A DNA stretch of 64,000 bases, from IMG/VR virus record IMGVR_UViG_3300009177_000028, positions 124,001-188,000 of that record; one strand, written 5' to 3'. Positions within the stretch are counted from its first letter, which is position 1. Each line of letters begins with the position of its first letter. A program made the translations under genes and the position numbers. Positions 1 through 64,000 of this stretch are shown here, one piece after another. The notes beneath the pieces were generated by a model. It made no database searches, had not been told where the DNA came from, and saw only the letters and a list, made by a program, of their open reading frames with translations.

Positions 1-1
1 T

Positions 2-2269
2 GGCCTTCAGGGTAAATCACTTAATTCATCCTTAGCAACTATAAATACTTTTGGTTTATCTAGAGACGGCTACCATTTAACTTGGAATGCTTCAGGACAA
101 TATTGGGAAGCTCAAACCGGATTTAAAGCTGCTGGTGACTTAGCAATTACCAATAGCCCACCTTGGGGAAGAACTAGCCAAGTAGTAGTTGGCCTTCAAA
201 ACAAGGCCATTGCTCCGGCAGCTACAACGCCAAGTGACGGTGATGTATTAGTTTTTGAAACCACTGATAATCACTGGGAACCACAGCAACCAGCCGTAGT
301 TTTTGGTGGGTCTGTGCTCGCTGGAGACGGCTACGTAACCAGAACCAATATTCGTTCTAACAAATTACTTCAATCACCTTCCGCCAATACTTCTAGCAAA
401 GTTGGAATGGTTAACTTTGGCAGCCGCTCATCAGGTCTTACTGCCGGAACTACTGAAAACTATGCCGCCATTCTTAGCGGTGATAGACACGCAGCTAGCG
501 GACTTTTCAGCCTAATTACCGGTGGTGATACCAACGTAGCTAGTGGTCAGTATGCCACGGTAATTAACGGAACCACCAATACAGCCAGCGCAAATTATTC
601 TGTAGTTATGGATGGTTACAGTAATACGGCTTCTGGAATTCATTCCTACGTATTGAATGGTTCTGCTAACGCTCCAGCGGCTCTTTATTCTTCAGTTCTA
701 AATGGTATTTCTAATACTATTTCTTCAACTTCTACTCATGCTGCCATTGGATTTGGTTCAAATAACCAAATTACTGGAGCAACCGCAACTTACACCCTAA
801 TCATGGGTGGAAGCGGCAACCAAGCCTCAGCTCAGAACGTCTTCCTTGGAAATCCAACTGGAGCTACTGTTCAGTCTACTTATTCAACAGTCTTGACTGG
901 TTTGAATAATTCCATAAACTCAACTTCTAATTTCTCTGCTATAATTAGCGGAAATACTAATACAGTATCTGGATCTTCTGGATTTGGTTTTATTGGAACT
1001 GGTAATAACATTACTGTTACTGGATTATATGCTACTGTTCTTAATGCAACGGTTGCTACTGCTAACGGTCTTCATAGCTTAGTTCTAAATGGTAATACTA
1101 ACTCTGTTACTGGAAGTTTCTCAACTATCGTCAACGGAAATAATAACACTATCAGCGGACCGATCGCTTATGGCACTATCTTGGACGGATACGGTAACTC
1201 AGTATCTGGTGCTGGCGGATTAGTTGACGGTTATAATAACACTGTCTCTGGTATTTGGTCAACCATTCTAAATGGAAACGGAAATAGTATTTCCTGTAGA
1301 AATAGCACCATTCTCAACGGATCTTCCAACTCAATGGATGCCGCCAGCTCAGAAAATACAATTCTGGTTGGTACCTCCAACGTTCTAACTGGAACCAACA
1401 ACACAGTAACTATCGGAAGTGGTAATACGTTAACAAACGTATCCAGTCACTTTGTTCTAGGTAGCTTCAATACCCATCAATCTAACTTCTCATTCACCAA
1501 TGGAAGTTTAAATACAAGTTTGTCCGGAGCAGCCTTCAATAGGATTTGGGGATCTTCTAATACCATTGGAACTAACGTTACGATCAACGGTATCTTTGGT
1601 AACTCTAATGCTCTTGGACCAACCAGCACCACTAGCAACAACTTCGTAGCAGGCTCTTCCAATATCGTTGACGGCTATGGTAACAGCACCGTTCTAGGCT
1701 CTACAAATATTGCCAACTCCAGCTTTGGATTAGTCCAAGGACAGTATGGTAAGTCAAGAATGTTTGGACAACAGGTCCACGCTAACTCCAGATTTACTGC
1801 CGGTAGAGTGGGTGAAGCTCAATGGTCTAGGATGGTATTGACCGGAAATGCAAACTCCGGTGCCTCTATTCCTCTTCTATTGCAGGACGCCGCCCCAACA
1901 CCAATTACCTTTGTAGATGGCTATTCTTATGATCTACAAATTCGTGTAATGGTAGTTAATACTTCACCAATTAGCCCTAACCCAGTGGTCCCAGCTAGAT
2001 TTGTTTTTGATGTCTTGGCCCACCAAGAAGCTGGTTCAATTGTGTTAGATAACATTAACCACACAGTTATTACCCCTAATACTAGTGATGATCCATCGGG
2101 AGCCACTCGAACAATTGGTTGGTCTGTATCGATTACTACTTCTGGAAATCAGCTACAAATTACAGTAGACCCTGAACTATCTTCCGCAAATTATGTTCAA
2201 CCAGGTAATACGCCATCTAACAGAAGAGCCGTTGCAACTGTTGAAATGCGTGAAATGACGAGACTATAA
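2..2269 (+). CDS. Tail fibre / beta-helical virion protein, 5'-truncated at window edge
   Basis: Frame 2 is open from base 2 into the tracked 314..2269 ORF. G/S/N/T-rich with many (S/T)-I-(L/V)-NG-x-x-N-type repeats typical of beta-helical fibres. Confidence 0.7.
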   Translation, partial: GLQGKSLNSSLATINTFGLSRDGYHLTWNASGQYWEAQTGFKAAGDLAITNSPPWGRTSQVVVGLQNKAIAPAATTPSDGDVLVFETTDNHWEPQQPAVVFGGSVLAGDGYVTRTNIRSNKLLQSPSANTSSKVGMVNFGSRSSGLTAGTTENYAAILSGDRHAASGLFSLITGGDTNVASGQYATVINGTTNTASANYSVVMDGYSNTASGIHSYVLNGSANAPAALYSSVLNGISNTISSTSTHAAIGFGSNNQITGATATYTLIMGGSGNQASAQNVFLGNPTGATVQSTYSTVLTGLNNSINSTSNFSAIISGNTNTVSGSSGFGFIGTGNNITVTGLYATVLNATVATANGLHSLVLNGNTNSVTGSFSTIVNGNNNTISGPIAYGTILDGYGNSVSGAGGLVDGYNNTVSGIWSTILNGNGNSISCRNSTILNGSSNSMDAASSENTILVGTSNVLTGTNNTVTIGSGNTLTNVSSHFVLGSFNTHQSNFSFTNGSLNTSLSGAAFNRIWGSSNTIGTNVTINGIFGNSNALGPTSTTSNNFVAGSSNIVDGYGNSTVLGSTNIANSSFGLVQGQYGKSRMFGQQVHANSRFTAGRVGEAQWSRMVLTGNANSGASIPLLLQDAAPTPITFVDGYSYDLQIRVMVVNTSPISPNPVVPARFVFDVLAHQEAGSIVLDNINHTVITPNTSDDPSGATRTIGWSVSITTSGNQLQITVDPELSSANYVQPGNTPSNRRAVATVEMREMTRL

Positions 2270-2700
2270 TGCCGAAATTTATCCCTAGAACTAAAAACTT
2301 TGTAATGCCAGAACTAATCGATAGATTTCCTCCAGTTGGAAATCCTCCAGATGGTTATGTTATTACTTACAGCTCATCAGATGGATATTACTATCCTCAA
2401 GCAACGTCCAAGCGTCAAATCAATTCCAGCCCAAGCTCTTCTCCTTACAACGTAGGCTCTGAAGATGTAGTTTTAGTTCAGTCTCACGTAGGAACTTTTA
2501 CGGTTAATTTACCAATTGCTCCAGCTATCGGAACTCATTTGTATATTAAAGATTTTGCTGGAGTAGCTGCCGCCAATGTCATCAACGTAGCATCGGGTGC
2601 CAATATTGATGGCGGGTCACCTTATGTAATTAATACAAATTATGGTTGTATTCATGTGGTTTTTAATGGTGCCACTTGGTCCATTCTATCAAAATTCTGA
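2269..2700 (+). CDS. Small tail-fibre-associated protein
   Basis: C-terminal module (TVNLP...YIKD..G.AA...I...G.NIDG...WSI) is shared with the C-terminus of 2771..6790. Confidence 0.6.
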   Translation: MPKFIPRTKNFVMPELIDRFPPVGNPPDGYVITYSSSDGYYYPQATSKRQINSSPSSSPYNVGSEDVVLVQSHVGTFTVNLPIAPAIGTHLYIKDFAGVAAANVINVASGANIDGGSPYVINTNYGCIHVVFNGATWSILSKF

Positions 2701-2770
2701 GATCTTGCAGAATTCTATATATTTAGAATGCCCATAATCTAATAAAGAGGCATCTCTTTCAGGAGATTCT

Positions 2771-5700
2771 ATGGCAATACAGTACTACATGCGAGCATAT
2801 AATACGACCCTTTCCCAGTATGTGGATTGGGTTGTTAATGACACGCCCGACAGTACAGGCACTTTTTCTGGTTACCCAATCGGCCAGCTAATTGATATTA
2901 CTGTCAATAGAGTCGTTCAGTCTAAAGTAGGGAATATTGTAAAAAATTCCCATGGTTTAGGTGGCTCGGACGGATATTATGTCCACGTCAATAGTTATGA
3001 CTGGAAGAATGCCACCTCCCCGATTCCAGTTCCACCAAGTGGACAATTAAGCGGGCTTGCCGTAGAAAGAGGTATTACCTCTTTAACAACGGTAAACGGC
3101 GCCACCAACGCTAGCCCTATTCAAGTAAGTACGGTCGGTACACATGGATTAACAACTGGTCAGTACGTTACTATTATTGGAGTTCAAGGCAATTTTGCTG
3201 CCAATGGAACTTTTCCAATTATCAATACGGGCACCAACTCATTTACACTAACCGGATCAGCAGGTAACGGAGCTTATACTTCTGGTGGTACTGTTTTTGT
3301 TCCAACCGATTTCTCCACTCTCACCTGGGATGAAACTAATCAAATTTGGAGATTTGCTTTCAATACTAAAGGCGATGGCACTACTCTAGGTGCTAGCCAA
3401 GATATTAGAGCTAATAACACAAAATTCGATGGTTATACTGTTCTTGGAACCAATCCAGCTTCTCAAGGTATTATTAGATTACCAAATAATCAATTTATTT
3501 TTGGAAGAAATCAAGGAAACTCTGCCGATATTCAAATTGTCGGTATTGATAATTTAAACAGAATCAAAGTTGGTGGTAGTCCCTCTGATTTAGTTTACAT
3601 GCCAGGAAATTTGGATGTAGATGGGTACATTGTTCATGATGGTTCAAGCACAAATGTACCAACCACTGGATTTATTCGTGAGCAAAACGGTACAAACATT
3701 GTTGCTATTAGAAATGCAGGTGGTACGGCCGACATCGTTGTCCTTAGCTCTACTTCAGGCAATCTAATTGTCTTGGGCGACTCGGTTAACTCCGGAATCA
3801 ACTACAACACTTCAACTGCTAACTTACACAATTTCCAAGTTGCAGGAACTACGTTCCTTGAAGTCGGAAGCTCCAACGGAGCCGCTCCATTTAGCAGCAG
3901 CGCCTTCTTAAGATTTTCTCAGACCGCCTCAAGCCCAGTCATTGGTCAAACCGCCTTGTCTTCCGGCAGCGGCGCTACCTTCACCGTTCAGGCCCAATCA
4001 ACAAGTGCCGCATCTCAAACTGGTGGTATTCTTCAATTGGCTTCTGGTAGAGGATCTGGCGGTAGCGGATTCGATGGTACAGTAGATATCTTAACAGGTA
4101 CGCCAACTGGTGGTGGTACTCTTAAGATGAGAATTCATCCAACTACTGCTCCCGTTTCCGCTAACAATAGTACTATTGAAATTTTTGAAAACAACCTTAG
4201 ATTCGACGATCTACAGGTGCTTCCATTTATCTTGCAGGAAACAACTGCTGGCGCTACTGGAACCCATCTAACTGTTCAAGCACAAAATGCTTCAACTACG
4301 GGCGGTAACTTACTACTATCATCTGGTACTGGCGCAGGTACTGCTGGAAACGTTATTATCAAGACAGGTAATACAAATCAGATTATCGTCACTCCAACAC
4401 TAACTACTATCCTTGGAAACTTGTTAGTTAATGGTACTACAACCAGCGTTGCAAGTACTGTAGTTGAAATTGCTGACAGAGTCATCAATCTAAATAGCTC
4501 TGCTAACCAATTCCCAGGTACTACCGTTCCGGCCCCAACTCAGATTACTGGTTTTGCAATAGATAGAGGTAGTAGCAATAACACAACTAAGAGAGATTAC
4601 TTTGGTCTATTCTGGTCTGAAACAGATGGTTACTGGAGATTTGCTGTTAACACAGACGGATACACTACGCAGAATACACTATTCAGCACCCTTCCAGTTC
4701 TTGCTTCTGCCTATATGGCACAACCAAGCGCTGCCGTTCCAGTTTCTGCCTCAGCAATTCCTACAGTGGGTGGATTTAGAGCATTAAACAATACGACTGT
4801 GGTGGCGGCAAGAAATGCGGCAGGTACACAAGATTTACCTCTAGTAGGTACCGATTCTACTAACCATTTGTTATGGGGATCTCCAACCAACAATGCTGGA
4901 ACTATCTTTAACACTACAGTTGGTACTGATTATGACTTCCAAGTTAACTCAGTTTCCGCTTATAAGTTAACTCTTTCTACCTCTGGCACAAGCACTCTAG
5001 AAGCAGCCGCTGGTACCACTTCTTTGGTTTACAGACAAGCCAACACTGGTGGTGGCACAGGCGCTAACACAACTCTTCAGGCCCAGAACGCAGCTACTAC
5101 AGGTGGTAACCTAGTCCTAACTTCAGGAACTGGAACCACAGCCGGCAACGTTCAACTACAAACTGGAGCTGTTGATAAGGTAGTTGTTCATCCAACCTTT
5201 ACAGAATTCAGGGATACCGCAGAAGCAATGCGTGTCACTCCTGTTTCGGCTGGTACAAGCCAGATTACTTTTGCCTCTACGGTAACCGCAGTTTCAATTA
5301 ACCAAACTGCTTTGGTTGGAACTACTGGAGCAAGCTGGACTGTCCAAGCTCAGAACGCAACCACCACAGGTGGAAACATCACTCTAAGTGCCGGCAACGC
5401 AACTACTACAGGCGGTAATGCAATTATCACTTCTGGTACGGGCGCAACTGCTGGTGACACCAAGTTACAAACTGGTGGTGTTGACCGTGTCATTGTGCAC
5501 GCAAGCTTTACAGAGTTTAGAGATACGGCAGAAGCTTATCGTATTACTCCGCTATCTGCTGGAACAACAACACTTCAAGCAGCAAGTACTGTTACTTTGG
5601 TTCAGTACAGACAAGCCGATCTAACCAGCAACGGTGGTACTGGCGCAGCTACAATTCTTCAAGCTCAGAACGAAACTGGCACAACCTCTACTGGTGGTGC

Positions 5701-6790
5701 TTTGATTCTAACTTCTGGAACTGGAACCACTACGGCTGGAAATCTTCAGCTTCAGACAGGCGCAGTTGATAGAGTTGTCGTTCATCCAACCTTCACAGAA
5801 TTTAGAGATACTGCCGAAGCTTATCGTATTACCCCAGTCTCTGCTGGTGCTACGACTCTTCAGGCAGCATCGACAGTTACCGCAGTAACTTACAAGCAAG
5901 CAGACCTAACCACTAACAGCGGTACAGGCGCTACGACAACTCTTCAGGCACAGAATGAAACTGGCACTACCTCAACAGGTGGTGGACTTGTTTTGGTTGC
6001 TGGTTCGGGTACTTCATTGGGTGGTAATGCCAGCCTAACTGCTGGATCAAGCACCACGACTGGTGGAGCTGCTACCTTAGCTGGTGGTGCAGGTACTACC
6101 ACAGGCGGTAACGCACTAGTTACTTCTGGTACTGGAGCAACTGCTGGAAATGTCCAGTTGCAAACCGGAGCAGTTGATCGTGTAGTAGTTCACCCAACCT
6201 TCACAGAGTTTAGAGATACTGCCGAAGCAGTTAGAGTTACTCCAGTATCTGCTGGTACGACACAGGTTCTATTCGCTTCTACCGTTACGGCAGTTACTAT
6301 CAAGCAAACTGACCTAACCACCAACAGCGGAACTGGTGCCACAACTACTGTACAAGCACAAAACGAAACTGGTACAACTAGCAATGGTGGAGATCTAAAT
6401 CTAACTTCTGGAACTGGTACATCTCTAGATGGTTATGTAAACCTACAGGCTGGTGGTTCTACGGTTGTCAAGGTTCATACTAACAAGGTCACCTTCGTAA
6501 AGGGATGGCGTAGACACGTCACCAGCGTTACGGGAACCTATCAAGTATTGGTTACGGATGATTATCTAGCTATCACTACTTTGGCTGCACCGTTTACCAT
6601 CACCATGCCAGCTAACCCAGTAAGTGGCGACACTTATCAGATCAAAGATACAACCGGAAATGCTGCAACCAGCAACGTTACGATTGCCGGAAACGGTAAC
6701 AACATTGATGGAGCAGCAAGCTTCGTTCTAACTTCTGCCTATGCGTCTGTTACCTTAACGTATACCGGCACACAATGGAGCATTAGCTAA
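2771..6790 (+). CDS. Long tail fibre protein with internal repeats (1339 aa)
   Basis: T/G/A-rich; recurring TxQAQN..TTGGNLxLxSGTG units; four TG(A/G)VD(R/K)V(V/I)VH(P/A)(T/S)FTEFRDTAEA repeats; phage fibre-type C-terminal module. Confidence 0.75.
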   Translation: MAIQYYMRAYNTTLSQYVDWVVNDTPDSTGTFSGYPIGQLIDITVNRVVQSKVGNIVKNSHGLGGSDGYYVHVNSYDWKNATSPIPVPPSGQLSGLAVERGITSLTTVNGATNASPIQVSTVGTHGLTTGQYVTIIGVQGNFAANGTFPIINTGTNSFTLTGSAGNGAYTSGGTVFVPTDFSTLTWDETNQIWRFAFNTKGDGTTLGASQDIRANNTKFDGYTVLGTNPASQGIIRLPNNQFIFGRNQGNSADIQIVGIDNLNRIKVGGSPSDLVYMPGNLDVDGYIVHDGSSTNVPTTGFIREQNGTNIVAIRNAGGTADIVVLSSTSGNLIVLGDSVNSGINYNTSTANLHNFQVAGTTFLEVGSSNGAAPFSSSAFLRFSQTASSPVIGQTALSSGSGATFTVQAQSTSAASQTGGILQLASGRGSGGSGFDGTVDILTGTPTGGGTLKMRIHPTTAPVSANNSTIEIFENNLRFDDLQVLPFILQETTAGATGTHLTVQAQNASTTGGNLLLSSGTGAGTAGNVIIKTGNTNQIIVTPTLTTILGNLLVNGTTTSVASTVVEIADRVINLNSSANQFPGTTVPAPTQITGFAIDRGSSNNTTKRDYFGLFWSETDGYWRFAVNTDGYTTQNTLFSTLPVLASAYMAQPSAAVPVSASAIPTVGGFRALNNTTVVAARNAAGTQDLPLVGTDSTNHLLWGSPTNNAGTIFNTTVGTDYDFQVNSVSAYKLTLSTSGTSTLEAAAGTTSLVYRQANTGGGTGANTTLQAQNAATTGGNLVLTSGTGTTAGNVQLQTGAVDKVVVHPTFTEFRDTAEAMRVTPVSAGTSQITFASTVTAVSINQTALVGTTGASWTVQAQNATTTGGNITLSAGNATTTGGNAIITSGTGATAGDTKLQTGGVDRVIVHASFTEFRDTAEAYRITPLSAGTTTLQAASTVTLVQYRQADLTSNGGTGAATILQAQNETGTTSTGGALILTSGTGTTTAGNLQLQTGAVDRVVVHPTFTEFRDTAEAYRITPVSAGATTLQAASTVTAVTYKQADLTTNSGTGATTTLQAQNETGTTSTGGGLVLVAGSGTSLGGNASLTAGSSTTTGGAATLAGGAGTTTGGNALVTSGTGATAGNVQLQTGAVDRVVVHPTFTEFRDTAEAVRVTPVSAGTTQVLFASTVTAVTIKQTDLTTNSGTGATTTVQAQNETGTTSNGGDLNLTSGTGTSLDGYVNLQAGGSTVVKVHTNKVTFVKGWRRHVTSVTGTYQVLVTDDYLAITTLAAPFTITMPANPVSGDTYQIKDTTGNAATSNVTIAGNGNNIDGAASFVLTSAYASVTLTYTGTQWSIS
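5160..6460 (+). repeat. Intragenic coding repeats (4 copies of the VHPTFTEFRDTAEA core)
   Basis: Cores begin near 5162, 5471, 5756 and 6164, e.g. ccaaccttcacagaatttagagatactgccgaagc and variants. Confidence 0.85.
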
Positions 6791-7185
6791 TGAGTTATAG
6801 AGCAGACGGATATATTCCACCAGCAACGGGCGCGAATAAAGATGGATACGATACCATATTGGCTGGCCAATATGCTACTGGTTTAAATGGCCACGGAGGA
6901 AAACTAATCCTAAGAGGAGGAGTTGGCTCTGCTGATGGTTATGACGGATACGTGTACATTGAAACTGGCACTAGAATTATTATGGTATTCGACGGTTACA
7001 ATGTTGGTTTTTTTCCAACAGGAATAACTGGATCTTTTGATTCTGGTAAAAATGTTATCTTTGTTGCAAATGCAACTACAGTTCCAACCACTGATCCGAC
7101 AGGTGGAGGCATTCTATATGTAGAGGGTGGCGCTCTCAAGTATCGAGGGCCGAACGGTACTGTTACGACAATAGCTCCGGCATAA
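6790..7185 (+). CDS. Putative virion/tail protein
   Basis: G-rich; C-terminal PTTDPTGGGILYVEGGALKYRGPNGTVTTIA resembles phage fibre connector modules; start overlaps the previous stop. Confidence 0.55.
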   Translation: MSYRADGYIPPATGANKDGYDTILAGQYATGLNGHGGKLILRGGVGSADGYDGYVYIETGTRIIMVFDGYNVGFFPTGITGSFDSGKNVIFVANATTVPTTDPTGGGILYVEGGALKYRGPNGTVTTIAPA

Positions 7186-7194
7186 GGAATATCT

Positions 7195-7599
7195 ATGGCA
7201 AAAACTACATTAAGAGAAATTAAAGATGGTTATGGAACCACCACCGATGCTGGAACTCAAATAGCTTTAGCTACTTTTAACGTTTCAACGGGCGGACCAG
7301 GTGGGACAGCTTTAGATAATTGTTCTATTTTCATTACTGCTAGATGTGTAGGATTTTGTACAACCGGCGCCACGGCAGGTGGTGAATTCATTGGCGGACA
7401 ATTTAAAGTAACATCTGGTACATTAGCCCAAGTAGGAGTCAGCTCTCACGCCATTACTATGATTAAAGATACTGGCGGCTCACCCACTAGTGATTTTTCT
7501 GTTGCCGGCAGTACTATTACTTATTACGTAACAGGTGTTGCCGCTACTACTATTGATTGGTTTGGGTTAATGGATGTCTTTATCTATCGTCCAGCTTAA
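7195..7599 (+). CDS. Putative virion/tail protein
   Basis: Same composition as the fibre cluster; last gene of the operon. Confidence 0.5.
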   Translation: MAKTTLREIKDGYGTTTDAGTQIALATFNVSTGGPGGTALDNCSIFITARCVGFCTTGATAGGEFIGGQFKVTSGTLAQVGVSSHAITMIKDTGGSPTSDFSVAGSTITYYVTGVAATTIDWFGLMDVFIYRPA

Positions 7600-7935
7600 T
7601 TACCAAAACATTCTAAGCTTAACTATACGATAGAACTCTTTGGCCAGCTCATCAAAGACCGCTGGTTTATTAGGTTTCAAATATTCTATATGAAACCCAT
7701 TGTCAAATTCTATACGAATAGCTTTATTCAATTCCCAGCTTATTAAACCTGGAGAATATTCCGCTTCAACAACATATTTGATTAGGCCAAGTGCAGCATC
7801 CTTGACAGAGCCTTCCACTTTAATGTCGCCCTCATTATCAATGATAAGACGACTGCCATTACAGATAATGGTGGTTGTATCCTCAATGCTCCATGTCATT
7901 GGGTATGGTAAATGTACCATTGGAAAATTAGCCAT
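7600..7935 (-). CDS. Hypothetical protein ending ...RIVKLRMFW
   Basis: Tightly packed in the minus-strand operon; basic/hydrophobic C-terminus. Confidence 0.6.
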   Translation of the reverse strand: MANFPMVHLPYPMTWSIEDTTTIICNGSRLIIDNEGDIKVEGSVKDAALGLIKYVVEAEYSPGLISWELNKAIRIEFDNGFHIEYLKPNKPAVFDELAKEFYRIVKLRMFW

Positions 7936-7936
7936 C

Positions 7937-8602
7937 TCACTTCACCAGTGAAAGTGGGCCGTAAATTTTTTCTCTGGTCCAACCGAAAGCATCCAATGAA
8001 ATATTGAATTGTCCAGTCTCAGAGATCAAGTGAAGCATATTGTATGCCAATTGACGAACCTCTAACTGAGCATGTTCGCTGTATCGCAGTCCTACAAAGT
8101 GCATAAAGGATCTGAAGTTGAACATAACGTCAGCAGTTAATTGATTGGCGTATGGAAGATAGAATCGGGCGCTTTCCTTAGCTCTTTTTCTTGGAATACC
8201 CTTAGCAATCAAACGAGCTAAACACTCGTGATATCTCTGGTTAGATTCTTCACAGTGTTTGATAAGCTTAGCTTGTTCATCTTCTTCCCAATCCTGAGGA
8301 ATATAAAACTTATCGTCTTTCAATTCTTTGTATCGGGCTGACTCACCATTGACAGAGCATCCAATTCTGTGTTTAAGAATATGAATGTGGGTGGCGATAT
8401 CTGTAGTTACCAAGAAGTGTTGGGATGATTTTTCAAAGGGAGTATGATGCCCTTCCGTTGCCAACATGGTTAGCAATTTACCCATTCTACCACGCTTCTC
8501 TTCAGTTAATTCTCTGGACGTAGAAGTCCAGGCCGAAAGCGCATGAGTTTCATCTGAACCATAAATGCCGCACAATTCTACTTTATTATTGTAGTCTTTC
8601 AT
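7937..8602 (-). CDS. thyX: FAD-dependent thymidylate synthase ThyX
   Basis: GHHTPFE; KHRIGCSVNGESARY (variant of the RHRx7-8S motif); ARFYLP; NFRSFMHF; AQLEVR. Confidence 0.93.
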   Translation of the reverse strand: MKDYNNKVELCGIYGSDETHALSAWTSTSRELTEEKRGRMGKLLTMLATEGHHTPFEKSSQHFLVTTDIATHIHILKHRIGCSVNGESARYKELKDDKFYIPQDWEEDEQAKLIKHCEESNQRYHECLARLIAKGIPRKRAKESARFYLPYANQLTADVMFNFRSFMHFVGLRYSEHAQLEVRQLAYNMLHLISETGQFNISLDAFGWTREKIYGPLSLVK

Positions 8603-8925
8603 AATTCTAATACCTTTATTTGATCTGGTAAAAATCTAAACGTCCCATTATGAAAGGGAAGATCTTTCCATCCGTCTTTGTTGTTAATAAGCAATCTTTC
8701 CCAATCCATATGATAATGGTGTACTACATCATACCTACCATCTTTACAAATGAGACCGTCACCTTCACCTTCGATGAAAAAGATGATTCCGTAGTACCAT
8801 TCATTTTGGTAAGTTTCGTATCTTATTTCTGGATTAAATATAAACAGTTTATTCCCAAGAACATATGTGTTATAGAGTCTCACATTTATTTCTTCTAAAA
8901 ATTGAATAGATAAGTCCACCGGCAA
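8599..8925 (-). CDS. Hypothetical protein
   Basis: Overlaps the thyX start by 4 nt; operon context. Confidence 0.55.
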   Translation of the reverse strand: MPVDLSIQFLEEINVRLYNTYVLGNKLFIFNPEIRYETYQNEWYYGIIFFIEGEGDGLICKDGRYDVVHHYHMDWERLLINNKDGWKDLPFHNGTFRFLPDQIKVLEL

Positions 8926-9112
8926 GCCCCACTATTAAAATTGCTAGACCCATCCAGCAACCAAATTTTACACCAGAATATAGCGCCTGTACCAATACTG
9001 ACGCAAAGAAAAACCAGGACAAAAACTTAAATATGTGACACTTATTTGGTTTGTTCATCGGTAGTCTTCTTTCCGAAAAAACGCTTATAATCAGCGTAGG
9101 AGAAGTAACCAA
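8870..9112 (-). CDS. Small membrane protein (start probably near 9058, MNKPNK)
   Basis: Two hydrophobic segments. Confidence 0.5.
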   Translation of the reverse strand: MVTSPTLIISVFSERRLPMNKPNKCHIFKFLSWFFFASVLVQALYSGVKFGCWMGLAILIVGLAGGLIYSIFRRNKCETL

Positions 9113-9248
9113 ATCCCAAAGCTAGCACCAAACAAACGATAAATAGTCCTGCATGGGGAATTGTTAATGCAAAAACTGCAAATCCCAACATAGCTAAAAC
9201 AGTCAAAAGAGTTAAGATAGCGACAATAATTCTGATAGTCTGTGGCAT
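9042..9248 (-). CDS. Small two-TM membrane protein
   Basis: Two hydrophobic helices and a basic C-tail; AGG upstream. Confidence 0.6.
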   Translation of the reverse strand: MPQTIRIIVAILTLLTVLAMLGFAVFALTIPHAGLFIVCLVLALGFGYFSYADYKRFFGKKTTDEQTK

Positions 9249-9254
9249 AATTCC

Positions 9255-10307
9255 TCACCTTAGGATAACATCATGGGGATGGGACTCTTTAAGTCCAGCA
9301 TTGGTTATCCTAATAAATTCTGGATTATCCCTAAGTTCTGTCAGATTGTGTGCGCCTTGATAAGAGCATCCCGAACGCAAACCCTCTAGCAACTTGACTA
9401 AGATTTCTTCGAAATGTCCTTTGGTTGGAACGACTGCCGCCACACCCTCTACGTGATTAGTTTTATGGGTAGAACTTCCAACATAATTTTTGAAAGTACG
9501 ACCATCAATAGACATAATCTCTCCTGGTGTTTCTACGCAGCCAGCGAACAAATTACCTACCATTACCATGTCAGCAAAGCAAAGGGCTTTAACCACATCC
9601 CCAGCATTCTTGATTCCGCCATCAGCAATAATGGGAAATTGTCTGCTAGTGAATCCCCAAGGATAATCCTTTTTATCTTTAGTTCTCCATAAAGCTAGTA
9701 GCTCTTGCTGAGTTTTAGCAACATCCATTAGAGCTGTCAGTTGAGGAACCCCATTACCAGTTTCAATTCTGGTAGTACAAAGGCTGCCCGGCCCGACACC
9801 AACTTTAACCACATTGGCCCCAGCTTCCCAGAGGCGTCGAGCCCCTTCACCAGAAGCTACGTTACCAGCGATAATGAAAACGCTTTCTCGCAGATCTCTT
9901 AGCCTCTTAATCATGTTGGTACATTGCTCAGAATCACCGTGAGCAATGTCGATGCAGAAGATTCTAACGCCCTCTTCTACAAACTTATGAACATTGGCTA
10001 ATTCTTCATCTTTGACACCAATAGAGACGGCGAAACTCTTCTCACCGAAATTGTCTAGAATATCTTGAGAGATGGCTAGCTGCTCATCCATTGACATGAA
10101 GCGGTGAAGGATGGCTAAACCGCCAGTTCTACACACTTCAAAAGCCATGGCCATTCCAGTAATGGTTTTCATATTAGCTGGAATAATGGGGTGCTTAAAA
10201 CTAAGCGCTCCCCACTTAACAGAAATGTCTACTTTTGAACGACTTTCTACGGTTGAGTGTTGCGGAACAAGTAAAACATCATCAAATGTTAAGCCTTCTC
10301 GTATCAT
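9255..10307 (-). CDS. IMP dehydrogenase / GMP reductase family, no CBS domain
   Basis: [11 protein letters not shown]; IDIAHG; [14 protein letters not shown] with catalytic Cys; IIADGGI; [11 protein letters not shown]. GuaB versus GuaC not resolved. Confidence 0.92.
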
Positions 10308-10497
10308 CGATTAACTCCTGCTATGGAACCGGATTGGATATAACGTTCGCCATATTTTAGCATATTAGGTACCAGCGATTTTAAGATTCTGTTATATTCT
10401 CAATAAAATCGCCTGGTAACGTAATAATTTAACGCCAAATGTCAAGGACACCAAATTTAAAAATTATTACAAAACTGGGTTTAACCAAGGGAATTTT

Positions 10498-11292
10498 ATG
10501 GGTATAGATATCTTCAGTATATTTAGTGGTACATCGAGTGGGCATACGTTTATCCCCTCTAGAGATCCGGGATCTATTCCTGGCTCCGCTTTTATTCAGG
10601 CCAACATGAATTTGGTGGGTGCTGAAAGAGAGCGACACATCCTAGATGAGTTCATCCACGGCAATGTACCAGAATTTCTACGAAACTTCTCTCAGGTTAC
10701 TGTAGGTAACGGCGCAACATCCATTACCTATTTGGTAATGTCTGACTACCTAGCTATTGGTAGCGATGAGGATTACTGTCGCATGCCAATGAATCCGCAT
10801 ACCGCTCAAGCTATTGCCGATCAATACGACTGCACCCTTCCAACTAGGAAGATGGTTAATGATATTTGGGCGCAATCTGTAAACAAATTAAATCCACTTC
10901 CTTGGGGCCCACCATACGATTCAGATATGGAAAAGACACACCGTTATGGTACACACAATGGAAGAATCCAGGCCCAATTATCGGGACATAATCCATATGC
11001 ATTAACCTCTGGCCATAAAAAAGATGTTGTACTAACTAACAGATTGTTTCCTAACAATCCTAATAGAAGAGTAGCAATTTATGGTTGGATGCAATTAAAT
11101 GGTCAGCCAATTCAAGGACTAAACCCCTCAAGTCATGAGGATACATATGCAGATTATAGTCATGGTATTAGATTAATTTCTAATGACATAATTGTTAATG
11201 GCTCTCCAATGAGAATACAAGAGGTATTTAAGGATCCTAGCTTATCTCCTTTGATAAGTGATGAGGGTCCACTAAGGTTCCTGAGGTACTAA
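10498..11292 (+). CDS. Conserved hypothetical protein (GHKKD...IYGW...PIQ...H...YADYSHG)
   Basis: Long ORF with enzyme-like conserved motifs; paralog immediately downstream. Confidence 0.75.
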   Translation: MGIDIFSIFSGTSSGHTFIPSRDPGSIPGSAFIQANMNLVGAERERHILDEFIHGNVPEFLRNFSQVTVGNGATSITYLVMSDYLAIGSDEDYCRMPMNPHTAQAIADQYDCTLPTRKMVNDIWAQSVNKLNPLPWGPPYDSDMEKTHRYGTHNGRIQAQLSGHNPYALTSGHKKDVVLTNRLFPNNPNRRVAIYGWMQLNGQPIQGLNPSSHEDTYADYSHGIRLISNDIIVNGSPMRIQEVFKDPSLSPLISDEGPLRFLRY

Positions 11293-12566
11293 TGGGATTC
11301 AAAGAAGATTATGCCAGATTCGGTAAGCCAAGTCCAGAGCGAGAAGCCTTCGTTCTCAAGACCCTTACCAGTTTGCCTAAAGAGCAAATTCTAAGAAGCA
11401 TGAGGCCCGTTACGGTTCCAGGACCAAACGGGACCAAAGTAACTTATAAAGTTATGCCAGACTACATTACGGTGGATGGTATGAGAGTTCCCATGTCAGG
11501 AGTTACAGCTCAGAAAGTGGCAGACCATTTTGGCCTTAATCTTCCCACCCCAAAAATGGTGGATGAAATTTATCAGAATGCCGATGTCAAAGTTGATGCT
11601 CAACCATTAAGTGGCTCGGGAACCAACGTTGACGGCAGACAATATTCGGGGAACGATGTAGTTCGTGCTGGCGTTGGATATGCTCCATTTGCCGTTAACT
11701 ATAACGAAAAAGTTAACAAGCAGTTGGCAGATAAAGGATACAACGGTAGTGGAATCGTTGCTGGATTTGCCAAAGACATTGTTCCGCCAATAGGTGGGAC
11801 ACTAGGTTTGTATGGACTCTATGATTCTAAAGGCAAACCAATTCAAGGTGGCAACGGCCAAACTCCACATGACACTACGCTTCATACTGAATATGGAACT
11901 TATGTTCGTTTAGTTTCGCCTGATGTTACTATCACCTATCCAGATGGTCATACCGAAGATAAACCACTAGGCTCAGTATACCAATACGCCCGCTACACTC
12001 CGTCCCCAAGAGAAGATAAGGAAACTGGAACGCCAAAGGGAATCCAGGAAATAGATAAGATGCTAAATCAACTTTCCACTCAGATAGCTCATCAAGAAAC
12101 AATCGATAGACTTATTCGAAAGTACGGAGCATCATTTCAGATCATGGAGAATATTGGTAAAGATCCTGCTATTAAAGATCTTAGCTCTTCAAGCATTCCC
12201 GGTCATCCACCAGAAGGATTTGTTCCTTTAAAGGCGGGCGAATCTAATGCAGCTATTGGTGCAGCCGCCCGCAACATCCTAAATAGTTCACAATTAGGGG
12301 ATCAGATTACTTTTAAGATTGGGGACCAGTTGTATGTGGGCCGTTCAGAGCCACATTTTCATCCAGCTCCACCTGCTGGTGCTGACCCAGCTAAATACCC
12401 AAAGCCATGGGGTTGGCATAGGGGAGTTACAGTCTTCAAATCTAAGGGCGATGCCGTTAAACCATCAACAGTAGACGCTCCTGAAAGTGGTAACACTAAA
12501 GGACGCGCCCCTCTTATGGAGAGGATTGATGGCTTTCTATCGCAACTAGAAAAGCAGATTGATTAA
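11292..12566 (+). CDS. Divergent paralog of 10498..11292 plus an extra C-terminal domain
   Basis: Shared PM...TAQ..AD.....LPT.KMV..I, AKD/KKD and PIQG blocks; extra EPHFHP...PKPWGWHRGVTVF domain. Confidence 0.75.
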   Translation: MGFKEDYARFGKPSPEREAFVLKTLTSLPKEQILRSMRPVTVPGPNGTKVTYKVMPDYITVDGMRVPMSGVTAQKVADHFGLNLPTPKMVDEIYQNADVKVDAQPLSGSGTNVDGRQYSGNDVVRAGVGYAPFAVNYNEKVNKQLADKGYNGSGIVAGFAKDIVPPIGGTLGLYGLYDSKGKPIQGGNGQTPHDTTLHTEYGTYVRLVSPDVTITYPDGHTEDKPLGSVYQYARYTPSPREDKETGTPKGIQEIDKMLNQLSTQIAHQETIDRLIRKYGASFQIMENIGKDPAIKDLSSSSIPGHPPEGFVPLKAGESNAAIGAAARNILNSSQLGDQITFKIGDQLYVGRSEPHFHPAPPAGADPAKYPKPWGWHRGVTVFKSKGDAVKPSTVDAPESGNTKGRAPLMERIDGFLSQLEKQID

Positions 12567-12781
12567 CCTTTATTGCGGTAGGTAATTCTACCTTGGGTAG
12601 TATCATACTCTGATACTTCAACTCGAACTTTGTCTCCCACCAAAATCTTGACGGAGTTCATTCGAATTTTCCCACTCAGCGTGCAAAGGACGGTTAGGTT
12701 CTCATTGACCTTAACCTTGAACTTTCCCTTGTTCGCATCAATCACTTCGCCTTCAAATTCCAGTCTATCACGATTAGCCAT
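12563..12781 (-). CDS. infA: Translation initiation factor IF-1
   Basis: 72 aa; EFEGEV...F.VK....VLCTLSGKIRMNSVKILVGDKVRVEVSEYDTTQGRITYR. Confidence 0.95.
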   Translation of the reverse strand: MANRDRLEFEGEVIDANKGKFKVKVNENLTVLCTLSGKIRMNSVKILVGDKVRVEVSEYDTTQGRITYRNKG

Positions 12782-12796
12782 GTATATTATGTGTCC

Positions 12797-12988
12797 TTAT
12801 TTTAAATTAACTTGAATAGAATCTTTTTCTGCCTTGCCAGCCCTATAGCTAACCTCAGAAATAACCACTGCTAAAGCAGCCATGATCAACATGGTTGGAT
12901 GCAAATGCAATGGGTTAGTAATGAGGCGGACGCCCCAGTAGAAAAACATTGTCCCAATACTTAAACCTTGAATTGTACGAAAAGTCAT
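12797..12988 (-). CDS. Small membrane protein
   Basis: Two hydrophobic segments; operon context. Confidence 0.5.
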   Translation of the reverse strand: MTFRTIQGLSIGTMFFYWGVRLITNPLHLHPTMLIMAALAVVISEVSYRAGKAEKDSIQVNLK

Positions 12989-12997
12989 ATTATTATA

Positions 12998-13630
12998 CTA
13001 AAGAATTAGAAGGGTCGAATCAATCTTACTTCTAAAGTCTTGGTGTGGAGGCAAGAAAGATAGCCACGCCTCTGCCGAATTGCAAGGGATAGGCACATTT
13101 TCTTTAATTGGTAATTTTTGGAAATACTTGATATCCTTGTTCTTTCCGATGAGTTTGAGATTTTTGAGCCCAAGGAGGAGCGGAGAGACTTGCTGCCATT
13201 CGCCGCACGTGTACAGATATGTCCTAAGATAATTATCTATACCCAAAAAAGCGACCATCATACAATCTTTTTGAAAGTCCTCATCTTTACCCCAACAAAA
13301 GTATCCTAGCTTACTTATCTTTGCAACTTTCTCTATTGAAAAGCCATAGTATAAATCTGTACAAATAATGCTGTCTTTATCTAAAGCTAGATCATTGTAG
13401 ATGATTTTGATTCTTTTATTGGTCGTTATTTTAAACGAATTTCCGAATTCATCAAACCACCATCTATGTAAAATAAGTTTTGGGCTTCTATCTTCAAACA
13501 CATAAGAATATGGTTTGAGACGACACGACTTAATAATAAAGAATAGCTCATTAATCTCAGTATATGACTGAGCTAATAGCATATGCTTATTTAATTGGTA
13601 GTATAATGTATCGAGACTTGGGCTCTTCAT
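12998..13630 (-). CDS. Hypothetical protein
   Basis: 210 aa; overlaps the upstream stop by 4 nt. Confidence 0.65.
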   Translation of the reverse strand: MKSPSLDTLYYQLNKHMLLAQSYTEINELFFIIKSCRLKPYSYVFEDRSPKLILHRWWFDEFGNSFKITTNKRIKIIYNDLALDKDSIICTDLYYGFSIEKVAKISKLGYFCWGKDEDFQKDCMMVAFLGIDNYLRTYLYTCGEWQQVSPLLLGLKNLKLIGKNKDIKYFQKLPIKENVPIPCNSAEAWLSFLPPHQDFRSKIDSTLLIL

Positions 13631-14292
13631 GGATCCAGTAGTGACATATCCGGACCATCATCATCGGTTGAAGGTGTGCTAATTGCATGGACTTCAGTTT
13701 TGATGAATGGCAGATAGTCAACTTTCTTTTCTTCAATCAAATTACGATAAAGCAAATAGGTATTTCTACTATCTACCTTAGCGTTGTGGGCCTCAGAAAT
13801 CTTCTTAATGCCAACCATATCACAGCAAGCATGAAGTTGCGTGCTTACTCGACCAGTTGCCGTCTTGACAATGTTCAATGTAGAGTTATCAGTCTTCTTT
13901 AGGAAGTCCTTTGTTAGGGAAATCGTGTCTAGCCACAAATTAGCTGGAAACTGTTTTCCGCATTGCTCCCAGAGGGCATGCAAGAATTTTCTATCGAAGG
14001 CCGCGTTATGGGCCACAATACATCTATGGCCTTGCGTAGCTCCGTCTTCAGCAAAGAACTTCTCGCATTCGTCAACAACTGATTCTTTAATGTGTCCTCT
14101 TTCCAAATCAGACATAGATTTTTTAGTAATAGCTAAGGCATCAAAGTTAGCTCGCTCAGGGAACTCACATTTGATTTGGCGCCAAAGCTGAACACGATCA
14201 GTACAACGAATGATACCGATTTCAGTCATCTCATGATAGTTGGACTTCAACCCGGTTGTTTCGGTATCAATTACGTAATATATTAGACTCAT
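13627..14292 (-). CDS. DEDDh 3'-5' exonuclease (DnaQ-like)
   Basis: ExoI VIDTETTGL; ExoII VAHNAAFDRKFL; ExoIII AHNAKVDS. Confidence 0.92.
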   Translation of the reverse strand: MSLIYYVIDTETTGLKSNYHEMTEIGIIRCTDRVQLWRQIKCEFPERANFDALAITKKSMSDLERGHIKESVVDECEKFFAEDGATQGHRCIVAHNAAFDRKFLHALWEQCGKQFPANLWLDTISLTKDFLKKTDNSTLNIVKTATGRVSTQLHACCDMVGIKKISEAHNAKVDSRNTYLLYRNLIEEKKVDYLPFIKTEVHAISTPSTDDDGPDMSLLDP

Positions 14293-14295
14293 CTC

Positions 14296-14790
14296 TTACC
14301 TCTTTAGAATAAGATTTGGGTGCGAAATATAGATCGGCACCAAACCCCTTTTAATGTAATCTTCCTTCAATTGTGAATCTAAATATTGAAACCCACTAAT
14401 GATTTTTCGGCATTTGAAAGCCGGGCATTTACACTCCATCTTCCACGTATCATATGTATCAGTAGATGTGGTAGAATAATCAAAAGTTAATTCTGTATTT
14501 TTAGGAATCACATACAATGAATATAAAATAACCCTGTTACCTACCGCACGAACCGTACAGTTGGGTTGACAGGCATGATTGATAAAATCTGCGCCAACAA
14601 CCGTTCCAGTTGGCATTAGAAATGTATTGGGACCAATTTGTAGGTAGATGGAACTATCTTCAGGTAGTTGTTCAGCCGTACAGATGTTCCCTCTAAATTC
14701 AGTGATCGGAACATTGGCTGGAATTTCCATCTTGGTAAAGATGCCCTTTCCAATATGGGCTGGCCTAACCTCTAAGTACTGAGTATACAT
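14296..14790 (-). CDS. SET-domain lysine methyltransferase with post-SET cysteines
   Basis: GKGIF; FINHACQPNC (NHxCxPN); ELTFDY; post-SET CKCPAFKCRK. Confidence 0.9.
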   Translation of the reverse strand: MYTQYLEVRPAHIGKGIFTKMEIPANVPITEFRGNICTAEQLPEDSSIYLQIGPNTFLMPTGTVVGADFINHACQPNCTVRAVGNRVILYSLYVIPKNTELTFDYSTTSTDTYDTWKMECKCPAFKCRKIISGFQYLDSQLKEDYIKRGLVPIYISHPNLILKR

Positions 14791-15080
14791 TATCCACCTA
14801 GTAGTTTCTTCATAAACTTAATCATACAACCGCTGGCGTCATAAACTCTTAATACTAATTCTTTTCGACCTATCAGTTTATGCTGAACAGAATTAGGGGA
14901 TTTTCCCTTAATTAAATCAGCGGCCTGCTGTGGATCTTCAGCCAAAACACGATAGGTTAATGTGGCTGGAAGCATACACTCTACCTTAACGTCGTAATAA
15001 AACTTAGGTTTTGGCTGAGGTTGTGCTTTAGCTACTTTTTTAATTGGTTCTTCTGGATTAGTATCTGGTTTATCACTCAT
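14790..15080 (-). CDS. Hypothetical protein
   Basis: Operon context. Confidence 0.6.
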   Translation of the reverse strand: MSDKPDTNPEEPIKKVAKAQPQPKPKFYYDVKVECMLPATLTYRVLAEDPQQAADLIKGKSPNSVQHKLIGRKELVLRVYDASGCMIKFMKKLLGG

Positions 15081-15088
15081 GATAATAT

Positions 15089-15970
15089 TTATATACCCGC
15101 TTCTTCTTCATATCTCAAATAATGAGTATAATGATCGGGGCAACCAGTTAATTCAAAGAATCGTTTCATAAAGAGATTCTTAGCTTCCTGTGGCGGTAAG
15201 GGTACGATTTTGAAGGGCAATGGCTCAGTTGGCTGTCTCCAATCCTTGTGTAGAGGGCCCATCAAATCCCTTGCTTCTGTAGAAAGAAGAACCTTATCGG
15301 CTTTCTTTACAGAAACTGGTTCCTTCTCTGGAAGACCAAAACGCTTACAAACGGCCGCTTGCATGTTGGCCTCAAACTCAAGATAAGCATCGAACTTACC
15401 AGACCGTTTGAGAGGGCGGGGCACGTCAACTAAATAGGCTTCAGAGGCATCATGCATTAATCCCCATAAAGCATCTGCGCTATCACAAATGTAACTTACT
15501 AGTACGGAGTGCTGGGCAACAGAATAGAACTTCCTTACATGCCCACTGAACCTGCATTGCATTGATAATGCATGAGCAATGTCTTGGATAACGATGGCAT
15601 CTACATATGGTTTGGTAGGATTAAAGCGTCGGCCCGAATAGGTTTGAATCCAAGCTTCTTCCGGGTGGAATTGGTGACTGCCTGCCATCCAAACAATAGG
15701 GTGGGTAGGTTTTTCTTCTGCTTTCTCCCAACCTGTATTAGTCTTTAGTTGAGGGTTAGCTTCGTAGAATTTGTTAATTGCTTCCTGTTCCTCAGTAGTC
15801 ATTAATGGGGCGCTAAGATCTTTAGGTCCAGTATTAATGGTTGTAACTACCGATTCCACAGCCTCTCCGGTAAAAGAGGGGAAATCCTCTCCACCAAAAC
15901 TATCTGGTCCTGAATCCATTTTCTCCGTCTCTTTCGCCACATTAAGTGGATTACTAAATAAATCTATCAT
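15089..15970 (-). CDS. HD-domain phosphohydrolase (YfbR-like deoxynucleotidase family)
   Basis: DIAHALSMQCRFSGH; YSVAQHSV; LMHDASEAY; VKKAD. Confidence 0.85.
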   Translation of the reverse strand: MIDLFSNPLNVAKETEKMDSGPDSFGGEDFPSFTGEAVESVVTTINTGPKDLSAPLMTTEEQEAINKFYEANPQLKTNTGWEKAEEKPTHPIVWMAGSHQFHPEEAWIQTYSGRRFNPTKPYVDAIVIQDIAHALSMQCRFSGHVRKFYSVAQHSVLVSYICDSADALWGLMHDASEAYLVDVPRPLKRSGKFDAYLEFEANMQAAVCKRFGLPEKEPVSVKKADKVLLSTEARDLMGPLHKDWRQPTEPLPFKIVPLPPQEAKNLFMKRFFELTGCPDHYTHYLRYEEEAGI

Positions 15971-15972
15971 GT

Positions 15973-16473
15973 TTACTTTCCAGTAGAACCAAATCCACCA
16001 GCGCCTCTTTGAGCTTTTCTGTTCCTACAGAGTTCATCAAAGTCTTTGTTGGAAACATGCTCAACAATCATTTCTTGTCTACGGACTGGGATAATCTGTC
16101 CAATAGCATCTCCGAAATTGATTACTAAATCATTACCAAAAGCAGTAATGTCTGGTAGGTACTGGCACGCGAATATCAGTTCGCCTTCGTAGTCCTCATC
16201 TATAACGCCGTAAAGACAGTTTAGATGCTTTTTTCCGAAAGTTGATGAACGGGGGCGTAATTCTAACCACCAACCTTCCGGAGCGAAAATTCTGATTCCT
16301 AAAGGAATTTTGACGTGGCTCCCCGGCCTAATACTCATTGGCTCCCGATTAGGAAAAGCTGCTTTTACGTCCCAACCGGTGGAACGATCGGTTCCTCGTG
16401 TAGGTAAAAAAGACTCTGCTAGGGTCCGTAGGTGGGCAACTGGTGCAAACTTAAAAGTAGGTAATTCAGACAT
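15973..16473 (-). CDS. dut: Trimeric dUTPase
   Basis: Motifs GWDV, PRSS, GVIDEDYEG, IGQII, RGAGGFGSTG. Confidence 0.95.
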   Translation of the reverse strand: MSELPTFKFAPVAHLRTLAESFLPTRGTDRSTGWDVKAAFPNREPMSIRPGSHVKIPLGIRIFAPEGWWLELRPRSSTFGKKHLNCLYGVIDEDYEGELIFACQYLPDITAFGNDLVINFGDAIGQIIPVRRQEMIVEHVSNKDFDELCRNRKAQRGAGGFGSTGK

Positions 16474-16545
16474 TTTTCCTCGAATATAATGGGCTAAAGT
16501 AATTGTTTGTCTTTATCTGTCAAGGGTATAAAATCTCATATAATT

Positions 16546-17103
16546 ATGTTCTTCCCGCCAGCAATTATTTTCATTAACTCTGATCCGCTAGACATTACAC
16601 CTGATGGCTATTTCGTTGACGGCTATTCTGTTAATCCTGATGGGTATATTAATGATCTAACTAGAAATACCTTAGAAACTCAGTTATTCATTACTGAGAC
16701 AATCACATTAAAAGAGTTTAATGGAAGAGTTTCTGTTGATCCTAATTATCCTTTTGCGGTTCATGCTCAGGGCTTGAGGGTAATGGTAATTTTGCCAGAT
16801 TTTCGCGATTACACCAACCGACAGTTGGCGGACCTAGTGCTCTTCTATAGCCACGGTATGGTGACTGTTGAAAAAAATAGATATGGACCACCCGGTCTTA
16901 CGCTCCCAATTATAAGACTTAATATTTTCGATCTGTTGCGAGATGTTGGATCTAAATATGTTGTTATCCTACCCATTACTGCTACCAAACCACCACGTAG
17001 TTTAGGGGGTATTGTAGTTGATGAATTAGCAGATAGTAGTGGAGTCCATGACCCAAATCCGGATAATGAATATAATAACCCAGATTTTATTAATCGAAAG
17101 TAA
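16546..17103 (+). CDS. Hypothetical protein with three DGY motifs
   Basis: ATG at 16546 chosen over the tracked 16507; contains TPDGYFVDGYSVNPDGY. Confidence 0.65.
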   Translation: MFFPPAIIFINSDPLDITPDGYFVDGYSVNPDGYINDLTRNTLETQLFITETITLKEFNGRVSVDPNYPFAVHAQGLRVMVILPDFRDYTNRQLADLVLFYSHGMVTVEKNRYGPPGLTLPIIRLNIFDLLRDVGSKYVVILPITATKPPRSLGGIVVDELADSSGVHDPNPDNEYNNPDFINRK

Positions 17104-17150
17104 AAACCGGGCATAATGGTGTATAATTTGTAGTCTTTTTAATAGGTGCC

Positions 17151-17708
17151 ATGATGAGTAAATACGATAAGTTAATTAAGAAGGTCGAAGTTTTCGAAAA
17201 ACTAGCAGTTTACGGCGATCGTTCTAACTTTTTAAAGGCTCTTGCCCAAGAAGTTACCCCTACTGTAGGTGGAACGCCAGAAGCCGATGCATATTTAGCA
17301 CAATTTCCTCAGAATTCATCTGCACCACCTGCACCAGCTAAACCACAATTGCCATCAATCCCACTAGATGTCCAAGAAATGTTAAGCAAAATTGTCACCG
17401 TTGAAGGTGTCGGATTACCTTTGCAAAATGACGGACAAATTGGTTCAAAAACTAAGCAAGCATTAGATGCTTTTAGAAAAAAGTTTAATGTTCCGGGAAA
17501 CTTTAGCGATCAAGATACCTTTGGTGTAATTAAAAACACCTATAACAGAGATCCAGATAGATACGGTAAACTTTCTACCCCAGGTAAAGCGCAACCAAAA
17601 GCAGCACCAGCTCCAGCTCAACCTCAAGTGCGCGATTTAGATGATGCCTACAAGGCTCAACAAGAGTATTATAAAAAGCAGAGTATTCCACCAGGTGTTA
17701 AAGGATAA
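17151..17708 (+). CDS. Peptidoglycan-binding-domain protein
   Basis: PLQNDGQIGSKTKQALDAFRKKFN matches the PGBD DG..G..T..AL..F pattern; Pro/Ala-rich linkers. Confidence 0.6.
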   Translation: MMSKYDKLIKKVEVFEKLAVYGDRSNFLKALAQEVTPTVGGTPEADAYLAQFPQNSSAPPAPAKPQLPSIPLDVQEMLSKIVTVEGVGLPLQNDGQIGSKTKQALDAFRKKFNVPGNFSDQDTFGVIKNTYNRDPDRYGKLSTPGKAQPKAAPAPAQPQVRDLDDAYKAQQEYYKKQSIPPGVKG

Positions 17709-17787
17709 CTAAGATAGGATCCCTATCTGAGTTTGAAAGTTCGGATAGAACGCAGGAACTCGACCGATTCTTAACTTAAAATTTCTT

Positions 17788-17823
17788 GGCGGTGAATTTC
17801 ATGGATTCACCGCCTTTATTTTT
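17788..17823 (+). terminator. Intrinsic terminator
   Basis: 10-bp stem ggcggtgaat/attcaccgcc followed by tttatttt. Confidence 0.85.
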
Positions 17824-17853
17824 GGCCTTAGCGAACTCCTTCTCGACAAAAGA

Positions 17854-18570
17854 ATGGGGGATCATATAGGGGGATCAGTTATATTGATGATCATGCGCCC
17901 CCAAACATTTGATCAGCTATTCCGATTCAGATCCCATTGTCTATGTGGATCTGAACTATCTACATTCTTTCCATATGGATCAAAGCTAAGAGACGATTAT
18001 ACATTCGTTAATTCTGTCGGTAGTCATCACATTGATGAGACTAGTAGTAAAGTAGTCTTCCTGTGCAACCTAACCGCCAATACCTCTCCCTATGGGCGAG
18101 TAGATTTCATGATGGAATGTTATGTTTCATCTCCTACTTTTAAATTGACGGCGACTAAAGAGTCCAAGAATATAATGTCCGCAGAAGATTTCGTGAAGAT
18201 TCATTTCACGGAGGATATTCAACAGGCGCAATGTATTACTTTAAAACGTATATGCTCTAAGGGAAACCTATGTGATTATCATTATGGTCTTTCCACCCAG
18301 CCCATTCTTTTTGATTTCAAGAGGAAAGAAATTAAACCAATTGATCTGGCTGAAGAATCATTTAGGATCAAGAATGATAAAGGTCTTGGATTCTACTTTA
18401 GAACCAATTTCACTGACGGGACAACTACCATTACCTACACTTCCCCGCATTCAGCCTTCGTAATTGGGACGCAGGAATCTATACAAATGAAATCCGAAAA
18501 ATTCCTCAAGTACCCGCTGAACCGAGAATTTTTATTAAATAAGGTTAAAACATTGCTCCTGTTTTCTTGA
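17854..18570 (+). CDS. Zn-ribbon/FS-tag family member 1
   Basis: HCLCG near the N-terminus; ends LNKVKTLLLFS; true start may be ~17887. Confidence 0.75.
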   Translation: MGDHIGGSVILMIMRPQTFDQLFRFRSHCLCGSELSTFFPYGSKLRDDYTFVNSVGSHHIDETSSKVVFLCNLTANTSPYGRVDFMMECYVSSPTFKLTATKESKNIMSAEDFVKIHFTEDIQQAQCITLKRICSKGNLCDYHYGLSTQPILFDFKRKEIKPIDLAEESFRIKNDKGLGFYFRTNFTDGTTTITYTSPHSAFVIGTQESIQMKSEKFLKYPLNREFLLNKVKTLLLFS

Positions 18571-18611
18571 CCGCCCGTGGTTATACTATTTGGGCAGAGG
18601 TAAAAGTAACC

Positions 18612-19451
18612 ATGAAACGTCTCGGACCTATTTTATTCATTTCTGCGGTAGTATGTGTATCGTGTACACACGAAGATAATAAGAAGCTTTCTCCCACGGA
18701 AGATGTGCTCCGGCCATCCCTACCGCCAACAAGCTCGGTTGGACTTCCCCAAACCGCCCCTACAGTAGACGCCGCCCCAGCAGGTAAATGCCCGGCAGAT
18801 ATGGTGGAAGTGGAGGGTGATTTCTGTCCTAACGTAGATCAAACCTGTATTAAGGTTGATAAGAGTATTCACAACGTTAACGGCTATGCTAAGTGTGATG
18901 AATTTGCCCCCACCAAATGCTTATCGAAGCAACGAGTCCATATGCATTTTTGTATGGATCGTTATGAATGGCCAAATAAAAAAGAGGCCCGCCCATTGGT
19001 TATGCTAACCTGGAATGATATGAAACGTGAATGTGGGCAGATTGGTAAGAGAATCTGTGTAGATCATGAGTGGTCTCTGGCGTGTGAAGGGCCTGAAATT
19101 CTTCCCTATCCGTATGGGTTGGTGCGAGACGCCACCGCCTGTAATATCGACCATCCGCAAAAGCCTGATGCCAATATCAATAACATGAGCAAAGAGAATG
19201 TGGAATATCTATGGCAGGGCGTTTCTTCTGGTTCCATGGAAAGATGCGTTTCACCTTATGGCGTCCATGATATGACCGGGAACGTAGACGAAAGCGTAGT
19301 CAATTCTGAGGGCAATCCATATCACAGCGCTGAGATGGGCGGTCATTGGGTAAAAGGTGCCCGCAATAGGTGCCGCCCCAAAACAACCATTCATAATGAA
19401 GACTTTGCCTTTTATGAAATCGGCGGCCGTTGCTGCAAAGATATCAAATGA
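18612..19451 (+). CDS. FGE-sulfatase (SUMF1/C-type-lectin-fold) lipoprotein
   Basis: Signal MKRLGPILFISAVVCVSC; CMDRYEWP; EWSLAC; YPYG; SPYGVHDMTGNVDE; GGRCC. Confidence 0.85.
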   Translation: MKRLGPILFISAVVCVSCTHEDNKKLSPTEDVLRPSLPPTSSVGLPQTAPTVDAAPAGKCPADMVEVEGDFCPNVDQTCIKVDKSIHNVNGYAKCDEFAPTKCLSKQRVHMHFCMDRYEWPNKKEARPLVMLTWNDMKRECGQIGKRICVDHEWSLACEGPEILPYPYGLVRDATACNIDHPQKPDANINNMSKENVEYLWQGVSSGSMERCVSPYGVHDMTGNVDESVVNSEGNPYHSAEMGGHWVKGARNRCRPKTTIHNEDFAFYEIGGRCCKDIK

Positions 19452-20095
19452 ACCTAACAGAGTTTGTGGAGTATAGGGAACAATGCCCTATTTGTGATTC
19501 CAAACTCCACTTCATTTTTCATTCTAAAAAGTGGCAAAGCATGCGATATGAAGATGATCGCTTACTTGTAATTTTTCGCATGGACTCCATTAAAAAGCAC
19601 CAGCAAGACTATAAGGTAGGCTACTCATTTGGAATGAAAGATAATTCTTGGTATGTAGAGTTCTTTTCTAAAGATCAAAAGAGGTTTGAAGAAGAATCTC
19701 CAGAGCACCTGCGTAATAGGTTTAAAGAATTAGATAAGAACTTAAAATACTACCGATTTTACAAGTACTGTACATCTTGTTGTCGTTATAATTACTCTTC
19801 TAATACCTTTATGTTAAATCAGAAAACTGGCCATATAGACAATTTATGCTTGGGTAACGAGTATTTTGGATTGTCACTTCCATTGGAGGATGGTAGGTAC
19901 CGCATCTGTAAATTAAATAATGACTACATATTAAATATGAGTTCAATCTCTTTCTCTAAGGAAAAGAGTAACGTGTGGGCTAGGGCAGACTCATCAACGA
20001 ATGAGATGAGTTTTATTCAGATTCCAAGTCTGATTAAGTTTACTACTCATGATGAAACCATTGCCCGAATTAATAAGCTAATGGTCTTCTCTTAA
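19448..20095 (+). CDS. Zn-ribbon/FS-tag family member 2
   Basis: CPIC; CTSCC; ends ARINKLMVFS; ATGA overlap with the FGE gene. Confidence 0.8.
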   Translation: MNLTEFVEYREQCPICDSKLHFIFHSKKWQSMRYEDDRLLVIFRMDSIKKHQQDYKVGYSFGMKDNSWYVEFFSKDQKRFEEESPEHLRNRFKELDKNLKYYRFYKYCTSCCRYNYSSNTFMLNQKTGHIDNLCLGNEYFGLSLPLEDGRYRICKLNNDYILNMSSISFSKEKSNVWARADSSTNEMSFIQIPSLIKFTTHDETIARINKLMVFS

Positions 20096-20622
20096 AGGAA
20101 AGCGCCCATCTTTTTAATGGCTTGCATCCATCTAATAATGTCTACCACAGTATCTACTGGAACATTTTGGGCAGAGCTAGAAATGCCGTTATCAAACCAT
20201 TGAAGCCACTTTCTACCAAAGAATCTATTATCTTTAGACCAATCCATTCGGAAATCCATGTTGCAAGGATTACCTGATGGAGTTTTGTATTTCTTCTCCC
20301 AGACCTCAATGTCCATGGTAAGGTCTACGCCTTTCCCAAATTTATCTGGATAGCCATGGTATCTTTCAATCTTAATTAGGAAGTCACCCACCTTTATATT
20401 CATGCACTTATATAATGCCTCTTGGATGCTGTCTTTCCTGCATTTGGTTACATCCACTACCCCATGATGGTTATGTATTCTAATCTTTTCTTTGGCAGGT
20501 GGGTCAGCCCAGATCCAGGCTTCATCCGGTGGGTTTAAAGGCTCATCCTCATCCGAGTCGTATTGCTGATCGGTTAACTCCTCTAAAAGTTTGAGGTATT
20601 CTTCTTTAGAAATGGAAGTCAT
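20092..20622 (-). CDS. Hypothetical protein, paralog of 24685..25119
   Basis: Shared I.VG(D/M)(F/Y).I, D.RF....W and DII.(W/Y); ends IKKMGAFL. Confidence 0.7.
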   Translation of the reverse strand: MTSISKEEYLKLLEELTDQQYDSDEDEPLNPPDEAWIWADPPAKEKIRIHNHHGVVDVTKCRKDSIQEALYKCMNIKVGDFLIKIERYHGYPDKFGKGVDLTMDIEVWEKKYKTPSGNPCNMDFRMDWSKDNRFFGRKWLQWFDNGISSSAQNVPVDTVVDIIRWMQAIKKMGAFL

Positions 20623-20670
20623 GGCTTATTATTAAATATAACCGGTTATTAATAAATTTGTATTTAATAC

Positions 20671-21327
20671 ATGGACGCTAACAAGTTACTTAAAAGGGCC
20701 ATTTACTTTCATTCATTGGCCACTTCTAGCGAAGAGATGCCAGACAATTCTAAGGACTTGAAAACTATTCTCAAGAATATAGAAGGTCTGGAAAACTACA
20801 ACTCTCGCAAGGAATATGCAGAAAAGAACCTAAAGCATTTGTCTTCAAGCTCTTCTCGTATCGTCTATTCTACCAGTAAAGATACTATTATTAAGTTAGC
20901 TAAGAATGATAAAGGTATTGCTCAGAATAAAGCTGAGTGCAACCCTAAGATGAAGTCTAAGTTTTTGAACGAAGTAATCGGTCATGCCACCAATTATTCT
21001 TGGATGGAGACCCATTATTTGGATAAGATCACGGCCAAGGAATTTAATGAGATGACTGGGCTTGATTTTGATGATTTTGGAGAAAGTATCCGTTATGGTT
21101 TAAAAAATGTTTCCGGCAACACTGACAAAGAAAAGCCAGCTAACTTCGACAAAGTGTCGGAATCGGAAATATATAAGGAGATGTTTAGGATCGGTAAAGA
21201 GTTCAAGCTAATGCCAGGTGACTTAGCAAGAATCTCTTCTTGGGGGACTAAAGATGGCCGCCCAGTTCTTATCGATGCTGGTCTTACCAAAGACGTATTC
21301 TCCGAGTATTATGAATCTTCCTCATGA
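20671..21327 (+). CDS. Protein-kinase-like fold protein
   Basis: SSRIVY...IIKLAKNDKGIAQNKAE (beta3 Lys, alphaC Glu); DLARISSWG catalytic-loop-like; VLIDAG DFG-like. Confidence 0.6.
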   Translation: MDANKLLKRAIYFHSLATSSEEMPDNSKDLKTILKNIEGLENYNSRKEYAEKNLKHLSSSSSRIVYSTSKDTIIKLAKNDKGIAQNKAECNPKMKSKFLNEVIGHATNYSWMETHYLDKITAKEFNEMTGLDFDDFGESIRYGLKNVSGNTDKEKPANFDKVSESEIYKEMFRIGKEFKLMPGDLARISSWGTKDGRPVLIDAGLTKDVFSEYYESSS

Positions 21328-21923
21328 TTAAATTTTCTTCTTTCAAAGAAGCCATTAACTACCAGCCCGTATGTCCGTTATGTCGTAGCCAACTACACAT
21401 TAACGATAGAGATTTGGCCGCTGACTATGGCTTCGAATACCGTGGCGATAAACGTGAGAGAATCTCTTTCTTCGTTAACCGACGAGAAGATGATACTCTA
21501 ACTATTGATCCGGAAACTGATGAAGTTGAACTACTTTATGCTAACAGAATGCCACCCAGTATTCCTAATTACAACAGTCCAACACATTACACTAACCCTC
21601 CAAAAGCATACAATGGAAGATTTCTTCACGCTCTAACTATTGATTGTAAGAGCTGCTGTCAATATGGTTTTACTCTACAACTTCATTTTGATTTGACAGA
21701 ACAAAAGTTAGCTTCTGCCTTTCTAAATTCTGAAACCGTAAATATTACGGAATGTGAAATGGTACATGAAATCAAGAATATTTATGCTACCGAAAAGACT
21801 CACTATACTTATTTCCCAAGGGACGGTAGCTGCAAGCAAACCACTCTCCCTTTGATTGCTTTAGACTTATCTAATCCATTAGAGACGGTGGCGCGCATTC
21901 GTAAGCTATTAATTTTTTCATGA
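21324..21923 (+). CDS. Zn-ribbon/FS-tag family member 3
   Basis: CPLC; CKSCC; ends ARIRKLLIFS. Confidence 0.8.
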   Translation: MIKFSSFKEAINYQPVCPLCRSQLHINDRDLAADYGFEYRGDKRERISFFVNRREDDTLTIDPETDEVELLYANRMPPSIPNYNSPTHYTNPPKAYNGRFLHALTIDCKSCCQYGFTLQLHFDLTEQKLASAFLNSETVNITECEMVHEIKNIYATEKTHYTYFPRDGSCKQTTLPLIALDLSNPLETVARIRKLLIFS

Positions 21924-22627
21924 GCCTTTCTGAGTTTTTAACATTTAGTCAGCAGTGTCCCATTTGCGGCGAGTCCCTAAACTTGTACATGCAATGGATT
22001 AATTTTACTTGTTTTAAGGCTACTTTACTGGAACCAAATCTTTATCAATTTGATCCCTTCCTCCGAAATAATATGGTTTTACAACAGGTGGAGGACGATG
22101 ATTATATGCTTTTGAAGAACAATGGGGACACCATAGAAACCCAAATGTCCTCCAGCAAGATTCTCCAAGAGGCCAAGAAATACCACATATACTTCTTTTA
22201 TCTTTGCAATCCATTAGGGTTCCAAAAGAAGAAATATGGAGACTATCAAATTAACCTATATAAAGGATGTTACTATCGAGATAGCGCCATTATGGAATTT
22301 CAAAGGAATGAAGACCAAGATAATAAATCTTGGAAATTAACATACCTAGATAAAGATCATAAACATTTATCTAATAAATGTGAATCATTCAGTTTTAAAC
22401 GTACTCTTAATAATATAGAAAGGGTTTATATGCTAGACCTAAACTATGATCAAAAGGTTACTACCATATGGCACTATTCTGTTACGGAAGAAGAAAAGAA
22501 GATTGAGTCATTCGAGCCCAAGATATTTGAAAAGAAGATGCCTCTACTTAAAAATAGACCTAGATTAGGATTAGAAGATAGGGACAAACTAATAGATAGA
22601 TTTGATTCCTGGATTATTATGTCATGA
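21920..22627 (+). CDS. Zn-ribbon/FS-tag family member 4
   Basis: CPIC; ends [11 protein letters not shown]. Confidence 0.75.
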   Translation: MSLSEFLTFSQQCPICGESLNLYMQWINFTCFKATLLEPNLYQFDPFLRNNMVLQQVEDDDYMLLKNNGDTIETQMSSSKILQEAKKYHIYFFYLCNPLGFQKKKYGDYQINLYKGCYYRDSAIMEFQRNEDQDNKSWKLTYLDKDHKHLSNKCESFSFKRTLNNIERVYMLDLNYDQKVTTIWHYSVTEEEKKIESFEPKIFEKKMPLLKNRPRLGLEDRDKLIDRFDSWIIMS

Positions 22628-23019
22628 GTAAAATTGTACTTTGTCCCGATCACTATTATAATTGTCCCATTTGTGGGAAGCCCTGCGATGTGGTAGAGCA
22701 GGAAGGGTTTAATTTACAAATTAGGTTGCAAGGCTCATGCCAGGTATTTTATTGCTACAACCCACTTGTCACAGACCCTTTGCATTATTATAGTCACATA
22801 GTGGAGAAAACCAATCCTAACAAGCTAGCCTTCCATGAGTTCTCCTTAAACCTAGGGAATAAAAGCGTATTATTCTCCAACAACTTTCTGATTCAGAAGA
22901 GCTTAATTAAGAATAACAAAGACTCTAAGCCTCTCGAATTGGGTTTTGTTATCATGCCAGATTTTCCAAACCTTGATTCTCTGAAGAAAAAAGTTAGAAC
23001 TGCCATTACATTTTCATGA
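22624..23019 (+). CDS. Zn-ribbon/FS-tag family member 5
   Basis: CPIC; ends [10 protein letters not shown]. Confidence 0.8.
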
Positions 23020-24113
23020 AAACGATACTTCAACTGGTTGAATCCTGTCAGGATAAAGTAAAAATCCTGGAAGAGATGATTCCTGTCAAAAAACATCAGA
23101 ATAGACTGGCCGAGCTTGACGAACGAGTCTCGATGGACGGAGATCTATGGAATGATCCAAGAGCCGCTGCCGCCCTTATGAAAGAAAGGCAAAAGCTATC
23201 AGACCTTCTAGAGACTATGAAGTACTTCCATGATCAGTCTGAATTCTACTCTGAATGCTGGAAGGTCATGCCTAATGAAATGGATGAAATGGTCCCGGCC
23301 ATGTCCCTGTTAGAAGCGACCATGGATAGCTTTGAGTTTAAACAGATGCTCAAAGACCCAGTAGATGACAGTGCCGCCATTGTATCTATCAACGCAGGCG
23401 CAGGCGGCCTTGAGGCAGCCAATTGGGTAACCATGCTACTCCGCATGTACTCCCGTTATGCAGATTCTTATAAATTCAAGGTGGAGCTTCTAGATATGAA
23501 GCCTTCCGAAGAACATAGCGCCATCTGTACAGACTCAGTTTCCATTAGGGTAGAAGGCCCATATGCCTACGGGTTTCTAAAGGGTGAGGCTGGCGTTCAT
23601 AGGTTGATTCGTAACTCTCCATTCAATGCTGGGGATGCCCGCCATACTTCCTTTGCGGCAGTAGCCGTCACGCCCGACATTGAAGACACTATTGATATCG
23701 TCATTAATGAAAAAGATATAGAAATCACCACCATGAGAGCCTCTGGAGCTGGTGGACAGAATGTCAACAAGGTTGAAAGCGCAGTCCGTTTGAAGCACTT
23801 ACCAACCGGCATAGTTATCAACTCTCGTTCTGAGCGAGACCAGCATACCAATCGTCGTTTAGCCATGAAGATGTTAAAGGCTAAGCTATATGATTTAGAG
23901 ATGCGCAAGAAGATGTCCGAGAAGGAAAAATATCTGATGAGCATGTCGGATAACGCTTTCGGAAACCAAATGCGTACCTATACTTTGACCCCCTATCAGC
24001 TTGTCAAGGACGAAAGAACCGACCATCAAGTAAGGGACGCCGACAGCGTCCTAGATGGTGATATCCAAGGGTTCCTTATCTCTTATTTGCGTTTTAGAGA
24101 TAAACTATTATAA
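23016..24113 (+). CDS. prfB: Peptide chain release factor 2, no programmed frameshift
   Basis: GAGGLEA..W..ML.RMY; SPF specificity tripeptide (IRNSPF); [15 protein letters not shown]; continuous ORF. Confidence 0.95.
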
Positions 24114-24114
24114 T

Positions 24115-24690
24115 ATGAAGAAGTTTACTGTCAAGGATTTTATCGCTTACAACAACCCTTGCTTTAGCTGCGGCGAAAGAATATCTTTTAAAATTGGAAT
24201 CATTGAAAACACAATAGATGGCATGGCCCATTTAAGGCCCACAGTCGCTCCCGAACATACTGTGGTTGATTTAAAGATTACCTATAATAGTAGTTTACAG
24301 TTATGGATATTCCATAAGTCTAATAAGATTATCTCATCCAATAATAAAGAATTAACCACCTTCTTATCTAAGAACAATATATTTCTACATAGCAGATGTG
24401 ATAAATGCTATACCAACGTTCAGAGTCAATTCTTAGAGTTTAACCTAGATAAGGGGTTCATTAAACCCGTAGGTATTAGCGAAGAAATGATTATCATTAC
24501 GGATGACAATAATATGTACCACGTGAACTCTTCATTCATAGAAGAGCGAACTAGTGTGGTGGTCGACCGCTTGGATAAAGCAACGCCAGTCTCCCCGATT
24601 AAATTTGAATTACCTCTCTTGCCCATGTATAAGTTCAAGGACAAAGAGCATTTTCTTAATAAGATGAAGACTTATGTTCTGTTCTCATAA
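24115..24690 (+). CDS. Zn-ribbon/FS-tag family member 6
   Basis: CFSC; CDKC; ends NKMKTYVLFS. Confidence 0.8.
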   Translation: MKKFTVKDFIAYNNPCFSCGERISFKIGIIENTIDGMAHLRPTVAPEHTVVDLKITYNSSLQLWIFHKSNKIISSNNKELTTFLSKNNIFLHSRCDKCYTNVQSQFLEFNLDKGFIKPVGISEEMIIITDDNNMYHVNSSFIEERTSVVVDRLDKATPVSPIKFELPLLPMYKFKDKEHFLNKMKTYVLFS

Positions 24691-25119
24691 GAACATTTTC
24701 AAGTTATTCAATCTCTTAACATACATAATAATATCAATTAGATTCTTAATTCTTAGATTATAGTCTTTGTTTAGTTCAGTCCAGTATTGATTCTTAAACC
24801 TCTTGTCATTACAGAGGTTGATATTGTAAATGGAACTGCCTGAACGGGAGCGCTCATAAATAGCTACACGGAAGCGGCCGTATTCTTTAAGACGCTCTCT
24901 GTCTTTAGATGAATCAAGCGAGGAAAACAGCAAGCGAATTTGATACATACCAACCATGATGTCGTTCTCGACTAAGGTGTATGTAGTGGAATCTGGTAAT
25001 TGAACTAACTCTCGGACTTCGGCCTTGCGGAGGGCTTCCTTGATTTTGTTCTTGGAAATCTTCTCTTTACTAAAGTCTAGAATGGTTCTGAATTCTTGCT
25101 TGCCTTTAATTAAACTCAT
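24685..25119 (-). CDS. Hypothetical protein, paralog of 20092..20622
   Basis: Ends RLNNLKMFL; convergent overlap with member 6. Confidence 0.7.
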   Translation of the reverse strand: MSLIKGKQEFRTILDFSKEKISKNKIKEALRKAEVRELVQLPDSTTYTLVENDIMVGMYQIRLLFSSLDSSKDRERLKEYGRFRVAIYERSRSGSSIYNINLCNDKRFKNQYWTELNKDYNLRIKNLIDIIMYVKRLNNLKMFL

Positions 25120-25412
25120 CTCTTTAATTCGTATCCTCCGAGGAGATGCTCGTTGTCATCTATGACCTTAATGACATCCTCGGTTAGCTCATCATCACGA
25201 TAGTAGCCATAGATGGCCCCACCTAAACCTAATGCAGCTTTATGTACTTTTTCACCATACAAAAAGTACATCCCGATACCAAGTTTATCACAATCAAGTA
25301 TCTCAAAATGGTACCCGATGTCTGACTTAAAAACACGAAGAGTGAAGCGCGTATCGATAGATTTATTTAGAACAATTTCAGTTTTCATGTAGAGGTATAT
25401 ATCATGGATCAC
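25116..25412 (-). CDS. Hypothetical protein (start probably ~25388)
   Basis: 4-nt overlap with the downstream minus-strand gene. Confidence 0.6.
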   Translation of the reverse strand: MIHDIYLYMKTEIVLNKSIDTRFTLRVFKSDIGYHFEILDCDKLGIGMYFLYGEKVHKAALGLGGAIYGYYRDDELTEDVIKVIDDNEHLLGGYELKR

Positions 25413-25733
25413 TTGTGCCCCATTTGCCAGCGAAAGCTAACTGCGGAAGATGAAAGGAATGAAATTACCGATTATCATTGCTTTCCTCCGCCCAACGATC
25501 ATCACTTTAGTAAGCGTATAAAGAACGATCAAGTTCAGAAGATTAAAATTCGTCTTAGCCCAGACGGCAATAAGCTATACCTCAAGATTAACTTCGATGA
25601 GGGTTACTCTCAAGTCTGGACTAGGCCCGATGATGAGTCATCTAGGATTAAGATCAATCATGTCTTTGAGCCCGACCTTAGTGACCTAAACGCCCTTCAA
25701 CAGAAGCTCCGTACCTACCTAATCTTCTCATGA
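25404..25733 (+). CDS. Zn-ribbon/FS-tag family member 7
   Basis: CPIC; ends QKLRTYLIFS. Confidence 0.8.
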   Translation: MDHLCPICQRKLTAEDERNEITDYHCFPPPNDHHFSKRIKNDQVQKIKIRLSPDGNKLYLKINFDEGYSQVWTRPDDESSRIKINHVFEPDLSDLNALQQKLRTYLIFS

Positions 25734-26086
25734 AAGCACCGACCCATTGTCCCAAATGTGGGGACGCTTTAGTTAATGATTTCTATGAACGGAAATCGCG
25801 CAATATCATAATCAAACGTTGTAAAACTCGCCCTGATCATCAATTCCAATGCGTAGTAGGTGAGAATGATACTGACATGCACAGTGCCACCGTTGCCGTT
25901 TCTGTCAATCCTTTGATTAGAGTGGCTTGGCGATTTGACGAGAAGACCTTAGCAGTAGCTAAGGGAACTATAGAAGAAATGATAAAGAGAGGGGATGATG
26001 AAGAATTTTTACCCTTCTTTATGCCAAACTTTAAAGATTATAATAAGCTAATTAAGAAACTCAGAACATATATTACTTTCTCATGA
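25730..26086 (+). CDS. Zn-ribbon/FS-tag family member 8
   Basis: CPKC; ends KKLRTYITFS. Confidence 0.8.
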   Translation: MKAPTHCPKCGDALVNDFYERKSRNIIIKRCKTRPDHQFQCVVGENDTDMHSATVAVSVNPLIRVAWRFDEKTLAVAKGTIEEMIKRGDDEEFLPFFMPNFKDYNKLIKKLRTYITFS

Positions 26087-26499
26087 CCCCTATGTTTATC
26101 TCCATGGCTTGCGGCTTCTGTCGTAAGCCTCTCGAATTTCAAGAGAGGCACTCTGGAGATACTCATTTTGATCTCTATATCTGTCGAGACTGTCAGGCCC
26201 CGAAACATCAAACCCTTTACCGACAACTATATAATAAACAAGGGTTTGTTTTATTATGTGATTATGTTAGAATTGATGAATGGTTTATTACAAGATACTA
26301 TCGCCCTACCTCTAAAGGATCCAAAAGTAACTATTCCATTATTTTTAAAGAAGCGATAGGCATCATAGATGGGTCCGTAGACATGGAGCCCATCTCTCTT
26401 AATAAGCCGGTTTGTGAGGTGGACTGTATTTTAGATTTGCCGCTTAATGATATCGAATTACTGAAGCATAAACTAAGCATTTGGACTACTTTTTCCTAA
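26083..26499 (+). CDS. Zn-ribbon/FS-tag family member 9
   Basis: CGFC; CRDC; ends HKLSIWTTFS. Confidence 0.8.
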   Translation: MTPMFISMACGFCRKPLEFQERHSGDTHFDLYICRDCQAPKHQTLYRQLYNKQGFVLLCDYVRIDEWFITRYYRPTSKGSKSNYSIIFKEAIGIIDGSVDMEPISLNKPVCEVDCILDLPLNDIELLKHKLSIWTTFS

Positions 26500-26515
26500 A
26501 TTAATTAGTGAGCGT

Positions 26516-26887
26516 TTGCGCAGGGTTATATACGAGTATATGGACGATACTCTGCACTGCCCTATTTGCGGCAATAAAATGCGCACGGTGAACATAAAGC
26601 AACTATATGAAAGAACAGGGAATTGGGCGGAACGCACCTGCAATGGAATGAATCATTCTCTGCAAGTGGTTGCCACTCCAAAAGGGAAGGTTGATTTACT
26701 TAAACTGTCACTCAATCCTAAATACTCAAAATTTTTAGAAATTGATTTTGTCAATCAAAAATGTCGCATTATCTGTATGAAAGATAGTAAGCCAGATTAT
26801 ATTGACATAGCTAAGATGATTGAGCCAGACTTTCCGGATCTGGTTAAGCTAAAGGAAAGAGTGCTGCTATATGTTACCTTCTCATGA
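26516..26887 (+). CDS. Zn-ribbon/FS-tag family member 10
   Basis: CPIC; ends ERVLLYVTFS. Confidence 0.8.
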   Translation: MRRVIYEYMDDTLHCPICGNKMRTVNIKQLYERTGNWAERTCNGMNHSLQVVATPKGKVDLLKLSLNPKYSKFLEIDFVNQKCRIICMKDSKPDYIDIAKMIEPDFPDLVKLKERVLLYVTFS

Positions 26888-27219
26888 AAACACCATGTCC
26901 ATTTTGTCGTTCTGAACTTGAAGAGTTTAAAGATAAATTCATTACCACCCATGCCTGTTATGATTCTGCCTGCATCAACGATGATATGCCAAGGTATAAG
27001 GAAATCTACGAAAACACTTCCGAGTCGTTAATAGAACGATACTTCATGATGGGCGGATACTATATCCAAGTAAGCTATAAGAACAATTGGACAGTTATTT
27101 CTAGATTAGAAGCATGTCTCCTTTTTGATTCAGTCCAAATACCTACCGCCCTTAAAGTAGATTTAACCAATCCATTAGATATTCTCAATAAAGTTAAACT
27201 TTTTATGATATTTTCATGA
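26884..27219 (+). CDS. Zn-ribbon/FS-tag family member 11
   Basis: CPFC; ends NKVKLFMIFS. Confidence 0.8.
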   Translation: MKTPCPFCRSELEEFKDKFITTHACYDSACINDDMPRYKEIYENTSESLIERYFMMGGYYIQVSYKNNWTVISRLEACLLFDSVQIPTALKVDLTNPLDILNKVKLFMIFS

Positions 27220-27581
27220 ATGATTATATATTTTGTCCATTTTGCGGAGGCGTTGAATGGATAACCGATAAATCGGGTTATGCGGGAAATGGACGATTAG
27301 AGTCTCATAAGTGTAAAGACTGTAAGAAATTTACTTATGTTAATCATTTTGAAAAAACTACTTCGCCAGGTGGACTAGAGCATTTTAGAAAAAGTAGATT
27401 CTCGATTGATGCTAGAATTGATCCTTATCAAGTAACAGTCTTTTATCATAAAGACTCAACCCAATTTAGGGACATTCACTCTGGATACGTTATTTTAGTA
27501 TTAAAGCAAGCAGTTACATTTAATTGGTATAAAAACGAAGAGCTAGTAGATAAAATTAAGAAGTATGTGGTGTTCTCGTGA
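27216..27581 (+). CDS. Zn-ribbon/FS-tag family member 12
   Basis: CPFC; CKDC; ends DKIKKYVVFS. Confidence 0.8.
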   Translation: MNDYIFCPFCGGVEWITDKSGYAGNGRLESHKCKDCKKFTYVNHFEKTTSPGGLEHFRKSRFSIDARIDPYQVTVFYHKDSTQFRDIHSGYVILVLKQAVTFNWYKNEELVDKIKKYVVFS

Positions 27582-27964
27582 TTTGGCAATATAAAGACTG
27601 TCCACTTTGTGGCTGCGAAATGAAGGTAGTACAAGGGGATCCCAACGAGCCTTTGTATCTAATGAGGTGTCCCACCCAACTAGAGCTGCCCCAAAAGACC
27701 TACTTCACCCTATCAGAAGGTGGACTTATCTTAAACGAAATCATGACTCATTTCGAACTAGAGTTTCAGAATCATAAACCAATCTATCAAGTAGTTAGAA
27801 TCTATCCATTTGCTATTAAATCTTATGATGATGTCTCTAATATTTACAGATATGATGCTAGGATGAATTCTAGATTCATTGCCGAGACTCCATATATAAA
27901 TCTCCCTTGGAACGATAAAGAAAAGATAATCAAGAAACTCTCAACCTATACAGTATTCTCATGA
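27578..27964 (+). CDS. Zn-ribbon/FS-tag family member 13
   Basis: GTG start in a GTGA overlap; CPLC; ends KKLSTYTVFS. Confidence 0.8.
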   Translation: MIWQYKDCPLCGCEMKVVQGDPNEPLYLMRCPTQLELPQKTYFTLSEGGLILNEIMTHFELEFQNHKPIYQVVRIYPFAIKSYDDVSNIYRYDARMNSRFIAETPYINLPWNDKEKIIKKLSTYTVFS

Positions 27965-28362
27965 CGCTACCCTGCCCCGTTTGCCACGAAATTATGCAAA
28001 CAACCGAAACCACTAATCTTATCATGTGCCCAAGGCGCAAGATCCATGTCCCATCTCTTAAACAAGACATAGAGACGGTTCATGCCATCTACCATTTGAA
28101 TTCAGAGAATAAGCCCATCCTAAAGGTCATCGAAGTTCTTCCATATACTTTTGAGATTCATGATAATCCTAAGGGCCTTAAACAAACCAGAATAATTAAA
28201 ACCATTAAATGGAATGACCGTAAATCATCTAGAACTACTAGGCTCAGGACAACCTCTCTGGAACGAGAGAACCTAATTACCGTTCCAGGAACAGTTAATT
28301 GCCAATGGGATGACCCCAAGCAAGTCCAAGAACGTGTCAACATGTATATGTTATTCTCATGA
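27961..28362 (+). CDS. Zn-ribbon/FS-tag family member 14
   Basis: CPVC; ends ERVNMYMLFS. Confidence 0.8.
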   Translation: MTLPCPVCHEIMQTTETTNLIMCPRRKIHVPSLKQDIETVHAIYHLNSENKPILKVIEVLPYTFEIHDNPKGLKQTRIIKTIKWNDRKSSRTTRLRTTSLERENLITVPGTVNCQWDDPKQVQERVNMYMLFS

Positions 28363-28730
28363 TATTCTCTACCGATCGTTGTCCATTATGCAACCAGAAA
28401 CTCAAATTAGAAATAATTGACGGTTCCTCGGGTAAGGTCGCCTTTCTCTACTACTGCGAGAAAAGAGAAATAACTCGTAATGAAAGCAATACAAGTTCCG
28501 TTGCAGTCCGACACTACGAGAATAGATCTTATCAAGGCGGAGAATTATCCTTTATGATTATTCCGCCTTTTGAATTGATGCATTCTCAAGCTAAGAAGTT
28601 AACTTCTGTTCGTGCGGCAAGTCCGTATCAACCCAAGAAAATTATTTTTGAAGTGCCCCTGCTTGACTTAGACTATTCCAAGACACACCTTGTAATCGAT
28701 AAAATCAAATTACTTACCCTATTCTCATGA
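28359..28730 (+). CDS. Zn-ribbon/FS-tag family member 15
   Basis: CPLC; ends DKIKLLTLFS. Confidence 0.8.
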   Translation: MIFSTDRCPLCNQKLKLEIIDGSSGKVAFLYYCEKREITRNESNTSSVAVRHYENRSYQGGELSFMIIPPFELMHSQAKKLTSVRAASPYQPKKIIFEVPLLDLDYSKTHLVIDKIKLLTLFS

Positions 28731-29074
28731 ATAATTTTGCCATCGATTTCTGCCCCCTGTGTGACAAACCCCTACGGTTACGCCGTGTCTCCAAGGTCAA
28801 TATCTATGATTGCCCCACCACTTACGAAGCCGTAACTGCCAATGGCATTAAGCAAAGAAGCCATTATGAGGTAGAGTGTGATGATGGCCAATGCATTCAA
28901 CACGTCTATGTCTTACCCTGGAGTATTGATACTTTCGACAAGTATAATAAGTCCCGAGTTCATAAACTACACAATGGGCACCGCTGGAAGTTTGTAGTAG
29001 AATTACCGCCCATTCATCCAGACAAAGAAGATAAGCTTAAAGAGAGAATTAATCTACTGGTGGCGTATCTATGA
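28727..29074 (+). CDS. Zn-ribbon/FS-tag family member 16
   Basis: CPLC; ends ERINLLVAYL. Confidence 0.8.
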   Translation: MNNFAIDFCPLCDKPLRLRRVSKVNIYDCPTTYEAVTANGIKQRSHYEVECDDGQCIQHVYVLPWSIDTFDKYNKSRVHKLHNGHRWKFVVELPPIHPDKEDKLKERINLLVAYL

Positions 29075-29475
29075 CTGAAGAACAAGAGTTTCAAAACTAC
29101 CACCTACCAAAACCATGTAAGTTTTGTTCTCAGCCGGCCGGCTATGCACCCATTGATGCGCAGTCCGAAACTAATCGTCTCTGCGTTTATTTCTGCCATA
29201 CTTGTAATGCTGAGTATGTCTATTTTAGAGATAATAAGATTATCAGTGAATCACTCTATACCGGCATTAATAATAGAGTTTATCGATATACCATTGCTTA
29301 TGGCGATATTGGGCAAATTTGGTATGTGGAAAAGCCTGGTATCCCTGGTGCAGTCGTCAACAAGGGGATGAAGTTGCTGAAGAGTTTCAACCCCGGCAAA
29401 AACTGTGATACGACTCCTATCCTAACTCCCCAAAATGTAAATGAGAAGCTAAGAACATGGCTGGTCTTTCTTTGA
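29071..29475 (+). CDS. Zn-ribbon/FS-tag family member 17
   Basis: CKFC; CHTC; ends EKLRTWLVFL. Confidence 0.8.
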   Translation: MTEEQEFQNYHLPKPCKFCSQPAGYAPIDAQSETNRLCVYFCHTCNAEYVYFRDNKIISESLYTGINNRVYRYTIAYGDIGQIWYVEKPGIPGAVVNKGMKLLKSFNPGKNCDTTPILTPQNVNEKLRTWLVFL

Positions 29476-29867
29476 GATGTCATCTTTGTAACGCCGAGCT
29501 TCGCCCCAACAATTATGCTGATTGGGAAATTAGGAATAGAAAGCAAATTACCTACGCCTGTCCTCCAAGCCATCCTCCCCATGCCGCGATTGAAATGATC
29601 CATCCAGATCTTGAGATCAATTACTATAGCTTCCTCTTCCAAATTAAAGACCAACACTATAAACTGTGTTCCCGTGGCTACTCTATTATTAGAGAAGCAG
29701 ATTTCCCCATTACAGTACTTTATAAAGTAACCGTTGCAAAACAGGGACATACAGAGCACCAGATTCTTAGGATTCCTAGATTTTATCCTCTTGAATTGGC
29801 GCAGAGTTTCAATATTCACTGCCAAACAGTTTATCAAAAAATCAAACCACTAATAGTATTCTCATGA
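29472..29867 (+). CDS. Zn-ribbon/FS-tag family member 18
   Basis: TTG start in a TTGA overlap; CHLC; ends QKIKPLIVFS. Confidence 0.75.
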   Translation: MRCHLCNAELRPNNYADWEIRNRKQITYACPPSHPPHAAIEMIHPDLEINYYSFLFQIKDQHYKLCSRGYSIIREADFPITVLYKVTVAKQGHTEHQILRIPRFYPLELAQSFNIHCQTVYQKIKPLIVFS

Positions 29868-30283
29868 AGCACTTCCAAACCAGAACCTGCCCGCTATGCA
29901 GCAAGAAGCTCAAACTGGGAGACGAAGACTCCCTCCATGACTTCTACTGCGAGGACTTCTACCTTAGAGGATACGGGATGAATGAGTTTTTCCTGCTGCT
30001 AGACGATGCCACTTCCGTCAGCAGTAGGCGCCGTACCCACATAAAGGAGCCCCATTACTCTATTGATGTAACGGAAGGAAAATACCGACAGAGCACTATT
30101 ATTCCTCCGTACTGGATTATCAGTACCGAGGAAGATAACAAGTCTCGCATCTATAAATTTGGACAAGAGATTAGCCTTCCATCAGAACAAACTCTTCTGA
30201 TGGAAGTCCCCCTAATTGTCCCCAGCGACTATCTTCCTGAACAATTCGCTAAGAAGATTAAGAACCTAGTCATCTTTACATGA
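29864..30283 (+). CDS. Zn-ribbon/FS-tag family member 19
   Basis: CPLC; ends KKIKNLVIFT. Confidence 0.8.
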   Translation: MKHFQTRTCPLCSKKLKLGDEDSLHDFYCEDFYLRGYGMNEFFLLLDDATSVSSRRRTHIKEPHYSIDVTEGKYRQSTIIPPYWIISTEEDNKSRIYKFGQEISLPSEQTLLMEVPLIVPSDYLPEQFAKKIKNLVIFT

Positions 30284-30623
30284 AGTGTCTCAGAAGCTCT
30301 TGGAGCCCTGCTATATCGAATGGCTTCTTGAGGTAGGTACCTGGTTTGAATTCCTTGTCGAGATCGGCAGAGGCACTCATAACCACGATGGGGGTAGAGT
30401 TCAGTCCCGCCTTCTTGGCGGCCACTAGAAACTCTCGTCCGCTCATGATGGACATCATCAGGTCAAGCAGGACCAAGCGGGGATGGTGGTCTTGGAGCCA
30501 GTTCAGGGCGTCTTGGCCGTTGTTGCAGGAGGCCATTTCCCACCCACTGTCCTCTAGGACAAAGCCCAGCACTTCTCGGAGGTCGAGGTCGTCATCCACA
30601 ACCAGCACTTGAGGTTTATCCAC
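30276..30623 (-). CDS. Single-domain response regulator (receiver)
   Basis: VLVVDDD; VLLDLMM (phosphoacceptor Asp); VVMSA; KKPF; GTG start just after the kinase stop. Confidence 0.9.
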   Translation of the reverse strand: MDKPQVLVVDDDLDLREVLGFVLEDSGWEMASCNNGQDALNWLQDHHPRLVLLDLMMSIMSGREFLVAAKKAGLNSTPIVVMSASADLDKEFKPGTYLKKPFDIAGLQELLRHFM

Positions 30624-30628
30624 AACTT

Positions 30629-31783
30629 CTACCTTTCTTCCAAAACGCCGCTCATGGGCAGGCACAACCTGAAAACAGACCCAGGCCCATTAGGTGGGTC
30701 GTGAATCTCGATCCGCCCGCCAAGGCTCTTGGCGGCCTCTCCGGCGAGCCAAAGGCCAATCCCCATCCCGGCGTACTGGTCACCCGAGACGGCTCGCTCG
30801 AACCTCTGGAAAATGCGCTTGCGGTCTTTCTCAGGCACACCAATGCCATAGTCCCTCACATCGACCACAACCCAGCCGTCTACATGAGCTACATTGATAT
30901 CAACAGGTTTTCCACAACCATATTTCATCGCGTTGTTGACCAGATTGGTCATAATCTGCTCAACCTTACTGACATCCCAAGTGCCGCGAATGCGCACTTT
31001 TGGCAAGTCAAGGCGAATCTCAATTCCCTGCCGTTTTGCCAAATCGTCATTCCTGAGCACAGTCTCTCGGATGACCTCACACACATCCGCATCTTGGAAC
31101 GTCACTTGCGTGGGACTGGAGCGCCGTGAGACCTCTAGCAGGTCGCGTACAAGAGCGTTGAGCTTTTGTCCAGACCTCTCCACCGCTCCCAACCTCCTCA
31201 GAATCTCTGCCCTTGACAGCTCTTCCTTTGTCAATTTCTGCACCAAGTTCTGCGATGTCAAAAGAATACTAGAGATTGGCGTTTTCAACTCATGAGCTGC
31301 CACTGAGATAAAGTCCTCTCTGATACTAATTGCCTGCTTGAGCTGCTCTCGATATTGAGATAGCTCAGTTATATCAACAAAGGAGACGATTCCTTTGCCA
31401 TCCTTCCCATGAGCTGGAGGGAGAAGCGCACCCTGACAGAGAAAGGTTCGCTTGTTGCCGGTCTCGGCGCAGGTCCAGTTAATCTCATAGGCGGTAAAGG
31501 TCTCACCTCGGGCCACCCGTCTGGAGGGGTAGTCCCTTTCGGCAATTTGACTCCCATCGTTCTCGAAAAGCCCGCCCCGCCATCTTGCCTCATAGAGGCG
31601 AAAGGCTTCCGCATTCTCTTCGATACCGGCCGGCTCCACCTCTGGAACGACGTATTTGAGCGCGGTAGCGTTCGCATACAAGATCCGTGCCGTGTCCAGC
31701 TCGACTACAATAACTGCACTGGGAAGCGTATTCAGTAGCGCTTCCATCCACTTACGATGAGCCTGCTCTTCGAGTGTTATCAT
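30629..31783 (-). CDS. PAS-domain sensor histidine kinase
   Basis: PAS-like N-terminus; H-box AAHELKTPI; N-box NLVNNAMKY; G1 DYGIGV; F-box IFQRF; G2 GMGIGL; GAGGG upstream of ATG 31783. Confidence 0.93.
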   Translation of the reverse strand: MITLEEQAHRKWMEALLNTLPSAVIVVELDTARILYANATALKYVVPEVEPAGIEENAEAFRLYEARWRGGLFENDGSQIAERDYPSRRVARGETFTAYEINWTCAETGNKRTFLCQGALLPPAHGKDGKGIVSFVDITELSQYREQLKQAISIREDFISVAAHELKTPISSILLTSQNLVQKLTKEELSRAEILRRLGAVERSGQKLNALVRDLLEVSRRSSPTQVTFQDADVCEVIRETVLRNDDLAKRQGIEIRLDLPKVRIRGTWDVSKVEQIMTNLVNNAMKYGCGKPVDINVAHVDGWVVVDVRDYGIGVPEKDRKRIFQRFERAVSGDQYAGMGIGLWLAGEAAKSLGGRIEIHDPPNGPGSVFRLCLPMSGVLEER

Positions 31784-31915
31784 GCGGTACCCCTCAGAGA
31801 CTGTATGACCATGTCTCAGCAAGACGCAAGCACAATCGCCCAGCAAAAATCATGCCATGTTGCCTTTTGCCCCACCTGTGGTTAATTTTCCATCAGGAAC
31901 TGGAATCTGAATTTT

Positions 31916-32329
31916 ATGAACTGCCCACTCTGCCAAACACCGCTTTCTATTGATGCTAGCGATGTGTATAAAGATCATCCAACTTATAAATGTCCCATTC
32001 AAGTTAGTGGAGACGAATATACTCATTCCACTCATTACATCAAATACTTTTCGGCAGATTGGACCTACTCCCATTACAGAGAAGAGGCTGTCCTCCCACC
32101 CTACCGATTGATTAATTATTATAATTTTCGACAGGGCAAGAGTGATTACTCTGCTATCCAGGAGTATAAGTTTGTCAAGCATGCCCTCCAAAAGAATGGT
32201 CAGGTCAAGCGCTTCCCTTGCTTCGACCGATATAAGTTTCAAACGTTGATGCGCTTCGATCAATGCCTCTCCATCCCAGATAGTGAACACTTCGTCAATC
32301 GAATCAAAACCCTCTTGGTCTTCTCATGA
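31916..32329 (+). CDS. Zn-ribbon/FS-tag family member 20
   Basis: CPLC; ends NRIKTLLVFS. Confidence 0.8.
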   Translation: MNCPLCQTPLSIDASDVYKDHPTYKCPIQVSGDEYTHSTHYIKYFSADWTYSHYREEAVLPPYRLINYYNFRQGKSDYSAIQEYKFVKHALQKNGQVKRFPCFDRYKFQTLMRFDQCLSIPDSEHFVNRIKTLLVFS

Positions 32330-32685
32330 GAACTTGTCCATTATGTAATAAAACTCTAATTAAGCAATCGGCCCAAGATGCTTGTGGGTACCAAGAGGAT
32401 TGGTATTGTCCCGATGAGCTTCGTTTGGCCTCGGGACGTAAAGTCAATCACTATCGAGAATATCCTGAATTAGGATACACCGATATATACTTACCGCCCT
32501 ACCGCATCCGCAATCAAGATGGTCAATCCAAAATTGGTTATCTCTCCCAGTACAAAACTAAACGAAGAGTTCGTACTACTAGAGGGAAATACTATTTCAA
32601 AACCATCATCACCTGCCCACAACTCCACCCAGATACCGAAGAGAAACTTCTTAATAGAGTTAAACTCCTCCTATTAATATCATGA
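32326..32685 (+). CDS. Zn-ribbon/FS-tag family member 21
   Basis: CPLC; ends NRVKLLLLIS. Confidence 0.8.
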   Translation: MRTCPLCNKTLIKQSAQDACGYQEDWYCPDELRLASGRKVNHYREYPELGYTDIYLPPYRIRNQDGQSKIGYLSQYKTKRRVRTTRGKYYFKTIITCPQLHPDTEEKLLNRVKLLLLIS

Positions 32686-33062
32686 TGAATGGATTCAATC
32701 AATATCTTTGCGACTTTTGCCAGCAACCTTGCAGACGATCCACTGGAGCTAAAGAGTATGGGAAACATGCCCGATGGCAACGCTGCCTCTCATGCAAAGT
32801 CTCCTACGCCATTAGCCTAACAGGGCAAGTCAAATGCCGAATCTTTCGAGGCCCTGGAGAGGATGAATTCTATCAACTTAGAATCAATTACAAAGAGAAT
32901 ATTTCTACCATCTGCTTCCTTAAAAAGGATAGTTGGATGTATAACAACCGCAAACAAACTACTTATAACTCAACCCAAATAGTTACCTTGGATCATTGCA
33001 TTAAAGATATCTCGCCCCAAAATGTCCAAGATAAAATCAAATTGTATATTCTATTCTCATGA
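32682..33062 (+). CDS. Zn-ribbon/FS-tag family member 22
   Basis: CDFC; CLSC; ends DKIKLYILFS. Confidence 0.8.
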   Translation: MMNGFNQYLCDFCQQPCRRSTGAKEYGKHARWQRCLSCKVSYAISLTGQVKCRIFRGPGEDEFYQLRINYKENISTICFLKKDSWMYNNRKQTTYNSTQIVTLDHCIKDISPQNVQDKIKLYILFS

Positions 33063-33421
33063 TTAAATGTCATTTCTGCCAACGAACTTGCCGTAAGGTG
33101 GTTCCCAATCAAAAAGAATTTGATCGCACTCCCTACTGGCGCTGCGATTATCATGGCTCAACCGTTGTTAGACAATATTACATCTCCGTTCAAGCGGAAC
33201 CACTTTGCCTATCTCATATTGGTTTGATTACCTATTATAAAGATCTTCAATATGGAGCCTATCTTTTCTTTGATGAAGCTCACTTCCCCCATAAATTTAG
33301 AATCGATAAGATTAATCCATATCCACGGACCACTCAAACCGTTATGACCCTGGACTTCCATCCAGATATCACACCGGAAAATGTCCAGCAGAAACTCCCG
33401 ACCTATATTATGTTCTCATGA
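33059..33421 (+). CDS. Zn-ribbon/FS-tag family member 23
   Basis: CHFC; CDYH; ends QKLPTYIMFS. Confidence 0.8.
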   Translation: MIKCHFCQRTCRKVVPNQKEFDRTPYWRCDYHGSTVVRQYYISVQAEPLCLSHIGLITYYKDLQYGAYLFFDEAHFPHKFRIDKINPYPRTTQTVMTLDFHPDITPENVQQKLPTYIMFS

Positions 33422-33756
33422 ATTACTATTGCCTCTTCTGCGATCAACGATGCAAGAAAACTCACCCGGAAGCCTCCTGGTGGAAATGCAGGCCATGCAA
33501 GGTCTCCTTCCATGATGATGACAATGGCCTTTGGAAAATTTCTTTCTCCGTCAACAAACCAGATGCCCTTTATACCTTGGACTTGCTCCTCAATGAAAAT
33601 AAAACCGAGCTGTATGTCCTGGGCAGAGATCCCGTTCCCTCCATTATCGATTCCATTATGAATGGAAAGCTAACCATCTCCCTCCCCTCCATTATGCAAA
33701 ATGTTAATCCCAATAACGTGGCGGATAAAGTAAAAACATTATTGGTCTTCTCCTGA
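33418..33756 (+). CDS. Zn-ribbon/FS-tag family member 24
   Basis: CLFC; CRPC; ends DKVKTLLVFS. Confidence 0.8.
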   Translation: MNYYCLFCDQRCKKTHPEASWWKCRPCKVSFHDDDNGLWKISFSVNKPDALYTLDLLLNENKTELYVLGRDPVPSIIDSIMNGKLTISLPSIMQNVNPNNVADKVKTLLVFS

Positions 33757-33802
33757 AATTTGCCACGACACAAAGTTTCATTCGATCCGCCCCATTTCGC
33801 GC

Positions 33803-34165
33803 ATGCACCTCAAAACCATTAGCTGCCAACAACGCTGGAGATACTACTGCCCCTTCTGCGACCAAGATATCACCCCGCCCGATGGCTACACCATCAGCAG
33901 CTTCATCCAATGCCAATTCTGCCCCGTCACCACCAACTTGATCGTCAATGGCTCCATTTCCAATCCCAATATCGCCTATATCCAATTCCAGCAAGACCAG
34001 TTCATGATCGAACTCAATCAGGATGACCAAACCACGGCCCTCTTTGCCGGTCCCGTCAATGCTAGGCTTTCCCAAATGCTCAAGCTAAGCTACCTGGTCC
34101 CCGTCAATCCAAACAATTTCCACAATTGGCTAAGCAAGCTGCTCAACCTAAAAGCTTTCTCTTAA
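33803..34165 (+). CDS. Zn-ribbon/FS-tag family member 25
   Basis: CPFC; CQFC; ends SKLLNLKAFS. Confidence 0.75.
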   Translation: MHLKTISCQQRWRYYCPFCDQDITPPDGYTISSFIQCQFCPVTTNLIVNGSISNPNIAYIQFQQDQFMIELNQDDQTTALFAGPVNARLSQMLKLSYLVPVNPNNFHNWLSKLLNLKAFS

Positions 34166-34806
34166 GGCTCTCGATTATAAACCGAATCCCCATAAATGCA
34201 ATAATTCAAATTGCCCATCGGTAAATGCTGATAAACCGCCACTCGCCTCAATGCCTCATAATCCACGCACCTGGCCTCCGCCCAATTAAACATCGGCTGC
34301 ATCAAATAGACATCATCATGCTGCGCTCCCAGCAAATGTCCCATCTCATGCAAAGCAATCCCCGTCACCCACTGATTGTACATGCGGTCGCGAATCATCC
34401 ACATGCGGTTGCCGCCAATCTCATTGGCCCAAGCTAATGTATACGACTTGCCATGCTTGGTCTTGTCTAACTCCGTTACCATGGAATTGCTGCTGTCCGT
34501 CTTCATGACCAACCAGCAATTGCCCAATAAACATTGCTTGATAATCTCCGGCTCCATATCAAATCGATAATTAACAACCCGCAACTTAACATACCCGTTC
34601 AAGGCGTAATTCCATTGAGTAATCGCATCGTCAATGGCAAGCTTATCCGCCTCTCCAAAGTTCTTATCCATGTAAATGGAAATAACCTTCAACGGAACGG
34701 GTGAATATCCACCCGCGTTAATATAATGAAACGGCTCCAGCCCTCGATGAGCAAAACATCCAACCGCTAAATACACTGCTAGTAAGATTACTAAAAGTCG
34801 TTTCAT
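34162..34806 (-). CDS. Matrixin-like (metzincin) zinc metalloprotease, probable lipoprotein
   Basis: HEMGHLLGAQH (HExxHxxGxxH) followed by Met-turn YLMQP; signal MKRLLVILLAVYLAVGC. Confidence 0.88.
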   Translation of the reverse strand: MKRLLVILLAVYLAVGCFAHRGLEPFHYINAGGYSPVPLKVISIYMDKNFGEADKLAIDDAITQWNYALNGYVKLRVVNYRFDMEPEIIKQCLLGNCWLVMKTDSSNSMVTELDKTKHGKSYTLAWANEIGGNRMWMIRDRMYNQWVTGIALHEMGHLLGAQHDDVYLMQPMFNWAEARCVDYEALRRVAVYQHLPMGNLNYCIYGDSVYNREP

Positions 34807-34818
34807 AAACCATCTCCC

Positions 34819-35583
34819 TTACTTCTTAGATAAATCAGGAGCTGGCTCGTGATACTCTTTCACCATCTTCTTAACTGAATCCAAATGAACATAATAGTTC
34901 ATAAATGGAACTCTAGTTAACCTGGAACAAATTCCAACTAGGTTTCCAGAGCTATCAAAAACTCCACCACCAGAATTGCCAAACCAAATAGTTGCATTAA
35001 CCTGAACTACCTTGCCAATTCCTGAACTCTCGTCTCCACGATAAGCAGAAACAGTTCCCTCAGCATGCGTGTAATACATTCCCTTAGGATGTCCGACAGA
35101 ATAAACATGCTCTCCCAATGCTGGCATCTCGCTGGCAAATCCAACTGCCTCGTGCTCTGGTAATCCACCAACGTCTGCTTTAATCAATGCCAAATCATGA
35201 TCCGCATCAAAGGCAACTACCTTGGCCTTGTGAATAGCAGCAGGATCATCCATCACTTCCTTGACTTCCTTGCTAGTTACATAGTAAGTCTTCTCTCCAA
35301 CTGGATCCGCTCCCTCTTCACGAGCTACACAGTGTCCTGCCGTAACAATCTCGTCTTGGCTAATCCAAACTCCTGTGCAGTGCGGACGAATATCCACGCT
35401 GGCATTATCAATCTCCCCATTCTCATCCTTGTGAAGAGTGACCTTAAAATGAACTAAAGCTACCGTGCTCTCTCCAATATGCGCATGTAACGCATCTGGA
35501 CTCTTCACCGGTGTCTTAAGTGATGAACCACAACCTACTAAGCCTAACACCATCGCTAGTGTAATTACCAATAAACGTTTCAT
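34819..35583 (-). CDS. Trypsin-like (S1) serine protease, probable lipoprotein
   Basis: TAGHC; DHDLALIK; GNSGGGV (His-Asp-Ser triad); signal MKRLLVITLAMVLGLVGC. Confidence 0.9.
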   Translation of the reverse strand: MKRLLVITLAMVLGLVGCGSSLKTPVKSPDALHAHIGESTVALVHFKVTLHKDENGEIDNASVDIRPHCTGVWISQDEIVTAGHCVAREEGADPVGEKTYYVTSKEVKEVMDDPAAIHKAKVVAFDADHDLALIKADVGGLPEHEAVGFASEMPALGEHVYSVGHPKGMYYTHAEGTVSAYRGDESSGIGKVVQVNATIWFGNSGGGVFDSSGNLVGICSRLTRVPFMNYYVHLDSVKKMVKEYHEPAPDLSKK

Positions 35584-35696
35584 GCAGTACGTCCTAAATT
35601 TTCAAAAGACTCCCCAATCGAAGCCCAATTAAGAAAAATACCAGATTATCCCCAATTGTTTCCAATATTTCACAAAACTAAGACAGATGTAATTTA

Positions 35697-36239
35697 TTAG
35701 ATTATAGATTGAATCACTTGGTGTAAACAACCCACTGCCTTGGTTCCCCTAATAATAATCCCGGCATGGTAATCATAATCCCCTTGGTCATTGTAATCAT
35801 GCCAGCATTCCAATAACTCCCCTGCCCCCATTACCCTGTACATCCCAGCCACGGATGGATCCATTAAATAAACTAATCCATTCTTAATTCCTACCAAAAC
35901 TACATAGTGCCCATCATCCCAAACCTCAGACATCTTAGTCTCTGCCGTATAACTACCCCACGCCTGAATACTCAAGATAACCGTATATCCCTCAGCCGTT
36001 AATCCCTGTAACTCCTCCAGAGTCATATTAGATTTACTGTAGGCAGTTAATCCATAGTTCCTAGCCCCTGCTATCAATCCTTCCCCTGAGGTTCCTTCAT
36101 CGGTGGTCCCCAGTAAATCGTATAGCTCTGGCTCTCGGCCATCCCAAACGCCCCAATAGTATAAACAACTGGCTAAACTAGCTGCCCCACAACTGTAGTC
36201 ATAGGCTTGGCGGACTATAGGTAAATAGATTAAGCTCAT
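35697..36239 (-). CDS. Peptidase C39-like cysteine protease
   Basis: Q..DYSCGAASLA; GHYVVLVG; YLMDPS. Confidence 0.85.
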   Translation of the reverse strand: MSLIYLPIVRQAYDYSCGAASLASCLYYWGVWDGREPELYDLLGTTDEGTSGEGLIAGARNYGLTAYSKSNMTLEELQGLTAEGYTVILSIQAWGSYTAETKMSEVWDDGHYVVLVGIKNGLVYLMDPSVAGMYRVMGAGELLECWHDYNDQGDYDYHAGIIIRGTKAVGCLHQVIQSII

Positions 36240-36630
36240 TTAGATTACTTCCTTTGAGTGGTTGGGGCGCGGTTAGCGCCCTCTCTTATGCCAGTCTATC
36301 CCGTTAGGTATGGGGTGATTATATCTGTATTGCTACATAGGGTCACATATGGCAACGTATGGTCATATATGGTCATTAATTAGATCTTTTATAATGGTAT
36401 AAGATGCTTATTACTTTTAATAAGTGGGAAATGGTGGGATGGGGTGGCATTTTATGGGAAAGTAATATATATTTTATCGTATTGGTCGTTTTGGTAATGT
36501 ATATGTTAGTTGGAGATGGCCCACAGGCTGTGTGATTTGGTGTTTGACCCCTGTTTGGGAGGCGCCATCCCACCCCGCACGACAGTCTCCCACCTTTTTC
36601 GGGCGGCTCCAATGTAGGTGGTATGAGTTA

Positions 36631-36806
36631 TGCAATATGCAATCATGCCAACTACATCGTAATCAATGTAGGATAATCTCTTTTATTTATCTATACTGTG
36701 TGATGAATACTTTTTATTATTATCATTCATCACATGTAGTATATTTTTATTTATTAGAGGAATGTGGTTGGTATGCCGTTTGCAATATGCAATCATGCCA
36801 ACTACA
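36631..36806 (-). repeat. Two identical 26-bp direct repeats (36631-36656, 36781-36806) flanking an AT-rich tract; each holds the 22-bp motif on the minus strand
   Basis: tgcaatatgcaatcatgccaactaca occurs twice, 150 bp apart. Confidence 0.9.
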
Positions 36807-36846
36807 GGTAGGATAAGCAGCAGAAAGCCCCTGAAACCTGGGCGGT

Positions 36847-36862
36847 TGGCATGAAACCTGCA
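36847..36862 (+). promoter_or_regulatory. Candidate sigma54 (-24/-12) promoter
   Basis: TGGCATG-aaac-CTGCA fits TGGCACG-N4-TTGC spacing. Confidence 0.4.
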
Positions 36863-36880
36863 ATTAGCAAGCGTGCCAAC
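36859..36880 (-). promoter_or_regulatory. 22-bp motif copy (GTTGGCACGCTTGCTAATTGCA)
   Basis: Reverse complement matches the repeated consensus. Confidence 0.65.
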
Positions 36881-36947
36881 TACCTGGGCGGGGCGAGTAG
36901 GAGGTCCACCTACCCCAAGCGGGCGCCTCTCTCGTGTGTCGAGCATG

Positions 36948-37031
36948 CCGCGCAACGGCCGATCGTGGCGCGCTAGTGGCGCGGTAGCGCAAGGATCGGC
37001 CGCTAGTGGCGCGGTACCGCGCAACGGCCGA
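36948..37031. repeat. Nested GC-rich direct repeats
   Basis: ccgcgcaacggccga at 36948 and 37017; cgctagtggcgcggta at 36971 and 37001. Confidence 0.85.
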
Positions 37032-37303
37032 AAGCGCACTAGAAGAGCGCCTAGCGCGACCCTAGCCTATGACACCAAGATCATACCCCGGATGTAGTCA
37101 AAGGTCATGAGCTGTCGTTCAATGTTGCTCGAAAAAGGCTAATGGTTTCGTAGGGTAGACCTACATTATCCGCCAAAACTTTCGGAATTCGTCATGGTAG
37201 TTTCTTTTCCTACATCGCAATTAGTTGCTGAATTCCGACCAACCAGGACACAAAGATCATTGTGGGATAAGATGCTACACCAATGATATCATATAGTTAC
37301 AGT

Positions 37304-37319
37304 TGGCACCGACCCTGCA
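37304..37319 (+). promoter_or_regulatory. Candidate sigma54 promoter upstream of the early gene run
   Basis: TGGCACC-gacc-CTGCA with canonical GG/GC spacing. Confidence 0.45.
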
Positions 37320-37419
37320 ATGACCCCTAGACGCAACGGGAACGGATGAGAGCAGGGGTCACGCGGGCGGATCGCCCGCGCAGCCTGACAGCGCACATGG
37401 TGCGCGCTGTCGCTCGATG

Positions 37420-37432
37420 TGGTCTTTGACAA
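37420..37432 (+). promoter_or_regulatory. boxA-like antitermination sequence
   Basis: tggtctttgacaa resembles rrn boxA (TGCTCTTTAACAA); preceded by GC-rich hairpins at 37362-37380 and 37388-37411. Confidence 0.35.
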
Positions 37433-37964
37433 TCTAAACGTCTCACACGGGCGCCTCATGTGCGCCTACAGCGCGCGCCTAGCGCGTGTGCCTCCTACCT
37501 ACGGTAAGGGACAGTGTGCGATAGCGGCGACCATATAGGTCCGCTCCTACCGCGTCCCACAATCACCGAGTAGCGCACACAACCGAAGCCACTGTGGGTT
37601 ACATGCGGAAGATGTGTGGGCCAGGTGACCCGTCCTACATTCACTCCACACGGGAGACGATGTAGGCTACCCTCACCTAGTGTACGAATCCCGAGGAGGG
37701 ATAAACCGTAGGTAGGGCAATGTCCTGCTAGAGCCGACAATGTAGGCCGCGGTGAGGCGGTATGAGTCCGCAGCGTACGAATCAAGAGACTAAACGACTA
37801 TGTGGGAGGGACGCCTAGAGTGTCCTTCCCCCGTAGCGTAAAGCCTACAAGGTAAGTAACTCTCTCCAAGTCTACGGTATTGGAGTAGGAGAGAACACCT
37901 TGTGAGCTTTACGCTGCGATCATCGCAGAGTGTCCCACAACAGCAGACAACAGGAGCCAACATC

Positions 37965-38537
37965 ATGAGCCAGACCACCAGCAACGACAGCGCCGTCAAG
38001 TCGACCACCATCTCCTCCGATGTGGAGGAGCGTCTCACCGCCACCTTCAAGACCCTTCACCATCTCGTCTCCACCCACATGGTGAGTGCGGGTGCGAAGC
38101 TCACCTTCATGTCGGAGTTCGAGAAGTGTGGGATGGAGGACTACAAGGAGGTCGCGCATGCGGCACGGAAGCTGCTCGGCGCCAAGCGTCAGGAAAAGTG
38201 GGAGAACCGCATCAAGGGGATCCGTGCGGGGATCCAGGGTGTGGTCGACACCTACATGAACCGCAAACGTGCGGCCAAGGCGCAGTTCGACGCACTCCCG
38301 GAGGAGTTGCGCGCAGAAGGTGTGACCTTCAACCCCAACGTCTCCATCCCGGTGAAGGAGCTTGTGGGATGCTTCCCGCAGGGTGCGACCCAGGAGCAGA
38401 TCCTCCGAGACCTGAAGGATCTCTCCTACAACGTCATCCAGAATGCGGAAAAGGCGTACCTCATCCGCGTTGCCTTCGTTGCCGACAAGGTGGCAGACGA
38501 GGCGCCCAAGTCGGAGAAGACCGCCAAGGCGGCCTGA
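37965..38537 (+). CDS. Early hypothetical protein, ends -KAA
   Basis: CAGGAG RBS before ATG 37965; GC3-rich codons. Confidence 0.75.
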   Translation: MSQTTSNDSAVKSTTISSDVEERLTATFKTLHHLVSTHMVSAGAKLTFMSEFEKCGMEDYKEVAHAARKLLGAKRQEKWENRIKGIRAGIQGVVDTYMNRKRAAKAQFDALPEELRAEGVTFNPNVSIPVKELVGCFPQGATQEQILRDLKDLSYNVIQNAEKAYLIRVAFVADKVADEAPKSEKTAKAA

Positions 38538-38560
38538 GCGCGCAGCGTTCCGCTGAGTCT

Positions 38561-38614
38561 CCTACATCCTGCTCCCAACTGCTCCCATGTGGGGTGGTTG
38601 GGGGCAGTCGTAGG
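38561..38614 (+). repeat. Conserved intergenic stem-loop copy 1
   Basis: CCTAC-ATC-CTGCTCCCAAC...GTTGGGGGCAG-TC-GTAGG. Confidence 0.8.
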
Positions 38615-38639
38615 CGAGTCAACCACCAAGGAGGTTCAT

Positions 38640-38861
38640 GTGTTCCATACTCAGCCCAAGACCTACAAGAAGGTCTCTCTCCTCCACAAGAACTACTTCG
38701 ACCTACTCTGCGGCTCCAATGGCTACAGTAGGGAAGAGTACGACATCTGCGAGAAGGAAGACAATCTGGGGTTTCCTGTCTACACCGTGGACGTGTGGTC
38801 GCAAAGGTGCGACGACATGATGCAACGTGTGTTCAGCGAAGCCAACGGCTACAAGCGCTGA
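38640..38861 (+). CDS. Early hypothetical protein
   Basis: GGAGG RBS; GTG start. Confidence 0.6.
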   Translation: MFHTQPKTYKKVSLLHKNYFDLLCGSNGYSREEYDICEKEDNLGFPVYTVDVWSQRCDDMMQRVFSEANGYKR

Positions 38862-38865
38862 TCTA

Positions 38866-38908
38866 CCTACACCATGCTCCCGAGGGTTACTTCGGGGGCA
38901 TGAGTAGG
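38866..38908 (+). repeat. Conserved intergenic stem-loop copy 2
   Basis: CCTAC-ACC-ATGCTCCCGAG...TTCGGGGGCAT-GA-GTAGG. Confidence 0.8.
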
Positions 38909-38920
38909 AGGACCAGACAC

Positions 38921-39319
38921 ATGTACAAGTACGACGGACACTCCTTCAACATGTGCGAGGAGTGGTCGCAATGCCCACAACATCGAACGGAGACCCACAT
39001 GAAGGACAAGCTCGCTCAAGCGCCCGACCAGGTGCGACAGTTCGTACACGCTCTCATCTCCAACGCCAAAGAGGTGGAAGGGTGGGAAGTGTGCGACATG
39101 GAGGATGGCAAGTGCTTCGCTGACACCATAGCCCACATCGAGCACAAGGAAGACGGAAGGTGGGTGGTGTGCGACAACTACGAACGGTTCTTCTCTCTCA
39201 TCTACACCTACACGGTGGCAGGCGAGTGGACCGTGCGCCGCATGTATGGCGAAGGTGGGGAGATGCCCTACAGCTTCGCCAAGTGTATGGCGGATGCCTC
39301 CATCATGTTCACTGGCTGA
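38921..39319 (+). CDS. Early hypothetical protein
   Basis: AGGAGG RBS before ATG 38921. Confidence 0.7.
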   Translation: MYKYDGHSFNMCEEWSQCPQHRTETHMKDKLAQAPDQVRQFVHALISNAKEVEGWEVCDMEDGKCFADTIAHIEHKEDGRWVVCDNYERFFSLIYTYTVAGEWTVRRMYGEGGEMPYSFAKCMADASIMFTG

Positions 39320-39323
39320 TCCA

Positions 39324-39365
39324 CCTACGTCATGCCCTCATGTGTGTACATGGGGGCATTGGTAG
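39324..39365 (+). repeat. Conserved intergenic stem-loop copy 3
   Basis: CTAC-GTC-ATGCCCTCATGT...ACATGGGGGCAT-TG-GTAG. Confidence 0.75.
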
Positions 39366-39406
39366 TGGGATTAGGCTCACTAACACCAAACAAGGGAGAA
39401 TGTAAG

Positions 39407-39586
39407 ATGATCAAGTTCATTGTGGTTGTTCTGGCGTGCATCGGGGCATTCTTCGGTCTGGCGATTCTGTCGGGTCATGTCCCCCAGATCTCCCACACCG
39501 CCTTCAACATCAGCACCTTTCAGGTCACGTGGTTGATGCTGGGCGTGTGTGCGACCGGGTTCGTCTCCTACAAGGTGTGCAAGTAA
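39407..39586 (+). CDS. Small two-TM membrane protein, paralog of 54455..54640
   Basis: MIKF...H.P....AF....WL.LG.C...F.SYK..K. Confidence 0.7.
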   Translation: MIKFIVVVLACIGAFFGLAILSGHVPQISHTAFNISTFQVTWLMLGVCATGFVSYKVCK

Positions 39587-39640
39587 AGGGTGCTGTAAGC
39601 GCCTAACGTACACATAACGTTACTCCAATCGAGGAAAACA

Positions 39641-39684
39641 GCGGCATATAGGCGCCTAGGTGGGTTCGACTCCCACATGCCGCC
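39641..39684 (+). ncRNA. tRNA-like minihelix (acceptor stem plus T-arm only)
   Basis: GCGGCAT/ATGCCGC 7-bp stem; GTGGG-TTCGACT-CCCAC T-arm; only 12 nt where the D and anticodon arms should be. Confidence 0.45.
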
Positions 39685-39711
39685 CTAAGTCATACATCAG
39701 CGGAGGATGTC

Positions 39712-39918
39712 ATGGTCAAGGTTACCAAGTGCCCCAATGTGGGTGATGCGGTCAAGATCGTCAAAGGCAAGAGGTCGGGTGATGTAGGCATCATCAAGCG
39801 ATGTGCCTCGGTGTGGGGAGAGGACCGACTCAAGTGGTCGTCCTTCCTACTCGACATCAATGGTGAGGAAGTGTGGGTGCGTACGCACCATGTGGAGAAA
39901 CTGGAGAACGCGGCCTGA
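39712..39918 (+). CDS. KOW/SH3-like small protein, ends -NAA
   Basis: VGDAVKIVKGKRSGDVGII is KOW-like; GGAGG RBS. Confidence 0.6.
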   Translation: MVKVTKCPNVGDAVKIVKGKRSGDVGIIKRCASVWGEDRLKWSSFLLDINGEEVWVRTHHVEKLENAA

Positions 39919-39921
39919 CAC

Positions 39922-39961
39922 CCACACCCTGCTCCTAAGTAATCCTTGGGGGCAGAAGTGG
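39922..39961 (+). repeat. Conserved intergenic stem-loop copy 4 (covarying CCAC/GTGG)
   Basis: CCAC-ACC-CTGCTCCTAAG...CTTGGGGGCAG-AA-GTGG. Confidence 0.8.
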
Positions 39962-39982
39962 TTGGCACGCTTGCATATAGCA
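39961..39982 (+). promoter_or_regulatory. 22-bp motif copy
   Basis: GTTGGCACGCTTGCATATAGCA. Confidence 0.7.
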
Positions 39983-40007
39983 CAACGTATGCCAAAGGAG
40001 GATTCCC

Positions 40008-40532
40008 ATGAAGATCAAGAGCCAGCGCACCACGACCTACACCGAGACCTACTCCCTCACCTTCGAGTACATCGGCTCCAATGGGAGCGGGTGTGCGTTC
40101 GACTGCGACAAGGAGGGAAAGGTCGACCTGACCAAGCTGCACCCGTGTGCGATTCTGACCTACACCGAAGCCAAGTTCGGACAGGTCACCCGACGTGAGA
40201 ACGTGCAGTACCGTGTGGGTGCAGATGGGGAATACGAGCCCATCCCCGGCACGGGTGAGATGGTCACCCGAGAGGTGAGCAAGGGTGAGGTCATCACCTA
40301 CATCAACCGCCAGATCGTTCCTGCGGTGGGAGAGTGTGATTGTTGTGGGAGGGATGTCCACCTCTACGGTTTCACCAACACATGTGAGTGTGGGGCCGAC
40401 TACAACATGTCGGGTCAGATGCTCGCTCCTCGTGAACAGTGGGGAGAGGAGACAGGTGAGACAGCCGCCGACATCCTCTCCTTCGACTCCTACGATCGGG
40501 AGCCCATGGGCACCGATGAAGGATGGTTCTGA
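40008..40532 (+). CDS. Early hypothetical protein with Cys clusters
   Basis: AGGAGG RBS; CDCC and CECG. Confidence 0.75.
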   Translation: MKIKSQRTTTYTETYSLTFEYIGSNGSGCAFDCDKEGKVDLTKLHPCAILTYTEAKFGQVTRRENVQYRVGADGEYEPIPGTGEMVTREVSKGEVITYINRQIVPAVGECDCCGRDVHLYGFTNTCECGADYNMSGQMLAPREQWGEETGETAADILSFDSYDREPMGTDEGWF

Positions 40533-40548
40533 CAAAGTAGGAGTGCCG

Positions 40549-40590
40549 CCTACACCCTGCCTTCATGTGCAAGCATGAGGGTAGAAGTAG
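40549..40590 (+). repeat. Conserved intergenic stem-loop copy 5
   Basis: CTAC-ACC-CTGCCTTCATG...CATGAGGGTAG-AA-GTAG. Confidence 0.8.
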
Positions 40591-40611
40591 TTGGCATGCT
40601 TGCATGTAGCA
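40590..40611 (+). promoter_or_regulatory. 22-bp motif copy
   Basis: GTTGGCATGCTTGCATGTAGCA. Confidence 0.7.
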
Positions 40612-40656
40612 GATTGTATGCCAATCGACCCCAAACACCCAAGGTAGGAGAGTGTC

Positions 40657-41217
40657 ATGAACTTCACGACCAAACCGGATACGTTCGTTCTCGTGGTGGC
40701 GGCCCTGTCGGATAAGCTGGTCCAGAAGGAGAACGAGTGTGTGGAGCTGCGAGACCACATCGCCTCCGACCATGCCAGCATGGACGACATGCAGCGCACC
40801 ATCACCGACCTGCGGGTCCAGTGTGAGCGACTGCAAGACAAGGCGGATGATGTGGACTACTTCCGCACTCGCTATCAGGACATGTCCCACAAGCTGGAGA
40901 ACTACGAACACCTCCGCTCACAGAATGCCGAACTGTGGGAGCAGGTGCGAGTCCTGAAGATGGAGAACCACAAGCTCCGCTACGGTGGGCAGACTCCCGA
41001 GGAGACGGCCAACAACTACATGCTCTCCCAGGGGAGGCAGGTGTGGGAGCGTGGCAACAAGATTCAGTGCATCAAGGAGGTGCGAGAGGTGAGTGGATGG
41101 GGGCTGAAGGAAACCAAGGATTGGTGCGAAGCCTACATCGCCCGCCTGGATAACGAAAAGGAGGAGAGCGGCCCCGGTACCAAGCGCTCCTCCGGCAACG
41201 TAGCCAAAACTGGCTGA
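40657..41217 (+). CDS. Coiled-coil protein with ribosomal L7/L12 C-terminal-like domain
   Basis: GNKIQCIKEVREVSGWGLKETKDWCE resembles the bL12 CTD pattern K+.VIK.VR..TGLGLKEAKDLVE. Confidence 0.65.
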   Translation: MNFTTKPDTFVLVVAALSDKLVQKENECVELRDHIASDHASMDDMQRTITDLRVQCERLQDKADDVDYFRTRYQDMSHKLENYEHLRSQNAELWEQVRVLKMENHKLRYGGQTPEETANNYMLSQGRQVWERGNKIQCIKEVREVSGWGLKETKDWCEAYIARLDNEKEESGPGTKRSSGNVAKTG

Positions 41218-41221
41218 CGCA

Positions 41222-41263
41222 CCTACACCCTGCCTCTATGTGTGAACATGGGGGCAGGAGTAG
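41222..41263 (+). repeat. Conserved intergenic stem-loop copy 6
   Basis: CTAC-ACC-CTGCCTCTATG...CATGGGGGCAG-GA-GTAG. Confidence 0.8.
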
Positions 41264-41298
41264 CTGATTCAGACACAACACATGAAAGGAGAGAGGTC

Positions 41299-41424
41299 AT
41301 GAAGGTTCACAAGTCGCAGCGTGTGTTCCAAGAGGAGAAGAAGTATCCGGGTGTGGGTGCCCTCATCTGCGTCGGCTCTGGTCTCCTCTTTTGGGGGAGC
41401 TTGGCCTACCTCTTCGTTCACTGA
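41299..41424 (+). CDS. Small single-TM protein
   Basis: GAGG RBS; C-terminal hydrophobic helix. Confidence 0.5.
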   Translation: MKVHKSQRVFQEEKKYPGVGALICVGSGLLFWGSLAYLFVH

Positions 41425-41444
41425 GGGAGTAGTGGGTCCAAGGG

Positions 41445-41466
41445 GTTGGCATGCTTGCATAGTGCA
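41445..41466 (+). promoter_or_regulatory. 22-bp motif copy
   Basis: GTTGGCATGCTTGCATAGTGCA. Confidence 0.7.
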
Positions 41467-41624
41467 ACATCCATGCCACAGCAGGCATGTCGCCCCTACA
41501 CCTACCTCAGAATACCTTCACCTATAATTCTTGTTGCACCTAACTTGAAACGTGCTAACTTATAATCTCGCCATTCTCGCAAGCCAAGGCCAAAACCTAC
41601 ATCGGCCCCATTAGGAGATAAGTC

Positions 41625-42518
41625 ATGAACGTGTATGAGATTGTCACCGAACGGATCATTGCAGCCCTGGAAAAGGGTGTCGTACCTTGGCGCATGCCCT
41701 GGCGTACCCAAGGTGGGAGCGGTCTCCCCAAGAACCTACAGAGTGGGAAGGAGTACCGAGGTGTCAACATCTTCCTACTGGGTGCGCAGGGGTACGCCTC
41801 TCCCTGGTGGGTTACCTACAAGCAGTGTACGGCCCGAGGTGGGCAGGTGCGCAAAGGTGAGAAGGGCACCCCGGTCATCTTCTGGAAGGTAGGAGATCAT
41901 AAGACCAAGGTGGGCAAGAGTGGGAAACCGGAGAAGATGTTTATCCTCCGGTACTACACTGTCTTCAATGTCGCCCAGTGTGATGGGCTGGACTACCCCA
42001 AGGAGGCGGTGGTGGAAGCTCCCACCTTCGACCCCATCGAGCAATGCGAGAAGATCGTTCTCGCCTACAAGACCCTACCCAAGATTGAGCACGGAGGTGG
42101 GCGAGCCTGCTACTCCCCCTCCTTCGACAAGGTGATGATGCCGGAAAAGGAGAGCTTTGGTAAGAGGGAGGAATACTACTCCACACTCTTCCACGAGCTT
42201 ACCCACAGCACCGGACATGAGAGCAGGTTGAACCGGGATGGGATCATGAATCCCATTCGGTTTGCCTCACATGACTACAGCTTTGAGGAGCTGGTAGCAG
42301 AATGTGGGGCGGCCTTTCTCTGCGCACATGCGGGTATCTTGGATACCACGCTGGACAACTCGGCCGCCTACATCTCCCACTGGGTGAGCAAGCTGAAGAG
42401 TGAGCCAAGGTGGATTGTGGAAGCCTCAAGTAAGGCAGCTAAGGCGGCTGACTACATCATGGGAGACCTGGTCAAAAAGGAGTCAGAGTCGGAGGAGTCA
42501 AGCGAGGAAGCCGCTTGA
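41625..42518 (+). CDS. ardC: ArdC-like antirestriction protein (ssDNA-binding domain plus zincin-like domain)
   Basis: YEIVTERIIAALEKGVVPWRMPW; Y.G.N; W.TYKQ....GGQVRKGEKG; YTVFNVAQ; YYSTLFHELTHSTGH; EELVAE..AAFL. Confidence 0.9.
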   Translation: MNVYEIVTERIIAALEKGVVPWRMPWRTQGGSGLPKNLQSGKEYRGVNIFLLGAQGYASPWWVTYKQCTARGGQVRKGEKGTPVIFWKVGDHKTKVGKSGKPEKMFILRYYTVFNVAQCDGLDYPKEAVVEAPTFDPIEQCEKIVLAYKTLPKIEHGGGRACYSPSFDKVMMPEKESFGKREEYYSTLFHELTHSTGHESRLNRDGIMNPIRFASHDYSFEELVAECGAAFLCAHAGILDTTLDNSAAYISHWVSKLKSEPRWIVEASSKAAKAADYIMGDLVKKESESEESSEEAA

Positions 42519-42605
42519 ACCGACATGTCAGGGACTGGGCTGGCCTACTCGGCTGGCTCAGTCTATTATCCTACATCCTCACACACAAGCCCTGAAAGGA
42601 CGACC

Positions 42606-43025
42606 ATGAACGACAAGAGACCCTGGAATGAGGGAGGGGAGGAGAAGCCATATAGTGTCTCACTGTGGATACAGGATCCCTCCGACATGAGTGACAATGA
42701 CACATGTATGGCCGGGGAAGACTTCGCCACCGAAAAGGAAGCGCGAATGTGTCTGGCCGACATGAACGCACACTTCAATGACAGGTTCTACAAGGACGTA
42801 CCTTATGTCCTGTTGGACGGCCCGAACGACCTACACGAGGTGACAGTGCGCACCCAAGCCCTCAAGCGGATGCAACGTGAGAGGGAGTGCGAGGACAGGG
42901 CGGCAAGGTCGGAGATGGCCATGCAAGCTGGGATGGGTATGGGCATTCATGCCTACAACGACATGATGGGATACGACTCTGAAGAGTACGACCCTGACCT
43001 ACACGGATACCTGCACGAAGACTGA
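42606..43025 (+). CDS. Early hypothetical protein
   Basis: GAAAGGA RBS before ATG 42606. Confidence 0.7.
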   Translation: MNDKRPWNEGGEEKPYSVSLWIQDPSDMSDNDTCMAGEDFATEKEARMCLADMNAHFNDRFYKDVPYVLLDGPNDLHEVTVRTQALKRMQRERECEDRAARSEMAMQAGMGMGIHAYNDMMGYDSEEYDPDLHGYLHED

Positions 43026-43054
43026 GCAACCACAACAACCCGAAAGGTACGACC

Positions 43055-43273
43055 ATGAGCGACAACAACGGCAACAAGAGCGAAGGTAGCATCAAGACCG
43101 ACAAGCGGAAGCAGTCTCTCTACTTTCCGGAGAGCATGCTCCAAGAGATCAAGGAGGAGGCGGCTCGGCTGGATCGTAGTCTGTCGTGGGTGGTTCAGCG
43201 TGCATGGAAGCTGGCACGCACCGAAGTCAAGAATCTGCCCAGCGTCTCCGACATCGAGACGGAGGACGAGTAA
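43055..43273 (+). CDS. MXAN_4361/MXAN_4362-family small protein (myxobacterial)
   Basis: DKRKQSLYFPESMLQEIKEEAARLDRSLSWVVQRAWKLAR matches my recollection of this family (TIGR04563); no search run. Confidence 0.8.
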   Translation: MSDNNGNKSEGSIKTDKRKQSLYFPESMLQEIKEEAARLDRSLSWVVQRAWKLARTEVKNLPSVSDIETEDE

Positions 43274-43281
43274 TCGTACCA

Positions 43282-43323
43282 CCTACACCCTGCCCATTAG
43301 TGAGAGCTAGTGGGCAGGAGTAG
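43282..43323 (+). repeat. Conserved intergenic stem-loop copy 7
   Basis: CTAC-ACC-CTGCCCATTAG...CTAGTGGGCAG-GA-GTAG. Confidence 0.8.
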
Positions 43324-43344
43324 TTGGCATGCTTGCATGTTGCA
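43323..43344 (+). promoter_or_regulatory. 22-bp motif copy
   Basis: GTTGGCATGCTTGCATGTTGCA. Confidence 0.7.
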
Positions 43345-43392
43345 CATCTCATGCCACGGGGCGCCAGGCCCACACTCACCCACAATTCAGCG

Positions 43393-43408
43393 TGGCACAT
43401 GACTTGCA
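43393..43408 (+). promoter_or_regulatory. Candidate sigma54 promoter
   Basis: TGGCACA-tgac-TTGCA is a near-perfect -24/-12 consensus. Confidence 0.55.
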
Positions 43409-43466
43409 TGTAATTGCATGGTCAATCAAAAGTGCTACAATTGATCAAAAGGAAAAGGAGGTTATC

Positions 43467-43700
43467 ATGTTTGGTATGAACAAGGCGCACATTGACACCG
43501 TCTATCAGCGAGAGGACGACATGTCCGACCTGATGCGCCGATGTCGGATGGCCCTCGACATGGGAGCCTCCAAGGAAGAAGTTCACGACATCTGCATCCA
43601 AGCGGGTCAAAGTGAGGAACAAGCCTACTTGACCTACATCGCAGCCAAGCTGCTCACACGTGACGAAGCGTGCGAGACTGGCGCCCGAAAGGTGGCCTGA
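43467..43700 (+). CDS. Early hypothetical protein, ends -KVA
   Basis: AGGAGG RBS before ATG 43467. Confidence 0.65.
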   Translation: MFGMNKAHIDTVYQREDDMSDLMRRCRMALDMGASKEEVHDICIQAGQSEEQAYLTYIAAKLLTRDEACETGARKVA

Positions 43701-43701
43701 C

Positions 43702-44178
43702 ATGTACTCCAAAGAGATCAAAGGTAGTTGGTTCGGCGTGACCATTCCCGAATGGTTGCGAGCCTTCGACTGTCGGTCCAGCGAGGACGATATCGCACCT
43801 CGTACTCCCTGGGGCTCCTATCTCTGGTCAAGTGAGAGAGCTGCCGTGGACCTGGGCCTGCGTGCGGAAGGTGTCTACAACGACACTACGCCCGTGGGCT
43901 GCTCCACCTACATCGATGCTCGTACGGCTCCTGAGTCGGAGTTGAAACGACAGGTGGAGAATATGGTGGCAGAGGCGACCAGACTTCGGGAGGAGTACCT
44001 AGAAGGGAAGAAGTTTCCCGATACTGAGGGACAAGGTGGGAGTTGTCTCTACATGCCGGTGGCTGTCTGCCTGAGTAACTTCGGGTGGTCGGTCCTGGCA
44101 GATCGGACCCAAGGAATCGTTCGCCGGTTTGGCTACAATGCCACACCCAAACGTACCAAGAAAGGAAGTGTGCGATGA
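43702..44178 (+). CDS. Early hypothetical protein
   Basis: ATG follows the previous stop; operon packing. Confidence 0.65.
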   Translation: MYSKEIKGSWFGVTIPEWLRAFDCRSSEDDIAPRTPWGSYLWSSERAAVDLGLRAEGVYNDTTPVGCSTYIDARTAPESELKRQVENMVAEATRLREEYLEGKKFPDTEGQGGSCLYMPVAVCLSNFGWSVLADRTQGIVRRFGYNATPKRTKKGSVR

Positions 44179-44777
44179 GCAAGTACAAGGGTGACGGGGC
44201 GTTGGAGCAGATCAACCCCGAGCGACTTACCTTGGGGTGTGTGGTGCGCATGCCCTACGGAAGTGGGGAAGTGCCTGCCTTTGGTGACAGTGTCATCATC
44301 GGTATCCACGTCTCCTACTCTTCCAAGCGAACGAGTAAGGAGCGGTGCGATAAGCGCCACTACGAGACTCTCGCACAAGCTCTTACCCAAGCGCAGGATG
44401 GCGACTTCGTGGTGGTGAGTCTGGCTCGCCCCTACGTGTACGCCAACAACCCCTTCGTCTCTACACCGGGCTGGCTGGTCGGGTGCGAGAAGTACGAGGT
44501 GATGGGAGACCGCATCATCGACACCCACAAGGTGGTGGTTCAGAGCACGGGTGAGTATGCCACCTACAACATCAAACCTGCGCTCCATTCGTGGGAGGTG
44601 GTGGTTGGCAACATCGGGAGCGTCTATCGCGACTTGTCGGAGAGCGCGGCCCGAGCCACCTACAAGGTGTACGTAGAGAACAGCAAGTGGCAGGGTGGAC
44701 GTGCCAGTGGGGAAAGCGTCACTCTCTTCTGCGATGGTGAGATTGTGGAGGAGCATGTGGGGACGGTGGAAGGATGA
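44175..44777 (+). CDS. Early hypothetical protein
   Basis: ATGA overlap; AGGA RBS. Confidence 0.7.
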   Translation: MSKYKGDGALEQINPERLTLGCVVRMPYGSGEVPAFGDSVIIGIHVSYSSKRTSKERCDKRHYETLAQALTQAQDGDFVVVSLARPYVYANNPFVSTPGWLVGCEKYEVMGDRIIDTHKVVVQSTGEYATYNIKPALHSWEVVVGNIGSVYRDLSESAARATYKVYVENSKWQGGRASGESVTLFCDGEIVEEHVGTVEG

Positions 44778-45016
44778 TTACATACCTCGACCCCAAACAA
44801 GTCATTGCCAAGCGCCAGACCACTCCTCCCCACAACCGGAGTCGCAGTGGGTATGGCAACAAGCTGCCTACATCCTGGGAGCTTCAACTACAGGACAAGC
44901 GGTGGAGGCGGGTGTACGTGATTCAGTGGAGCAACGCTGGATCCGCCTACATCCTGGTCAAAGGTGAGAAGTTGTTCCTGGGTTCCTACGAACCCTCCTA
45001 TGAAGGGAAGGTGTGA
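44774..45016 (+). CDS. Small phage hypothetical protein (GYG.KLPT...WRRVY)
   Basis: ATGA overlap. Confidence 0.65.
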   Translation: MITYLDPKQVIAKRQTTPPHNRSRSGYGNKLPTSWELQLQDKRWRRVYVIQWSNAGSAYILVKGEKLFLGSYEPSYEGKV

Positions 45017-45017
45017 G

Positions 45018-45398
45018 ATGGGCTGGGATAAAGCATGCGGAGATGAGCAGTGTGAGGGATGTGACGCCACCCTGGAGGAAGGGGAGGACATGTATGTCCA
45101 AGGGGACAGCGTGTACTGCGAAGGGTGCAACGAGGACCGCTTGGATGACGAAGCGGGTGAATGGGATGAATTGGACTACATGGACCGTGAAGGTGACTAT
45201 CCCATCGATGGGGTAGGATTCGCGGACCCTGGTGGTCACTCGGCCCTACGTGCAGCTACACCCAACAACCCAAGGGACTGCGATTGTCCTACCTGTGGGG
45301 CGGAGGACGTTCTGACCCGCATCGACCGTCAACGTGGGTATCAGTGCGACAGGTGCGCTGATCGGGCGGAAGGTCGGAGCGGGTACGGAGACTACTGA
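45018..45398 (+). CDS. Cys-rich hypothetical protein (several CxxC)
   Basis: CEGC, CEGC, CPTC, CDRC. Confidence 0.7.
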   Translation: MGWDKACGDEQCEGCDATLEEGEDMYVQGDSVYCEGCNEDRLDDEAGEWDELDYMDREGDYPIDGVGFADPGGHSALRAATPNNPRDCDCPTCGAEDVLTRIDRQRGYQCDRCADRAEGRSGYGDY

Positions 45399-45399
45399 C

Positions 45400-45717
45400 A
45401 TGAAGACACTGGTGCTGGTGGAGGATGATCTGATGCTTGCTAGCACCTTCATTCGGGTGTTGGGCAAAACTCACAACATCCTCCACTTCCTGACAGTCAA
45501 GGATGCCAGAGCACATCTGGCCTTGAATCCCACACCTGATGTCCTCCTCCTGGATCGTCAGGTGGGGTATGACAATGGGTGGGCGTTGCGGGAGGAGGTG
45601 GGTACGGGTGTCAGGGTGGTCCTGATGACGGGCGCTCCTCCCCAAGGCAATTCACTTACCTTCTTCCACAAGGGAGTAGATAACATACAAAAACTTATCA
45701 GTATGGTAGAAGGCTAA
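45400..45717 (+). CDS. Orphan receiver domain 1
   Basis: LVLVEDD; VLLLD; LMTG; HKG. Confidence 0.8.
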   Translation: MKTLVLVEDDLMLASTFIRVLGKTHNILHFLTVKDARAHLALNPTPDVLLLDRQVGYDNGWALREEVGTGVRVVLMTGAPPQGNSLTFFHKGVDNIQKLISMVEG

Positions 45718-45721
45718 ACTT

Positions 45722-45764
45722 CCTACACCCTGCCTATTAGAATTATCTAGTGGGCAGAAGTAGG
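45722..45764 (+). repeat. Conserved intergenic stem-loop copy 8
   Basis: CCTAC-ACC-CTGCCTATTAG...CTAGTGGGCAG-AA-GTAGG. Confidence 0.8.
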
Positions 45765-45808
45765 GGGATTCATCCTGAATCTTCTGAGACAAGGAAAGAG
45801 GAGAGCGC

Positions 45809-46363
45809 ATGAATAAGTTGGTGTATGCGGTAGTGGTTGCCTTGGCAGCGGTGGTGGGATGTGCAGCTCCGGTGGGAGACAAGTCGGAGCAGGTGGGACA
45901 GGTCAGTCAGGCGCTGGTTACCTTCGACCCTGCGACAGGGACGGGGTTTGTGGGGAAAGGTGATATCCAGCTTCCCTTCGGGTGGAACAATGCCACCTTG
46001 CAGGCCAATGCAAGTTCGCTCACCTTCACCTACCAGAGCAGCGCCACCTACGAGGCGGTGTGCGAGTGGACCACCGGTGAAGGGACTCGTGGTCAACGGA
46101 CCCACGATGTCACACACACCAAGACCAGTGTGGTCAACGACACCATCTCCTACGATGCTCGCACCCACAAGCAGGTGGACGGATTCTTCCTGACAGGGTA
46201 CGGCAGTGTGACCGAAGGTGGGGAACCTGTTCCCGAGGTAGGAGGACCCTGCCCTGGCAACCCTGGAACGGATGGGGTGTGGGTCAGTGTGGTCCTGCTC
46301 AACTCCACGGGTGGGGGCTTGTGGGTGACCAACGCAGCGGGTGGGACGGCTCAGCTTCTGTAG
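45809..46363 (+). CDS. Lipoprotein
   Basis: MNKLVYAVVVALAAVVGC lipobox, then EQVGQVSQAL linker. Confidence 0.75.
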   Translation: MNKLVYAVVVALAAVVGCAAPVGDKSEQVGQVSQALVTFDPATGTGFVGKGDIQLPFGWNNATLQANASSLTFTYQSSATYEAVCEWTTGEGTRGQRTHDVTHTKTSVVNDTISYDARTHKQVDGFFLTGYGSVTEGGEPVPEVGGPCPGNPGTDGVWVSVVLLNSTGGGLWVTNAAGGTAQLL

Positions 46364-46372
46364 AGATACTTT

Positions 46373-46444
46373 CTACATCCTGCCGATTATTCGTCTGGCT
46401 GATAAACTCGGTTTATTCGTCTGGCAGATAGTCGGCAGTAGTAG
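46373..46444 (+). repeat. Conserved intergenic stem-loop copy 9 (extended apex)
   Basis: CTAC-ATC-CTGCCGATTAT...ATAGTCGGCAG-TA-GTAG; apex holds ttattcgtctggc twice. Confidence 0.75.
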
Positions 46445-46691
46445 GAGGTGTGTCATGTAATCGGCTAACTAACTTGTTTACCCGATAGTGTGGGAAACCC
46501 TGAGAGTGTGTCGCGACATTCAAGACATGGTGTATTGAATGGGCGCATGTGAGAATCCACGATACCCCAAGAGCTTTTGACGACAATGTAGTTCTAAGTC
46601 TTCTATTACTCGCCTATAACCGAAACCTGCCGAAAGGGTGGGGAGTAGGTTATGGGCGCACATAGAGGGATTAGAAAGGAAAGGCAAGACC

Positions 46692-47156
46692 ATGCACGAC
46701 ATCAACGGCAAACCACTTCACATCGGCTCGGACATCTACTCTTCCCTACATGGACTCTGCAAGATCGTCGGTGTGCGAGAGGAGCACAATCCCGACCAGG
46801 GAGGAGCTTGCATCGAGGTAAACTCCTACACTCGGGGTGGAGGTATCATCCTTCGCACTCACGAGCACAAGGTGACCAAGGTGCGTACTTGGAAGGAGAT
46901 GGCGGATGAATCCCTACGGGTGCAGGATGCCTGCAACCTGTCGGGAGTGGTCCACGCTTTCTCTACCATCATCACCGAGGTGCGCACACGGTTGGACAGT
47001 GAGGGCCAGGGTGGGACGGACAACGTCAACAACCATCCTGTCTGTCGTCTCTTCTCCGACAAGATTGCTTCCCTGACGGGTACGCAATTCTGCAACGATG
47101 ACGCACACCAAAACTTCTCCGATGCCTACAAGTGGGCACACGAGCAGAGCAAGTGA
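46692..47156 (+). CDS. Early hypothetical protein
   Basis: GAAAGG RBS. Confidence 0.7.
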   Translation: MHDINGKPLHIGSDIYSSLHGLCKIVGVREEHNPDQGGACIEVNSYTRGGGIILRTHEHKVTKVRTWKEMADESLRVQDACNLSGVVHAFSTIITEVRTRLDSEGQGGTDNVNNHPVCRLFSDKIASLTGTQFCNDDAHQNFSDAYKWAHEQSK

Positions 47157-47368
47157 GCAAGAAGCCTACTTACTCCCTGGTGAAGGGAGATGTCTTCATC
47201 GGGTCTGACTTGCAAGCCTGGACGGTGGACGAAGTGGTCAAACCGGAGGGCTGGAACACACTTCCGCAGATTGGGGAAAAGCCCAAGGTGTGGGAGGTGA
47301 GAGCACATCGGGGCCAAGCCAATCGGCGCTTCTACTACCACGGCACACGTTTGGTGGAAGTCAAGTAG
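47153..47368 (+). CDS. Small hypothetical protein
   Basis: GTGA overlap. Confidence 0.55.
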   Translation: MSKKPTYSLVKGDVFIGSDLQAWTVDEVVKPEGWNTLPQIGEKPKVWEVRAHRGQANRRFYYHGTRLVEVK

Positions 47369-47514
47369 TTACGCGCACTTAGGTGAGACATTATCGGTAT
47401 GGCGATAAGAATATCGCTATAGCGATAAAAAGTCTGTAACCACTTGGAACTACAGGGGAATGCGCGAACTAGGGCGCGAGAGTCGGAGGTGTAGGGCGGG
47501 CTGGGCCTGGGGTG

Positions 47515-47536
47515 GTTGGCATGTTTGCATGTAGCA
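47515..47536 (+). promoter_or_regulatory. 22-bp motif copy
   Basis: GTTGGCATGTTTGCATGTAGCA. Confidence 0.7.
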
Positions 47537-47762
47537 AAAAGGGTGCCACCTGCCGCTGGAGCTTCTGGGAGGCGCACCCGCACCTACCTTCTGCTTCAAT
47601 TCTTTTGCAATTGAGCGTTTCTTAGTGGCGCATGTGAAAGCGCGCTCCCATAATGAATGGCCAGCGCAAACAAACGAATGAGAGGGGTGGGACAATGAAG
47701 CTGGGAATCTGACAACGGCAATTCAACCTGCAACCTCAACCTACAGAGAAGGATAATCAACC

Positions 47763-48092
47763 ATGGCAATGCGAGCAATCAACGAAGTTCACGACAGCGC
47801 AATCATCCGACAGTTGGTCACGATGGACGAGATGGACCTCTTCATGTCCACCTTCGACCAGACTGTCACGGTAGGTGAGCATCCACTAACCTTCTCGGGA
47901 TGGGCAATCAAGAATGAAGTGCAGGTGATGCAGTGTGCGTCCGAGTGCGACATCGCCTTGGGGCTGCTGGCGCTGTCTCCCATCTTTCAGCACAAGGACT
48001 ACGCGGATGACGCCTTGTACGAGGTGGGATGTCTGATGCACGGTAGCGAAGAAGAATACATCAACTTCTTGATGTTGATCAGCAATCGCTGA
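47763..48092 (+). CDS. Early hypothetical protein
   Basis: AAGGA RBS. Confidence 0.65.
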   Translation: MAMRAINEVHDSAIIRQLVTMDEMDLFMSTFDQTVTVGEHPLTFSGWAIKNEVQVMQCASECDIALGLLALSPIFQHKDYADDALYEVGCLMHGSEEEYINFLMLISNR

Positions 48093-48096
48093 TTGT

Positions 48097-48141
48097 CCTA
48101 CACCCTGCCCATAACTGGAAACGGTTGTGGGCATGAGTAGG
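48097..48141 (+). repeat. Conserved intergenic stem-loop copy 10
   Basis: CCTAC-ACC-CTGCCCATAACT...GGTTGTGGGCAT-GA-GTAGG. Confidence 0.8.
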
Positions 48142-48169
48142 CGAATCAACGCCAACAACGGAGGATGTC

Positions 48170-48763
48170 ATGTTGAATCAAAAGAACCAAACATGCCACA
48201 TGAAGCACTTCTGTGAGCGTGAGTCGTTCAATCGGAAGCGCCGGTTGTACACCGATGGGAGCTACCGTGAGTCAAGGTACGAGGTGTGGGATCCTTACTA
48301 CCGGGGTGGTCCTGACGAGGTACCCGATGAGGTGCTGGTGTACGAGGCCGAATCCAAAGAGGAGTGTGAGGCTTACATGGCCACGCAGGGTAAGGCATTG
48401 GAGCTTCGGGAGAACGGTGTGTGTCAGGTGTGCGACCTGTACGAGAAGCGTCAGGCGCACCTTCGGGATGGACGTGTGGATCCCTTCTACCTGGTGGTTT
48501 CAGGTACGAGTCGCCACTACGGTGGACCCGAAGAGGGTGGATGGTGGTACAACTGGACGGAGATTCTGGAGGTGCGCCGAGCGTTCACCTTTCAGGAGGG
48601 ACTCCGACAAGCTCGTGAGTTGAGAGATAAGTACCCACAACCTAAGTACGACATCTACTCGTGCGCCAACGATGGTGAGCCCAATACGGAGATTACCCTC
48701 TGTTACGGGGAAGCGGATCCACGTTGGCCACATGAGAGTACAGAAAGGCCAAGGTACGAGTGA
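48170..48763 (+). CDS. Early hypothetical protein (YGGPEEGGWWY motif)
   Basis: GGAGG RBS. Confidence 0.75.
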   Translation: MLNQKNQTCHMKHFCERESFNRKRRLYTDGSYRESRYEVWDPYYRGGPDEVPDEVLVYEAESKEECEAYMATQGKALELRENGVCQVCDLYEKRQAHLRDGRVDPFYLVVSGTSRHYGGPEEGGWWYNWTEILEVRRAFTFQEGLRQARELRDKYPQPKYDIYSCANDGEPNTEITLCYGEADPRWPHESTERPRYE

Positions 48764-48987
48764 TGGAAGTCCAGGTGGAGAAAGAGCACATGGTGGCGGA
48801 GCTGGTGGGTAACTTCGATGATGTCACCTGCGTGGTGGTACATTGTCAGGACTACGACCACTTTCGCCGACTTCCGCAGGTGGTCTCCTACCAGGGAATC
48901 CTGTGTGGGAAAACGGGGTGGAACTCGGATACCAACCGAGCCCACTATCAAAGCAACGCATCGCTGGTCAAAGTGGAGAGGAGGTAG
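48760..48987 (+). CDS. Small hypothetical protein
   Basis: GTGA overlap. Confidence 0.55.
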   Translation: MMEVQVEKEHMVAELVGNFDDVTCVVVHCQDYDHFRRLPQVVSYQGILCGKTGWNSDTNRAHYQSNASLVKVERR

Positions 48988-48991
48988 GACA

Positions 48992-49192
48992 ATGGCGGTC
49001 AAGGTATCGGACTTGAAGGATCAGATAGGTGTGGGTGGCCCTCACCCTATCCTCTACTGTCGGTGTTGTGGGGGAGAGTATTCGGCCAACAAAGGCGATT
49101 ACTTTCTCCTACCTCCTGACGAAGTGATGACTTGTTGTGAGCAAGAGTTGGTGCTTGTCACCAAACGTGTGGTGTATCAAGAGACAAGCTGA
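48992..49192 (+). CDS. Small Zn-finger-like protein
   Basis: CRCC...TCC; GGAGG RBS. Confidence 0.6.
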   Translation: MAVKVSDLKDQIGVGGPHPILYCRCCGGEYSANKGDYFLLPPDEVMTCCEQELVLVTKRVVYQETS

Positions 49193-49608
49193 TGGGAGTT
49201 GCTGCACACACCATCCTCATTGTTGAGGATAACAACGACATTCGGCTTCTTTTCACCGCAGTGTTCACCTTATGTGGGATGAATGTTCTTGCCACCCGCA
49301 CACTTAGGGATGCATGTCGGGCATTCGAGGCAGGTGTTCAGATTGACGCCATTATGGTAGATTACACATTACCGGATGGTGTAGGTCCCAACATCTTGAC
49401 CCTTCTGGGCGACAAGTTGCCTAAGGTGCGAGTGTTGGTAACTGGACACGATATCACACATCCTGGTTTCAGTGAATGCTTCACCAAACCAGTAGACATG
49501 GGCCTACTTTGTAGGTCGGTTCGTTCAGGATTGGAGAAGGTATACCATGCAACTAGCGAAGCAAGTGGAACATGCGGGCAAGTCGGTCAAGGTGTTCTAC
49601 GACCCTGA
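49192..49608 (+). CDS. Orphan receiver domain 2
   Basis: ILIVEDN; IMVDYTLPDGVG; LVTG; TKPV. Confidence 0.88.
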   Translation: MGVAAHTILIVEDNNDIRLLFTAVFTLCGMNVLATRTLRDACRAFEAGVQIDAIMVDYTLPDGVGPNILTLLGDKLPKVRVLVTGHDITHPGFSECFTKPVDMGLLCRSVRSGLEKVYHATSEASGTCGQVGQGVLRP

Positions 49609-50164
49609 TCCGCTCAACCCGCGCAAGGAGTGGGACAACGGCACCATCATGCTTCATTGGCATCCGAGGTACGACCTTGGAGACAAGAAGGTGGAGCGGT
49701 GCACGGCGGATGAGGTGCGAGAGGAGTACCAGGACAGGGGTGACCCGGTCCTCTGTATTCTCCCTCTTTACCTGTACGACCATTCGGGTCTGAGTGTCAG
49801 CACGGGTGGCTTCTCCTGTCGGTTCGACTCGGGCCAGGTGGGATGGGTCATCATCACTCAGTCCAAGAAGGAGGAGATGGGATTCCCCGATAACTACACT
49901 ACGGAGATGTACGAGGAAGTCATCAAACAGGATGTCAAGACCTACGATGACTACCTGACCGGACAGGTGTTCGGATACGAGGTGGAGGGGCGAGATGGTG
50001 ACACCCTGGACTCCTGTTGGGGTTTCGTGGGTGACATGGAGGATTGCCTCTCCGAAGGTAAGAGTGCAGCCGAAGGGTGCGAGGATCCTGCGGTTGCTCG
50101 GGAGGTGGAGGAGCTACAGGCACGGGCCACCTACGCTGGTGTGGGTGGAAAGGAGGAGTCATGA
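49547..50164 (+). CDS. Conserved phage/ICE-type hypothetical protein
   Basis: LPLYLYDHSGLSVST...DSGQVGW...YDDYLTG.V.GY...DSCWGF.G. Confidence 0.75.
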   Translation: MQLAKQVEHAGKSVKVFYDPDPLNPRKEWDNGTIMLHWHPRYDLGDKKVERCTADEVREEYQDRGDPVLCILPLYLYDHSGLSVSTGGFSCRFDSGQVGWVIITQSKKEEMGFPDNYTTEMYEEVIKQDVKTYDDYLTGQVFGYEVEGRDGDTLDSCWGFVGDMEDCLSEGKSAAEGCEDPAVAREVEELQARATYAGVGGKEES

Positions 50165-50415
50165 GAGAGTTTCGTTGCACACGTATCACCCCATTCGGCC
50201 ACCCCTACAACACCAACGCCCCGGCCTACATGGACACCTCGGCTCGCCAAGGCCACTACGTCCACGCACGGGATGAGGTGGAGGCTTACAACAAGATGGC
50301 AAAGGAGTTTCCGGAAGACATTGAAGGCAAACCTCTGACGGAAACCTTCACGGTCGAATTCGTCAAGGATGTTACGGCCTGGTATGCTCCAAAGGAAAAG
50401 AAGGTGGGACCATGA
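50161..50415 (+). CDS. Small hypothetical protein
   Basis: AGGAGG RBS; ATGA overlap. Confidence 0.6.
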   Translation: MREFRCTRITPFGHPYNTNAPAYMDTSARQGHYVHARDEVEAYNKMAKEFPEDIEGKPLTETFTVEFVKDVTAWYAPKEKKVGP

Positions 50416-50699
50416 ACGACAACAAGCGTTTTCGTAATTCCGAATCGCGCAACCTGATGGCGTTCGTGCTCGCACTCGACCCCACCATGCGAGATACTCT
50501 CCGACAGTTGCTTCGCATGGGGGCGTACAACATCCGGCACGACCACATGTACGTGCTCAACAAGGAGACTGGGAAGTATGACTACCTCCCGGATCCTACT
50601 GCGTGGAATGCCGACCTGGACGCCTTTGGTGGGAAGAACAACATGGGTGTCACCATGTTGCGCACACGTCAGGGCGAGTGGTTTCTCAACGGCTGCTGA
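50412..50699 (+). CDS. Small hypothetical protein
   Basis: ATGA overlap. Confidence 0.6.
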   Translation: MNDNKRFRNSESRNLMAFVLALDPTMRDTLRQLLRMGAYNIRHDHMYVLNKETGKYDYLPDPTAWNADLDAFGGKNNMGVTMLRTRQGEWFLNGC

Positions 50700-50710
50700 A
50701 AGGAGCACAC

Positions 50711-50893
50711 ATGCTGGTCATTCAGGTTCTTTGGTCGGATGGTTTCATTCATAACGAGTGGAACACCGACAAGGAAGATGAAAAGGCAATTCAGGAGGCG
50801 CGCGATCACCTTCAGGATCCTACCTTCGAGGGTGACTACATGCGCATCATCACGAGCGATGGTGAGCTGGTGTGGGATAGTCGGAACCAGTAA
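50711..50893 (+). CDS. Small hypothetical protein
   Basis: AAGGAG RBS. Confidence 0.6.
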   Translation: MLVIQVLWSDGFIHNEWNTDKEDEKAIQEARDHLQDPTFEGDYMRIITSDGELVWDSRNQ

Positions 50894-51050
50894 ACGTTAC
50901 TCTCTGCGGAGAAGAAAGGCACGGTGGGACAACGTATACATATCAGATATAATCCAAAACGCACAGCCAAAACTAAAACTTCGTAGTATATTGGGAGACA
51001 ATGTCAGATAGGATAATATCCTGTCGTAGTGTGTAAAAGGGGTAAGACTA

Positions 51051-51449
51051 ATGTATACTGTTATGATCGTGGAAGATGACGATGATCAAATAGTCCTACT
51101 GTCGGGTCTCATATCCTCCTTTGGATACCGTGTTCTGACCGCTCGTTCCAAAAAAGAAGCTATGTCTATCATTGACTCACATGTCAAGATAGATGTTCTC
51201 TTTACCGACTTCATGCTCGGAGATGGGACGGGAGGTGAGATTCTGGCCGAGATGCGGGAACGTCTCCCACGTATCATGACCATCCTTTACACTGGTGTAA
51301 CCAAGTTTCCTCCCAGTCTCAGTGGTGGGTTTGATGACTACCTAACCAAACCTGTCAATACAAGTGACCTTCGCTGCACCATTGCATCCTGCTTAGAGGT
51401 GCGCACGCAGCGACAGAGTGATGTGAAGAAGAGTGAACGAGCAGCCTGA
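51051..51449 (+). CDS. Orphan receiver domain 3, ends -RAA
   Basis: VMIVEDD; LFTDFMLGDGTG; LYTG; LTKPV. Confidence 0.9.
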   Translation: MYTVMIVEDDDDQIVLLSGLISSFGYRVLTARSKKEAMSIIDSHVKIDVLFTDFMLGDGTGGEILAEMRERLPRIMTILYTGVTKFPPSLSGGFDDYLTKPVNTSDLRCTIASCLEVRTQRQSDVKKSERAA

Positions 51450-51465
51450 AAGGAAGGATACGACC

Positions 51466-51648
51466 ATGAATTCAGTTACCATCAAACCGAGCAACAAGCG
51501 TTCCTTTCGTCTTACCATGCTGAATCCGCGCACCAAGGATCGTTTCACCTGCACGGTGGAAGGATTCACCAAGGTGGATGCGGAGAGGCGAGCACGTAAG
51601 CAGGCTCCCAACTTTTCGGTATGTGTGGAAGTTCAGGAGGCAGCTTGA
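51466..51648 (+). CDS. Small hypothetical protein, ends -EAA
   Basis: AAGGA RBS. Confidence 0.6.
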   Translation: MNSVTIKPSNKRSFRLTMLNPRTKDRFTCTVEGFTKVDAERRARKQAPNFSVCVEVQEAA

Positions 51649-51965
51649 ACAAGAAACTAATTGTGTTGATTGGTAGGCGCTGGTTCCAAAAGGGACCGGG
51701 TAATACCTACCACGACACGGAGATCATTGCTCAGGGTTTCAAAGGCGGAATCCTCCACCATCGAACCACCATGGATTACGGGTATGGAGATACCTACATC
51801 CAAACAGGTGCTCGCTGGTTGGAGGATCAAGGTGTGCTCAAGTTGGAGCGTTACTCCAATGGAGCAGTGGAGCCGCTCTGGCGCTACTGTCAGGACCACG
51901 GCATCAAACTGATTACTTCAGTGGTGGATGTGGGTTCCAGAAAGGAATTGAAGGAAGATGCCTAG
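51645..51965 (+). CDS. Hypothetical protein
   Basis: TTGA overlap; AGGAGG RBS. Confidence 0.6.
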   Translation: MNKKLIVLIGRRWFQKGPGNTYHDTEIIAQGFKGGILHHRTTMDYGYGDTYIQTGARWLEDQGVLKLERYSNGAVEPLWRYCQDHGIKLITSVVDVGSRKELKEDA

Positions 51966-52130
51966 CTTCATATATCGGCCCGGACCTTACAGAGGTCCCT
52001 GGCCAGTGGAACCGTGCGCCTTCTGCGATGAGCCAACCACCTGTAAGAGCAGGTGTGGGAAGTTCTTTCATTGCAGTGTCTGTCAGTTCAACAAGGTCGA
52101 CAAGCGAACAAGGAAAGTGAAGGTAGCAGC

Positions 52131-52352
52131 ATGACTCCCAAGCGCGCACAAGAGATTATCCAGGCTGCTTACGACCGCTGCACCTGTGGTCCCTGGTGTG
52201 ACCAGTTGGACAAGGTGATGACGGATCAGGAAAGGAAGGAAGTCAACCAGGTGTGGGATACCATGCCAGGTGATACCAACTTCGTGGATGCCATCTACCG
52301 CATTGCTCGTACAGACGCGCCCAACTGGGCCATCAAGACAGGACGTGAATGA
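52131..52352 (+). CDS. Small hypothetical protein
   Basis: GAAGG upstream of ATG 52131. Confidence 0.55.
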   Translation: MTPKRAQEIIQAAYDRCTCGPWCDQLDKVMTDQERKEVNQVWDTMPGDTNFVDAIYRIARTDAPNWAIKTGRE

Positions 52353-52419
52353 AAGTACACACAATCAAGGGAAACATCACACACTGGGAAGAAGATCCTT
52401 ATCGGGAAAGGAGGCATAA

Positions 52420-52803
52420 TTGACTACTCCAAACACAAACATCACTAAAGGTACGCTCATGGTGGTTGATGATGATGCAGATAACCTGGAGCTAATGGAG
52501 TTTTCCTTGCTCCATCAGGGTTACGAAGTCATCAAAGCAGCTTCCATGTGCGAGGCCGTGGAAACGTTCCGCAGCAGTCCGTACCCTATCCGTGCTCTGA
52601 TTACCGACTATTGGTTGGGAGACGGGACTGGAGCAGAGCTGGTCACACACCTAGGGGAGAGTGCTCCTAGTGTGAGGATTCTGGTCAGCGGAAGTTCAGA
52701 GATTCGTACCAATAGGACGTTTGATGCTTTTCTGGTCAAACCTGTCCTACCTAATAGGCTTCAGGAGATTCTAGCGGATCTCCTTCATGAGAGGGCGGTG
52801 TAG
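52420..52803 (+). CDS. Orphan receiver domain 4
   Basis: LMVVDDD; LITDYWLGDGTG; LVSG; LVKPV. Confidence 0.9.
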   Translation: MTTPNTNITKGTLMVVDDDADNLELMEFSLLHQGYEVIKAASMCEAVETFRSSPYPIRALITDYWLGDGTGAELVTHLGESAPSVRILVSGSSEIRTNRTFDAFLVKPVLPNRLQEILADLLHERAV

Positions 52804-52804
52804 T

Positions 52805-52999
52805 ATGTCGGCTTCTCAATTCGCAATTCAGTGTGTTCAACTCGCACAAGAAAGGATCAAGAAGATACTGTCAGACCAAACCATCAAAGTTCCAACGGAT
52901 GTGCGCAAGTCTTTGATGGATTCTTTCGATGACCTACATCGGGCCGATGTGTGCCTAAACATGAGAAAGGAGGATCACAATGAGGCAAAAGGGACCTAA
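52805..52999 (+). CDS. Small hypothetical protein
   Basis: Tight packing. Confidence 0.5.
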   Translation: MSASQFAIQCVQLAQERIKKILSDQTIKVPTDVRKSLMDSFDDLHRADVCLNMRKEDHNEAKGT

Positions 53000-53486
53000 G
53001 TTCTTCGTTTCCCGACAGAATTACTGGGGGATGTGTGAGGGAGATGGAACTATCGTAGAGGTCGCCCAAGGTGGTAGTGACTACGCCAACCCCGACATGC
53101 TCGGGGTTAGGTGGGCTCACCTGGGAGAGGGTAAGGAATTCTCGGATCCTCGGGAAGCGGTCGATGCTGCTATCGCTATCTGCGAAGAGTGGAAAAAGAC
53201 CGACCCCAACGCTCATGTGGCGATGGGTAGCACCATGGGTTTCACCATGTACTTCGAGTGGGAGGAGTACGATAGCCTACGCCAGAAGGCGGAGGAGTTG
53301 TACCAGAAGCTCCCGAAGTGCGATGAGTGTGGCGGCCTGATGGGTGATGAGACATTCACCCACGACTACGCACTTGGTACTGACGAGAAGTTCTGCCGGG
53401 AATACTGTGCGGAAGAGAACTACCGCAAGATCGTCATCCAAGACCAGGAAGACGCACAAGAGGAGGAAGGTGATGAAGAATCCTAA
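52980..53486 (+). CDS. Hypothetical protein with C-terminal CxxC...CxxxC
   Basis: AGGAGG RBS. Confidence 0.7.
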   Translation: MRQKGPKFFVSRQNYWGMCEGDGTIVEVAQGGSDYANPDMLGVRWAHLGEGKEFSDPREAVDAAIAICEEWKKTDPNAHVAMGSTMGFTMYFEWEEYDSLRQKAEELYQKLPKCDECGGLMGDETFTHDYALGTDEKFCREYCAEENYRKIVIQDQEDAQEEEGDEES

Positions 53487-53892
53487 ATTGCAGGAGGAGC
53501 TAACCAAACTCCTCAACTTGTCGGAGAGGGACCGCAACGATAAGCTCCGGCTTATCGAAGGTGAGCATCTTCTCGACTTGTTGGATGAGGAACGACATAA
53601 GTTCATGGACTCCAACAAGGGTTTCATGAATGCCATGTGCGATGAGCTGGTCGTACGTGGCATCTATCCCTCCAATGAAGGCAAGATCAACACCATCTAC
53701 CAGATGGTGAGTGGTTGGGGTGCACGGTGGCATGTGTGGTCGGGACCGTTCAACTGTCAGTTTTGCGGGACTGACCTGCGAGACCAGAAGGCGGGACCTC
53801 CCTTCAAACGTGAGATTGGCATCTACGATAGGGGACGTGACCGCACGGTTGCCTACCAATGCCCCGACTGTAAAAAGGAGTGGCCAAGATGA
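53473..53892 (+). CDS. Hypothetical protein with C-terminal Zn ribbon
   Basis: CQFC...CPDC. Confidence 0.7.
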   Translation: MKNPKLQEELTKLLNLSERDRNDKLRLIEGEHLLDLLDEERHKFMDSNKGFMNAMCDELVVRGIYPSNEGKINTIYQMVSGWGARWHVWSGPFNCQFCGTDLRDQKAGPPFKREIGIYDRGRDRTVAYQCPDCKKEWPR

Positions 53893-54053
53893 ATCATCTC
53901 ACCTCTATTCGTCGAGCCTTCACCCAACTTCAGAAAGCCTACGATGTGGTCCAAAAGGAAGGGCGTAAGGCGGAGGCTATCCAACTGGTCCAATCTGCGG
54001 AACAGTATGTAGCTATGGCCAAGCATGTTCTTACCTCCGAAGAGGGTAAGTGA
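53889..54053 (+). CDS. 54-aa hypothetical protein (below the track cutoff)
   Basis: ATGA overlap at 53889 and GTGA overlap at 54050; MNHLTSIRRAFTQLQKAY... Confidence 0.55.
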   Translation: MNHLTSIRRAFTQLQKAYDVVQKEGRKAEAIQLVQSAEQYVAMAKHVLTSEEGK

Positions 54054-54376
54054 ACATGCGTAAGGTGGAGCGTCTCAAGAGTGAAGCTCGGGAAGCTGCC
54101 CACAAAAGGGGACATCAACTCAAACCGTTTCTGAGAGACCCACTCAAGGATACCTCTCGGAAAGTCTACTCCACTGTCTGTCTCAATTGCGAGATGGGAG
54201 TGGTGGTAAACGATAGGCCGGCACCCAACGACATTGACATCAGTGGTGAGGCGGTGGCGCTCAACTGCAAGCGGGATGTTTCCAAGCTGCGCACTTCCTG
54301 TGTGCTGTGTGGAAACGAGATGGAAGGAAAGCGCCGGTGTCCCCTCTGTGGGGCACCGGAGGGAATCAAAGGATAA
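54050..54376 (+). CDS. Hypothetical Zn-finger protein
   Basis: CLNC, CVLC, CPLC. Confidence 0.65.
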   Translation: MNMRKVERLKSEAREAAHKRGHQLKPFLRDPLKDTSRKVYSTVCLNCEMGVVVNDRPAPNDIDISGEAVALNCKRDVSKLRTSCVLCGNEMEGKRRCPLCGAPEGIKG

Positions 54377-54454
54377 GTCTTCCACGAATTGCTCATAAGC
54401 ATATTCGCTTATGGGCAAGGGTGGTGGAATTACCCACTAGAAAGGAAGTTGAAT

Positions 54455-54640
54455 ATGATCAAGTTCGCATTCGCCTTGTTTGTTCTTGGGTGTGTTTTCA
54501 TGTGCGGGAGTCGTCTTCTGGATCACTGGTTTCCCAGCTTGGCTCAGAAGGTAGCATTCGAGACACCACTCGGCCCCATCAACTGGCTACTCATCGGGAC
54601 ATGTACGCTCTGTTTCGGAGCTTACAAGATGATGAAGTAG
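54455..54640 (+). CDS. Small two-TM membrane protein, paralog of 39407..39586
   Basis: MIKF...H..P....AF....WLLIG.C...F.AYK..K. Confidence 0.7.
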   Translation: MIKFAFALFVLGCVFMCGSRLLDHWFPSLAQKVAFETPLGPINWLLIGTCTLCFGAYKMMK

Positions 54641-54769
54641 GATGTTTCAGACATCTACTACATCCTTACAGTTGTGCATTCATTCCGATGTGGGAATCGC
54701 GCGTCAGCGCAGGGGTAACCACACCGTGAGGCGCTGGGTTCAATCTCAAGCCATGTAAGAGGTTCTACT

Positions 54770-55120
54770 ATGGGCGTCCAAGTTGAATTGAATTGGTGTA
54801 ACGTAGCGGTTGACATGCCCAACATGGGGCCTGGAGCCGACCGTGCGGGATGGTGGGTGGAATACTTAGAAGAGCTTACATTCCTAGGTAAGTACGAAGC
54901 AATCTTACAATACCTGGCATATGCCAAACGTAGTCGTGCACTTGAAATCATCAATAAAGCGCATGAGCAAGTCAAACGTGCGCGAGTTGAGGACAATAGA
55001 TCCAAGTCTGGTGTACAGAAAGCGGTTACTAGGGCAACTCTACCGGGCCCTAAGAAGACTTCACTTCCTACCAAGTCGGAGCCTTACTTCTATACCAAGA
55101 CGAACACCGGTACCAAGTAG
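54770..55120 (+). CDS. Hypothetical protein
   Basis: GAGG RBS. Confidence 0.55.
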   Translation: MGVQVELNWCNVAVDMPNMGPGADRAGWWVEYLEELTFLGKYEAILQYLAYAKRSRALEIINKAHEQVKRARVEDNRSKSGVQKAVTRATLPGPKKTSLPTKSEPYFYTKTNTGTK

Positions 55121-55133
55121 AAAGGAACGAGTC

Positions 55134-55391
55134 ATGAGGTGGAACGCATACATCAATAGACGACTGAAGAATGGGGATATCGAGACCTCCAAAGAGGTAT
55201 TCGAGCTTCCGAATACGACCAGGGCCGATGGGCGCTTTGCCACCCTTCATGCTTCCAAGACCTACAACATGAACGAAGATGCGATTCTGTGCATTCCCGG
55301 TTGCACCATCGCATGCTCAGGTGAGAATCATACTCCTGAGTGTGATGAGAAGTATCATCCTTCTGCCCCCATCATTACCAAAGCTCGCTGA
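55134..55391 (+). CDS. Hypothetical protein
   Basis: GAAAGGA RBS. Confidence 0.6.
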   Translation: MRWNAYINRRLKNGDIETSKEVFELPNTTRADGRFATLHASKTYNMNEDAILCIPGCTIACSGENHTPECDEKYHPSAPIITKAR

Positions 55392-55404
55392 AAGGAAATA
55401 CATC

Positions 55405-55860
55405 ATGTCCAATCGACACGGAATCGACTTGATTCGTTACGCGGTTCACATGCTGGACCACTGTAATGAAAGTTTCAATCAGCGCTTTCATCGGGCGGAG
55501 GACTTGCTCAAGATTGCAAACGCATGTCAGCAGTCCAAGTGGGACTTCTACCCCGATCAGTGGGACGAGCAGCAGATTCAGGAGTGCCTGCTTTTCGGGC
55601 GTACACCTGATTGGGCAGAACGACAGGATGGGAAAATCTATCCTGTCTACCTGCATGATGGTCCAAAGGAGTTTCAGGTGGGAATTACCTGGACCATGAC
55701 GGCAACTGTCCCCATCCGCGCACACAACCTGGACGAAGCTCTCGATTGGGCGGAAGGTGATATGCCACTTCCGAACAATGGTGAGTATCTGGATGACTCT
55801 TTCGAGATTGACCAGGATACCACCAATGAGATGAATGCTGGCGAAAAGGAAGAAGGATGA
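55405..55860 (+). CDS. Hypothetical protein
   Basis: GAAAGGA RBS. Confidence 0.65.
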   Translation: MSNRHGIDLIRYAVHMLDHCNESFNQRFHRAEDLLKIANACQQSKWDFYPDQWDEQQIQECLLFGRTPDWAERQDGKIYPVYLHDGPKEFQVGITWTMTATVPIRAHNLDEALDWAEGDMPLPNNGEYLDDSFEIDQDTTNEMNAGEKEEG

Positions 55861-56257
55861 GTTGGTAGACTACATTGTCGACCGAGATGAGCTAGCCAGG
55901 CGCTTTCAGGAAAGCACACGCCTATCAGAGGATAGGGTAAAGACGATTCGAGAAAGGGAAGCCCTACTGCGCGAATTGGGTAGGGTATGTGACCGCACAA
56001 GGTCTCTCATTGGTTCCCTGGATAAGGTATCTGCAAAGGAGGTGATTGAAAGTAATCGCACAATCAACCACGCCTTTCAGATTGCAACCAAAAGGCCCGA
56101 AAACTGCGTAATGAAAACGTGCAGTTGTGGGCGAGTCATCGCACCATCTGAGTGGTTTCAACTCAACCTGGTTGGTTATCAGTCGACCCAATCTATTGGA
56201 GGAGAACTGCGCAACTGTAGTTGTCAATCTACCCTCCTTGTCATTACTAAAAGGTAA
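55835..56257 (+). CDS. Hypothetical protein with C-terminal Cys cluster
   Basis: CSCG...CSCQ. Confidence 0.55.
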   Translation: MLAKRKKDELVDYIVDRDELARRFQESTRLSEDRVKTIREREALLRELGRVCDRTRSLIGSLDKVSAKEVIESNRTINHAFQIATKRPENCVMKTCSCGRVIAPSEWFQLNLVGYQSTQSIGGELRNCSCQSTLLVITKR

Positions 56258-56263
56258 AAAGGT

Positions 56264-56293
56264 AATTGACTTTGCACCAAGTCAATTCATAAT
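56264..56293 (+). promoter_or_regulatory. Sigma70-like promoter overlapped by a perfect 9-bp inverted repeat
   Basis: TTGACT-N16-CATAAT; AATTGACTT-N6-AAGTCAATT at 56264-56287. Confidence 0.55.
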
Positions 56294-56312
56294 TAGGTGA
56301 AGGGAGCCGAAC

Positions 56313-57695
56313 ATGGACAACGAAACTCGCGTTTTCAAGATTCCTTCCGATAACTTGGGAGTCCTGGAAGAGAAGTTCAAAAAGCTTGCTCGGCGAGCCA
56401 AGAAGCTCAACCTTCCTGCACCTACCTTCACCGAGATCAAGGTGGAGCGTATTCAAAAGAAGAACCCCCATACCGACATGGTGGAGCGTACGTACCTCCT
56501 TCACCACATTACGGTCGACTCTGGTTGTGCAGTTGTGAAGGTTCAGGGTTGGACCTTCATTGCTACCATTCAGCACACCGAAGAAGGGAACATCATCCGC
56601 AAGGTGGGGAGGGCGGAGATCCCGGTGCAGTATCGTACTGTCACCAACTTGTGTGAGCACTGTAATACCAACCGCTATCGCAAGGATACCTACATCCTTT
56701 CCCATGAGGATGGTTCCTACAAGCAGGTTGGTCGTAACTGCTTGGCTGACTTTTTCGGACATGATGCTCTCATGTACGCCGAGCGCGCCCAGTACCTGAC
56801 GGACCTGGACGCACTTGGTGAGAGCATGGAAGACGAGATGGGATTCGGGGGTGGAGGTGGTCCGTCCTACGAGCCTCTGGAGACATACCTGGGATATGTC
56901 GCCGAGTGTATCAAGCTGGACGGCTGGATGAGCCGAGGTAAGGCGCGCGAGCTGAACATGGAGGGATGTGCGACCTGCGAGATTGCGCAGAAGCACCTAC
57001 ATCCTCGGCTTGCTGGGCCTCACTTCAAGCCGATGTTTTCCTCACCTTCTCCCGAGTCTTTCCAGGTGGGAGAGGCTGCCATCGAGTGGGCGGCTGACAT
57101 CGAAGGTGAGGAAATTCCCGACTACCTCCACAACATTCGCACCATTGCCCGCAGGTGTGTTTACGAGGGACGCGACATGGGCCTTGCGGCCAGCATTGTT
57201 GCCGCGTATCAACGACACCTCAGTACCCTTCGGTGGAAGGAGCTTCAGGCCAAGCGTGCGGAAATTGCCCAGCATGTGGGCAATGTGGGAGATCGTGTGC
57301 GCATGAAGGTAATGGTGGAGAAGGTGGTTCAATGTGATAGCCAGTGGGGCACTTCACACCTTCATATCATGTCGGATGACAACGGCAACGTTTTCATCTG
57401 GTTTGCTTCTTCGGGCGCGCATGAGACGGGGAGCGAGATCATCCTGAAGGGGACCATCAAAAAGCACGATGTGCGAGATGGTGTCAAGCAGAATGTTTTG
57501 ACCCGCTGTGAGGAAGTGGAATTGAAAACCTACTTCGTTATGGTGGATGATACCAAGTACACCTTCCAAGCTGAAAAGGAGTTGGAGGTGCGCAAGCTCC
57601 TGCGTGAGAAGTTGGGCGTAGCGAAGCTGCCCAAGGGTACGCGCATCATCGAAGATGTCCCGCAGGTGGTGTCGGAAGAAAGGGTGGCGGTGTAA
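56313..57695 (+). CDS. Phage protein with Zn finger and probable C-terminal OB-fold
   Basis: CEHC...VGRNCLADF; C-terminal VG.VGDR...WG...FIWFAS...LKGTIKKH. Confidence 0.7.
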   Translation: MDNETRVFKIPSDNLGVLEEKFKKLARRAKKLNLPAPTFTEIKVERIQKKNPHTDMVERTYLLHHITVDSGCAVVKVQGWTFIATIQHTEEGNIIRKVGRAEIPVQYRTVTNLCEHCNTNRYRKDTYILSHEDGSYKQVGRNCLADFFGHDALMYAERAQYLTDLDALGESMEDEMGFGGGGGPSYEPLETYLGYVAECIKLDGWMSRGKARELNMEGCATCEIAQKHLHPRLAGPHFKPMFSSPSPESFQVGEAAIEWAADIEGEEIPDYLHNIRTIARRCVYEGRDMGLAASIVAAYQRHLSTLRWKELQAKRAEIAQHVGNVGDRVRMKVMVEKVVQCDSQWGTSHLHIMSDDNGNVFIWFASSGAHETGSEIILKGTIKKHDVRDGVKQNVLTRCEEVELKTYFVMVDDTKYTFQAEKELEVRKLLREKLGVAKLPKGTRIIEDVPQVVSEERVAV

Positions 57696-57889
57696 TGAAA
57701 TTGGAGTTGCGAGACCCGGGTATGCATCCACTCACATTGGATGTAATTACTTTTGACGATGTGGTAATGAATCTTCGTAAATATAACACGGACTTCACTA
57801 CCGCTTTTCTTTCAAGAGACGGAGTTGTATTCATGAATGCTCGGCGTCAGGTGGGCGACCGCACCTGGAACATTAGGCTCACAACATAG
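57695..57889 (+). CDS. Small hypothetical protein
   Basis: TAATG overlap. Confidence 0.5.
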   Translation: MKLELRDPGMHPLTLDVITFDDVVMNLRKYNTDFTTAFLSRDGVVFMNARRQVGDRTWNIRLTT

Positions 57890-57898
57890 CGGGGTGTA

Positions 57899-58111
57899 AT
57901 GAATCACAATCAGATTCAGGAGATTGCGACCAAGTATGATCTTGGTCGCGTTCACTTTCAATACAACATCGCTCAGAATACGGGGCGAGAGTTTGAAGTA
58001 GGATATGTGACGGTGGATGGTAGGAGGGAGTTGTTCTGTAAACGACAACCCAATACCAATCCCGACCAATTCTATCTCTGTAATGAATTCCGCAAACTGG
58101 AGGAGGCGTGA
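57899..58111 (+). CDS. Small hypothetical protein
   Basis: GGGG RBS-like sequence. Confidence 0.55.
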   Translation: MNHNQIQEIATKYDLGRVHFQYNIAQNTGREFEVGYVTVDGRRELFCKRQPNTNPDQFYLCNEFRKLEEA

Positions 58112-58503
58112 CTATGGATAAGCTGGAGTGGGGAATCAACCCCGAGGGTGAGAAGGCCATTGCTTACGGCGCACGAGCTATCTACAATGGGCCGGGCACG
58201 TTGGATCTCCTCTGGGATCGTCAGTGCATGGTGGGTGGGGAGCCGGGGCAACGTGAGGAATTCTGTAAGTTCCTCAATGAGTACGGCATACCTGCAATCA
58301 AGGATCTCACCAAGAAGGAGTTTCTGCGCGGAAGTGAGGACCGACAGTTGCATACCCAGCTTCACGGCTGGCATATCACGGTGAGCCCGAAAGGTTCCTG
58401 TGGATATCTCTACATCGGTGTCTTTCCTGTGGATAACGGAGACCCGAACTACATTCCCGCACCTGTCCCTTCTCCCAAGGTGAAGTCCAGCAAACGAAGG
58501 TAG
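58108..58503 (+). CDS. Hypothetical protein
   Basis: GGAGG RBS; GTGA overlap. Confidence 0.65.
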   Translation: MTMDKLEWGINPEGEKAIAYGARAIYNGPGTLDLLWDRQCMVGGEPGQREEFCKFLNEYGIPAIKDLTKKEFLRGSEDRQLHTQLHGWHITVSPKGSCGYLYIGVFPVDNGDPNYIPAPVPSPKVKSSKRR

Positions 58504-58509
58504 GTAGAT

Positions 58510-58890
58510 ATGGAAGTAGGAACCAGCCGTACCGATGGTGTGGTTGTAATCACAAGGTTCACCGAGTATTACCTTGTGGAATGTTCCATGTGCCACTGGA
58601 GACAATCTTACGAGTCGGCACATACGGCTGGTTGGTTGGCATTCTGCCATAACCGCAACTTCCGTAAAGAGGGCTGTGGAAGCAGGAGAACGATCATGAT
58701 TGGTGTCTACGATGTGAGTGAGGCTGACGAAGCGGCGTCCGACAAGGAAACCGCCCTGCGCAATCTTCGGTCGCAGGTGGAGAGAGGTGAGACTCCCGCC
58801 ATCATCGACATGTACGAGCGCGCAGCGTGGCAGTGTGGGGCCACGGTGGCAGAGACGGAGGCCACTATCAAGAAGGGTAGGGTCAAGTAA
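58510..58890 (+). CDS. Hypothetical protein
   Basis: CSMC...CH; may be a fusion of two modules. Confidence 0.55.
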   Translation: MEVGTSRTDGVVVITRFTEYYLVECSMCHWRQSYESAHTAGWLAFCHNRNFRKEGCGSRRTIMIGVYDVSEADEAASDKETALRNLRSQVERGETPAIIDMYERAAWQCGATVAETEATIKKGRVK

Positions 58891-59081
58891 CTCACTATCA
58901 GGCCCTTAGACTCCGAATGGGAGATAAGGTGCGCCTAAGACTGCGAGGCCAGGTTTCTGTAGTAGAGGTGACACATATCGCACATGATGTATTGATCAAA
59001 GTGGTCTACATTAGTGTGGTTGCGAATGATGGGATGTCGTACCATAGCATCCCACATCACAAGTTTGAAAAGGAGTGAGTA

Positions 59082-59267
59082 ATGAAATTCACACTGACAA
59101 TCGAATTGGGCAACGAGGCCATGCGCACTCGGGGCCACCTGGCCGCCAAACTGAAAGAGGTGGCCAAAGATGTTCTCAGCTCGCCGGCCACTGTCAAGAA
59201 CGAAGGTCGGAAACTTCGTGACATCAACGGCAACACTGTCGGTGAATGGAAGTTCGAGGAGGATTGA
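59082..59267 (+). CDS. Small hypothetical protein (LRDINGNTVG motif)
   Basis: AAGGAG RBS. Confidence 0.65.
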   Translation: MKFTLTIELGNEAMRTRGHLAAKLKEVAKDVLSSPATVKNEGRKLRDINGNTVGEWKFEED

Positions 59268-59270
59268 CCC

Positions 59271-59498
59271 ATGAGTGAAAACCACTTTGGATTCCAAGTT
59301 CCCAACTTGGATGACACTACGTGTAATCCGAAAGAGTACCTGGATACGGCAAGTGTGCTGGAGAATCTCTCCAAGTACCTTCGTCACAAGGCAGCGGCTC
59401 AGATTGCGCGCAAGCGTGGGAACATGACCACTGCCATCATGAACGACCAGAAGTGCGATGCTCTCTTCAAGAAGTTGCCCGATTGGGCTAGGTGGTGA
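59271..59498 (+). CDS. Small hypothetical protein
   Basis: GAGGA RBS. Confidence 0.6.
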   Translation: MSENHFGFQVPNLDDTTCNPKEYLDTASVLENLSKYLRHKAAAQIARKRGNMTTAIMNDQKCDALFKKLPDWARW

Positions 59499-59501
59499 AT
59501 C

Positions 59502-59999
59502 ATGCTACAAATGAGTATTCGTAATGTTGCACATCAGATTGTGCAGCATGAGCTACTCGGGAAGGGTCGAGAGAAGGAAGGTCTCTACCTCAACTTCGAC
59601 CTGCGCATGAGTCACCACACCGACCGTGGGTCCTACGACCAGAGCAGAGGTCTGCACCTTCTGTACTACGTTCACCCACACGGCACCTACGTCACTGTCT
59701 TTGCCAGCGTGACCAAATCACCTTTCGCTACCCTTCGTGATGTCAAGGAATGGAAGCACGAATGCACGCATGATTCGTGCTGGCGAGACATCAACACCTT
59801 TTCGCAGGTGTACTTCGATATGGCGGAATGCATCAACTCTGCTCTTCAGAAAAACAAGTTGGATGCTATCGCACCAAAGGATATGCACGAGTACAACAGC
59901 TTTGGTCGGAGCGGTTTGTACGAGTGGGTACCTGTCGAGGTGACCAAGGATCCGGAAGACGACCGCAACTATCGCAGGTTGGTCAAGGTACTCCGATGA
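59502..59999 (+). CDS. Hypothetical protein
   Basis: Tight packing. Confidence 0.65.
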   Translation: MLQMSIRNVAHQIVQHELLGKGREKEGLYLNFDLRMSHHTDRGSYDQSRGLHLLYYVHPHGTYVTVFASVTKSPFATLRDVKEWKHECTHDSCWRDINTFSQVYFDMAECINSALQKNKLDAIAPKDMHEYNSFGRSGLYEWVPVEVTKDPEDDRNYRRLVKVLR

Positions 60000-60295
60000 C
60001 CCCACAAGAAATGCGCACACTGTCGTACAAGTGTGGTCAGATGGGATACCGCAACTTGGCGATGTACTGGTCAGAAAAAGCGTCAGAGAAGGAGATTGCA
60101 ATGAATCAGATGCGATTGTGCGATGCGGGCATTCGGGAGCAAGAGTGGGCGCAAAAGCTCATCAACGAAAAGCAGCTTCCTTCCGACATCTCCTACAAAG
60201 ACTTCCTGGATCACGGTGTGTATGATGCTCGGACCGATGAGGTCATGCTCACTATCAAGGGTGTGTGCCTCAAGTTCAAAGTAGAACGAGGATGA
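59996..60295 (+). CDS. Hypothetical protein
   Basis: ATGA overlap. Confidence 0.55.
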   Translation: MTPQEMRTLSYKCGQMGYRNLAMYWSEKASEKEIAMNQMRLCDAGIREQEWAQKLINEKQLPSDISYKDFLDHGVYDARTDEVMLTIKGVCLKFKVERG

Positions 60296-60365
60296 ACTAA
60301 AAAACTCTGTATAGCAAATCGCCTTGGTAACGTCTCGGTAACCAAAGGGATATAAGGTGATTCAT

Positions 60366-60674
60366 ATGAAGACAGGTCTGGTTTGTGTTGCCTTGTTGGT
60401 TTCGGGGGTTGCGTGTTCGACATCCACCGAGGAGTCGGATAGTGCAATTGGAAGTGAGTCAAGCGCATACACAACTTTCGGATATTGTGAGGTCAATTCA
60501 ACCACGAACACTCTCACTGGGCGATGTCGAGGCGGACTTTCTTACTGTTGTGCCAATCCAGTCTCTACCTGCACAGCAGGAGCGGTGGCTGGGGGAGTAT
60601 CGTACTTCTACTCCTCTATGTGTGGGGTGGTGGCGTACGACAATACCGTGCACTGTACCGAATGGTGTAGATAA
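60366..60674 (+). CDS. Cys-rich lipoprotein
   Basis: MKTGLVCVALLVSGVAC lipobox; acidic linker; 8 Cys in the mature domain. Confidence 0.7.
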   Translation: MKTGLVCVALLVSGVACSTSTEESDSAIGSESSAYTTFGYCEVNSTTNTLTGRCRGGLSYCCANPVSTCTAGAVAGGVSYFYSSMCGVVAYDNTVHCTEWCR

Positions 60675-60688
60675 GAAGTTGTAGGTAG

Positions 60689-60724
60689 GAAGGGGCCGCT
60701 AGGGATCATTCTAGCGGCCCCTTC
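60689..60724 (+). terminator. 14-bp GC-rich hairpin (weak terminator or stabiliser)
   Basis: gaaggggccgctag/ctagcggccccttc; poor U-tract. Confidence 0.45.
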
Positions 60725-60754
60725 TCTCTGCCAACCAAAAGAGAGGAGTAAGAC

Positions 60755-61207
60755 ATGCTGGTCAACTTGAACGGTTCGTACGATAAGCTCCTTCAACACC
60801 TTCAGACGGGTCTCTATCTGGTCAAAGATATGATGGCCCAGCACATCATCTTCATGGAGGAAAAAGGCTGGTACGAATTCGATCATGAGTGGCCGGAATT
60901 CCAGGGAGATGTTGACTCACGTTTGAAGTCACTTCGGGAGAGGTTCGATAAAGGAATCTACTTCAACGACTTTGGTTCCTGCGACTCACCCGAGCAGTTT
61001 CTTTCCCACCATTACGGGAAAGTTTTGCAGGAATCGGAACACCGATACTGCGTTTTCTTTACACCGATGTCCAAGGAAGATCATCCTGGTTATCGGTGGC
61101 ACAAGAATGGTCCTTACATTGGTGCAAAAGAGCAGCAGTGTGAGCACTTCGGTGATGAGCCGGAGATTGACCACATCTACCAATTCCACATCTACCGAAA
61201 GAGATAA
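60755..61207 (+). CDS. Hypothetical protein
   Basis: GAGGAG RBS. Confidence 0.7.
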   Translation: MLVNLNGSYDKLLQHLQTGLYLVKDMMAQHIIFMEEKGWYEFDHEWPEFQGDVDSRLKSLRERFDKGIYFNDFGSCDSPEQFLSHHYGKVLQESEHRYCVFFTPMSKEDHPGYRWHKNGPYIGAKEQQCEHFGDEPEIDHIYQFHIYRKR

Positions 61208-61208
61208 C

Positions 61209-61397
61209 ATGTCTATTCACATTATCATCAATGGGGCGCGCAAGGTGGAGCGTGAGCGCGACTCCGGCAAAAAGGAATGGTGGGTCATGCACCCATCCAA
61301 CGATTCCATTCTCGCCTACTGTGATTCCGAAGAAGAGGCCGATAAGGTTATCTCCTCTTTCAATGAAGTATCTTCAGCTCTATCAGGGCAGAGGTGA
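61209..61397 (+). CDS. Small hypothetical protein
   Basis: Follows the previous stop. Confidence 0.55.
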   Translation: MSIHIIINGARKVERERDSGKKEWWVMHPSNDSILAYCDSEEEADKVISSFNEVSSALSGQR

Positions 61398-61526
61398 GTA
61401 CAGTTCTCTTCATGTGATTCTGGGTGTCCACATCCAGGACAGCAGGTACAATCCTCTTCATATTGATCACATGAGTTACAGATTGGGATTCTCGGAATAT
61501 CCACCATCACACCTGTAGGTTTTGAG

Positions 61527-61811
61527 ATGAACTTCAAAAACGTTCAAGATTTTTTCAAGAGCTGGGGCATGTATCCAAGTGGGGAGGATACAGACGACTA
61601 CAGCCCCGATGTCATCGAACAGGGCATCAATCGCGGTTGCTACTTCAAACTGATTGAGGAGGCCAAGCGAGCAAACGGTGATTCGTTTGCGCAGTTCTGC
61701 TCACGTCAGATTGACGCCACGGATGATGCCTTCTACCTGACCGCCGATTCTTGGGGCGAGCTGGAGGACGCTTGGGCGGAATGGACGATGCACAACGCGG
61801 TAGGCGTCTGA
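61527..61811 (+). CDS. Hypothetical protein
   Basis: GC3-rich codons. Confidence 0.6.
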   Translation: MNFKNVQDFFKSWGMYPSGEDTDDYSPDVIEQGINRGCYFKLIEEAKRANGDSFAQFCSRQIDATDDAFYLTADSWGELEDAWAEWTMHNAVGV

Positions 61812-61842
61812 TCGACCAAGACTGATTCATCCAACTTTTAGC

Positions 61843-61870
61843 TTGACTCATTCAATCCAAGAATTATAAT
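61843..61870 (+). promoter_or_regulatory. Sigma70-like promoter
   Basis: TTGACT-N16-TATAAT in an intergenic gap. Confidence 0.6.
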
Positions 61871-62019
61871 TGAGGTCATCCCCGTAGCGGAGGATCCACT
61901 CTACTACCAGAACCCTATAAATTCCTCAGTAATTCCGGATAATTACCGGAAGTGTTTCTCGACAAACGAATGAGGGATCTATGGGAGAAGTAAGTATATA
62001 GAGGATCAGGAGGAGCATC

Positions 62020-62202
62020 ATGAGTGTCAAGGTGGGTGATAAGTACCCCTGGAACAACAAGGGTGCTATTCTTCAGGTGGTGGAAGTAAAAGGTCGGAAG
62101 GTAAAGTTCGAGGTGTTTGGAGCTGTTCCCTTGTATGGGAGCATGAGACTTCAGGACTTTACCGAGAAGTACCTCAGCAGAAAAGTACGAAAAGCAGCAT
62201 GA
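62020..62202 (+). CDS. Small SH3-like protein, ends -KAA
   Basis: AGGAGGAG RBS. Confidence 0.6.
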   Translation: MSVKVGDKYPWNNKGAILQVVEVKGRKVKFEVFGAVPLYGSMRLQDFTEKYLSRKVRKAA

Positions 62203-62405
62203 AGTGGCCAGCTCAATTCATTCTGGAATTACGTTGGCCCCGAGATATCCCAGTGTGGTGGGATTGGCGGCAGAGGTGGGGAGTGGACACACATCAGGTC
62301 GAGCAAGGGAATTGGCCTGATGGTTCCCCTATGAGCCCCGCCACCACACGTATTCACTGGTGGGTTTGGACCCTAATCATCATCTGGAAAACGAGAAAGT
62401 CATGA
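62199..62405 (+). CDS. Small Trp-rich protein
   Basis: ATGA overlaps at both ends. Confidence 0.5.
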   Translation: MKWPAQFILELRWPRDIPVWWDWRQRWGVDTHQVEQGNWPDGSPMSPATTRIHWWVWTLIIIWKTRKS

Positions 62406-62743
62406 ACCGAAAAGAAGTTGAGAATCTCCGTCTCCGAAAGTCGGATGATCTGGTCAAGCTGGCGGCTGACTTGGGATACGACTCCGCCCCTCAGCAGCTC
62501 CAATGTAACAATGGGGCACACGTCTCCGGACTTCTCAACTTCTTTGACGACAATCCTGGTGCCATGGAAGTTCTTCAGGAGTGGATTCTGGAGAACTACG
62601 GCCTAGGTGAGGATGTCGAGGACGAAGAGGAAGAGAGTGAAGAGGGTTACATTCACGACAGCATGGAAGAATGTGCGGTCGCAGGTGACCATCTCAAATC
62701 ATGTGATGATGACGGTTACTGCAACAACTGTGGTTTCCAGTGA
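62402..62743 (+). CDS. Acidic hypothetical protein with C-terminal Cys/His cluster
   Basis: ATGA overlap. Confidence 0.6.
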   Translation: MNRKEVENLRLRKSDDLVKLAADLGYDSAPQQLQCNNGAHVSGLLNFFDDNPGAMEVLQEWILENYGLGEDVEDEEEESEEGYIHDSMEECAVAGDHLKSCDDDGYCNNCGFQ

Positions 62744-62754
62744 AGGAGGATGTC

Positions 62755-63030
62755 ATGGACTTCAACAAGTTTCCGTTCAAGAAGACGTTTCCGCACACGG
62801 GTAGTGACTTCTCCGCCACCCACGCAGCAGAGAGTTGGCTGAAGGAAAATGGATTCAGCCTGGGGACCATGTGTTCTCCCGAGCCGCGAGCCATCATGAA
62901 GGGAGAAGTGTTCCTGCCGAAGTGGCATCACTTCTCGACCAAGGATCATGCATCCTTCGATGGGGTTGCGACGGCTACCAACTGGCGCACGGGTGACGTA
63001 ACGGTCTACCTCAAGGCCGAGCCAGTGTGA
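62755..63030 (+). CDS. Hypothetical protein
   Basis: AGGAGG RBS. Confidence 0.65.
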   Translation: MDFNKFPFKKTFPHTGSDFSATHAAESWLKENGFSLGTMCSPEPRAIMKGEVFLPKWHHFSTKDHASFDGVATATNWRTGDVTVYLKAEPV

Positions 63031-63124
63031 TATGCTTACCGTCCGCCAGCACTACGTCCTACGTACGGTATCGCTAGCGGTAATCCTCCTACTTTGGATT
63101 ACCTGCAAGTAAAGGAGAACTCAA

Positions 63125-63394
63125 ATGTGCAATGGTGAGAGCTGTCGTATCGAGAAGGGGAATGAAGGTCCCACTCTCAATCACGTCTACAACAACCTAC
63201 TCCAACGCTGGGGTGCTAATGGCACCGATGCTTCCCCCGAGTGTGAGGATTGCGGATGCGACCTCACAGGTAAGGAAGTGTACGAGACCAGCACCAACTG
63301 GTTGTGCGCCGAGTGCAAGGAAAAGGATGACGAGACCTACCACGAGCCAATCTGGCAGGAAGACTTCTACGCAGGTCGGTACGTGGCCAGGTGA
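63125..63394 (+). CDS. Hypothetical protein with CxxC pairs
   Basis: AAGGAG RBS; CEDC...CAEC. Confidence 0.6.
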   Translation: MCNGESCRIEKGNEGPTLNHVYNNLLQRWGANGTDASPECEDCGCDLTGKEVYETSTNWLCAECKEKDDETYHEPIWQEDFYAGRYVAR

Positions 63395-63395
63395 A

Positions 63396-63764
63396 TCACT
63401 CCTGGTCTTTCTCGATGGTATGACAGACGGTTACACGTCGCATTGAGACATCGCTCAGGCGCAGGTTACTTCCCTGGTGGATGGCGAAGTTCTTCAGGAT
63501 GTGTGCCTTGACCGTCTTCTGCATTTCTTCGTAGGTACTTGGAGTTACATTGAATCCATGTAGGACGAAGTGAATCAAAGCCTCCATATCCATTGAGTCG
63601 CAATCGAATCGCCGGAAGATACCGAGGATCGTTTCCTGAATTCGGTGGTTCTCAAACGTACTGATGGATACAGTAGGGCGCCTGGTGGGACGCAGCATGT
63701 TGCTGTAGGATGAGGCAAACGGAAGAGTCTTGGGCTTGGTCATCGCAGAGACATAATAGCGCAT
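63396..63764 (-). CDS. Hypothetical protein on the convergent strand
   Basis: 122-aa ORF abutting the end of the plus-strand run. Confidence 0.5.
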   Translation of the reverse strand: MRYYVSAMTKPKTLPFASSYSNMLRPTRRPTVSISTFENHRIQETILGIFRRFDCDSMDMEALIHFVLHGFNVTPSTYEEMQKTVKAHILKNFAIHQGSNLRLSDVSMRRVTVCHTIEKDQE

Positions 63765-64000
63765 GAGCCGCCTGTTTGGGAAGTAAAATCGGCAGCGACC
63801 TCAGCTATTGAACGTGGGATAAGTTATCCACATTGGGGAAAGGAAGGTTGCAATAATGAAACGGTCGGAGATTCCCGGATTCATAAGTGAAATGAACGCA
63901 ATGTTTGCGCAGCAGATGTCGGCTCTTCCGGTCAAGAAGAAGGCACTGGAGGACATGAAGGCAGGATTCAGCGATGGTGTGCGAATATGCATCCATATGC

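What the first reader, a model, noticed from the sequence alone, without database searches (positions are those of the whole stretch)
34162..36239. Three proteases of three catalytic classes in one operon abutting the tag array
Seen: a C39-like cysteine peptidase, an S1 serine protease and a metzincin, all with intact catalytic residues. The last two have near-identical lipoprotein signals (MKRLLVI...VGC), and the FGE lipoprotein starts MKRL too. The metzincin shares a TTAA stop overlap with the last array gene. Inference: surface-anchored proteases could destroy receptors (superinfection exclusion) or remodel the myxobacterial extracellular matrix. The C39 enzyme might process leaders or array products.
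Basis: partly seen in the sequence, partly recalled or inferred. Interest (0 to 1): 0.6.

Follow-up and report, generated by a model that had tools for sequence, protein, structure and literature searches.

The report
Huge-phage membrane-anchored protease cassette
A giant soil phage carries three intact protease genes in a row, and two of them (a serine protease and a small zinc protease, both lipid-anchored outside the cytoplasm) form a pair conserved across related 400-500 kb phages, most likely to cut host envelope proteins during infection.

Summary
On the minus strand lie a signal-less C39 cysteine peptidase (36239..35697), a Trypsin_2 serine protease (35583..34819) and a metzincin (34806..34162). 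All catalytic residues are intact, and the TTAA stop overlap with the last array gene is real.

The window belongs to a 204 kb fragment of an uncultivated huge phage from soil, rhizosphere and groundwater. A myxobacterial host is not supported.

- **Conserved core:** the serine protease and metzincin pair. Both keep an invariant lipobox cysteine and a conserved cysteine pair, and they are adjacent in 12 of 14 distinct loci, down to about 30% identity.
- **Position:** in 13 of 14 loci the pair converges on an array of about 20 small zinc-ribbon genes. It always sits at a sharp GC boundary.
- **C39 gene:** accessory, found in only 5-6 loci and absent from two near-complete genomes. It lacks the signal peptide that its bacterial relatives carry, so it acts in a different compartment from the other two.
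- **Array link:** frequent but not obligate. One complete genome has the pair with no detectable array.

My best reading is an extracytoplasmic protease pair that cleaves host envelope proteins, for exclusion or receptor removal. A lysis-helper role is the main rival. The function is inferred, not shown. I found no published description.

The parts
35697..36239 (-). Standalone C39 cysteine peptidase, 180 aa, with no signal peptide (cytoplasmic). Catalytic residues are Q11, C17, H111 and D127. It is an accessory member of the cassette.
   Evidence: - Pfam PF03412 and PF13529 are above their cut-offs.
- Orthologue alignment is A3.
- An in-frame TAA lies directly before the ATG.
- It is present in only 5-6 of 14 loci.
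- Bacterial homologues at 42-48% identity all carry signal peptides.
34819..35583 (-). S1 serine protease lipoprotein, 254 aa, with an HtrA-like protease domain and no PDZ domain. Lipobox Cys is C18, the triad is H84/D130/S204, and C69 and C85 are a conserved cysteine pair.
   Evidence: - Trypsin_2 scores 90.3 bits.
- NCBIfam matches DegP, DegS and HtrA over the protease domain only, far below their cut-offs.
- All listed residues are invariant in 9 orthologues.
34162..34806 (-). Minimal metzincin lipoprotein, 214 aa. Lipobox Cys is C17. It has an HExxHxxGxxHD zinc site, a Met-turn at M169, and conserved C180 and C203. It is the constant member of the cassette.
   Evidence: - There are 87 homologue clusters; the alignment is A1.
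- The AF2 model has pLDDT 91.5, and Foldseek matches karilysin, MMPs and snapalysin.
- The PDB profile search matches only the zinc motif and Met-turn.
- No homologue has Asp at position +2 after the lipobox Cys (0 of 75 scored).
34162..34165 (.). TTAA, where the convergent stop codons of the metzincin gene and the last array gene overlap.
   Evidence: - Read directly from the sequence.
- Relatives show similar 4-18 nt convergent overlaps: L002, L003, L008, L009.
35584..35696 (-). The 113-nt spacer between C39 and S1. The spacer between S1 and the metzincin (34807-34818) is only 12 nt. Each gene has its own Shine-Dalgarno sequence.
   Evidence: - Sequence read.
- No terminator-like site was found here; a weak sigma-70-like match lies at 35673..35645, within chance expectation.
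36240..37901 (-). A 1.66 kb non-coding control region upstream of the cassette. It holds three copies of a quasi-palindromic motif of about 40 nt (36611-36884) that point toward the cassette, plus a sigma-70-like site at 36346..36318. It also marks the GC boundary.
   Evidence: - Repeats.
- Six further motif copies on the plus strand lie ahead of rightward genes.
- Variant copies sit in the same position in L002 and L009.
- Promoter scan was not above chance.
- GC jump.
25730..34165 (+). Convergent array of 18 paralogous genes of about 110-140 aa. Each has an N-terminal CxxC...C zinc ribbon and a C-terminal tail that mostly ends in FS. A related 211-aa gene lies at 24055-24690. The array is interrupted by a minus-strand histidine kinase and response regulator at 30276-31846.
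   Evidence: - Translations and alignment A5.
- The same array lies next to the cassette in 13 of 14 loci.
- In whole records, nearly all array genes sit beside the cassette.

Best explanation
The serine protease and the metzincin are a conserved pair of active, lipid-anchored proteases. A clade of 400-500 kb soil phages makes them in the infected cell.

Proposed steps:
1. Both are exported through Sec.
2. Both are lipidated at the lipobox cysteine. Because none has Asp at position +2, in a Gram-negative host they would most likely go to the outer membrane.
3. Both are stabilised by a disulphide bond.
4. There they cleave host envelope proteins. I think the most likely purpose is to strip or inactivate receptors and other surface or periplasmic machinery. 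That would exclude superinfecting phages and stop progeny from sticking to infected cells or debris.

The C39 peptidase is a separate, optional addition found in one sub-clade. It derives from exported bacterial C39 peptidases, has lost its signal peptide and therefore acts in the cytoplasm on an unknown target.

Shown: family membership, intact catalytic residues, conserved lipoboxes and cysteine pairs, the conserved pairing and its position.

Inferred: export and lipidation, outer-membrane destination, substrates, timing and purpose.

The confidence given (0.4) is for the whole statement including the exclusion purpose. That the pair are active, exported, anchored proteases kept together by selection I hold at about 0.85.
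For: - **Families and catalytic residues:**
- **Export signals:** the lipobox Cys is invariant in both families. Cysteine pairs are conserved (S1 C69/C85; metzincin C180/C203), which fits an oxidising compartment. Asp at +2 occurs in 0 of 75 homologues.
- **Pairing:** S1 lies immediately upstream of the metzincin in 12 of 14 distinct loci at 30-98% identity. S1 is single-copy and adjacent in whole records.
- **Integrity in nature:** near-identical strains in soil and groundwater runs from other studies show no indels inside the three genes.
- **Shared upstream motif:** three motif copies upstream of the cassette match six copies ahead of the divergent block of small genes, which includes an ArdC-like anti-restriction gene. 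This hints at co-regulation with host-takeover genes rather than with virion or lysis genes.
- **Precedent (from my own knowledge):** phage outer-membrane lipoproteins that block receptors, such as T5 Llp, Cor and Ltp. Papers on Ltp and Cor were listed.
Against: - There is no expression or timing data, no substrate, and no direct evidence of lipidation.
- The host is unknown, so the outer-membrane inference is conditional.
- The motif's function is unresolved. It may not be a promoter, so the co-regulation argument is weak.
- The only experimentally studied phage-associated metzincin (Listeria Mtz/Tim, PMC8235301) promotes lysis, not exclusion.
- Known exclusion lipoproteins are not proteases.
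Confidence: 0.4

Rival explanations
1. Lysis or egress helper. Late in infection, the two anchored proteases cut proteins that tether or stabilise the envelope (for example links between the outer membrane and peptidoglycan). This would sensitise the cell to the endolysin and speed virion release.
For: - The closest studied case is a phage-derived secreted metzincin with a lipoprotein partner in Listeria. It sensitises cells to phage-mediated lysis and enhances virion release (PMC8235301).
- Proteases anchored to the outer membrane and facing the periplasm are well placed to cut tethers.
- No Phage_lysozyme, SLT or Amidase_2 gene was found in the 204 kb fragment, so the lysis genes are unlocated.
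Against: - No holin, endolysin or spanin gene lies next to the cassette in any of the 14 loci.
- The neighbours are small unknown genes typical of host-takeover regions.
- The contig is only 48% complete, so the absence of lysis genes says little.
Confidence: 0.25
2. Functional coupling with the array. The proteases (or C39 specifically) process, activate or degrade the zinc-ribbon array proteins, or recognise their shared C-terminal tail.
For: - The cassette abuts the array in 13 of 14 loci, often with overlapping convergent stop codons.
- In L011 and L013 the metzincin is kept next to the array even though S1 is lost.
- In whole records nearly all array genes lie beside the cassette.
Against: - Array proteins have no signal peptide and need zinc-ribbon cysteines in reduced form. 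They are therefore cytoplasmic, while S1 and the metzincin are exported.
- C39, the only cytoplasmic protease, is missing from most loci.
- Array proteins have no conserved Gly-Gly site.
- One complete genome (G009) has S1 and the metzincin with no array match.
- Convergent overlapping ends suggest the two units are not co-transcribed.
Confidence: 0.1
3. Other envelope or extracellular roles. Candidates are degrading extracellular or matrix proteins for nutrients, attacking neighbouring competitor cells, or destroying a periplasmic or outer-membrane defence component.
For: - The two exported proteases have different specificities.
- The phage also encodes further lipoproteins, including an FGE-sulfatase-domain one.
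- Huge phages are reported to encode many envelope-associated proteins (bioRxiv 10.64898/2026.10.24.761521).
Against: - There is no specific evidence for any of these roles.
- Lipid anchoring argues against a freely diffusing extracellular enzyme.
- The myxobacterial matrix idea has no host support.
Confidence: 0.12

Closest known systems
Karilysin and the matrix metalloproteinase catalytic domain (MEROPS M10A); snapalysin (M7)
   Same: - The zinc motif has the form HExxHxxGxxH, followed by an MMP-like Met-turn.
- The five-strand, three-helix metzincin fold is shared (Foldseek E 2.8e-7, TM 0.55 by query and 0.71 by target).
- It has the size of a single catalytic domain.
   Different: - Sequence similarity is limited to about 30 residues around the zinc site.
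- It scores below the Pfam M10 cut-off.
- It has no cysteine-switch prodomain.
- It is lipid-anchored through an N-terminal lipobox.
- It has two family-specific conserved cysteines.
- It is encoded by huge phages.
Listeria phage-derived Mtz/Tim pair (secreted metzincin plus TIMP-like lipoprotein), PMC8235301
   Same: - It is a phage-associated exported metzincin encoded next to a lipoprotein partner.
- It acts on the bacterial envelope.
   Different: - The partner here is a serine protease, not a TIMP-like inhibitor.
- Here both proteins are lipoproteins.
- No sequence relationship was tested or seen.
- The Listeria pair sits under a CI/Cro switch in a Gram-positive chromosome.
HtrA/DegP/DegS family serine proteases (S1C)
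   Same: - The protease domain matches Do, DegS and HtrA models over residues 105-220.
- The H/D/S triad and GNSGG motif are shared.
- Both are extracytoplasmic.
   Different: - There is no PDZ domain.
- Scores are far below the family cut-offs (57 bits against 416).
- It is lipid-anchored and only 254 aa long.
Double-glycine (C39) peptidase domains of bacteriocin ABC exporters, and standalone exported C39 peptidases (FapD, FilB, PA2778 family)
   Same: - It has the C39 fold signature with Gln, Cys, His and Asp. Q11 and C17 are at the same numbers as I recall for the ComA peptidase domain (from memory).
- Pfam scores are above cut-off.
   Different: - It is not fused to a transporter, and no ABC exporter or double-glycine leader was found nearby.
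- Unlike its closest bacterial homologues, it lacks a signal peptide.
Phage superinfection-exclusion lipoproteins (T5 Llp, Cor, Ltp)
   Same: All are phage-encoded lipoproteins placed in the host envelope during infection. This is a functional analogy only.
   Different: - Those proteins bind and block receptors or DNA entry and are not enzymes.
- No homology was detected (no Pfam or PHROG hit of that kind).

Membership tests
Peptidase C39 (Pfam PF03412 / clan CA) | Profile match above the curated cut-off | tested here: met
   PF03412 scores 49.1 bits against 22, and PF13529 scores 43.4 against 24.
Peptidase C39 (Pfam PF03412 / clan CA) | Catalytic Cys and His with Asp, plus an oxyanion Gln | tested here: met
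   Q11, C17, H111 and D127. H111 and D127 are invariant in all six orthologues. Q11 and C17 are kept in the five full-length ones; L010 lacks the N-terminus.
Peptidase C39 (Pfam PF03412 / clan CA) | N-terminal domain of an ABC exporter with a cognate double-glycine leader peptide | tested here: not met
   The protein is a standalone 180 aa domain. No transporter lies in the locus, and no double-glycine leader ORF exists in the 204 kb contig. The genome is only 48% complete.
Chymotrypsin-fold serine protease (S1; Pfam Trypsin_2) | Profile match above cut-off and a His-Asp-Ser triad in that order | tested here: met
   PF13365 scores 90.3 bits against 27.6. H84, D130 and S204 are invariant in 9 orthologues.
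HtrA/DegP subfamily (S1C) | One or two C-terminal PDZ domains | tested here: not met
   No PDZ hit was found. NCBIfam matches cover the protease domain only and fall far below the cut-offs.
Metzincin clan | HExxHxxGxxH/D zinc motif | tested here: met
   The motif is HEMGHLLGAQHD. Within it, E154, G156, H157 and G160 are invariant in A1, and H153 and H163 are kept in at least 90% of sequences. The motif is present in 86 of 87 homologues.
Metzincin clan | Met-turn below the zinc site | tested here: met
   YLMQP lies 5 residues after the third His. It aligns with the ALMYP Met-turn of karilysin.
Metzincin clan | Metzincin catalytic-domain fold | tested here: met
   The AF2 model has pLDDT 91.5. 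Foldseek top hits are karilysin, MMP-12, -13 and -14 and snapalysin, with E down to 2.8e-7.
Matrixin (M10A, Pfam PF00413) | Profile match above cut-off; cysteine-switch propeptide | tested here: not met
   PF00413 scores 20.1 bits against 24. No prodomain lies between the lipobox and the catalytic domain.
Bacterial lipoprotein (S1 and metzincin) | Signal peptide ending in a lipobox [LVI][ASTVI][GAS]C | tested here: met
   The lipoboxes are LVGC (S1) and AVGC (metzincin). The Cys is invariant in A1 and A2. A strict pattern finds a lipobox in 75 of 87 metzincin homologues, and several of the rest have one by eye.
Bacterial lipoprotein (S1 and metzincin) | Actual lipidation and signal peptidase II cleavage | not testable with these tools
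   This needs expression with globomycin or palmitate labelling.
Operon (single transcript C39-S1-metzincin) | Co-transcription | not testable with these tools
   No RNA run holds the phage. The shared strand and the 113 and 12 nt gaps are only compatible with co-transcription.

The most novel reading that the evidence does not exclude
A clade of 400-500 kb soil phages uses a dedicated two-enzyme 'envelope shaving' module: an HtrA-like serine protease and a mini-MMP, both lipid-anchored. It proteolytically removes host receptors or envelope machinery. This would be the first protease-based superinfection exclusion or receptor-destruction system in phages. In one sub-clade a signal-less C39 peptidase adds a cytoplasmic Gly-Gly-directed cleavage activity against an unknown host or phage target.
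Probability: 0.25. Interest if true: 0.7.

Novelty: new variant of a known kind. Interest (0 to 1): 0.5.

Why it matters
Huge phages carry many genes for the host envelope, but their roles are largely unknown. A conserved pair of anchored proteases gives a concrete, testable way in which such phages could remodel the host surface. It also defines a new, compact, lipid-anchored metzincin family with 87 sequence clusters, none of them in cultured phages.

The two genes are small and have clear catalytic residues. They can therefore be expressed and mutated in laboratory strains without culturing the phage. The fixed position of the cassette, at a sharp GC boundary and next to a large paralogue array, may also help to map how these genomes are organised.

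Tried and rejected
- **Complex prediction of C39 with an array protein (33418-33756):** no answer. The score was 0.00 and controls were not run. It is not evidence either way.
- **Double-glycine leader ORFs in the 204 kb contig:** none found.
- **GenBank phages:** no DNA match for the locus and no protein match for the metzincin. S1 gave only remote hits of about 30%.
- **PHROGs:** nothing for C39 or the metzincin.
- **Rfam over 25-40 kb:** only one sub-threshold chance hit.
- **Host inference:**
  - Bacterial metzincin relatives are single chromosomal genes in high-GC Alphaproteobacteria MAGs, with no S1 or array.
  - The histidine kinase inside the array matches five MAGs only at a generic 25-36%.
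  - The host stays unknown.
- **Endolysin families PF00959, PF01464, PF01510 in the contig:** none found. This is uninformative at 48% completeness.
- **Exact motif in relatives:** no matches at up to 5 mismatches. Only diverged variants turned up by repeat finding.
- **Sigma-54 promoter reading of the motif:** rejected for now. The GG-N10-GC spacing appears only on the strand that points away from the genes.
- **Array protein fold:** no convincing PDB match (Foldseek best E 0.3; VIA best Z 5.3). The language-model lead to the RPA C-terminal OB fold (0.89) was not confirmed.
- **Literature:** three full-text searches found no description of this cassette.
- **Not used or not met:** the large representative-protein search was not used, as the operators advised. 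No alternative genetic code was needed.
Full report
**What the window is.** The window is bases 124001-188000 of a 204,387-base linear IMG/VR virus record that CheckV rates 48% complete. Relatives that carry the same locus are 394-481 kb records rated 92-100% complete. This is therefore a fragment of a huge phage.

Sequence near-identical to the locus occurs in rhizosphere, soil and groundwater metagenomes. Nineteen DNA runs from 13 studies hold it; one of these runs may be the source sample. No RNA run holds it. GenBank phages contain nothing similar.

- **C39 (36239..35697, 180 aa).**
  - It passes the Pfam cut-offs for Peptidase_C39 and C39_2.
  - It has Q11, C17, H111 and D127, kept in its full-length orthologues.
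  - An in-frame TAA directly precedes its ATG. None of the phage orthologues has a hydrophobic N-terminus. The protein is therefore cytoplasmic.
- **S1 (35583..34819, 254 aa).**
  - It is a clear Trypsin_2 protein at 90 bits.
  - Across nine orthologues the following are invariant: H84, D130, S204, lipobox Cys18 and the cysteine pair C69/C85.
  - It resembles the HtrA/DegP protease domain but has no PDZ domain.
- **Metzincin (34806..34162, 214 aa).**
  - It falls below every Pfam cut-off. It still has the full HExxHxxGxxHD motif and a Met-turn.
  - A profile of 24 family members matches karilysin, MMP-14 and fragilysin only across that segment.
  - Its AlphaFold2 model (pLDDT 91.5) matches karilysin, MMP and snapalysin catalytic domains.
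  - Lipobox Cys17, C180 and C203 are invariant.
  - The zinc motif is present in 86 of 87 homologue clusters. No homologue has Asp at +2 after the lipobox Cys.

The remaining details also hold.
- The TTAA stop overlap with the last array gene is real.
- The two signal peptides share their first seven residues and the VGC ending. They are only 35/54 identical at the DNA level.
- The FGE-sulfatase-domain lipoprotein beginning MKRL exists at 18612-19451.

**Conservation.** I collected 14 distinct loci from ENA, JGI, Logan and IMG/VR that encode a true metzincin homologue and mapped their genes.

| Feature | Loci with it | Notes |
|---|---|---|
| S1 immediately upstream of the metzincin | 12 of 14 | The other two (L011, L013) carry two tandem metzincins instead |
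| C39 | window, L002, L003-5, L008, L009 | N-terminally truncated ORF in L010 |
| Convergent zinc-ribbon array next to the metzincin | 13 of 14 | Often with overlapping stop codons |

Whole-record searches sharpen this picture.

| Record | Size and completeness | S1 | Metzincin | C39 | Array |
|---|---|---|---|---|---|
| G010 | 481 kb, 100% | yes | yes | yes | 21 genes, nearly all beside the cassette |
| G009 | 473 kb, 100% | yes | yes | no | no detectable match |
| G008 | 394 kb, 92% | no | two copies | no | 13 weak matches |

The metzincin is therefore the constant element and S1 is its usual partner. C39 is optional. The link to the array is strong but not obligate.

Natural variants from three other studies show substitutions inside the three genes but no indels.

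**Origins.**
- Cellular relatives of the metzincin (33-35% identity) are single genes with ordinary signal peptides in high-GC Alphaproteobacteria MAGs. They have no S1 or array nearby.
- The C39 family is larger. About 180-aa signal-less forms sit on huge-phage contigs.
- Forms of 210-250 aa occur in Bdellovibrionales, Competibacteraceae, Polyangia and Elusimicrobia MAGs at 42-48% identity. All carry signal peptides and sit in unrelated contexts.
- The phage thus appears to have taken an exported bacterial enzyme and kept it in the cytoplasm.

**Regulatory setting.**
- Upstream of C39 is a 1.66 kb non-coding stretch. It holds three copies of a quasi-palindromic motif of about 40 nt that point toward the cassette.
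- Six more copies, in the same orientation relative to their downstream genes, precede rightward genes at 39957-47536 and beyond. That block includes an ArdC-like anti-restriction gene.
- Diverged copies occupy the same places in L002 and L009.
- Both arms of the motif are conserved in sequence, with no compensatory change by eye. I therefore favour a protein-binding DNA site over an RNA hairpin. Its function is not established.
- The same non-coding stretch marks a jump from about 40% to about 55% GC. That jump recurs at the cassette in 11 of 12 relatives.

**Mechanism.** What is shown: a conserved pair of intact proteases with conserved lipoboxes and cysteine pairs. What I infer from general lipoprotein biology: both are exported and lipid-anchored, and in a Gram-negative host they are sorted to the outer membrane.

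Their neighbours are small unknown genes, not virion or lysis genes. The upstream motif is shared with a block that contains an anti-restriction homologue. I therefore favour an infection-time role in cutting host envelope proteins, most likely receptor removal or exclusion.

The main rival is a lysis-helper role. It is supported by the one studied phage-associated metzincin, the Listeria Mtz/Tim pair (PMC8235301).

A direct enzymatic link to the array is unlikely.
- The array proteins look cytoplasmic.
- The only cytoplasmic protease, C39, is often absent.
- No double-glycine site or leader was found.
- The complex prediction gave no answer.

**Novelty.** All three proteins belong to known protease clans, and phage envelope lipoproteins are known. 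What is new:
- a distinct lipid-anchored mini-metzincin family restricted to uncultured huge phages;
- its conserved pairing with an HtrA-like lipoprotein;
- its fixed position between a large paralogue array and a compositional boundary.

Three full-text literature searches found no description of it. A 2026 preprint on envelope proteins of huge phages does not mention lipoproteins, metzincins or trypsin-like proteases.

**Limits.** I have no host, no expression data and no biochemistry. The function is an inference.

Noticed in passing
window 36240-37901 (boundary); whole record: The genome has two compositional parts. It is about 40% GC up to the cassette and 50-55% GC after it. The same 13-20 point jump sits at the cassette in 11 of 12 related phages. 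The plus-strand GC skew also turns from strongly negative to positive here.
   Followed up: partly
window 36611-36884 (minus strand); 39957, 40586, 41441, 43319, 47511 (plus strand); genome 192795: A quasi-palindromic motif of about 40 nt (GTTGGCATG...TTGCA...ATGCCA) occurs nine times. Each copy points toward the downstream gene. Diverged copies sit in the same positions in L002 and L009. On the reverse strand each copy has sigma-54-like GG-N10-GC spacing, but that direction faces away from the genes. Its function is unresolved.
   Followed up: partly
window 25730-34165 and 24055-24690: The array proteins give a confident AlphaFold2 model (pLDDT 91) with no convincing PDB fold match. A weak language-model lead points to the zinc-containing RPA C-terminal OB fold. 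There are 20 or more copies per genome, almost all in one locus.
   Followed up: partly
window 30276-31846 (minus strand): A PAS histidine kinase and a response regulator, at 51% GC, sit inside the array on the opposite strand. They are absent from the arrays of relatives, so this looks like a recent insertion. Matches to bacterial genomes are only generic, at about 30%.
   Followed up: partly
window 18612-19451, 45809-46363, 60366-60674: Three further predicted lipoproteins. The first has an FGE-sulfatase domain. The other two have no family match.
   Followed up: partly
window 23016-24113, 9255-10307, 41625-42518, 40657-41217: The phage encodes a class-I release factor, an IMPDH/GMP-reductase family enzyme and an ArdC-like protein with a zincin domain. 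It also encodes a coiled-coil protein with a ribosomal L7/L12 C-terminal-like segment. The release factor and the ArdC-like gene keep their positions in relatives.
   Followed up: no
L023 6551-7033: In one distant relative an SprT-like zinc protease gene follows the metzincin on the same strand. That cassette therefore has a different third protease.
   Followed up: no
L025, L026 and proteins P0183-P0196: Bacterial homologues of the phage C39 all carry signal peptides and are orphan genes in unrelated contexts. The phage forms begin directly at the catalytic domain.
   Followed up: yes
window 33519-33521 and 36274, 36990-36996: Strain variants from other studies differ by a 3-nt insertion inside one array gene and by small indels in the non-coding region. 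None differs by an indel inside the protease genes.
   Followed up: partly

What the first reader, a model, noticed from the sequence alone, without database searches (positions are those of the whole stretch)
45400..52803. Four stand-alone receiver domains scattered in the early region
Seen: receivers at 45400, 49192, 51051 and 52420, none next to a kinase or output domain. All retain the acidic pocket, phosphoacceptor Asp, Thr/Ser switch and Lys. Three share D(Y/F)xL(P/G)DGxG, suggesting paralogy. Sample lines are lower in GC (26/60 at 51121, 29/60 at 49201) than a neighbour (35/60 at 49621). Established: myxobacteria run development and motility on very large two-component networks, and single-domain receivers can act as phosphate sinks or as protease adaptors (CpdR for ClpXP). 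Inference: phage phosphate sinks or adaptors that block sporulation, motility or stress signalling.
Basis: partly seen in the sequence, partly recalled or inferred. Interest (0 to 1): 0.72.

Follow-up and report, generated by a model that had tools for sequence, protein, structure and literature searches.

The report
Jumbo phage carries five receiver proteins

Summary
The four ORFs are real, intact receiver (REC) domains. Three pass Pfam's threshold. The fourth, at 45400, fails it, but its conserved homologues and a confident structure model show a receiver fold that lacks helix alpha4.

All four keep the acidic pocket, the phospho-Asp, the Thr/Ser and the Lys. Orthologues in related phage contigs keep them too, and dN/dS is about 0.2.

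"No kinase nearby" is true only locally. The same 204-kb phage record encodes one soluble PAS-HisKA-HATPase histidine kinase, at window 30629-31783 (-). A fifth receiver (30276-30665, -) overlaps the kinase's 3' end. Relatives keep this operon at about 50% identity. The record holds no Hpt, no sigma54 activator domain and no second kinase (HisKA), and none of the five receivers carries an output domain.

A phylogeny puts the receivers at 49192, 51051 and 52420 in one phage-specific paralogue clade. The 45400 family and the kinase-linked receiver have separate origins. Receiver content differs between related phages.

The 40%-to-55% GC switch at about 36.5 kb is a true join, not a chimera. A myxobacterial host is only weakly suggested.

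The function is inferred: phospho-accepting Rec-only modules acting as sinks or hubs on host or phage kinases. Membership of the CpdR, FATGUY or cRec families was tested and not met.

The parts
45400..45717 (+). REC1: 105-aa stand-alone receiver lacking helix alpha4. Active-site residues are E8/D9, D52, T77 and K91. The ATG follows directly after the stop of the upstream gene.
   Evidence: dN/dS is 0.22 against the 81%-identical orthologue in L182.
49192..49608 (+). REC2: 138-aa stand-alone receiver (D13, D57, T84, K99). Its last ~24 residues are a tail found only in this phage, and the ORF's last 62 nt overlap the next gene.
   Evidence: Pfam 34.9 bits. Orthologue in L190 at 44% identity keeps the site. 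Absent at the syntenic place in L006 and L182. Public gene callers did not call it.
51051..51449 (+). REC3: 132-aa stand-alone receiver (D9, D53, T81, K100). Alpha4 is very short and weakly predicted. Alpha5 is extended to 28 residues.
   Evidence: Pfam 56.8 bits. Orthologues at 60% identity in L006 and L007. AlphaFold2 pLDDT 88.6. Foldseek matches receivers at TMq 0.8-0.88. dN/dS 0.18 with dS saturated.
52420..52803 (+). REC4: 127-aa stand-alone receiver. The TTG start sits 6 nt after an AAGGAGG ribosome-binding site. The 114-aa public gene call starting at ATG 52459 would truncate strand beta1.
   Evidence: Pfam 38.4 bits. Orthologues in L007 (52%), L143 (46%) and L190 (55%). Upstream sequence.
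30276..30665 (-). It overlaps the 3' end of the kinase gene by 37 nt, which suggests translational coupling.
   Evidence: PF00072 at 63-64 bits. Orthologues downstream of the kinase in L008, L009 and L010 at 47-49% identity. The overlap with the kinase gene is kept in L009/L010 but not in L008.
30629..31783 (-). Soluble sensor histidine kinase of 384 aa from the ATG (the ORF extends to TTG 31846). It has an N-terminal PAS-like region, a HisKA domain with the H-box AAHELKTP, and an HATPase_c domain with N, G1 and G2 boxes.
   Evidence: HATPase_c 78.6 bits, HisKA 43.9 bits, PAS_8 18.6 bits (weak). It is the only HisKA in the record. Five homologues at 50-54% identity conserve all catalytic boxes.
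31842..31857 (-). Sigma54-type -24/-12 motif, TGGCATG-ATTT-TTGCT, 74 nt upstream of the kinase's ATG.
   Evidence: Pattern match only. Looser GG-N10-GC motifs lie upstream of the kinase in L009/L010 at other distances.
45722..45765 (+). Hairpin (CCTACACCCTGCC - loop - GGGCAG.AGTAGG) directly after the REC1 stop codon. It is one of about 8-10 copies of an intergenic element between 38.5 and 48.1 kb.
50911..50968 (+). Non-coding block upstream of REC3, conserved in L006 and L007. It holds a sigma70-like GGGACA-16-TATAAT.
   Evidence: The promoter scan as a whole was not enriched over shuffles.

Best explanation
The four ORFs are genuine Rec-only response regulators that look able to be phosphorylated. 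They belong to an uncultivated soil jumbo myovirus. They form part of a virus-borne two-component gene set made of one soluble PAS-histidine kinase and five single-domain receivers. The 204 kb available hold no Hpt, and none of the five receivers carries an output domain.

Shown:
- Domain identity and an intact active site.
- Purifying selection.
- A phage-specific paralogue family (REC2/3/4), plus a separate REC1 family without alpha4.
- Presence of the kinase-REC5 operon.
- Conservation, with copy-number turnover, in related phages.

Inferred mechanism:
- After injection, the co-directional block of small genes expresses the receivers.
- They accept phosphoryl groups on the conserved Asp from histidine kinases. 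These would be host kinases through mass-action cross-talk, and possibly the phage kinase.
- They have no output domain, and helix alpha4, part of the usual output face, is degenerate or absent. So they would act as phosphate sinks or hubs, or as phospho-dependent binding partners.
- The result would be host signalling rewired during infection, rather than direct transcriptional control.
For: Domain and active site.

Phage identity of the record: tail sheath, baseplate wedge, tail fibre and ribonucleotide reductase; IMG/VR virus record estimated 48% complete.

Real join of the two GC compartments: contigs from independent groundwater and soil runs cross it.

Inventory of the 204 kb: one HisKA, five REC, no Hpt, no sigma54 AAA+ domain.

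Selection: dN/dS 0.18-0.22, similar to neighbouring genes.

Origins: the REC2/3/4 clade and the separate REC1 and REC5 clades. In the profile search, four phage-type single-domain proteins score 121-137 bits, against 74 bits or less for any cellular domain.

Turnover among relatives:
- L182/L006/L007 have REC1, REC3 and REC4 but not REC2.
- L190 has REC2 and REC4 but not REC3.
- L191 has a tandem REC3-like pair.

Such turnover is typical of host-interaction genes.

Output face: alpha4 is missing in REC1 and degenerate in REC3, and the switch Thr/Ser is followed by Gly in REC1-4. Missing helices have been reported mainly in Rec-only intermediaries such as SdrG and Sma0114, and the Rec domain of CckA also has a degenerate beta4-beta5 linker (PMC9981736).
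Against: No phosphorylation, expression or partner data exist.

The one complex prediction (kinase DHp-CA dimer plus REC3) returned 'no answer' and counts neither way.

The donor kinase is unknown. The alpha1 specificity positions of REC1-4 differ from those of REC5 when the alignment is read by eye; this was not computed.

The host is unidentified, so the host pathways involved are pure inference.

Only about half of the genome is in hand. An Hpt, an output protein or further kinases could lie in the missing half.
Confidence: 0.45

Rival explanations
1. Phage-internal branched pathway. The phage's own PAS-kinase is the dedicated phosphodonor for all five receivers (one kinase, many receivers). 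This would make a virus-encoded circuit that reads host physiological state and sets the infection programme. It is not exclusive with the best explanation.
For: - There is exactly one kinase and five Rec-only proteins, with no other two-component parts, in the 204 kb.
- The GC3 of the kinase and REC5 (0.59-0.64) matches the high-GC compartment that holds the orphans (0.61), not the 40%-GC region around them.
- In relative L008 the kinase-REC operon sits among homologues of window genes from 55.8-70.8 kb.
Against: - The orphans lie 15-22 kb away, on the other strand and in a different gene block.
- They form separate clades from REC5.
- Their alpha1 residues differ from REC5's (read by eye).
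- Co-occurrence of kinase and orphans in relatives could not be checked, because only fragments were available.
- The complex prediction gave no answer.
Confidence: 0.25
2. Dominant-negative partners. The truncated receivers heterodimerise with host response regulators, for example NtrC-type or OmpR-type ones, through the alpha4-beta5-alpha5 face or the extended alpha5, and so poison their activation.
For: - REC3 has a 28-residue alpha5 extension resembling the coiled-coil linkers of NtrC1, HupR and DgcR, which are among its best structural matches at TMq 0.83-0.88.
- The pattern scan's nearest cellular hits are receivers of ~440-aa proteins that lie next to kinases.
- Sigma54-like motifs are about 3-fold enriched in the genome.
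Against: - Alpha4 is degenerate or absent, which weakens a canonical 4-5-5 dimer.
- No host is known, so no partner can be named.
- Strict conservation of the phospho-Asp, Thr and Lys argues that phosphorylation matters.
Confidence: 0.1
3. Protease adaptors or anti-adaptors of the CpdR or RssB type. These would redirect ClpXP-type proteolysis according to their phosphorylation state.
For: They are single-domain receivers without an output domain, like CpdR. There are weak NCBIfam matches to CpdR (REC4) and RssB (REC2, REC5).
Against: Scores are far below the family cut-offs: CpdR 20 against 180 bits, RssB 20-50 against 329 bits. Any receiver gives matches of that kind. There is no protease gene context.
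Confidence: 0.07
4. cRec-type enzymes. These are the divergent receiver-fold phosphoesterases described in jumbo phages, which process cyclic ADP-ribose or 2',3'-cyclic phosphate ends.
For: Jumbo phages are known to carry divergent Rec domains that are not part of two-component systems (PMC7824862). REC1 is divergent enough to fail Pfam's threshold.
Against: - The cRec context is absent. Seventeen neighbouring ORFs gave no Macro, NADAR, Nudix, ART, WYL or RNA-ligase match.
- REC2-4 pass the canonical Pfam threshold.
- A canonical kinase is present in the genome.
- Most REC1 homologues hit PF00072.
Confidence: 0.03
5. Artefact. On this view the high-GC 44-kb part carrying the receivers is host or foreign DNA wrongly joined to a 40%-GC phage contig.
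For: There is an abrupt GC switch from 40% to 55% at window ~36.5 kb. Depth is 2.0-2.4 times higher to the right of the switch.
Against: - Unbroken contigs from independent groundwater and soil runs cross the switch: 36037-39500 and 36477-39500.
- About 19 runs hold the stretch.
- Relative L008 mixes homologues from both compartments.
- The right-hand part has phage-like small-gene architecture, with PHROG families and an ArdC-like gene.
Confidence: 0.02

Closest known systems
Canonical CheY-like receiver domains (Pfam PF00072) occurring as single-domain response regulators
   Same: - The fold is the same.
- The acidic pair, phospho-Asp, Thr/Ser, the aromatic residue three positions before the Lys (a Cys there in REC2), and the Lys-Pro are all present (Lys-Gly in REC1).
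- The size is 105-138 aa with no output domain.
   Different: - They are encoded by a virus.
- Identity to any cellular receiver found is 37% or less.
- The beta4-beta5 linker (alpha4) is shortened or missing.
- They form phage-specific clades.
Rec-only phosphotransfer intermediaries and hubs of the FATGUY group (SdrG, Sma0114, MrrA; also the Rec domain of CckA, and CpdR), as discussed in PMC9981736
   Same: - They are stand-alone receivers.
- Alpha4 is missing or degenerate.
- The Thr/Ser is followed by Gly in REC1-4.
- The plausible role is as a passive phospho-acceptor rather than an allosteric switch.
   Different: - The defining PFxFATG[G/Y] motif is absent. Only the 'TG/SG' pair is shared.
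- No Hpt or HWE/HisKA2 kinase partner was found.
- The similarity is in how they might work, not in family membership.
Phosphate-sink response regulators in branched pathways (the Sinorhizobium CheY1 type; recalled from the literature, not tested here)
   Same: There are several receivers per kinase and no output domain, so a draining role is plausible.
   Different: There is no CheA (no Hpt domain) and no chemotaxis context. Sink kinetics are untested.
cRec domains of jumbo phages (Iyer et al. 2021, PMC7824862)
   Same: They are receiver-fold proteins encoded by jumbo phages.
   Different: cRec is never found with histidine kinases and is linked to NAD+/ADP-ribose or RNA-ligase genes. Here a kinase is present and no such neighbours exist.
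Phage proteins that target host two-component systems, such as PIT4 of Pseudomonas phage LSL4 (PMC10714779; title and abstract only)
   Same: It is an early phage gene product that perturbs host two-component signalling.
   Different: From the title and abstract, nothing indicates that PIT4 is a receiver domain. The present genes would act by mimicking the pathway's own component.

Membership tests
Receiver domain (PF00072, CheY-like) | Profile match above Pfam's gathering score (30.2 bits) | tested here: met
   REC2 34.9, REC3 56.8, REC4 38.4 and REC5 64.1 bits. REC1 alone scores 14.3 bits and is not met by sequence, but most of its homologues carry PF00072.
Receiver domain (PF00072, CheY-like) | (beta-alpha)5 Rossmann-like fold | tested here: met
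   REC1 model has pLDDT 94, lacks alpha4, and matches receivers at TMq 0.77-0.85. REC3 model has pLDDT 88.6, a 4-residue alpha4, and TMq 0.8-0.88. REC2 and REC4 were not modelled.
Receiver domain (PF00072, CheY-like) | Active-site quintet: two acidic residues after beta1, Asp at the end of beta3, Thr/Ser at the end of beta4, Lys at the end of beta5 | tested here: met
   Present in all five receivers and conserved in all orthologues aligned.
Receiver domain (PF00072, CheY-like) | Phosphorylation on the conserved Asp | not testable with these tools
   Needs biochemistry: acetyl phosphate or kinase donors with Phos-tag gels.
Classical two-component pair (cognate kinase plus regulator) | Receiver gene adjacent to, or co-operonic with, a histidine kinase | tested here: not met
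   REC1-4 have no kinase within their block; seventeen neighbouring ORFs gave no kinase domain. The feature is met only by REC5, which overlaps the kinase gene by 37 nt.
Classical two-component pair (cognate kinase plus regulator) | Kinase with H-box His and N/G1/G2 ATP-binding boxes | tested here: met
   HisKA 43.9 bits and HATPase_c 78.6 bits. The boxes are invariant in six homologues.
Classical two-component pair (cognate kinase plus regulator) | Specific kinase-to-receiver docking and phosphotransfer | tested here: inconclusive
   The complex prediction of the kinase DHp-CA dimer with REC3 gave 'no answer' (score 0.01).
CpdR-type ClpXP adaptor | Equivalog-level sequence match (NCBIfam NF046022, cut-off 180 bits) | tested here: not met
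   REC4 scores 20.1 bits. The others give no hit.
FATGUY Rec-only proteins (SdrG/Sma0114/MrrA) | PFxFATG[G/Y] motif at beta4 and the following loop | tested here: not met
   Window copies read VLMTGA, VLVTGH, ILYTGV and ILVSGS. Only the T/S-G pair is shared.
FATGUY Rec-only proteins (SdrG/Sma0114/MrrA) | Missing or degenerate alpha4 | tested here: met
   Absent in the REC1 model. In REC3 it is a short helix with pLDDT of about 67.
Phosphorelay intermediate (Spo0F-like) | Hpt or Spo0B-type phosphotransferase partner in the genome | tested here: not met
   No PF01627 (Hpt) match in the 204 kb. Spo0B-type proteins were not searched, and half the genome is missing.
cRec (jumbo-phage cyclic-phosphate-processing Rec) | Gene-neighbourhood link to NAD+/ADP-ribose-processing or RNA-ligase genes, and never found with a histidine kinase | tested here: not met
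   No such Pfam domains in seventeen neighbouring ORFs. A kinase is present in the genome.
Chemotaxis CheY | CheA (Hpt-containing kinase) and other che genes in the same genome | tested here: not met
   No Hpt domain, and only one kinase, of HisKA type.

The most novel reading that the evidence does not exclude
The phage runs its own signalling network of one kinase and five receivers. The cytoplasmic PAS-kinase senses a metabolic or redox state of the infected cell. It distributes phosphoryl groups to a diversifying set of Rec-only proteins. These proteins in turn gate phage decisions (timing, lysis, dormancy) or shut down particular host pathways. That would be a virus-encoded decision circuit built from two-component parts and conserved across a clade of soil jumbo phages.
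Probability: 0.2. Interest if true: 0.8.

Novelty: new variant of a known kind. Interest (0 to 1): 0.55.

Why it matters
Two-component signalling is regarded as cellular equipment. Phages are known to interfere with it, but they are rarely seen carrying a whole set of its parts.

Full-text searches here found no paper describing a phage-encoded kinase with multiple Rec-only regulators. No related isolate was found in GenBank phage records.

The genes described here offer three things:
- a clade of soil jumbo phages that conserves a kinase-receiver operon;
- a family of minimal receivers that is still expanding and turning over;
- very small receivers (105 aa, no alpha4) that could serve as simple models for what a receiver needs in order to work.

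If these receivers drain or redirect host phosphorylation, that would be viral takeover by mimicry of a signalling component.

Tried and rejected
1. **Chimeric assembly as the cause of the GC switch: rejected.** Independent contigs cross the join, and relative L008 mixes genes from both compartments.
2. **Close relatives among isolated phages: none.** Megablast found nothing. The tblastn hits are at 25-37% identity and many lie in unannotated fragment records that may be host DNA. The clearest genuine phage with an annotated kinase/receiver gene is Microcoleus phage My-WqHQDG; a freshwater Bacteriophage sp. record annotated EvgS is another.
3. **Host inference from the kinase: not decisive.** Named hits lean towards Myxococcota at 33-40% identity. 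None of those loci shares other genes with the phage.
5. **Complex prediction of kinase with REC3: no answer,** and not used as evidence.
6. **Profile search of 1.8 billion representatives.** The ranking was swamped by multi-receiver proteins. It became useful only after re-scoring per domain.
7. **Named-family checks.** CpdR, RssB, DivK and other NCBIfam equivalogs were all far below their cut-offs. PADLOC gave only a weak match of REC1 to the N-terminus of an SduA model.
8. **cRec reading: rejected on gene context**.
10. **Promoter and terminator scan of 44-54 kb: not enriched over shuffles**.
11. **The sigma54-like motif upstream of the kinase is not conserved in position** in L008, L009 or L010.

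Full report
**What the window is**

The window is bases 124001-188000 of a 204,387-bp IMG/VR virus record (Ga0105248_10000031). CheckV rates the record 48% complete.

Large ORFs outside the window match PHROG families for tail sheath, baseplate wedge, tail fibre, a virion structural protein and ribonucleotide reductase. The record is therefore a fragment of a myovirus-like jumbo phage.

The first 160 kb of the record is about 40% GC. The last 44 kb, from window ~36.5 kb onwards, is 50-57% GC. The four flagged ORFs lie in this high-GC part. It is a one-strand block of small genes that also holds an ArdC-like gene.

**Is the join real?**

A 4-kb stretch across the GC switch is held by about 19 soil, rhizosphere and groundwater DNA runs. 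Logan contigs from a groundwater run (36037-39500) and from a soil run (36477-39500) cross it without a break.

A 269-kb contig from another assembly (L008) places homologues of the low-GC-side kinase operon among homologues of high-GC-side genes.

I conclude that the contig is not a chimera. Depth is 2.0-2.4 times higher to the right of the switch. That is unexplained.

**Checking the observation**

All four ORFs are present. Pfam's Response_reg model, with a gathering score of 30.2 bits, gives:

| ORF | Name used here | Score (bits) |
|---|---|---|
| 45400-45717 | REC1 | 14.3 |
| 49192-49608 | REC2 | 34.9 |
| 51051-51449 | REC3 | 56.8 |
| 52420-52803 | REC4 | 38.4 |

REC1 fails the threshold, but three lines of evidence rescue it:
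- It has seven homologues of 93-117 aa at 42-81% identity, most with a precomputed PF00072 hit.
- The Asp, Thr and Lys are invariant across them.
- An AlphaFold2 model has pLDDT 94 and a receiver topology that simply lacks helix alpha4. Its best PDB matches are receivers at TMq 0.77-0.85.

REC3 models at pLDDT 88.6. Its alpha4 is only four residues long and weakly predicted. Its alpha5 extends to 28 residues. The best structural matches are ordinary receivers, including NtrC1, HupR and DgcR.

The acidic pocket, phospho-Asp, Thr/Ser and Lys are present in all four, and in every orthologue aligned.

For REC4, a strong ribosome-binding site 6 nt before TTG 52420 supports the 127-aa reading. The 114-aa public gene call would cut strand beta1.

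GC3 is 0.46 for REC2 and 0.49 for REC3, against 0.61 +/- 0.10 for 54 neighbouring ORFs. REC1 and REC4 are unremarkable.

A genome-wide Response_reg search finds a fifth receiver at window 30276-30665 on the minus strand, scoring 63 bits. It overlaps by 37 nt the end of an ORF with the following matches:
- HATPase_c, 78.6 bits
- HisKA, 43.9 bits
- a weak PAS match

This is a soluble sensor histidine kinase and the only HisKA in the record. The 204 kb hold no Hpt and no sigma54-activator AAA+ domain.

The kinase has five homologues at 50-54% identity that conserve the H, N, G1 and G2 boxes. Where context is available, each of these is followed by a receiver:
- In L009 and L010 the pair sits, as here, inside an array of small CxxC paralogues.
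- In L008 it sits among homologues of the window's high-GC genes.

The GC3 of the kinase and REC5 (0.59-0.64) matches the high-GC compartment, not the 40%-GC region around them.

**Evolution of the receivers**

For REC3, the word-indexed search of 5.8 billion proteins returned only the protein itself, two relatives at 60% identity, and cellular receivers at 34% or less.

A profile of REC2/3/4 was searched against 1.8 billion representatives and re-scored per domain. Four further single-domain proteins score 121-137 bits, and no cellular domain exceeds 74 bits.

In a maximum-likelihood tree of 64 receiver sequences:
- REC2, REC3, REC4 and their relatives form one clade, with support 96/77, or 98/92 when one unplaced 139-aa protein is included.
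- The REC1 family forms a separate, long-branched clade (100/100).
- REC5 and its orthologues form a third clade (100/100) that groups with two OmpR-type cellular receivers, with weak support.

The motif alone would not have shown it, because DxxLPDGxG also occurs in ordinary OmpR-family receivers (my own knowledge).

dN/dS is 0.22 for REC1 (dS 0.54) and 0.18 for REC3 (dS saturated). These values are similar to those of neighbouring genes.

**Turnover between related phages**

| Related contig(s) | Receivers present | Receivers absent |
|---|---|---|
| L182, L006, L007 | REC1, REC3, REC4 | REC2 at its syntenic site |
| L190 | REC2 (44% identity), REC4 | REC3 |
| L191 (116-kb contig) | two adjacent REC3-like genes | REC1 and REC4 |
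| L143 | REC4 only (4.6-kb fragment) | not informative |

The receivers thus behave as a conserved but variable accessory family inside an otherwise syntenic block.

**What they most likely do**

Shown: these are intact, selected, virus-specific Rec-only proteins, in a genome that also carries one kinase-receiver operon and in which no receiver carries an output domain.

Inferred: they accept phosphoryl groups and act through protein contacts or by draining phosphate.

Four features favour a passive acceptor, sink or hub role over a classical allosteric output:
- They have no effector domain.
- The beta4-beta5 segment is shortened in all five. There are 10-15 residues between the switch Thr/Ser and the aromatic residue, against 18 in CheY. 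I counted these on the alignments; the CheY figure is from memory.
- Alpha4 is absent in REC1 and degenerate in REC3.
- Gly follows the Thr/Ser in REC1-4.

Loss of helices has been reported mainly in Rec-only intermediaries such as SdrG and Sma0114, and the Rec domain of CckA shows a similarly degenerate linker (PMC9981736). The defining PFxFATG[G/Y] motif of that group is absent, however. This is a resemblance in how they might work, not membership.

Whether the donor is a host kinase or the phage kinase cannot be decided here:
- The orphans lie on the other strand, 15-22 kb from the kinase, in a different gene block and in different clades.
- The only complex prediction gave no answer.

I rank 'sink or hub acting mainly on host kinases' first and 'branches of the phage's own kinase' second. 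The two are not exclusive.

**Rejected or weak alternatives**

- **cRec.** These jumbo-phage receiver-fold enzymes are linked to NAD+/ADP-ribose or RNA-ligase genes and are never found with kinases (PMC7824862). Seventeen neighbouring ORFs show no such domains, and a kinase is present.
- **CpdR, RssB, DivK and other named equivalogs.** All score far below their cut-offs.
- **Dominant-negative pairing with host regulators.** This is suggested only by REC3's long alpha5.

**Host**

The kinase's named cellular relatives are mostly Myxococcota (Hyalangium, Archangium, Stigmatella, Polyangium, Cystobacter), but at 33-40% identity. A scan of species genomes gave mixed phyla.

A myxobacterial host is possible but not shown.

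**Novelty and verdict**

No related isolate exists in GenBank phage records. Full-text searches found no description of a phage with a kinase plus several Rec-only regulators.

The domain itself is ordinary. The new element is the set: one kinase and five minimal receivers, conserved with turnover across a clade of soil jumbo phages. I file it as a new variant of a known kind.

Interest is moderate, because the function is untested and the host is unknown.

Noticed in passing
window 28359-34165 (+): An array of about a dozen tandem paralogous ORFs of 112-139 aa. Each has an N-terminal CxxC and a second Cys pair, and each ends in a hydrophobic '...L(L/I)(V/I/L)FS' tail. The kinase-REC5 operon is inserted in the array on the opposite strand. 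L009 and L010 show the same arrangement. Pfam gives only a weak zinc-ribbon match.
   Followed up: partly
window 34162-36239 (-): Three consecutive peptidase genes just left of the GC switch; the first two begin with signal-peptide or lipoprotein-like N-termini. They are a zincin with an HEMGHxxGxxH motif (weak M10/M12 match), a Trypsin_2 peptidase (90 bits) and a Peptidase_C39-like protein (49 bits).
   Followed up: partly
window ~36300-36900; genome 160.3-160.9 kb: An abrupt change of composition from ~40% to ~55% GC inside one phage genome. It is confirmed as a real join. K-mer depth to the right is 2.0-2.4 times that to the left in two independent runs (18.2 against 7.6, and 8.3 against 3.3-5.1). 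The cause could be a long terminal repeat, or a segment shared by several strains.
   Followed up: partly
window 36611-36884, and 39946, 40575, 41430, 43308, 47500: A palindromic element of about 35-46 nt, with GTTGG(C/T)ATG at one end and CATGCCAAC at the other. Three tandem copies lie at the compartment boundary, and inverted copies lie further in. Each holds a sigma54-like TGGYATG-N4-NTGCA. Several inner copies directly follow a hairpin (CCTACACCCTGCC - loop - GGGCAGGAGTAG) that recurs 8-10 times between 38.5 and 48.1 kb. These are probably transcription-unit boundaries with operator or promoter sites.
   Followed up: partly
whole genome; example at window 31842-31857 (-): Sigma54-type GG-N10-GC motifs (two mismatches or fewer to TGGCAC-N5-TTGCW) are about 3-fold enriched over mononucleotide shuffles in both compartments: 48 against 14.6, and 22 against 7.3. 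A near-consensus copy lies 74 nt upstream of the kinase's ATG. The 204 kb encode no sigma54-activator AAA+ domain.
   Followed up: partly
window 49192-49608; L002 8002-8357; L190 1651-2019: Public gene callers left REC2 and its L190 orthologue uncalled, as gaps in their gene lists. The ORF is nonetheless intact and conserved at 44% amino-acid identity. Its low GC3 (0.46) and its 62-nt overlap with the next gene may explain the miss.
   Followed up: yes
window 41625-42518 (+): An ArdC-like protein (ArdcN 127 bits plus the zincin MPTase-PolyVal 128 bits). It is conserved at 64-66% identity in relatives L182 and L191, upstream of the receivers. This fits an anti-restriction or host-takeover gene block.
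   Followed up: partly
window 45400-45717: REC1 gives a weak PADLOC match (20.5 bits, E 7e-5) to the N-terminal 70 residues of an SduA (Shedu, DUF4263) model. That model probably includes a receiver-like N-domain.
   Followed up: no
L181 (Logan contig, 66% GC): A REC1-family gene (42% identity) lies in an otherwise unrelated, very GC-rich phage-like contig of small genes. The short receivers without alpha4 therefore occur beyond this phage clade.
   Followed up: partly
L008 8711-9484: The 269-kb relative carries a second, shorter HisKA-HATPase kinase (257 aa) just upstream of the conserved kinase-receiver operon.
   Followed up: no
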